Part shown: positions 1 to 16,353 of the stretch, in pieces | Numbering within the stretch: position 1 is the stretch's first letter | Layout of the letters: every line of letters starts with the position of its first letter | From: Candidatus Bipolaricaulia bacterium | Lineage (GTDB): Bacteria; Bipolaricaulota; Bipolaricaulia; JBHIAT01 | Assembly: GCA_046758705.1 (NCBI GenBank) | Contig: JBHIAT010000075.1 | Location: 1-16,353 of the forward strand | Direction: 5' to 3' | DNA length: 16,353 nt | Notes under the pieces: model-generated | Told to the model about the DNA's origin: nothing | The model's input: the letters and a program-made list of their open reading frames with translations, nothing else | The model's database searches: none | Translations under genes and position numbers: made by a program

Positions 1-1
1 C

Positions 2-967
2 ATGCCAACGGTGATCACACTCGGAGAAGTCCTCATCGACTTCATCGCGACCGAGACCGGTCCGCTTCGTGATGCCCCCGGTTTTCTGAAGCGGGCCGGT
101 GGGGCACCTGCCAACGTCGCAGTCGGGATCTCACGCCTGAAAGTGAGTGCAGGCTTTATCGGCAAGGTCGGAGATGATGAGTTCGGAGGGTTCCTCCGGG
201 GCGTGTTAGAGACCAACAGAGTGGATGTCACCTGTCTCAAATATACCTCAGCGGCTCAAACTCCCCTGGCGTTCGTGTCTCTGACCGAGACAGGTGTACC
301 GGACTTCACCTTCTATCGGAGCCCCGGCGCCGATGAGAAGCTGTCGGTTGACGATATCGATGAGGCTTACATCCAGACGGGTCGGGTGTTACATTACGGC
401 TCGCTGAGTCTGACCTCCGAACCCAGCCGGTCGGCAACGTTCCGGGCCGTCCAGTACGCACACCAGGGAGAACTGATTGTGTCGATGGATCCCAACCTCC
501 GGCTTTCCCTATGGAAAGATGAAGCAACCGCCAAGCGGGTGATCCGGGAGGGGATATCACGATCTCATCTGTTGAAACTGAGCGGGGAGGAGGCAAACTA
601 CCTGACCGGGGCTGACTCTCTGGAGCAGGCTTCCGATATACTGCGAAATTGGGGGCCGGTTTGGGTGGTGATCACCCGGGGAAAGAAAGGCTGTGCTTAT
701 CGATTGCAAGACCGATATGGAGAGATACCGGGGTACACCGTGGAGACCGTTGATACGACCGGAGCCGGTGATGGTTTTCTAGCGGGGCTGTTAAGCTACC
801 TGGTCCAACAGAAGCCGCTCAGCGATCTCTCCGATTGGTCGGCCGAGGCGGTCGAGGATGCGCTGCGTTATGCCAATGCCGTAGCAGCGTTGACGACCAC
901 AAGTTACGGTGGCATCGATGCGCTGCCCGATGTGACAAAGGTTCGAGATTTTCTTCACAACCTGTAA
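2..967 (+). CDS. PfkB/ribokinase-family carbohydrate kinase (fructokinase-like)
   Basis: N-terminal LGEVLID, PfkB signature GGAPANVAVG..GFIGKVGDDEFG, DPNLR..LW, and C-terminal DTTGAGDGF anion-hole motif. The upstream region lies outside the window. Confidence 0.93.
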   Translation: MPTVITLGEVLIDFIATETGPLRDAPGFLKRAGGAPANVAVGISRLKVSAGFIGKVGDDEFGGFLRGVLETNRVDVTCLKYTSAAQTPLAFVSLTETGVPDFTFYRSPGADEKLSVDDIDEAYIQTGRVLHYGSLSLTSEPSRSATFRAVQYAHQGELIVSMDPNLRLSLWKDEATAKRVIREGISRSHLLKLSGEEANYLTGADSLEQASDILRNWGPVWVVITRGKKGCAYRLQDRYGEIPGYTVETVDTTGAGDGFLAGLLSYLVQQKPLSDLSDWSAEAVEDALRYANAVAALTTTSYGGIDALPDVTKVRDFLHNL

Positions 968-969
968 CG

Positions 970-999
970 TTGGCTCCTTAAACCTCTAAACCTTATAAT
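970..999 (+). promoter_or_regulatory. Putative sigma70 promoter for the deoxynucleoside kinase gene
   Basis: TTGGCT (970-975), 18 nt spacer, TATAAT (994-999). Only 11 nt separate the -10 from ATG 1011 and there is no SD, implying a very short leader. Confidence 0.6.
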
Positions 1000-1010
1000 G
1001 ATCAACGACG

Positions 1011-1646
1011 ATGAAGAAGTTTATAGCCATAGCGGGAAACGTAGGCGTAGGTAAGTCCACTCTGACCGCTCTGCTGAGCGAACGGTTGGGCTGGGAATCC
1101 TTCTATGAAGCAGTCGACGACAACCCTTATCTGGCCGACTTCTACCGGGATATGAAGCGCTGGGGATTTCACTCCCAAATCTTCTTTCTATCGAGACGCC
1201 TGCGTTATCATCGTCAGCTCATTGATCATCCCAGCTCGGTGGTCCAAGATCGCAGCGTCTACGAGGACGCCGAAGTCTTTGCCAAAAATCTCTATCGTCA
1301 AGGACACATGAACAAACGGGATTATCTCAGCTATCGAACGTTGTATGCAGAGCTGGTCGCGCTCCTGCCACCCCCGGATATGGTCGTCTATCTGAAAGCG
1401 TCGCTGGATACGCTCCTTCACCGTATCGCCCTTCGAGGGCGGGAGTTCGAACAAGACATTTCGCCTGAATACTTGGAGCAACTCAATGAGCTCTATGAAG
1501 AATGGATCCGGAGCTTCTCGCTTTGTCCAGTGCTCACCGTTCCGGCCGACGATCTCGACTTTGTGAAGTACATCACTCACATGGAACAGATCACGGCCAA
1601 GATCATGGAGAAACTCAGCGGAACGGAGACCGTGACCTTCGATTGA
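1011..1646 (+). CDS. Deoxynucleoside kinase (dNK family, dAK/dCK/dGK-like)
   Basis: P-loop IAIAGNVGVGKST, NPYL..FY, QIFFL..R, DRSVYED and lid RIALRGREFE. Confidence 0.94.
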   Translation: MKKFIAIAGNVGVGKSTLTALLSERLGWESFYEAVDDNPYLADFYRDMKRWGFHSQIFFLSRRLRYHRQLIDHPSSVVQDRSVYEDAEVFAKNLYRQGHMNKRDYLSYRTLYAELVALLPPPDMVVYLKASLDTLLHRIALRGREFEQDISPEYLEQLNELYEEWIRSFSLCPVLTVPADDLDFVKYITHMEQITAKIMEKLSGTETVTFD

Positions 1647-1664
1647 TCGGAGGTTAAGTGAAGT

Positions 1665-1741
1665 TGGTGGAGTCGACGGGACTCGAACCCGTGACCTCGT
1701 GGATGCCGCCCACGCGCTCTCCCAAACTGAGCTACGACCCC
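1665..1741 (-). tRNA. tRNA-Ala (anticodon GGC), CCA encoded
   Basis: Minus strand reads GGGGTCG TA GCTC AGTTTGGGA GAGC G CGTGG GCGGCAT CCACG AGGTC ACGGG TTCGAGT CCCGT CGACTCC ACCA (77 nt). All four stems pair. The G3:U70 alanine identity pair and A73 are present. Anticodon at 1707-1705. Confidence 0.97.
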
Positions 1742-1751
1742 ATGCGCGTTT

Positions 1752-1780
1752 ATCCTAACAGATCAGTTTCACGAAGTCAA
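1752..1780 (-). promoter_or_regulatory. Sigma70 promoter of tRNA-Ala
   Basis: TTGACT (1780-1775, overlapping the lrp stop codon), 17 nt spacer, TAGGAT (1757-1752) with an extended TGn. 10 nt from the -10 to the mature 5' end. Confidence 0.75.
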
Positions 1781-2253
1781 CCTCCCCAGGTGTTAGCCGT
1801 CACCGGAGCGAGGTTGATATCAGCGTTCTCCTTGACCGCCGACAGGACAACAGAAGTGTTCGTCCCCTCGATCATTGGGTTGCTCAACAACCGCTTGATC
1901 TCCCGGTTCATCATCGCCTCATCGAGGAACTTGCCGATGACCAGAATGTCGAACTCCCCGGTGATCTCGTAGACGTGGGTGAGGTTCTCATCTTGCCTCA
2001 AGATCTCGACGATCTTGGGGATCTCGGTCCCTCGGGCCTTGATCTGAGTGATCGCTGTCAGACTATATCCGAACTGCGTGTAGTCGATGTCAGGCTTAAA
2101 CCCGCGGATCACCCCACGCTCCTCCATCTCCTTGAGGCGATTGCTCACCGTCGTCGTCGAGATGTCCAGCTCCTTGGCGATCTGTCGGAGTGAAGCTCGC
2201 CCATCCTCGCGAAACTTCTGAATAATCTCCAGATCGAGATTCTTGTAGGTCAT
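1777..2253 (-). CDS. lrp: Lrp/AsnC-family transcriptional regulator (haloarchaeal Lrp-like)
   Basis: HTH region LD.EIIQKFREDGRASLRQIAKELDISTTTVSNRLKEMEERGVIRGF and C-terminal RAM domain VYEITGEFDILV...TNTSVVL. Divergent from glnA. Confidence 0.95.
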   Translation of the reverse strand: MTYKNLDLEIIQKFREDGRASLRQIAKELDISTTTVSNRLKEMEERGVIRGFKPDIDYTQFGYSLTAITQIKARGTEIPKIVEILRQDENLTHVYEITGEFDILVIGKFLDEAMMNREIKRLLSNPMIEGTNTSVVLSAVKENADINLAPVTANTWGG

Positions 2254-2259
2254 GTCATT

Positions 2260-2288
2260 AATCTATCAGATCAATCGGGAGGTTTCAA
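2260..2288 (-). promoter_or_regulatory. Sigma70 promoter of lrp, predicted to give a leaderless mRNA
   Basis: TTGAAA (2288-2283), 17 nt spacer, TAGATT (2265-2260) with TGn extension. 6 nt separate the -10 from the ATG at 2253. No SD. Confidence 0.75.
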
Positions 2289-2362
2289 CTGTTCCTCTTG
2301 CCTTGACCTGACTTCGTCCTTCGCAGCTCGGCTCAGTCCTGCCCGCTGAACCGGGTGATCCC

Positions 2363-2392
2363 TTGACGTCATGCCCTCCCCCGCGCTATAAT
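2363..2392 (+). promoter_or_regulatory. Sigma70 promoter of glnA
   Basis: TTGACG (2363-2368), 18 nt spacer, TATAAT (2387-2392). Predicts a leader of about 140 nt. SD AAGGGGG at 2527-2533. Confidence 0.75.
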
Positions 2393-2435
2393 ACCACCGG
2401 TTGCCCCTCACCTGTTGTTTAGACATATAGATATA

Positions 2436-2481
2436 TTATGAACAAATTATTGGGAATCTGTTCATAAATCCGAAATATGAA
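2436..2481. promoter_or_regulatory. AT-rich inverted-repeat array in the glnA leader (candidate operator or RNA hairpin)
   Basis: TTATGAACA (2436-2444) and TGTTCATAA (2459-2467) are perfect 9-bp arms, with inner ATT/AAT. A third TATGAA lies at 2476-2481. Confidence 0.55.
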
Positions 2482-2540
2482 TTCACAATGACGGGAAGCC
2501 ACAGGGCCAAATTAGATAAAATCCAAAAGGGGGTACCTCA

Positions 2541-3911
2541 ATGCCCGAACGAGATGAGCAAATCCAGCAGGTTCTCAAGGAAATCGAAGCGCGGAACGTC
2601 CGGTTCGTCCGGCTACAATTCATCGATATTCTGGGGATTCCGAAGAATGTCGAGATCCCAGCCGACGAACTGGAACAGGTGCTTCAGAATGATCTGGCGT
2701 TCGATGGCTCATCGATTGAGGGGTTCGCCCGGATCTCGGAGTCGGATATGTATCTCCGACCGGATCCCAGTACGTTCGCTATCTACCCGTGGCGGGTAAA
2801 CGCATTGAATCAGGACGGGGATGGTGAGGGACAGCATACGGCGCGGCTCATCTGTGATGTCTACACTCCACAGGGGGAACCGTTCTCCGGGGACCCCCGC
2901 TACGCCCTGAGGCGGGCGATTGCCGAGGCTGCCCAACAAGGTTATGCGATGTATGCGGGACCGGAGCCGGAGTTCTTCCTGCTCCAGAAGGACGAGCACG
3001 GACGACCGACCCTCGACGTCCACGATCGCGGCGGTTACTTTGACCTGATGCCCATCGACCTGGGAGAGGAAACCCGCCAGGATATCGTCCTCGCCCTGGA
3101 GGAGATGGGCTTCAACGTCGAGGCGGCACACCACGAGGTGGCCCCCGGTCAGCACGAGATCGATTTCCGCTATACGAACGCGCTGAGGACCGCTGATAAC
3201 ATCGTGACCTTCAAGTTGGTGACCAAAACGATTGCGCTGTTTCGCGGTCTCCATGCGACGTTCATGCCGAAACCGGTCGCGGGAGAGAACGGCTCGGGCA
3301 TGCACACCCACCTGTCGTTGTTCAAGGATGACATCAACACCTTCTACGATCCGTCCGACGAGTACAACCTATCGGAGGTCGCCTATCAGTTCATGGCCGG
3401 ACTGATCGCGCACATCGATGCGATCACCGCGCTCACCAGCCCGACGATCAATTCCTACAAGCGGCTGGTCCCCGGCTATGAAGCCCCGGTCAACATCTCG
3501 TGGGCGCGGATCAATCGATCGGCCCTGATCCGGATCCCGGCGTCTAATACGCCGGAGGTCTCGACCCGCTTGGAGTTCAGAAGTCCGGACCCGTCAACGA
3601 ACCCCTACCTGGCATTCGCCGCCATCCTGCGCAGCGGCCTGGACGGAATCGCCCGGAAGCTCACCCCACCGTCTCCCGTTGAGGAGGATATCTACGAGAT
3701 GACCGAGGAACAGCGCCGGAAACATCAAATCAGCGTGTTGCCGGCCAGCTTGGATCAGGCCCTCGAGGCGCTCGAAAACGACGAGGTCATCCGAGGCGCC
3801 CTGGGAGAGCATATCTTCGAGCGTTTCCTCGCCGCCAAACACGAGGAGCTCCTCGGATACCGAACCGCCGTGACTCAATGGGAGATCGACCGTTATCTTG
3901 ACTACTATTAA
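2541..3911 (+). CDS. glnA: Glutamine synthetase type I (GSI-alpha-like)
   Basis: FDGSSIEGF..ESDM, GPEPEFF, HHEVAPGQHEI, ATFMPKP..GENGSGMHTH, NSYKRLVPGYEAP, NRSALIRIP and RLEFRSPDP..NPYL. 456 aa with a good SD. Confidence 0.98.
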   Translation: MPERDEQIQQVLKEIEARNVRFVRLQFIDILGIPKNVEIPADELEQVLQNDLAFDGSSIEGFARISESDMYLRPDPSTFAIYPWRVNALNQDGDGEGQHTARLICDVYTPQGEPFSGDPRYALRRAIAEAAQQGYAMYAGPEPEFFLLQKDEHGRPTLDVHDRGGYFDLMPIDLGEETRQDIVLALEEMGFNVEAAHHEVAPGQHEIDFRYTNALRTADNIVTFKLVTKTIALFRGLHATFMPKPVAGENGSGMHTHLSLFKDDINTFYDPSDEYNLSEVAYQFMAGLIAHIDAITALTSPTINSYKRLVPGYEAPVNISWARINRSALIRIPASNTPEVSTRLEFRSPDPSTNPYLAFAAILRSGLDGIARKLTPPSPVEEDIYEMTEEQRRKHQISVLPASLDQALEALENDEVIRGALGEHIFERFLAAKHEELLGYRTAVTQWEIDRYLDYY

Positions 3912-3928
3912 CCTGAGGAGGGATCACC

Positions 3929-3991
3929 TTGAACCAGATCACAGCGCTGGATAGTTTAAAATTGGCCGATGACCAGACACGCAGGATATAA
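3929..3991 (+). CDS. Putative 20-aa small ORF (MNQITALDSLKLADDQTRRI) or 5' remnant of a deleted gene
   Basis: AGGAGG (3916-3921), 7 nt spacer, TTG (3929), open to TAA (3989-3991). Directly after the glnA stop with no terminator hairpin between. Confidence 0.3.
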   Translation: MNQITALDSLKLADDQTRRI

Positions 3992-3992
3992 T
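3962..3992 (+). promoter_or_regulatory. Putative promoter for the ABC/peptidase operon
   Basis: TATAAT at 3987-3992, with TTGGCC at 3962-3967 (19 nt spacer, suboptimal). SD AAAGGAGGG at 4007-4015. Confidence 0.5.
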
Positions 3993-4022
3993 AGATTCAG
4001 AAGCTCAAAGGAGGGAATTGCC

Positions 4023-5552
4023 ATGAACAGGAACGGCAGGATAACCTTCTGGTTCATGGCCATCCTGATTCCCGTGATCCTGATCGGTTTCGGTTTCGGT
4101 TACGGGGCTACCGGTATGGCTGAACCAGTCTATGGGGGGACGCTGTGGGTGGCGATACCCGCAGAACCTCCTGCCTTGGATCCAACAACGCATGCAGGGA
4201 CGGCGATCGTCACCGTCGTTCACAACACGGTCCTCGAAGGATTGGTCAAAGTGAACCAGGACGGTCAGATCGTTCCAGCCATCGCTGACAGTTGGGAGAT
4301 CTCCGCAGACGGCTTGACGTTTACCTTCCATCTGCACCCCGGGGTGAAGTTCCACAACGGGCGAACGCTGACAGCGGCCGATGTGAAGTTCACGATCGAA
4401 CGAGCCCTCGATCCTGATTCCGGCTTCACCCAACCTCGGTACTTTACAGGTGTCTCGGCGGTGGAGGTCGTCGACGATCACACAGTCAGAATCAAATTGG
4501 ATCAGGTGAACGCCAACCTGTTGTATAATTTGACCTTAGCGGAATCGGTTATCGTACCCCAAGAGACGGTCGATACGCTGAGCAGCGCTCCAATCGGCAC
4601 CGGACCGTTCAAGTTCGTAAGCTGGGTGCCGGGAAGCCATATCACGCTGGAACAGTTCGCAGACTACTACCGTCCCGGTCTTCCCTATCTCGATGAAGTC
4701 AGCTTCCGATTCATCCCTGAGCCCAGCACGGCAATGGCCGCGTTGCAGACGGGAGCGGTGGACGTTGTGACTTACCTGACACCCGAGAACGTGTTCCAAG
4801 TGCAAACGGAGCCTCTGTTGAAACTGATATACGCCCCTACAATCGGGAACATCACCCTTATGGCGATCAACAACGCCCGAGAGCCGTTCACCGATCTGCG
4901 CGTGCGGCAAGCGATCAACTACGCCATCGATCAGGAAGAGGTCATCGAAGGGGCTCAGTTCGGATTCGCGGCTCGCATCGGCTCCCATATGAGTCCGGCC
5001 AATCCCTTCTACATCGATCTGACCGATCGATACGAATACGATCCTGAGAAGGCCAAGGCGCTGTTGGCCGAGGCGGGTTATCCCAACGGCTTTAAGGCCA
5101 CTCTCAAACTGCCCCAGCCCTTTGAGTATGCGATCCGTTCGGGCGAGATCATCGCCGATCAGCTCGCTAGAGTGGGTATCGATCTCAACCTCCAAATCAT
5201 CGAGTGGGGAACCTGGCTTGACCAAGTGTACCAAGGGTACGACTATGACCTCACCATCGTCAACCAAAGCCGACCCTATGGGATAAGCAGCTACTACCCC
5301 AGACCGAGCTACTACTTCCGATACGATAACCCTCAAGTTCAACAGATGGTGAGTGAACTCATCGCAACGGCCGATGTGACCAGACAGGCGGAGATCTATG
5401 CGCAGCTCCAACGGACCGTGGCCGACGATGCGGTGAACGTCTTCCTGTTCAACCTGCCGGCCCTGATTGGGCTGCATGACAACGTTCAAAACTGGTGGAC
5501 CAAAATGCCGGCCGTGGCGGCCGATATCACGGAGGTATACAAAACCCGGTAG
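4023..5552 (+). CDS. ABC transporter substrate-binding protein, family 5 (DppA/OppA-like)
   Basis: Start moved to ATG 4023 behind a strong SD. N-terminal hydrophobic signal without a lipobox Cys. YGGTL, LDP, A.SWEIS.DG.TFTFHL..GVKFHNG, PIGTGPFK and DLRVRQAINYAID. Confidence 0.94.
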   Translation: MNRNGRITFWFMAILIPVILIGFGFGYGATGMAEPVYGGTLWVAIPAEPPALDPTTHAGTAIVTVVHNTVLEGLVKVNQDGQIVPAIADSWEISADGLTFTFHLHPGVKFHNGRTLTAADVKFTIERALDPDSGFTQPRYFTGVSAVEVVDDHTVRIKLDQVNANLLYNLTLAESVIVPQETVDTLSSAPIGTGPFKFVSWVPGSHITLEQFADYYRPGLPYLDEVSFRFIPEPSTAMAALQTGAVDVVTYLTPENVFQVQTEPLLKLIYAPTIGNITLMAINNAREPFTDLRVRQAINYAIDQEEVIEGAQFGFAARIGSHMSPANPFYIDLTDRYEYDPEKAKALLAEAGYPNGFKATLKLPQPFEYAIRSGEIIADQLARVGIDLNLQIIEWGTWLDQVYQGYDYDLTIVNQSRPYGISSYYPRPSYYFRYDNPQVQQMVSELIATADVTRQAEIYAQLQRTVADDAVNVFLFNLPALIGLHDNVQNWWTKMPAVAADITEVYKTR

Positions 5553-5574
5553 ACGAGGACGAACATCATCAACC

Positions 5575-5594
5575 CGCCAACGTGAGCGTAGGCG
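5575..5594 (+). other. Intergenic stem-loop after the binding-protein gene (possible mRNA-stabilising element)
   Basis: CGCC-A-ACG-TGAG-CGT-A-GGCG forms a 7-bp stem with one mismatch and has no U-tract. Confidence 0.3.
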
Positions 5595-5625
5595 ATCAGG
5601 ACCGGTCCCCCGGGAGTTTTCATAG

Positions 5626-6570
5626 ATGGTGGATTACTTCATCAGGCGTCTATTTACCTTGGTGGTGGTCCTGCTTCTCATCTCGATCATCACCTTCGTC
5701 ATCCTCAACGCCATCCCGGGGGACCCCGCACTGATCATCTTAGGCGTCGAAGCCGATCCGGATCTTCTGGACCGGTTGCGCGAACAACTCGGGCTCAACC
5801 GCCCGTTACATCTCCAGTATTGGTACTGGATCAGCGGGGTGGTCAAGGGAGATCTTGGCAGCTCTATTCACTATAGTGTTCCTATCTCATCCTTGATCGT
5901 CAGTCGGCTGTCCGTGACTCTGCCTTTGGCAGCATTGGCCACGGTTTTGGCCGTGATGCTATCCATTCCTTTGGGGATCTACGCGGCGACTCACCAAAAT
6001 CGGATCGGAGACTTTTCCAGTATGGTACTCTCTCAACTGGGTCTTTCTGTTCCTTCGTTCTGGATAGGCATTCTGCTGATCATTCTGTTCGCCGTCCATC
6101 TGGGATGGTTCCCAGCGGGAGGGTTCACCTATTGGTCCGAGAATGCGGTGGCCGCATTGAAATCGCTCCTGCTACCCGCTTTGGCGCTGGGTGTCGCACA
6201 AGCGGCCGTGCTGACCCGGATCACGCGCTCATCGATGCTCGAAGTCCTGCATGAGGATTACATCCAGACCGCCAGAAGCAAAGGACTGGCGGAACGGGTG
6301 GTTATCTATAAACATGGCCTCAAAAACGCGTTCATCTCGATCCTGACGATCCTGGGTTTGCAGATCGGGGCGCTGTTGACCGGCAGCATCATCATCGAGA
6401 ACGTCTTCTCGCTTCCGGGGTTGGGAAGACTGGTTCTCGGTTCGATCGGCCAGCGTGATCTGCCAGTCGTGCAAGGAATCGTGGTCTTCTTTGCCGCGAT
6501 GATCATCCTGATCAACTTTATCGTCGATATCCTGTATGGATACCTGAATCCGAGAATTCGATATGAATAA
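5626..6570 (+). CDS. ABC transporter permease (DppB/OppB-like)
   Basis: PGDPA, LGLNRPL..QY..W, GDLG.S, EAA loop RSSMLEVLHEDYIQTARSKGL, IENVFSLPGLGRL and C-terminal LNPRIR. Confidence 0.95.
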   Translation: MVDYFIRRLFTLVVVLLLISIITFVILNAIPGDPALIILGVEADPDLLDRLREQLGLNRPLHLQYWYWISGVVKGDLGSSIHYSVPISSLIVSRLSVTLPLAALATVLAVMLSIPLGIYAATHQNRIGDFSSMVLSQLGLSVPSFWIGILLIILFAVHLGWFPAGGFTYWSENAVAALKSLLLPALALGVAQAAVLTRITRSSMLEVLHEDYIQTARSKGLAERVVIYKHGLKNAFISILTILGLQIGALLTGSIIIENVFSLPGLGRLVLGSIGQRDLPVVQGIVVFFAAMIILINFIVDILYGYLNPRIRYE

Positions 6571-7412
6571 TGAAATTATCTAATTTATCTCAATACTTTA
6601 AGGACAAAAACTTGGCGGTCGGCTCCTTCCTCATCAGTATCATTCTTTTTGTTGCTATCTTTAGCCTGATCTACACCCCTTATAATCCAACTAAGATGAA
6701 CATTCCTAGCCGTTTACAGGAGCCGAGCTCTGCCTATTGGCTCGGGACCGACCAATACGGTCGCGATACACTCAGCCGGATCATGGCCGGCGCGAGAACG
6801 ACGATGACCGTCGGAATCGTATCGGTGGGGCTCGGTCTGTCATTCGGTGTGCTCATCGGCGCTTGGGCCGGGTACTTTGGGGGCTGGCTGGATGAGGTCG
6901 TGATGCGGATCATGGACGCGATCTATGGCTTCCCCGTGCTGCTCTCCGCCATTTTGATCACTTCGATCTTAGAACCGGGGATCAAAAACAGCATGATCGC
7001 CATCGGTGTCTTCAACATCCCCGTCTTCGCCAGACTGACCCGGGGAAACTTTCTCGCGCTTAAGGAGAACGACTTCATCCTGGCGGCGCACGCCCTCGGG
7101 GCCGGTGCCACAACCATCATCCGACGTCATATCTTCAGAAACACCCTGTCTCCGATCATCGTCCAGGCGACCGTCAGTTTCGCGGTCGCGATCCTGGCCG
7201 AAGCGGGGTTAAGCTATCTGGGGCTTGGAACCCAACCCCCCGATCCGAGCTGGGGTCGCATGCTGCGGGAGTCGCAGAGCTTCATCCGGCTCTCCCCGTG
7301 GCCGGCGATCTTCCCCGGCTTGGCCATCGCCTGGGCGGTGTTGGGCTTCAATCTGCTGGGTGATGGACTGCGAGATGTGTTCGACCCGAAAACGGTCAGG
7401 ATCAGACGATAG
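6570..7412 (+). CDS. ABC transporter permease (DppC/OppC-like)
   Basis: WLGTDQYGRD.LSR, FILAAHALGA, EAGLSYLGLG..PP.PSWG and FNLLGDGLRD..DP. TAATG stop/start overlap with the upstream permease. Confidence 0.95.
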   Translation: MKLSNLSQYFKDKNLAVGSFLISIILFVAIFSLIYTPYNPTKMNIPSRLQEPSSAYWLGTDQYGRDTLSRIMAGARTTMTVGIVSVGLGLSFGVLIGAWAGYFGGWLDEVVMRIMDAIYGFPVLLSAILITSILEPGIKNSMIAIGVFNIPVFARLTRGNFLALKENDFILAAHALGAGATTIIRRHIFRNTLSPIIVQATVSFAVAILAEAGLSYLGLGTQPPDPSWGRMLRESQSFIRLSPWPAIFPGLAIAWAVLGFNLLGDGLRDVFDPKTVRIRR

Positions 7413-7413
7413 C

Positions 7414-8703
7414 ATGATGAAAAAGCAGCGGGAGACGGTGGACGTGGATCGATATATCGACGGTGACGAGCTGGTCGATCTGACCCAGGATCTGATTCGG
7501 ATCCCATCTGTCTACCGCTCACAGACCCGACACAACGAGGAGCAGGTCGCCCGGTTTGTGGCCGAGTGGCTAACCGGGATAGGCGTTGAACCAACGTTCG
7601 AGCAGGTCACCCCCAGCCGACCCAACGTCATCGCCGTTCTGGAGGGGAGCGAGTCCGGACCCTGCCTGATGTTCGAGTGCCATACCGACGTGGTCACCGA
7701 GGGCGATCGGTCGGAATGGACCCACGGCCCGTTCGACGCCGAGGTGGCCGATGGCCGCATCTACGGCCGTGGGGCCTGCGATACGAAGGGAAACCTGGCA
7801 GCGGCACTGATCGCGGTGAAGGCGATCGTAGTATCGAAATTGGGTTTCAATGGTCGGATCCTTCTGGGTATCCTGGTTGACGAGGAAGGGATGATGGCCG
7901 GAGTCAAAGATTTCATCCGTCGAGGTTGGGCCCGTGACGTGGACGCCGCTATCATCTGTGAGCCCGAAGACAACCAACTCTGCATCGCGCAAAAGGGAGC
8001 ACTGCGCGCCGAGATCAACGCTTGTGGTAAGATGAGCCATGGGGCGATGCCCCTCTCCGGCCTCAACCCCAACCCGCCGATCGCCAAAATCATCGCCGAA
8101 CTCTCCAGATTGGAACGGGCGGAGATCGAGACTCACGGCCGGGATCGATGGTTAGGCTTCCCAAGCCTCACTCCAACGGTCCTCCAGGCACCGGTGGCTG
8201 GAGAGCCACAGCTCAATGTGATGCCGTCCCACGGCCGAGTCTGGTTAGACATCCGCACCATCCCCGGCCAATCCCACGATGCCCTCAAGGCGGAGCTAAA
8301 CAAGATCGTCGATCGGGTCGAAGCCGAGGTCAACGGAGACCTGAGGACAGGCTTCCAGGGGAAGATTCGCCGAGAGCTTTACGGCGACGTGCCTGAGGGG
8401 TTGAAGCTCTCGATCGATCTTGACATATTAGAAGAGCGGGTGTGGACCCAGACGGACAGAGATGAGTCGATCGTGAGCGCTGTGGATGAGGCGATCCGTC
8501 AGGTGACCGGAAAGGAACCCGTCTATAACGGGGTTCCGGGGGCAACGGACGGCACCTTCCTCTGGGAAGCGGGGATTCCGATCGTGACCACCGGCGCCGG
8601 CGACCGGTCCGTCCCACACCAGGTCGACGAATGGGTGGAGATCGACCAGCTGGTGGAGACGGCGAAGATCTATGCGCTGAGTGCGATCAAATTCTTGCGA
8701 TAG
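7414..8703 (+). CDS. M20 family metallopeptidase/deacylase (ArgE/DapE-like)
   Basis: Start moved to ATG 7414 (or 7417), just after the permease stop. Metal and catalytic motifs HTDVV, GRGACDTKG, DEEG, CEP, HG(AMP), GATDG and H(QVDE). Confidence 0.92.
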   Translation: MMKKQRETVDVDRYIDGDELVDLTQDLIRIPSVYRSQTRHNEEQVARFVAEWLTGIGVEPTFEQVTPSRPNVIAVLEGSESGPCLMFECHTDVVTEGDRSEWTHGPFDAEVADGRIYGRGACDTKGNLAAALIAVKAIVVSKLGFNGRILLGILVDEEGMMAGVKDFIRRGWARDVDAAIICEPEDNQLCIAQKGALRAEINACGKMSHGAMPLSGLNPNPPIAKIIAELSRLERAEIETHGRDRWLGFPSLTPTVLQAPVAGEPQLNVMPSHGRVWLDIRTIPGQSHDALKAELNKIVDRVEAEVNGDLRTGFQGKIRRELYGDVPEGLKLSIDLDILEERVWTQTDRDESIVSAVDEAIRQVTGKEPVYNGVPGATDGTFLWEAGIPIVTTGAGDRSVPHQVDEWVEIDQLVETAKIYALSAIKFLR

Positions 8704-8728
8704 TTCTTCTAAAGACAGGGGGCAAATG

Positions 8729-9709
8729 ATGACCGGAAAAATCACCGACGTTGCCGGGATCGCGGTGGGTCATGTGAGCGACTTCGAAGCGTTGACCGGG
8801 TGTACGGCCCTGCTCTTCGAAGCCGGAGCCGTCGCAGGGGTCTTCGTTCCCGGAATGGCCAGTACGACGAGAGGGCTTGATACGCTGAGGCTCACTCATC
8901 TGAACGAGACGATCCATGGGATCCTGCTCTCCGGAGGCAGCAGCTTCGGTCTGAACGCCACCGGCGGGGTGATGAGATATCTGGAGGAGCGGGGCATCGG
9001 CTTCGATGTTCGTTGCACCGTCGTCCCGCTTGTCCCGTCGGCTATCCTCTTCGACCTCGGGCTCGGTGATTGCAGCGTGCGACCCGGTGAACAGATGGGG
9101 TATCTCGCCTGCACCCAAGCGACGGTGAGCGAGGTGGCAGAGGGAAGCATCGGGGTCGGCACCGGGGCGACCGTGGGCAACCTCTACGGGCTGAAGCGGG
9201 CGATGAAGGGCGGGGTAGGCACCGCCAGTGTCGAAGGCCCTTACGGACCGGTAGGGGCGCTCGCTGCTGTCAACGCCTTCGGAGATATCGTCGATCGGCG
9301 AACCGGAAAGATCCTCGCGGGTCTGCGCGATAAACAGGATGGAACGGAGCTGATCGGAACCGCATCACAGTTGAAACAGGGTATCGCTCCCAGAGACTTC
9401 GCTTTCCAGAACACGACGTTGGGTGTGGTGGCGACCGAGGTGAACCTATCGAAGGCCCAGGCCAGCCGGATCGCGATGGTGGCAAACGGTGCGCTGGTCA
9501 AAACGATCTCCCCGCACCATGCTACGTTCGACGGCGACGTGATATTTGCAGTCTCCACCGGCAGACGAGCGGAAGAAGCTGACGTGAACGTCCTCAGCCT
9601 GTTGGCCGAAGCGGCGTTGGCGGAGGCGATCGAGCGGGCCGTGGTGAAGGCGCAGGGCCTTGGGGGGGTTCCGGCTTATCGGGATCTCTTCGGTAAAGGA
9701 AAACCGTAG
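8729..9709 (+). CDS. DmpA/P1-family (S58-like) Ntn-hydrolase / peptidase
   Basis: ITDVAGI.VGH, TGCT, LSGGSSFGL, VPLVPSAILFDL, EGSIG.GTGA, KGG.G, VNAFGD, putative autoproteolysis site N|TTLGVVAT, and FDGD.IF. SD AGGGGG (8717-8722) fits ATG 8729; 8726 is an alternative start. Confidence 0.9.
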   Translation: MTGKITDVAGIAVGHVSDFEALTGCTALLFEAGAVAGVFVPGMASTTRGLDTLRLTHLNETIHGILLSGGSSFGLNATGGVMRYLEERGIGFDVRCTVVPLVPSAILFDLGLGDCSVRPGEQMGYLACTQATVSEVAEGSIGVGTGATVGNLYGLKRAMKGGVGTASVEGPYGPVGALAAVNAFGDIVDRRTGKILAGLRDKQDGTELIGTASQLKQGIAPRDFAFQNTTLGVVATEVNLSKAQASRIAMVANGALVKTISPHHATFDGDVIFAVSTGRRAEEADVNVLSLLAEAALAEAIERAVVKAQGLGGVPAYRDLFGKGKP

Positions 9710-11917
9710 ATGAAGACGTTGCGCGGTACCTTAGAACGGATCGTCTATGAGAACGAAGAAACCGGCTACACGGTGGCACGGCTCAGCTCTCCCCAACACC
9801 GTACCGGCCTGATCACCGTGGTGGGAAACCTCGCCTCCGCCACCCCGGGCGAGCACCTGCTACTCGAAGGGTGGTGGACCAACCATCCCAAATACGGTCG
9901 TCAATTTAAGATCGAAGCGTATCGTACCGTGGCCCCAACGACCGTAGCGGGAATCAAGAAGTACCTGGGCTCAGGGCTCATCAACGGAATCGGCCCGGTT
10001 ATGGCGGACCGGATCACCAACCACTTCGGACTGCACACCTTAGAGGTGATCGAGACGGATCCCAAGGCACTGAAACAGGTGCACGGGATCGGTCCCAAGC
10101 GGATCCGACTCATCATCGCCGCCTGGAACGAACAGAAGGAGATCCAGGAGGTCATGCTCTTCCTCAAAACCTACGATGTCAGCACCACCTACGCCATCAA
10201 GATCTATAAGACCTACGGACAGGATGCGATCTCCATCATTCAGGAGAACCCCTATCGACTCGCCGAGGACATCTTCGGCATCGGCTTTAAGACGGCCGAT
10301 CAGATCGCCGCCCGGCTGGGGTTGGCCAAGGATGCTCCCGGTCGGCTGAGGGCCGGGATCGAGTATCTCCTGTACCGGGCCTCCGATGAGGGACACGTCT
10401 ACCTCCCCCGATCCCAGTTGATGGACCGGTGTATGGAAATGCTAGAGGTGGAGGTGGACAAACTGCAACCGGCTCTGGACACACTTGTGCAAGCAGACAA
10501 ACTGGTCGTAGACGAGGAAACGGAAGCCGGGGCCAAGGCCGTCTATCTGACCCCCTTCTACTATGCCGAGGTGGGGGTGGCCAACCGAATGAGACGGATC
10601 TCGTCCACTACGTTGAATCTTCATATCGATCGGGATCGCGGTCACAGCCCTCTGTTTCTTCCCGACCTGGAACGGAGGGTGCGGCTCGAGTACTCCCCGA
10701 AGCAGCAGGAGGCGATCGCAAACGCGCTGACCTGCAAAGTGCTGATCCTCACCGGCGGCCCCGGCACCGGCAAGACGACGACCGTCCGGGGCATCATCCA
10801 GCTCTTCGACGGGTTGGGTCTTAAGATCGCGTTGGCCTCCCCTACAGGAAGAGCGGCCAAGCGACTGAGCCAAGCCACCGGTCGAGATGCCAAGACGATC
10901 CACCGCCTCCTGGGATACGCTCCCCACAGTGGCTTTGCTGTAAACGATCGTAATCCGCTCAACGTCGACGTCATCATCATCGATGAGGCATCGATGATCG
11001 ACCTGACGTTGATGAATAACTTGCTCAAGGCGATCCGTCCCACGGCCACCCTGATCTTGATCGGAGATGTAGACCAACTTCCTTCGGTCGGAGCCGGAAA
11101 CGTGCTCCGAGACCTCATCGACTCAAGGACAGTGGAGGTCATCGAGTTGAAGGAAATCTTCCGCCAGGCACGCCACAGCCAGATTATCACCAATGCCCAT
11201 CGCATCAACGACGGAAAATTCCCCGACCTCACGGAGACACCCCATGGGGATTTCCGCTTTGTTGAGGAGGAAGATCCCCAACGGGTCGCCGTCCGCATCG
11301 AGGCGTGGGTCACCGAACGACTCCCGAATGACTATGGGTATGACCCCTTCGCTGACATCCAGGTCCTCTCCCCCATGTACCGCGGGGCTGCCGGGGCGGA
11401 TCGCCTGAACCAGCAGCTCCAGGAGCAGTTGAACCCCGATTCCGGGGAGGGGAAGCGCATCGAGCTTCCCTACGTCGACAAAAAATTTCGTCTCGGGGAC
11501 AAGGTGATGCAGATCCGGAACAACTATGAGAAGGAGGTCTTCAACGGCGATATCGGCAGGGTCGTCGCCGTCGACCGCGCCCAACAACAGGTACAGGTTC
11601 ACTACCCCGATCGCGGTCGGATCAGCTATGCGCTGACCGACCTGGACGAGTTGGTCTTGGCCTATGCGATCACGATTCACAAGAGTCAGGGCAACGAATA
11701 TCCTGCCGTGGTCTTTCCGCTCCTGACCCAACACTACCTCATGCTTCAGAGGAACCTGCTCTACACCGCGGTCACCCGCGCCCAACAGTTAGTGGTGCTC
11801 GTTGGCAGCAAGAAGGCGGTGGGAATCGCGGTCAACAACGATAAGCCGGTGAGACGATACTCCAAACTGAAAGACCGATTGAGGGATAATGAGGTTCGTT
11901 ACCTCAATCACAAGTAA
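9710..11917 (+). CDS. recD2: ATP-dependent RecD2-like SF1B DNA helicase
   Basis: Long N-terminal extension (HPKYGRQF, YLGSGLI.GIG, HhH repeats, ENPYRL..I.GIGFK.AD). Helicase motifs GGPGTGKTT, PTGRAAKR, IIDEASM, GDVDQLPSVG, YAITIHKSQG and LLYTAVTRA. Confidence 0.96.
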   Translation: MKTLRGTLERIVYENEETGYTVARLSSPQHRTGLITVVGNLASATPGEHLLLEGWWTNHPKYGRQFKIEAYRTVAPTTVAGIKKYLGSGLINGIGPVMADRITNHFGLHTLEVIETDPKALKQVHGIGPKRIRLIIAAWNEQKEIQEVMLFLKTYDVSTTYAIKIYKTYGQDAISIIQENPYRLAEDIFGIGFKTADQIAARLGLAKDAPGRLRAGIEYLLYRASDEGHVYLPRSQLMDRCMEMLEVEVDKLQPALDTLVQADKLVVDEETEAGAKAVYLTPFYYAEVGVANRMRRISSTTLNLHIDRDRGHSPLFLPDLERRVRLEYSPKQQEAIANALTCKVLILTGGPGTGKTTTVRGIIQLFDGLGLKIALASPTGRAAKRLSQATGRDAKTIHRLLGYAPHSGFAVNDRNPLNVDVIIIDEASMIDLTLMNNLLKAIRPTATLILIGDVDQLPSVGAGNVLRDLIDSRTVEVIELKEIFRQARHSQIITNAHRINDGKFPDLTETPHGDFRFVEEEDPQRVAVRIEAWVTERLPNDYGYDPFADIQVLSPMYRGAAGADRLNQQLQEQLNPDSGEGKRIELPYVDKKFRLGDKVMQIRNNYEKEVFNGDIGRVVAVDRAQQQVQVHYPDRGRISYALTDLDELVLAYAITIHKSQGNEYPAVVFPLLTQHYLMLQRNLLYTAVTRAQQLVVLVGSKKAVGIAVNNDKPVRRYSKLKDRLRDNEVRYLNHK

Positions 11918-13949
11918 AGAAGAAGGTAGCTCCCTCGTCCGGCACAGCCTCCGCCCATACTCGGCCGCCGTGGCGGTGAATGATGCGCTGCACACTGGCC
12001 AGACCGATACCCGCCCCCTCAAACTCTTCTGGCCGGTGCAGCCGTTGGAACGGCCTGAACAGTTTGTCGGCGAACGCCATATCAAACCCTACGCCGTTGT
12101 CCTGGACAAAGAAGACGGTCTGTCCATTCTGAGCCATGCTTCCGATGCGGATGACCGCCGGAGTCCGCCCGCGCGTGAACTTAAGCGCATTGGAGATCAA
12201 GTTGGTCAGTACGATCTTGATCAGCTGAGGGTCACCCACAATCTTCAGTCCGTCAGCTACCTGAAAGTCCACTTCGTGGTCTGCGGTCATCTCAGCCATT
12301 TCTGTGTTAACTTCCCATGCCATGACGGTGAGGTTGAGAAGTCGGCGCTTTATCTCGTGCTCGCCCAACTGGGACAGGGTGAGCAGGGAATCGATGAGTC
12401 GGAACATCTTCTGACTGCCGGCCTGGATCCGTTCCAGGTAGTGCCGGCCCTGCTCGTCCAAAGTGTCGATAAAGTCCTCCAAGAGCGCTGTGGAGAAGCT
12501 TTCGATGGCACGCAGCGGCGCGCGCAGGTCGTGCGAGACCGCGTAGCTGAACCATTCGAGCTCACGGTTGGCCACCTCCAGCTGCGCGGTCCGTTCCCGT
12601 ACCTGTCGCTCTAATTCCTCAGCGGTGAGCTTGACCTGCTCGTACAGTCTCGCGTTCTTGACAGCCAGGGTGATCTCATCTCGGATTTCCTCAATCAACC
12701 TCAAGTCTTCCTCGTCGAAGGCGTTCTCCTCGGTCTTGCTGTTGATGTTGAAGAACCCTATCATCTCCCCGTTGATGTGCACTGGGATAAGGATCAACGA
12801 TTTTGGATATCCCAGCTCTTTGAACTTCTCCACTATCTCAGGACCATAACACCGCTTGTTCAGCAACTCAAGCTCCTCATCCTCGAAGATCGTCAGCTCA
12901 TTGAACAATTCCTGGATAGAGGGTGTACGATCGGCGGGGATTTTGATCTGTTTCAATAACTCCAGGTTCCAACCACGAGCCGTCCGGAACTCGAAAACGT
13001 TCTCCTGTTCGTTCAGCAGAAGGAACGAGCCGCTGTCAGCGTTGGGGATCATGTCGATCGCTTGCTCCAGGATAGCGCTCATCAACTCCTCTAGATGGGA
13101 GGTCTCATTCATCACCCTCATGAACCGGTTGACACTCCTGATCCGATCCTCCGCCCGCTTGCGCTCGGTGATGTCCTGAGACACCCCCATGACTCCCACA
13201 AATTCACCGTTCGCATCTCGAAGAACAGAAGCGGCGAGAAAAGCGGGAAATACCTCATCATTCTTCCGTTTGTTTACGATTTCGCCAGTGAATCGACCAG
13301 TTCTCCGGACTGTTTCATGCACCTTCAACCCTTCCGCTGGATCGGCATAAAGTATGTTGATGGGCTGGTCGAGGAGTTCCGCTTTACTGTAGCCGAATGT
13401 TTTCTGAGCTGCCTGGTTGAACTCCACGATTCTGCGGTCCTGGTCTACGGAGATGATCATATCCAGAGAACTATCAATCAGGCTCTGGGCGTATTCCCGG
13501 GCTGCCTTTAACTCCTCCTCCGCCTGCTTACGGGCTTGGATCTCCTCCCAGTGCTCCAGTGTCCGTTCAGCCATGTGGGGAAGGTCGGCTATCGACTCAG
13601 AGGACTTGATGACATAATCCAGAGCGCCGCGCTTTATGGCCTCTACCGCCACTTCTTCCGAGCCGTGGCTGGTCAACACGACCACGGGGAACGTTTGTTG
13701 GCCGTTATCTTTGTTGTTGGCTCCGAGCAGATCCAGGCCGGCGCCGTCCGGCAGTAAATAGTCCAGCAGTATCAGATCCGGGGGTTGGTGGGTGGCCAGC
13801 CGCTCCCGGGCGTCTGCCAGCGTCTCAGCGACATCGACATCCCACCTGCCAGGACTGGAGGATTTGAATGCTCGCTTGATCAGATCCACGTGCGTCGCCT
13901 CGTCCTCTACGAGCAGGATCTGTTTTCGCTCCTTTTCTCCCCTACTCAT
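11904..13949 (-). CDS. Hybrid signal protein REC-PAS-GAF-HisKA-HATPase
   Basis: Start moved to ATG 13949 (MSRGEKERKQILLVEDE), overlapping the upstream stop. Receiver LLDYLLPD..LTS..YVIK, PAS DMIISVD..IVEFNQAA..FGY, GAF (GSFLLL..LILIPV..IGFFNI), H-box SHDLRAPL, NLISNALKF, DNGVGF and GIGLA. Confidence 0.93.
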   Translation of the reverse strand: MSRGEKERKQILLVEDEATHVDLIKRAFKSSSPGRWDVDVAETLADARERLATHQPPDLILLDYLLPDGAGLDLLGANNKDNGQQTFPVVVLTSHGSEEVAVEAIKRGALDYVIKSSESIADLPHMAERTLEHWEEIQARKQAEEELKAAREYAQSLIDSSLDMIISVDQDRRIVEFNQAAQKTFGYSKAELLDQPINILYADPAEGLKVHETVRRTGRFTGEIVNKRKNDEVFPAFLAASVLRDANGEFVGVMGVSQDITERKRAEDRIRSVNRFMRVMNETSHLEELMSAILEQAIDMIPNADSGSFLLLNEQENVFEFRTARGWNLELLKQIKIPADRTPSIQELFNELTIFEDEELELLNKRCYGPEIVEKFKELGYPKSLILIPVHINGEMIGFFNINSKTEENAFDEEDLRLIEEIRDEITLAVKNARLYEQVKLTAEELERQVRERTAQLEVANRELEWFSYAVSHDLRAPLRAIESFSTALLEDFIDTLDEQGRHYLERIQAGSQKMFRLIDSLLTLSQLGEHEIKRRLLNLTVMAWEVNTEMAEMTADHEVDFQVADGLKIVGDPQLIKIVLTNLISNALKFTRGRTPAVIRIGSMAQNGQTVFFVQDNGVGFDMAFADKLFRPFQRLHRPEEFEGAGIGLASVQRIIHRHGGRVWAEAVPDEGATFFFTCD

Positions 13950-14700
13950 CGGCTCTCTTCCGCTTGGGCAGGCTGACCCAGAACGTGCTCCCGCGCCCCG
14001 GCGCAGACTCGACCCAGATGCGGCCTCCGTGCACCTCCACCACCCGCTTGACAATGGCCAACCCGACCCCAGTACCCTCACCGCCTGTGCCCGTCCGTTG
14101 GAACAGTTCGAAGACCTGGTCGTGATAGGCCGGATCGATGCCCACCCCGTTGTCCCGGACGTAGAAACGCACCTCTGTCTCTGTCCCCGTCGGTTCGCAG
14201 CCGACCTCGATCTCCGGCTTCGGCTGGTCACCCATGTATTTGATCGCGTTTGAGATGAGGTTTTCGAACACCTCAGCCATCCGGGAGCGATAGACGGACA
14301 GGGTCGGCAGGTCCGGAGCGACGGTGACCGCGATCTTGCGTTCCTTGATCTCGGTGGCGAACGTCTCCAAAACCTCGTTCACCAACACGGTGAAGTCTAC
14401 CGGCTCGGGCAGGTTGGTCACCCGGCCGAGCCGGCTCAGTTCCAGCAACTCTTCGATCAGCTGCGCCATGCGGTGAGTGGCTTGGGTAATCTGCTCCATA
14501 TCCTTGCTGATCTGTGCTTCATCCCCCTGCTGGATATCCCGCTGTAGATGTCCTAGATAGCCTTGGATGGAGACGAGCGGGGCCTTCAGGTCGTGGGAGA
14601 CGGTGTAGATGAATCGCTCCAGCTCGGCAGCCAACCGATCGCGCTCCGCCTTGACCTGCTGAAGCTGGTGAGACAGTTCCTTCTTCGACTGGGTCTCCAT
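13942..14700 (-). CDS. Histidine kinase core (HisKA + HATPase) without a sensor domain
   Basis: H-box TVSHDLKAPL, N-box NLISNAIKY, DNGVGI, VFELF and GTGVGLAI. Most likely start is ATG 14700, with GGTGA 8 nt upstream; alternatives are 14709 and 14727. Confidence 0.9.
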   Translation of the reverse strand: METQSKKELSHQLQQVKAERDRLAAELERFIYTVSHDLKAPLVSIQGYLGHLQRDIQQGDEAQISKDMEQITQATHRMAQLIEELLELSRLGRVTNLPEPVDFTVLVNEVLETFATEIKERKIAVTVAPDLPTLSVYRSRMAEVFENLISNAIKYMGDQPKPEIEVGCEPTGTETEVRFYVRDNGVGIDPAYHDQVFELFQRTGTGGEGTGVGLAIVKRVVEVHGGRIWVESAPGRGSTFWVSLPKRKRADE

Positions 14701-14746
14701 CACCGACATCACCGTACCATGACACACTCATAGAAGCCAGTTTGGT

Positions 14747-14752
14747 ATTATA
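14747..14752 (-). promoter_or_regulatory. Possible -10 element upstream of the sensor-less kinase
   Basis: Perfect TATAAT in a short, otherwise GC-richer intergenic region. No convincing -35. Confidence 0.4.
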
Positions 14753-14800
14753 CCCACAGATCGGTCATTCGAGAGATCTCCCTGCATCCTCTCCACTATC

Positions 14801-15712
14801 TCAAGCTGACGGCTGGTTGCTGATAGCTAACCGCTTGCGTTCTTTCTTGCCCTGATACATTTGCTGATCGGCTCGTTCCAAAGCGGGTTCCAATGTACTC
14901 TCCTTGGCAGACCACTCGGAGACCCCCGCGCTGAACGTCACCCCAACGTCCAAATCCAAATGCTCCTGACTCCATTGGCTAAACTGCCCTCTCAATCGGT
15001 CGATGGCCCTGGCAGCCTGCTCACTTCCCGTTTCCGGCATGATGATCAGAAACTCATCTCCCCCGAAGCGCACCACCGTATCACTCGTGCGGACATGCTG
15101 ATACAAGAAGCCGCCGATGCTCCGCAGGACTTCATCGCCTTTGAGATGGCCGTAGCGGGTGTTCACCCAATGAAAATTGTCAATATCCAGCAAGCAGATC
15201 GAGAGACGATGGCCATAGCGTTGGCAGCGCTCAATCTCTTTCTGGATCGTTTCATCGAGAAAACGCCGGTTGTACGTTCCCGTCAACGCATCCTTGAGGG
15301 CCATCTCCTTAAGCTGGGCCAAGAGTTGCTGCCGCTCCAGAGCGTTTCTGATGGTCACCAGCAGAAACTCGATATTCAACGGCTTCTCCAGATAAGAGAA
15401 TGCGCCCCGGTGGACCGCGCCGATCGCCATCTCTTGCGAGCCGTAGCTGGTTATCATCACCACTTCCATCTCGGGAGCCAGCCGCTTCGCCTGATCCAGA
15501 AACTCCAAGCCGGAGGTGTCTGGGAGCTTCAGATCCACCAGGGCCAGGTTGATCTCATCCTGACGCAGCGCCTCAAGTCCCTCACGGCCGGTGAGTGCCG
15601 CGCACGTCCGGTAGCCGTGCGCCTCCAGGATGTCTTTCAGGGTCTCGCATATCCCCGGCTCGTCATCAACGATCAAGATCCCCGGTCTTTCCGGGCTTAA
15701 ACGTATCTCCAT
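14801..15712 (-). CDS. Response-regulated diguanylate cyclase (REC-GGDEF, WspR-like architecture)
   Basis: Receiver ILIVDDE..LVDLKLPD..MITS..LEKP, then D.LTG.YNRR, DIDNF..VN..YGH..GDEVL, I-site RTSD and intact RFGGDEF. SD AGGAGG abuts ATG 15721, so ATG 15712 is the preferred start. Confidence 0.93.
   Translation of the reverse strand: MEIRLSPERPGILIVDDEPGICETLKDILEAHGYRTCAALTGREGLEALRQDEINLALVDLKLPDTSGLEFLDQAKRLAPEMEVVMITSYGSQEMAIGAVHRGAFSYLEKPLNIEFLLVTIRNALERQQLLAQLKEMALKDALTGTYNRRFLDETIQKEIERCQRYGHRLSICLLDIDNFHWVNTRYGHLKGDEVLRSIGGFLYQHVRTSDTVVRFGGDEFLIIMPETGSEQAARAIDRLRGQFSQWSQEHLDLDVGVTFSAGVSEWSAKESTLEPALERADQQMYQGKKERKRLAISNQPSA
14802..14829 (-). repeat. Four tandem 7-nt units (YAGCnnn) at the 3' end of the GGDEF gene
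   Basis: Minus strand reads TAGCTAT CAGCAAC CAGCCGT CAGCTTG and encodes the tail AISNQPSA*. Confidence 0.5.
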
Positions 15713-16112
15713 GATCTCCATCCCTCCTGTTGGTGATCTTCGTCTTGAGATCCTGAAGGAAGGTCATTAACCACCTGATATCGATGGGCTTGGTGAGAAC
15801 CTTTAAAACACCTTCCCGTTTGGCTTCTTCTATGAGCTCATGGAACGTATAAGCGGTCATCATGACCACCACCGCTTTGGGCACAACCTGCTTGATCGCT
15901 TTGAAGGCTTCGACCCCGTTCATGCCCGACATCTTGATGTCTAACAGGATGCAATCGAACGCCTTGGCGCTCACCTGGGAGATGGCTTGTTCACCGCTAT
16001 GCGCGATAGCCACGCTATAGCCCTGTCCTCCTAGGATGTCGGATAACGTCTCGGTCATGGCTTCATCATCGTCGACGACCAACACGTTGAGATCGGTATC
16101 GGTGTTCATCAC
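15666..16112 (-). CDS. Stand-alone receiver-domain response regulator
   Basis: VLVVDDD, ILLDIKM, MMTAY and TKP. SD GGAGG lies 6 nt before GTG 16112; ATG 16109 is an alternative start. Confidence 0.92.
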   Translation of the reverse strand: MMNTDTDLNVLVVDDDEAMTETLSDILGGQGYSVAIAHSGEQAISQVSAKAFDCILLDIKMSGMNGVEAFKAIKQVVPKAVVVMMTAYTFHELIEEAKREGVLKVLTKPIDIRWLMTFLQDLKTKITNRRDGDHGDTFKPGKTGDLDR

Positions 16113-16113
16113 A

Positions 16114-16353
16114 TCAATCCTCCGTTAGCGGTTGATTTTCAACCTCAAACTTCACATAGAACGTCGTCCCTTCTCCAACCTGGCTCTCGAAAGAGACCTC
16201 TCCCCCATTGGCCTCCACTAAGCTCTTCACAATCGCTAACCCCAAACCGATCCCCTTGGCTTTGGTGGTATACAGTGGCTGGAAGATCTGGTCGAACCCT
16301 TCCTGAGGGATTCCCTCGCCGGTATCCGAGATGGCGATCACCGCGTATCCGTC
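16114..16353 (-). CDS. Histidine kinase, C-terminal HATPase part (5' end outside the window)
   Basis: ISDTGEGI, IFQPLYTTK.KGIGLGLAIVK and GG.VSFES.VGEGTTF. The frame is open to the window edge. Confidence 0.9.
   Translation of the reverse strand, partial: DGYAVIAISDTGEGIPQEGFDQIFQPLYTTKAKGIGLGLAIVKSLVEANGGEVSFESQVGEGTTFYVKFEVENQPLTED

Follow-up and report, generated by a model that had tools for sequence, protein, structure and literature searches.

Nitrogen control of glnA in textbook bacteria is exerted by PII together with NtrBC, by GlnR/TnrA, by NtcA or by AmtR, and glnA of E. coli itself is under NtrBC/sigma-54 and PII. Members of the Lrp/AsnC family have also been linked to glutamine synthetase genes, the closest to the locus described here being the haloarchaeal Lrp (Hbt. 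salinarum OE3923F, Hfx. mediterranei HFX_RS01210; model NF041396), whose gene adjoins glnA and is divergent from it in many species. The expression data given in PMC2894021 place Hbt. salinarum glnA at -1.5 in the lrp deletion strain and at +2.1 in the overexpression strain, with dpp peptide-transport genes also altered in these strains. The effect of lrp on glnA in this organism is only about two-fold. As presented in PMC2894021 and PMC2995911, the Hbt. salinarum Lrp acts on many genes. For Hfx. mediterranei, the published account describes Lrp levels as unresponsive to the nitrogen source, and its authors favour a general stress role (PMC8229911). In the thermoacidophile literature, Sa-Lrp of Sulfolobus acidocaldarius is reported to respond to glutamine and to bind the control regions of glnA, gltB and gdhA (PMC3584215), while the E. 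coli Lrp is reported to control gltBDF (PMC1784095).

Here we consider a bacterial counterpart of the haloarchaeal arrangement. A preliminary description of the locus, made from its sequence alone, had stated that haloarchaeal lrp adjoins glnA and regulates it. This statement agrees with what PMC2894021 and PMC8229911 report, glnA being raised by Lrp in Hbt. salinarum, and with haloarchaeal metagenome contigs, 12 of 62 of which carry a divergent glnA 131–151 nt from lrp. The literature that we searched yielded no earlier description of a bacterial lrp–glnA pair of this kind.

The divergent lrp–glnA pair and its products

The window, i.e., the whole stretch of DNA that was analysed (16,353 nucleotides), is an entire contig of a metagenome-assembled genome (MAG) of a hydrothermal-vent bacterium from the class Bipolaricaulia (3.70 Mb, completeness 93.9%, contamination 4.7%). 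Its lrp and glnA genes are divergent and lie 287 bp apart:

1665..1741, minus strand: tRNA-Ala (GGC), 35 nt downstream of the lrp stop codon
1777..2253, minus strand: lrp, encoding a regulator of the Lrp/AsnC family (158 aa; winged HTH at the N-terminus, RAM/AsnC ligand domain at the C-terminus)
2254..2540: divergent control region, 287 bp, G+C 47% vs 57% for the genome
2541..3911, plus strand: glnA, a 456-aa type I-alpha glutamine synthetase
3969..9709, plus strand: genes after glnA for an SBP_bac_5 peptide/oligopeptide binding protein, two ABC permeases, an M20 peptidase and an S58 (DmpA-type) peptidase (Pfam)

Coordinates and ORFs agree with those first given for the pair, and the bacterial setting claimed for it is borne out by other genes of the window, namely, tRNA-Ala, RecD2, GGDEF and two-component genes. 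The nearest relatives of its GlnA are likewise labelled Bipolaricaulota. Four DNA runs, all from a single hydrothermal-vent study, contain the lrp–glnA stretch; no RNA runs were listed as containing the locus.

The minus-strand ORF 1777–2253 translates into a protein that starts with MTYKNLD and contains DGRASLRQIAKELDISTTTVSNRL, VYEITGEFDILVIGKF and NTSVVLSAVKEN, the very start and blocks named in the preliminary description. Residues 6–50 match two HTH models (PF13412 HTH_24, 48.9 bits, cut-off 21.9; PF13404 HTH_AsnC, 36.8 bits, cut-off 27), and residues 70–138 match PF01037 AsnC_trans_reg (37.1 bits, cut-off 25). Judging by its HTH, its RAM domain and its size of 158 aa, the protein is a member of the Lrp/AsnC (feast/famine) family. 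The likeness to the haloarchaeal Lrp, noted at the outset, came back in both profile and structure databases. The top NCBIfam model was NF041396 TranRegLrp_Halo, at 179.2 bits (178.6 bits in the genome scan), in both cases under the cut-off of 190, followed by LysM at 71 bits; haloarchaeal representatives scored 198–258 bits with NF041396 and other bacterial representatives 140–151 bits. The top PDB sequence was 8q90 (153 bits, E 4e-44, residues 1–146), which starts with MTYENLD and for which our literature search returned no paper. The charged residues number 24 D/E to 20 K/R, exactly as had been counted by hand, vs 29–32 to 10–11 in five glnA-linked haloarchaeal Lrps; the composition is not of the acidic halophile type. 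A single-sequence AlphaFold model of the protein was poor (pLDDT 57).

GlnA carries both Pfam domains, Gln-synt_N and Gln-synt_C, and reaches 549.4 bits with TIGR00653 (cut-off 429). Its 15 top PDB sequences scored 505–559 bits and the next at most 307 bits; the top matches, one of which is named Methanothermococcus, presumably include the B. subtilis enzyme and enzymes of methanogens.

Control region, conservation and proposed role of the pair

Pattern scanning of positions 1600–4100 returned four promoter-like sites vs 1.1 expected, and the spacer also holds an inverted repeat:

1780–1752: promoter-like site overlapping the lrp stop (pattern scan)
2260..2288, minus strand: candidate lrp promoter, TTGAAA, 17 nt, TAGATT, with a TG extension (pattern scan, 9/12)
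2363..2392, plus strand: candidate glnA promoter, TTGACG, 18 nt, TATAAT, near-consensus sigma-70 (pattern scan, 11/12)
2436..2467: AT-rich inverted repeat, candidate Lrp operator, TTATGAACAAATT / AATCTGTTCATAA, 13-nt arms, 12/13 complementary, 6-nt gap
2464–2435, minus strand: second promoter-like site for lrp, TGAACA-18-CATAAT (9/12), coinciding with the inverted-repeat arms

The sigma-70-type promoters ascribed to the spacer are seen as pattern matches only, with elements conserved in family f6 of the class, where spacers keep back-to-back sigma-70 promoters, including TTGACA-17-TATAAT. Since the -10 element of the candidate lrp promoter ends 6 nt before the ATG and a Shine-Dalgarno sequence is absent, the lrp mRNA would have little or no leader. 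Transcripts from the candidate glnA promoter would carry about 140 nt of 5' UTR. An RNA element in this leader was not supported: the fold of 2399–2550 had a z-score of -1.45, and 18 of 200 shuffles folded as well; the Rfam scan returned only the tRNA and a chance snoRNA match.

Dinucleotide shuffling gave an inverted repeat as good or better in 5 of 1000 trials with the spacer and in 13 of 1000 with its AT-rich core, and ATGAACA-N14-TGTTCAT occurs once in the 3.7-Mb genome. The repeat would lie at about +37 to +68 relative to the predicted glnA promoter, an unusual position for an activator. Spacer alignments of f6 and of haloarchaea revealed conserved core promoters with lineage-specific boxes; no motif common to the spacers of the window, f2, f6 and haloarchaea was found by alignment, the candidate operator included. 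The window (position 2419) and the glnA promoter spacer of f6 have a 10-mer in common, whose one other site in the genome is at a start codon; the sequence upstream of amtB is unlike the glnA spacer (alignment score 20 vs a null median of 22). Neither comparison provided regulon evidence. Behind glnA no terminator-like site was detected, as in the whole of 1600–4100, and for this reason the peptide-uptake and peptidase genes at 3969..9709 may be co-transcribed with it. This downstream arrangement is not kept in f6 relatives, in which the gene 3' of glnA is on the opposite strand.

The adjacency itself, to which the preliminary description had drawn attention, is retained among relatives of the host. 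Divergent lrp–glnA pairs are present in three Bipolaricaulia families, i.e., f1 (the host genome), f2 (1/1 orthologue loci) and f6 (8/8), at 53–64% identity for Lrp and 59–65% for GlnA, with differing outer flanks. Judging from this distribution, the pairing is old within the class. Across the 80 loci through which the bacterial Lrp clade was sampled, a glutamine-synthetase gene is divergent from lrp in nine; in one of these, lrp stands beside a different glutamine synthetase paralogue (40% identical). In family f4, lrp is found beside crp and a PAS histidine kinase, with glnA on a separate contig.

What else might control glnA in the host? Its genome gave no match to PII (PF00543), sigma-54 (PF04552) or NrpR (PF01995) and none above the cut-off to NtcA; the MAG is 94% complete, so missing genes are not proof of absence. 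Across the class, PII was found in 2 of 41 genomes vs 13 of 14 control genomes. The GlnR/TnrA-type box, which we take to be TGTNA-N7-TNACA, does not occur in the spacer with one mismatch or fewer, and the window as a whole holds three such sites vs 3.0 expected; of the 11 MerR_1 matches in the genome, the best 3 were scanned and all look like metal sensors. A protein atlas search with the 180-aa ORF between amtB and the glutamine synthetase paralogue returned nothing usable. The only regulator linked to glnA in the host is an Lrp like those known from haloarchaea. With PII seen in so few genomes of the class, and with no sigma-54/NtrC, NrpR or NtcA found in the host, Lrp appears to be the most plausible transcriptional regulator of this gene.

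Such a picture induces us to favour, by a modest degree of belief, a scenario in which an amino-acid-sensing Lrp autoregulates and controls glnA through the shared 287-bp region. A dimer or higher oligomer of Lrp would bind an AT-rich operator within the spacer, for which the inverted repeat 2436–2467 is the best candidate, and would thereby autoregulate lrp and modulate sigma-70-dependent transcription of glnA, perhaps along with that of the downstream genes for peptide uptake and peptidases. The signal would be an amino acid occupying the RAM domain, most likely glutamine or another indicator of nitrogen status.

Rather unlikely, though deserving of weight, is the view that Lrp is a global feast/famine or stress regulator with glnA as at most one of many targets, so that adjacency would say little about its main role. 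Just one full-length HTH+RAM Lrp was found in the host genome, a count as compatible with a global role as with a dedicated one. Breadth of action is what PMC2995911 reports for Hbt. salinarum, a general stress regulator is how PMC8229911 interprets the Hfx. mediterranei protein, and 71 of the 80 bacterial loci have no neighbouring glnA. Against this stand the retention of the adjacency in three families of the class while the flanks changed, its reappearance in haloarchaea, and the locus at which the equivalent lrp adjoins another glutamine synthetase paralogue; moreover, a global role is compatible with direct control of glnA.

It seems improbable that the two genes are unrelated neighbours with independent promoters and no cross-regulation. 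Each has a promoter-like site of its own, no operator sequence shared across lineages was found, and the adjacency is absent in family f4 and in Gemmatimonadota (0/43 loci linked), all of which would suit neutral neighbours. Yet the pair recurs in f1, f2 and f6 at protein identities of 53–65% amid changing flanks and is seen in the 12 haloarchaeal contigs, and for Hbt. salinarum an experimental link between lrp and glnA is reported (PMC2894021).

Ancestry of lrp and glnA

The two genes gave different answers about their relation to haloarchaea. GlnA is 64–72% identical to Bipolaricaulota proteins vs 54–57% to haloarchaeal ones, and 59–61% identical to GlnA of Moorella and Carboxydothermus. In the GlnA tree, the sequence from the window falls within a Bipolaricaulia clade (99 SH-aLRT), and haloarchaeal GlnA pairs with that of Hadarchaeota (100). 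Forcing the window's GlnA together with haloarchaeal GlnA costs 140 log-likelihood units (AU p = 4e-69), and AU testing of shared ancestry also gave p = 2e-130. By this evidence, glnA encodes a GSI-alpha enzyme of the usual kind that is native to the class Bipolaricaulia. Rejection of a clade uniting it with haloarchaeal GlnA means that no two-gene module crossed between the domains; a joint lrp–glnA transfer is ruled out by the tree together with the AU tests.

Lrp is 51–64% identical to Lrps of Bipolaricaulota, Fraserbacteria and Gemmatimonadota and 43–50% identical to those of haloarchaea. A PMSF tree of 73 rows recovered a haloarchaeal Lrp clade (100/99) and a bacterial clade (94/77) united with each other (97/77); in the best tree, the window's Lrp belongs to the bacterial clade, outside the haloarchaeal one. 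The kinship with Halobacteria expected in the preliminary description takes the form of sister clades. TTVSN[RH]L in the recognition helix and VYE.TG, IGKF and NTS.VL in the RAM domain are common to both clades, the more distant Lrps having VYD. Assignment of the window's Lrp to the same subfamily as the haloarchaeal Lrp is thus supported by tree and motifs; judging by the tree, it is a member of a wide bacterial clade and not a haloarchaeal import. As to haloarchaeal lrp on plasmids, 22 plasmid records were returned; none of the three inspected copies adjoins glnA, two of them being neighbours of the replication genes orc1/cdc6, and they did not help with synteny.

A recent transfer of a haloarchaeal lrp–glnA cassette into this bacterium can be practically dismissed: the MTYKNLD N-terminus and motifs do match haloarchaeal Lrp, and a position of the window's Lrp as sister to the haloarchaeal clade is not rejected (AU p = 0.31), but monophyly of all Bipolaricaulia Lrps is not rejected either (p = 0.33), Lrp is closer to bacterial homologues and unlike haloarchaeal ones in charge, and for glnA the idea is refuted by the AU test and the identities given above. 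Of the inter-domain nitrogen module first suggested for this locus, the shared regulator subfamily stands, with its sister clades, while common ancestry of GlnA falls and Lrp is no lone import. Overall, to judge from the two trees, what the domains have in common is a type of regulator linked to glnA rather than a gene pair passed between them. The locus may serve as a caution that a shared gene pair is not the same as a transferred cassette, since in this case the regulator is common to both domains but the enzyme gene is not.

We might go further and speculate, very tentatively and with the balance of probability against us, that members of this Lrp clade act as the chief transcription factor for nitrogen status in a PII-less class, sensing glutamine or a related metabolite directly and controlling glnA. 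On this view, regulator and target would have stayed together, or come together anew, on either side of the archaeal/bacterial divide, with TBP/TFB promoters in haloarchaea, sigma-70 promoters here and each lineage's own glnA.

Comparison with described systems

E. coli Lrp and AsnC belong to the same superfamily as the window's Lrp, and their general mode of action is oligomeric, amino-acid-responsive and autoregulating. The match is weak (45.5 and 48.8 bits with cut-offs of 233 and 227), the clade is different, and the sigma-54 and PII through which E. coli controls glnA were not found in the host genome. GlnR/TnrA of Bacillota, which control GSI-alpha glnA from sigma-70 promoters, would be a functional analogue; they belong to the MerR family, whereas the regulator described here is of the Lrp family.

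Sa-Lrp provides the precedent of an amino-acid-sensing Lrp that controls glutamine synthetase. According to PMC3584215, it is not encoded beside glnA, unlike lrp of the window. The kinship is no more than distant, with ST1022-type chains at about 60 bits against the window's Lrp. Structures of the glutamine-binding Grp/ST1022 include 2e7w and 2efn.

The haloarchaeal Lrp comes closest, with the same size and two-domain build and near-identical recognition helix and RAM motifs. It differs from the window's Lrp in sequence (43–50% identity, the NF041396 cut-off being missed), in its acidic composition, in its TATA/BRE promoters, as opposed to the predicted sigma-70-type ones, and in the separate origin of its partner glnA. 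If the window's Lrp does control glnA, it would represent a bacterial example of Lrp-based glnA control and a natural test of one regulator type working with two different transcription machineries. In that case, one protein and a 287-bp spacer would make a simple system for defining the ligand and the operator, which are still undefined for the haloarchaeal Lrp.

The lrp-glnA pair and its surroundings

The window is the entire contig C75 of a MAG of 3.70 Mb (319 contigs, completeness 93.9%, contamination 4.7%). The pair consists of two divergent genes separated by 287 bp:

1777-2253, minus strand: lrp, ORF for a 158-aa protein beginning MTYKNLD
2541-3911, plus strand: glnA, ORF for a 456-aa glutamine synthetase (GS) with both GS domains

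According to Pfam, Lrp carries an AsnC-type winged HTH spanning residues 6-50, followed at residues 70-138 by an AsnC/RAM ligand domain. All of the motifs quoted in the preliminary description were found in the translated protein, and its hand count of charged residues, 24 D/E to 20 K/R, was exact. The bacterial context it pointed to is also evident, as the pair is surrounded by tRNA-Ala, a peptide ABC transporter, peptidases, RecD2, histidine kinases and a GGDEF response regulator. The tRNA-Ala(GGC) gene lies on the lrp strand, 35 nt past the lrp stop codon, and a promoter-like TTGACT-17-TAGGAT with TG overlaps this stop codon (1665-1780).

Downstream of glnA, in the same orientation, lie genes for a family-5 peptide-binding protein, a pair of ABC permeases, an M20 peptidase, an S58/DmpA peptidase and then RecD2. 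A scan of 1600-4100 showed no terminator-like site 3' of glnA, no ATPase genes accompany the permeases (3912-9709), and glnA could form a nitrogen-acquisition operon with the peptide-uptake and peptidase genes behind it. Signalling genes form a run on the minus strand (11904-16112), where a hybrid kinase of receiver-PAS-GAF-HisKA-HATPase architecture is accompanied by another histidine kinase, a protein combining a receiver with GGDEF, and a single-domain receiver; the annotated start of a 775-aa ORF in this run is probably too far upstream, since its first domain starts at residue 105.

Origins of the regulator and the enzyme

The likeness to haloarchaeal Lrp put forward in the preliminary description proved sound. 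The haloarchaeal Lrp equivalog model NF041396 (TranRegLrp_Halo) was by far the top curated model at 179.2 bits, slightly below its cut-off of 190; the runner-up, LysM, scored 71 bits, and the E. coli Lrp and AsnC models scored below 50 bits. The top solved sequence was 8q90 ('AsnC family transcriptional regulator', beginning MTYENLD), with 153 bits over residues 1-146.

Despite this best model, sequence comparisons indicate that Lrp is not a stray archaeal gene. Its identity was 43-50% to 60 haloarchaeal Lrps versus 51-64% to 94 bacterial ones. Among 426 relatives in a large protein collection, the highest identities were 58-68%, and the named top relatives came from Fraserbacteria, Gemmatimonadota, Bipolaricaulota/Acetothermia and one Caldarchaeum bin. 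A one-genome-per-species scan gave 80 loci, every one labelled bacterial or unlabelled (43 Gemmatimonadota, 22 Bipolaricaulota, 6 Fraserbacteria, 4 'Thermotogota', 1 Verrucomicrobiota, 1 Acidobacteriota, 3 unlabelled). Only seven clusters were returned at E <= 1e-30 by an exhaustive representative search, including P0123, which scored 258 bits with NF041396 and has near relatives that carry the name Lrp, from Natronococcus, Natrinema and others.

The Lrp tree (IQ-TREE, PMSF, 73 rows, 154 columns, bootstrap not completely settled) was built after removal of long or compositionally odd rows (out_P0208, out_P0235, rep_P0155, rep_P0174, rep_P0158, rep_P0133). It recovered a haloarchaeal clade (100/99), a bacterial clade (94/77) and their union (97/77), with Gemmatimonadota proteins as the sister of the window Lrp (98/89). 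Beyond these groupings, the 154 columns provide little resolution, and two topologies were not rejected by AU tests: one with the window Lrp as sister of the haloarchaeal clade (p 0.31), and one in which every Bipolaricaulia Lrp, the window's among them, falls into one clade (p 0.33).

GlnA scored 549 bits on TIGR00653 (cut-off 429). Its best 15 solved relatives, which we take to be GSI-alpha enzymes, including those of B. subtilis and methanogens, scored 505-559 bits, followed by a drop to 307 bits or less. The nearest proteins (64-72% identity) were from Bipolaricaulota wherever labelled, the next (58-61%) from Bacillota (Moorella, Carboxydothermus), Thermotoga, WOR-3 and a Hadarchaeota bin, and identity to haloarchaeal GlnA of lrp-linked contigs was 54-57%. 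In the GlnA tree (68 rows, quick search, LG+G4), the enzyme fell within a host-class clade (99 SH-aLRT) comprising the host's own family (f1) and families f2, f3, f4, f6 and f8, and six haloarchaeal GlnAs were placed apart, with Hadarchaeota (100). Constraining the window GlnA to group with haloarchaeal GlnA was 140 log-likelihood units worse (AU p 4e-69), and uniting every lrp-linked GlnA 1027 units worse (p 2e-130). The strong form of the earlier proposal, an inter-domain transfer of the two-gene module, is thus ruled out: as the enzyme gene is native to the host class, no lrp-glnA cassette was transferred.

Distribution of the linkage

We surveyed 40 genomes, each related to the host at the 'same class' level only. 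An Lrp orthologue was detected in f2 (1/1), f4 (7/7), f6 (9/9) and f7 (2/2); f3 (0/9) and f5 (0/10) yielded none. Conservation of the adjacency in host relatives held in part: divergent glnA adjoins lrp in f2 and in 8/8 orthologue loci of f6, but it is absent at seven f4 and two f7 loci. Family f4 carries the closest GlnA (64-69%) on a contig other than that of lrp, and downstream of its lrp come a Crp-family gene and then a PAS histidine kinase. A conserved three-gene regulatory cluster of lrp, a Crp/Fnr-family regulator and a ~600-aa PAS histidine kinase was seen at loci L009, L028, L030 and L039 (~4450-7140 each), from f4 and Fraserbacteria-labelled genomes. At L027 (2335-7429, Acetothermia MAG), the f4-typical cluster is divergent from a different GS paralogue of 485 aa, 40% identical to the window GlnA.

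Across the 80 bacterial loci, a GS gene was divergent from lrp at nine (L027 with its paralogue among them), seven labelled Bipolaricaulota and two 'Thermotogota', the Lrp and GlnA of the latter two being identical to proteins of class relatives; no such arrangement occurred at the 43 Gemmatimonadota loci. Since the outer flanks vary among lineages, the pair alone is conserved.

In haloarchaeal metagenome contigs, glnA was divergent from lrp in 12 of 62 (8/34 where at least 1.5 kb upstream is present), with spacers of 131-151 nt, and PMC8229911 describes six haloarchaeal genera with lrp adjoining glnA. Extra lrp copies are carried by haloarchaeal megaplasmids (22 plasmid records), near orc1/cdc6 replication-initiator genes in two of three inspected and also near parA once (L114:1-4462, L115:4001-5716), with glnA beside none of these three. 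The weaker claim holds: archaea and bacteria share a regulator type that is linked to glnA in each domain.

Control region and possible nitrogen regulation

The following elements were recognized in the spacer, the promoters by pattern scan:

2363-2392, plus (glnA strand): candidate glnA promoter, TTGACG-18-TATAAT, 11/12
2288-2260, minus (lrp strand): candidate lrp promoter 1, 9/12
2464-2435, minus (lrp strand): candidate lrp promoter 2, 9/12
2436-2467: AT-rich inverted repeat, 12/13 positions complementary

The first lrp candidate has an extended -10 (TGATAGATT) ending 6 nt before the ATG, and no Shine-Dalgarno sequence precedes lrp (2254-2290, minus), which suggests that the lrp mRNA may be leaderless; unlike it, the f6 orthologues are preceded by GGAGG. 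The f6 spacers contain conserved back-to-back sigma-70 promoters for lrp and glnA, in place of which haloarchaeal spacers have a common box TTTACGAA(T)ATCCA close to lrp, plus TATA-like elements. Together with the 11/12 glnA site, these patterns support the idea that the pair here uses bacterial promoters.

The inverted repeat is non-random, an equally good one arising in 5/1000 spacer shuffles and 13/1000 AT-rich-core shuffles, and its core pattern occurs once genome-wide. Its arms overlie the second lrp promoter-like site. The repeat is situated at ~+37 to +68 relative to the predicted glnA promoter, and it is the best candidate for an Lrp operator.

The usual regulators were not found in the host genome, where PII (PF00543), the sigma-54 DNA-binding domain and NrpR had no match, and NtcA none above cut-off. 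The best three of 11 MerR-family matches were metal-sensor types; three near-alike genes of this kind (C126:7679-8224, C176:623-1051, C41:20404-20838) are MerR/ZntR/CadR-like, at ~97-107 bits, under equivalog cut-offs. PII was detected in 2/41 class genomes (the host and 40 relatives), both f5, at ~36-37 bits (controls 13/14). On host contig C30 (3290-6657, minus), amtB, a 180-aa ORF and a second GS paralogue (~38-46% identical to the window GlnA) follow on one strand. The spot beside amtB is normally occupied by glnK; the ORF found there had no Pfam family and no usable protein-atlas match. A promoter-like TTGACA-17-TATAAT lies upstream of amtB.

The window Lrp is the only full-length Lrp detected in the host. 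Three further RAM-domain matches, within stand-alone ORFs of 89 and 105 aa and a 497-aa open frame, lack an HTH:

C54:6615-6800, HTH-less RAM domain
C72:11910-12140, HTH-less RAM domain
C66:8087-8242, HTH-less RAM domain

What the sequence analysis itself establishes is the subfamily of the regulator, the conservation of the linkage, the promoter-like elements, the non-random repeat and the negative searches for the usual regulators. By analogy with the Lrp family and with the published behaviour of Hbt. salinarum Lrp and Sa-Lrp, an Lrp oligomer would most likely bind the spacer, would repress or tune its own promoter and may modulate glnA transcription in response to an amino-acid ligand; it is from these systems that we infer DNA binding, ligand and sign of regulation.

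Overall, the lrp-glnA feature is real, and its initial interpretation was right in part. No prior account of a bacterial pair of this type was found in the literature. New are the bacterial clade orthologous to haloarchaeal Lrp, the conservation of its linkage to a glnA that is native to the bacterial host and, as judged from patterns, has sigma-70 promoters, and the occurrence of the pair in a class so poor in detectable PII. In haloarchaea, the linkage of an Lrp-family gene to glnA and an effect of Lrp on glnA are already known from PMC2894021 and PMC8229911, and the peptide-transport genes behind the window glnA recall the dpp genes, on which Lrp has an effect in Hbt. salinarum.
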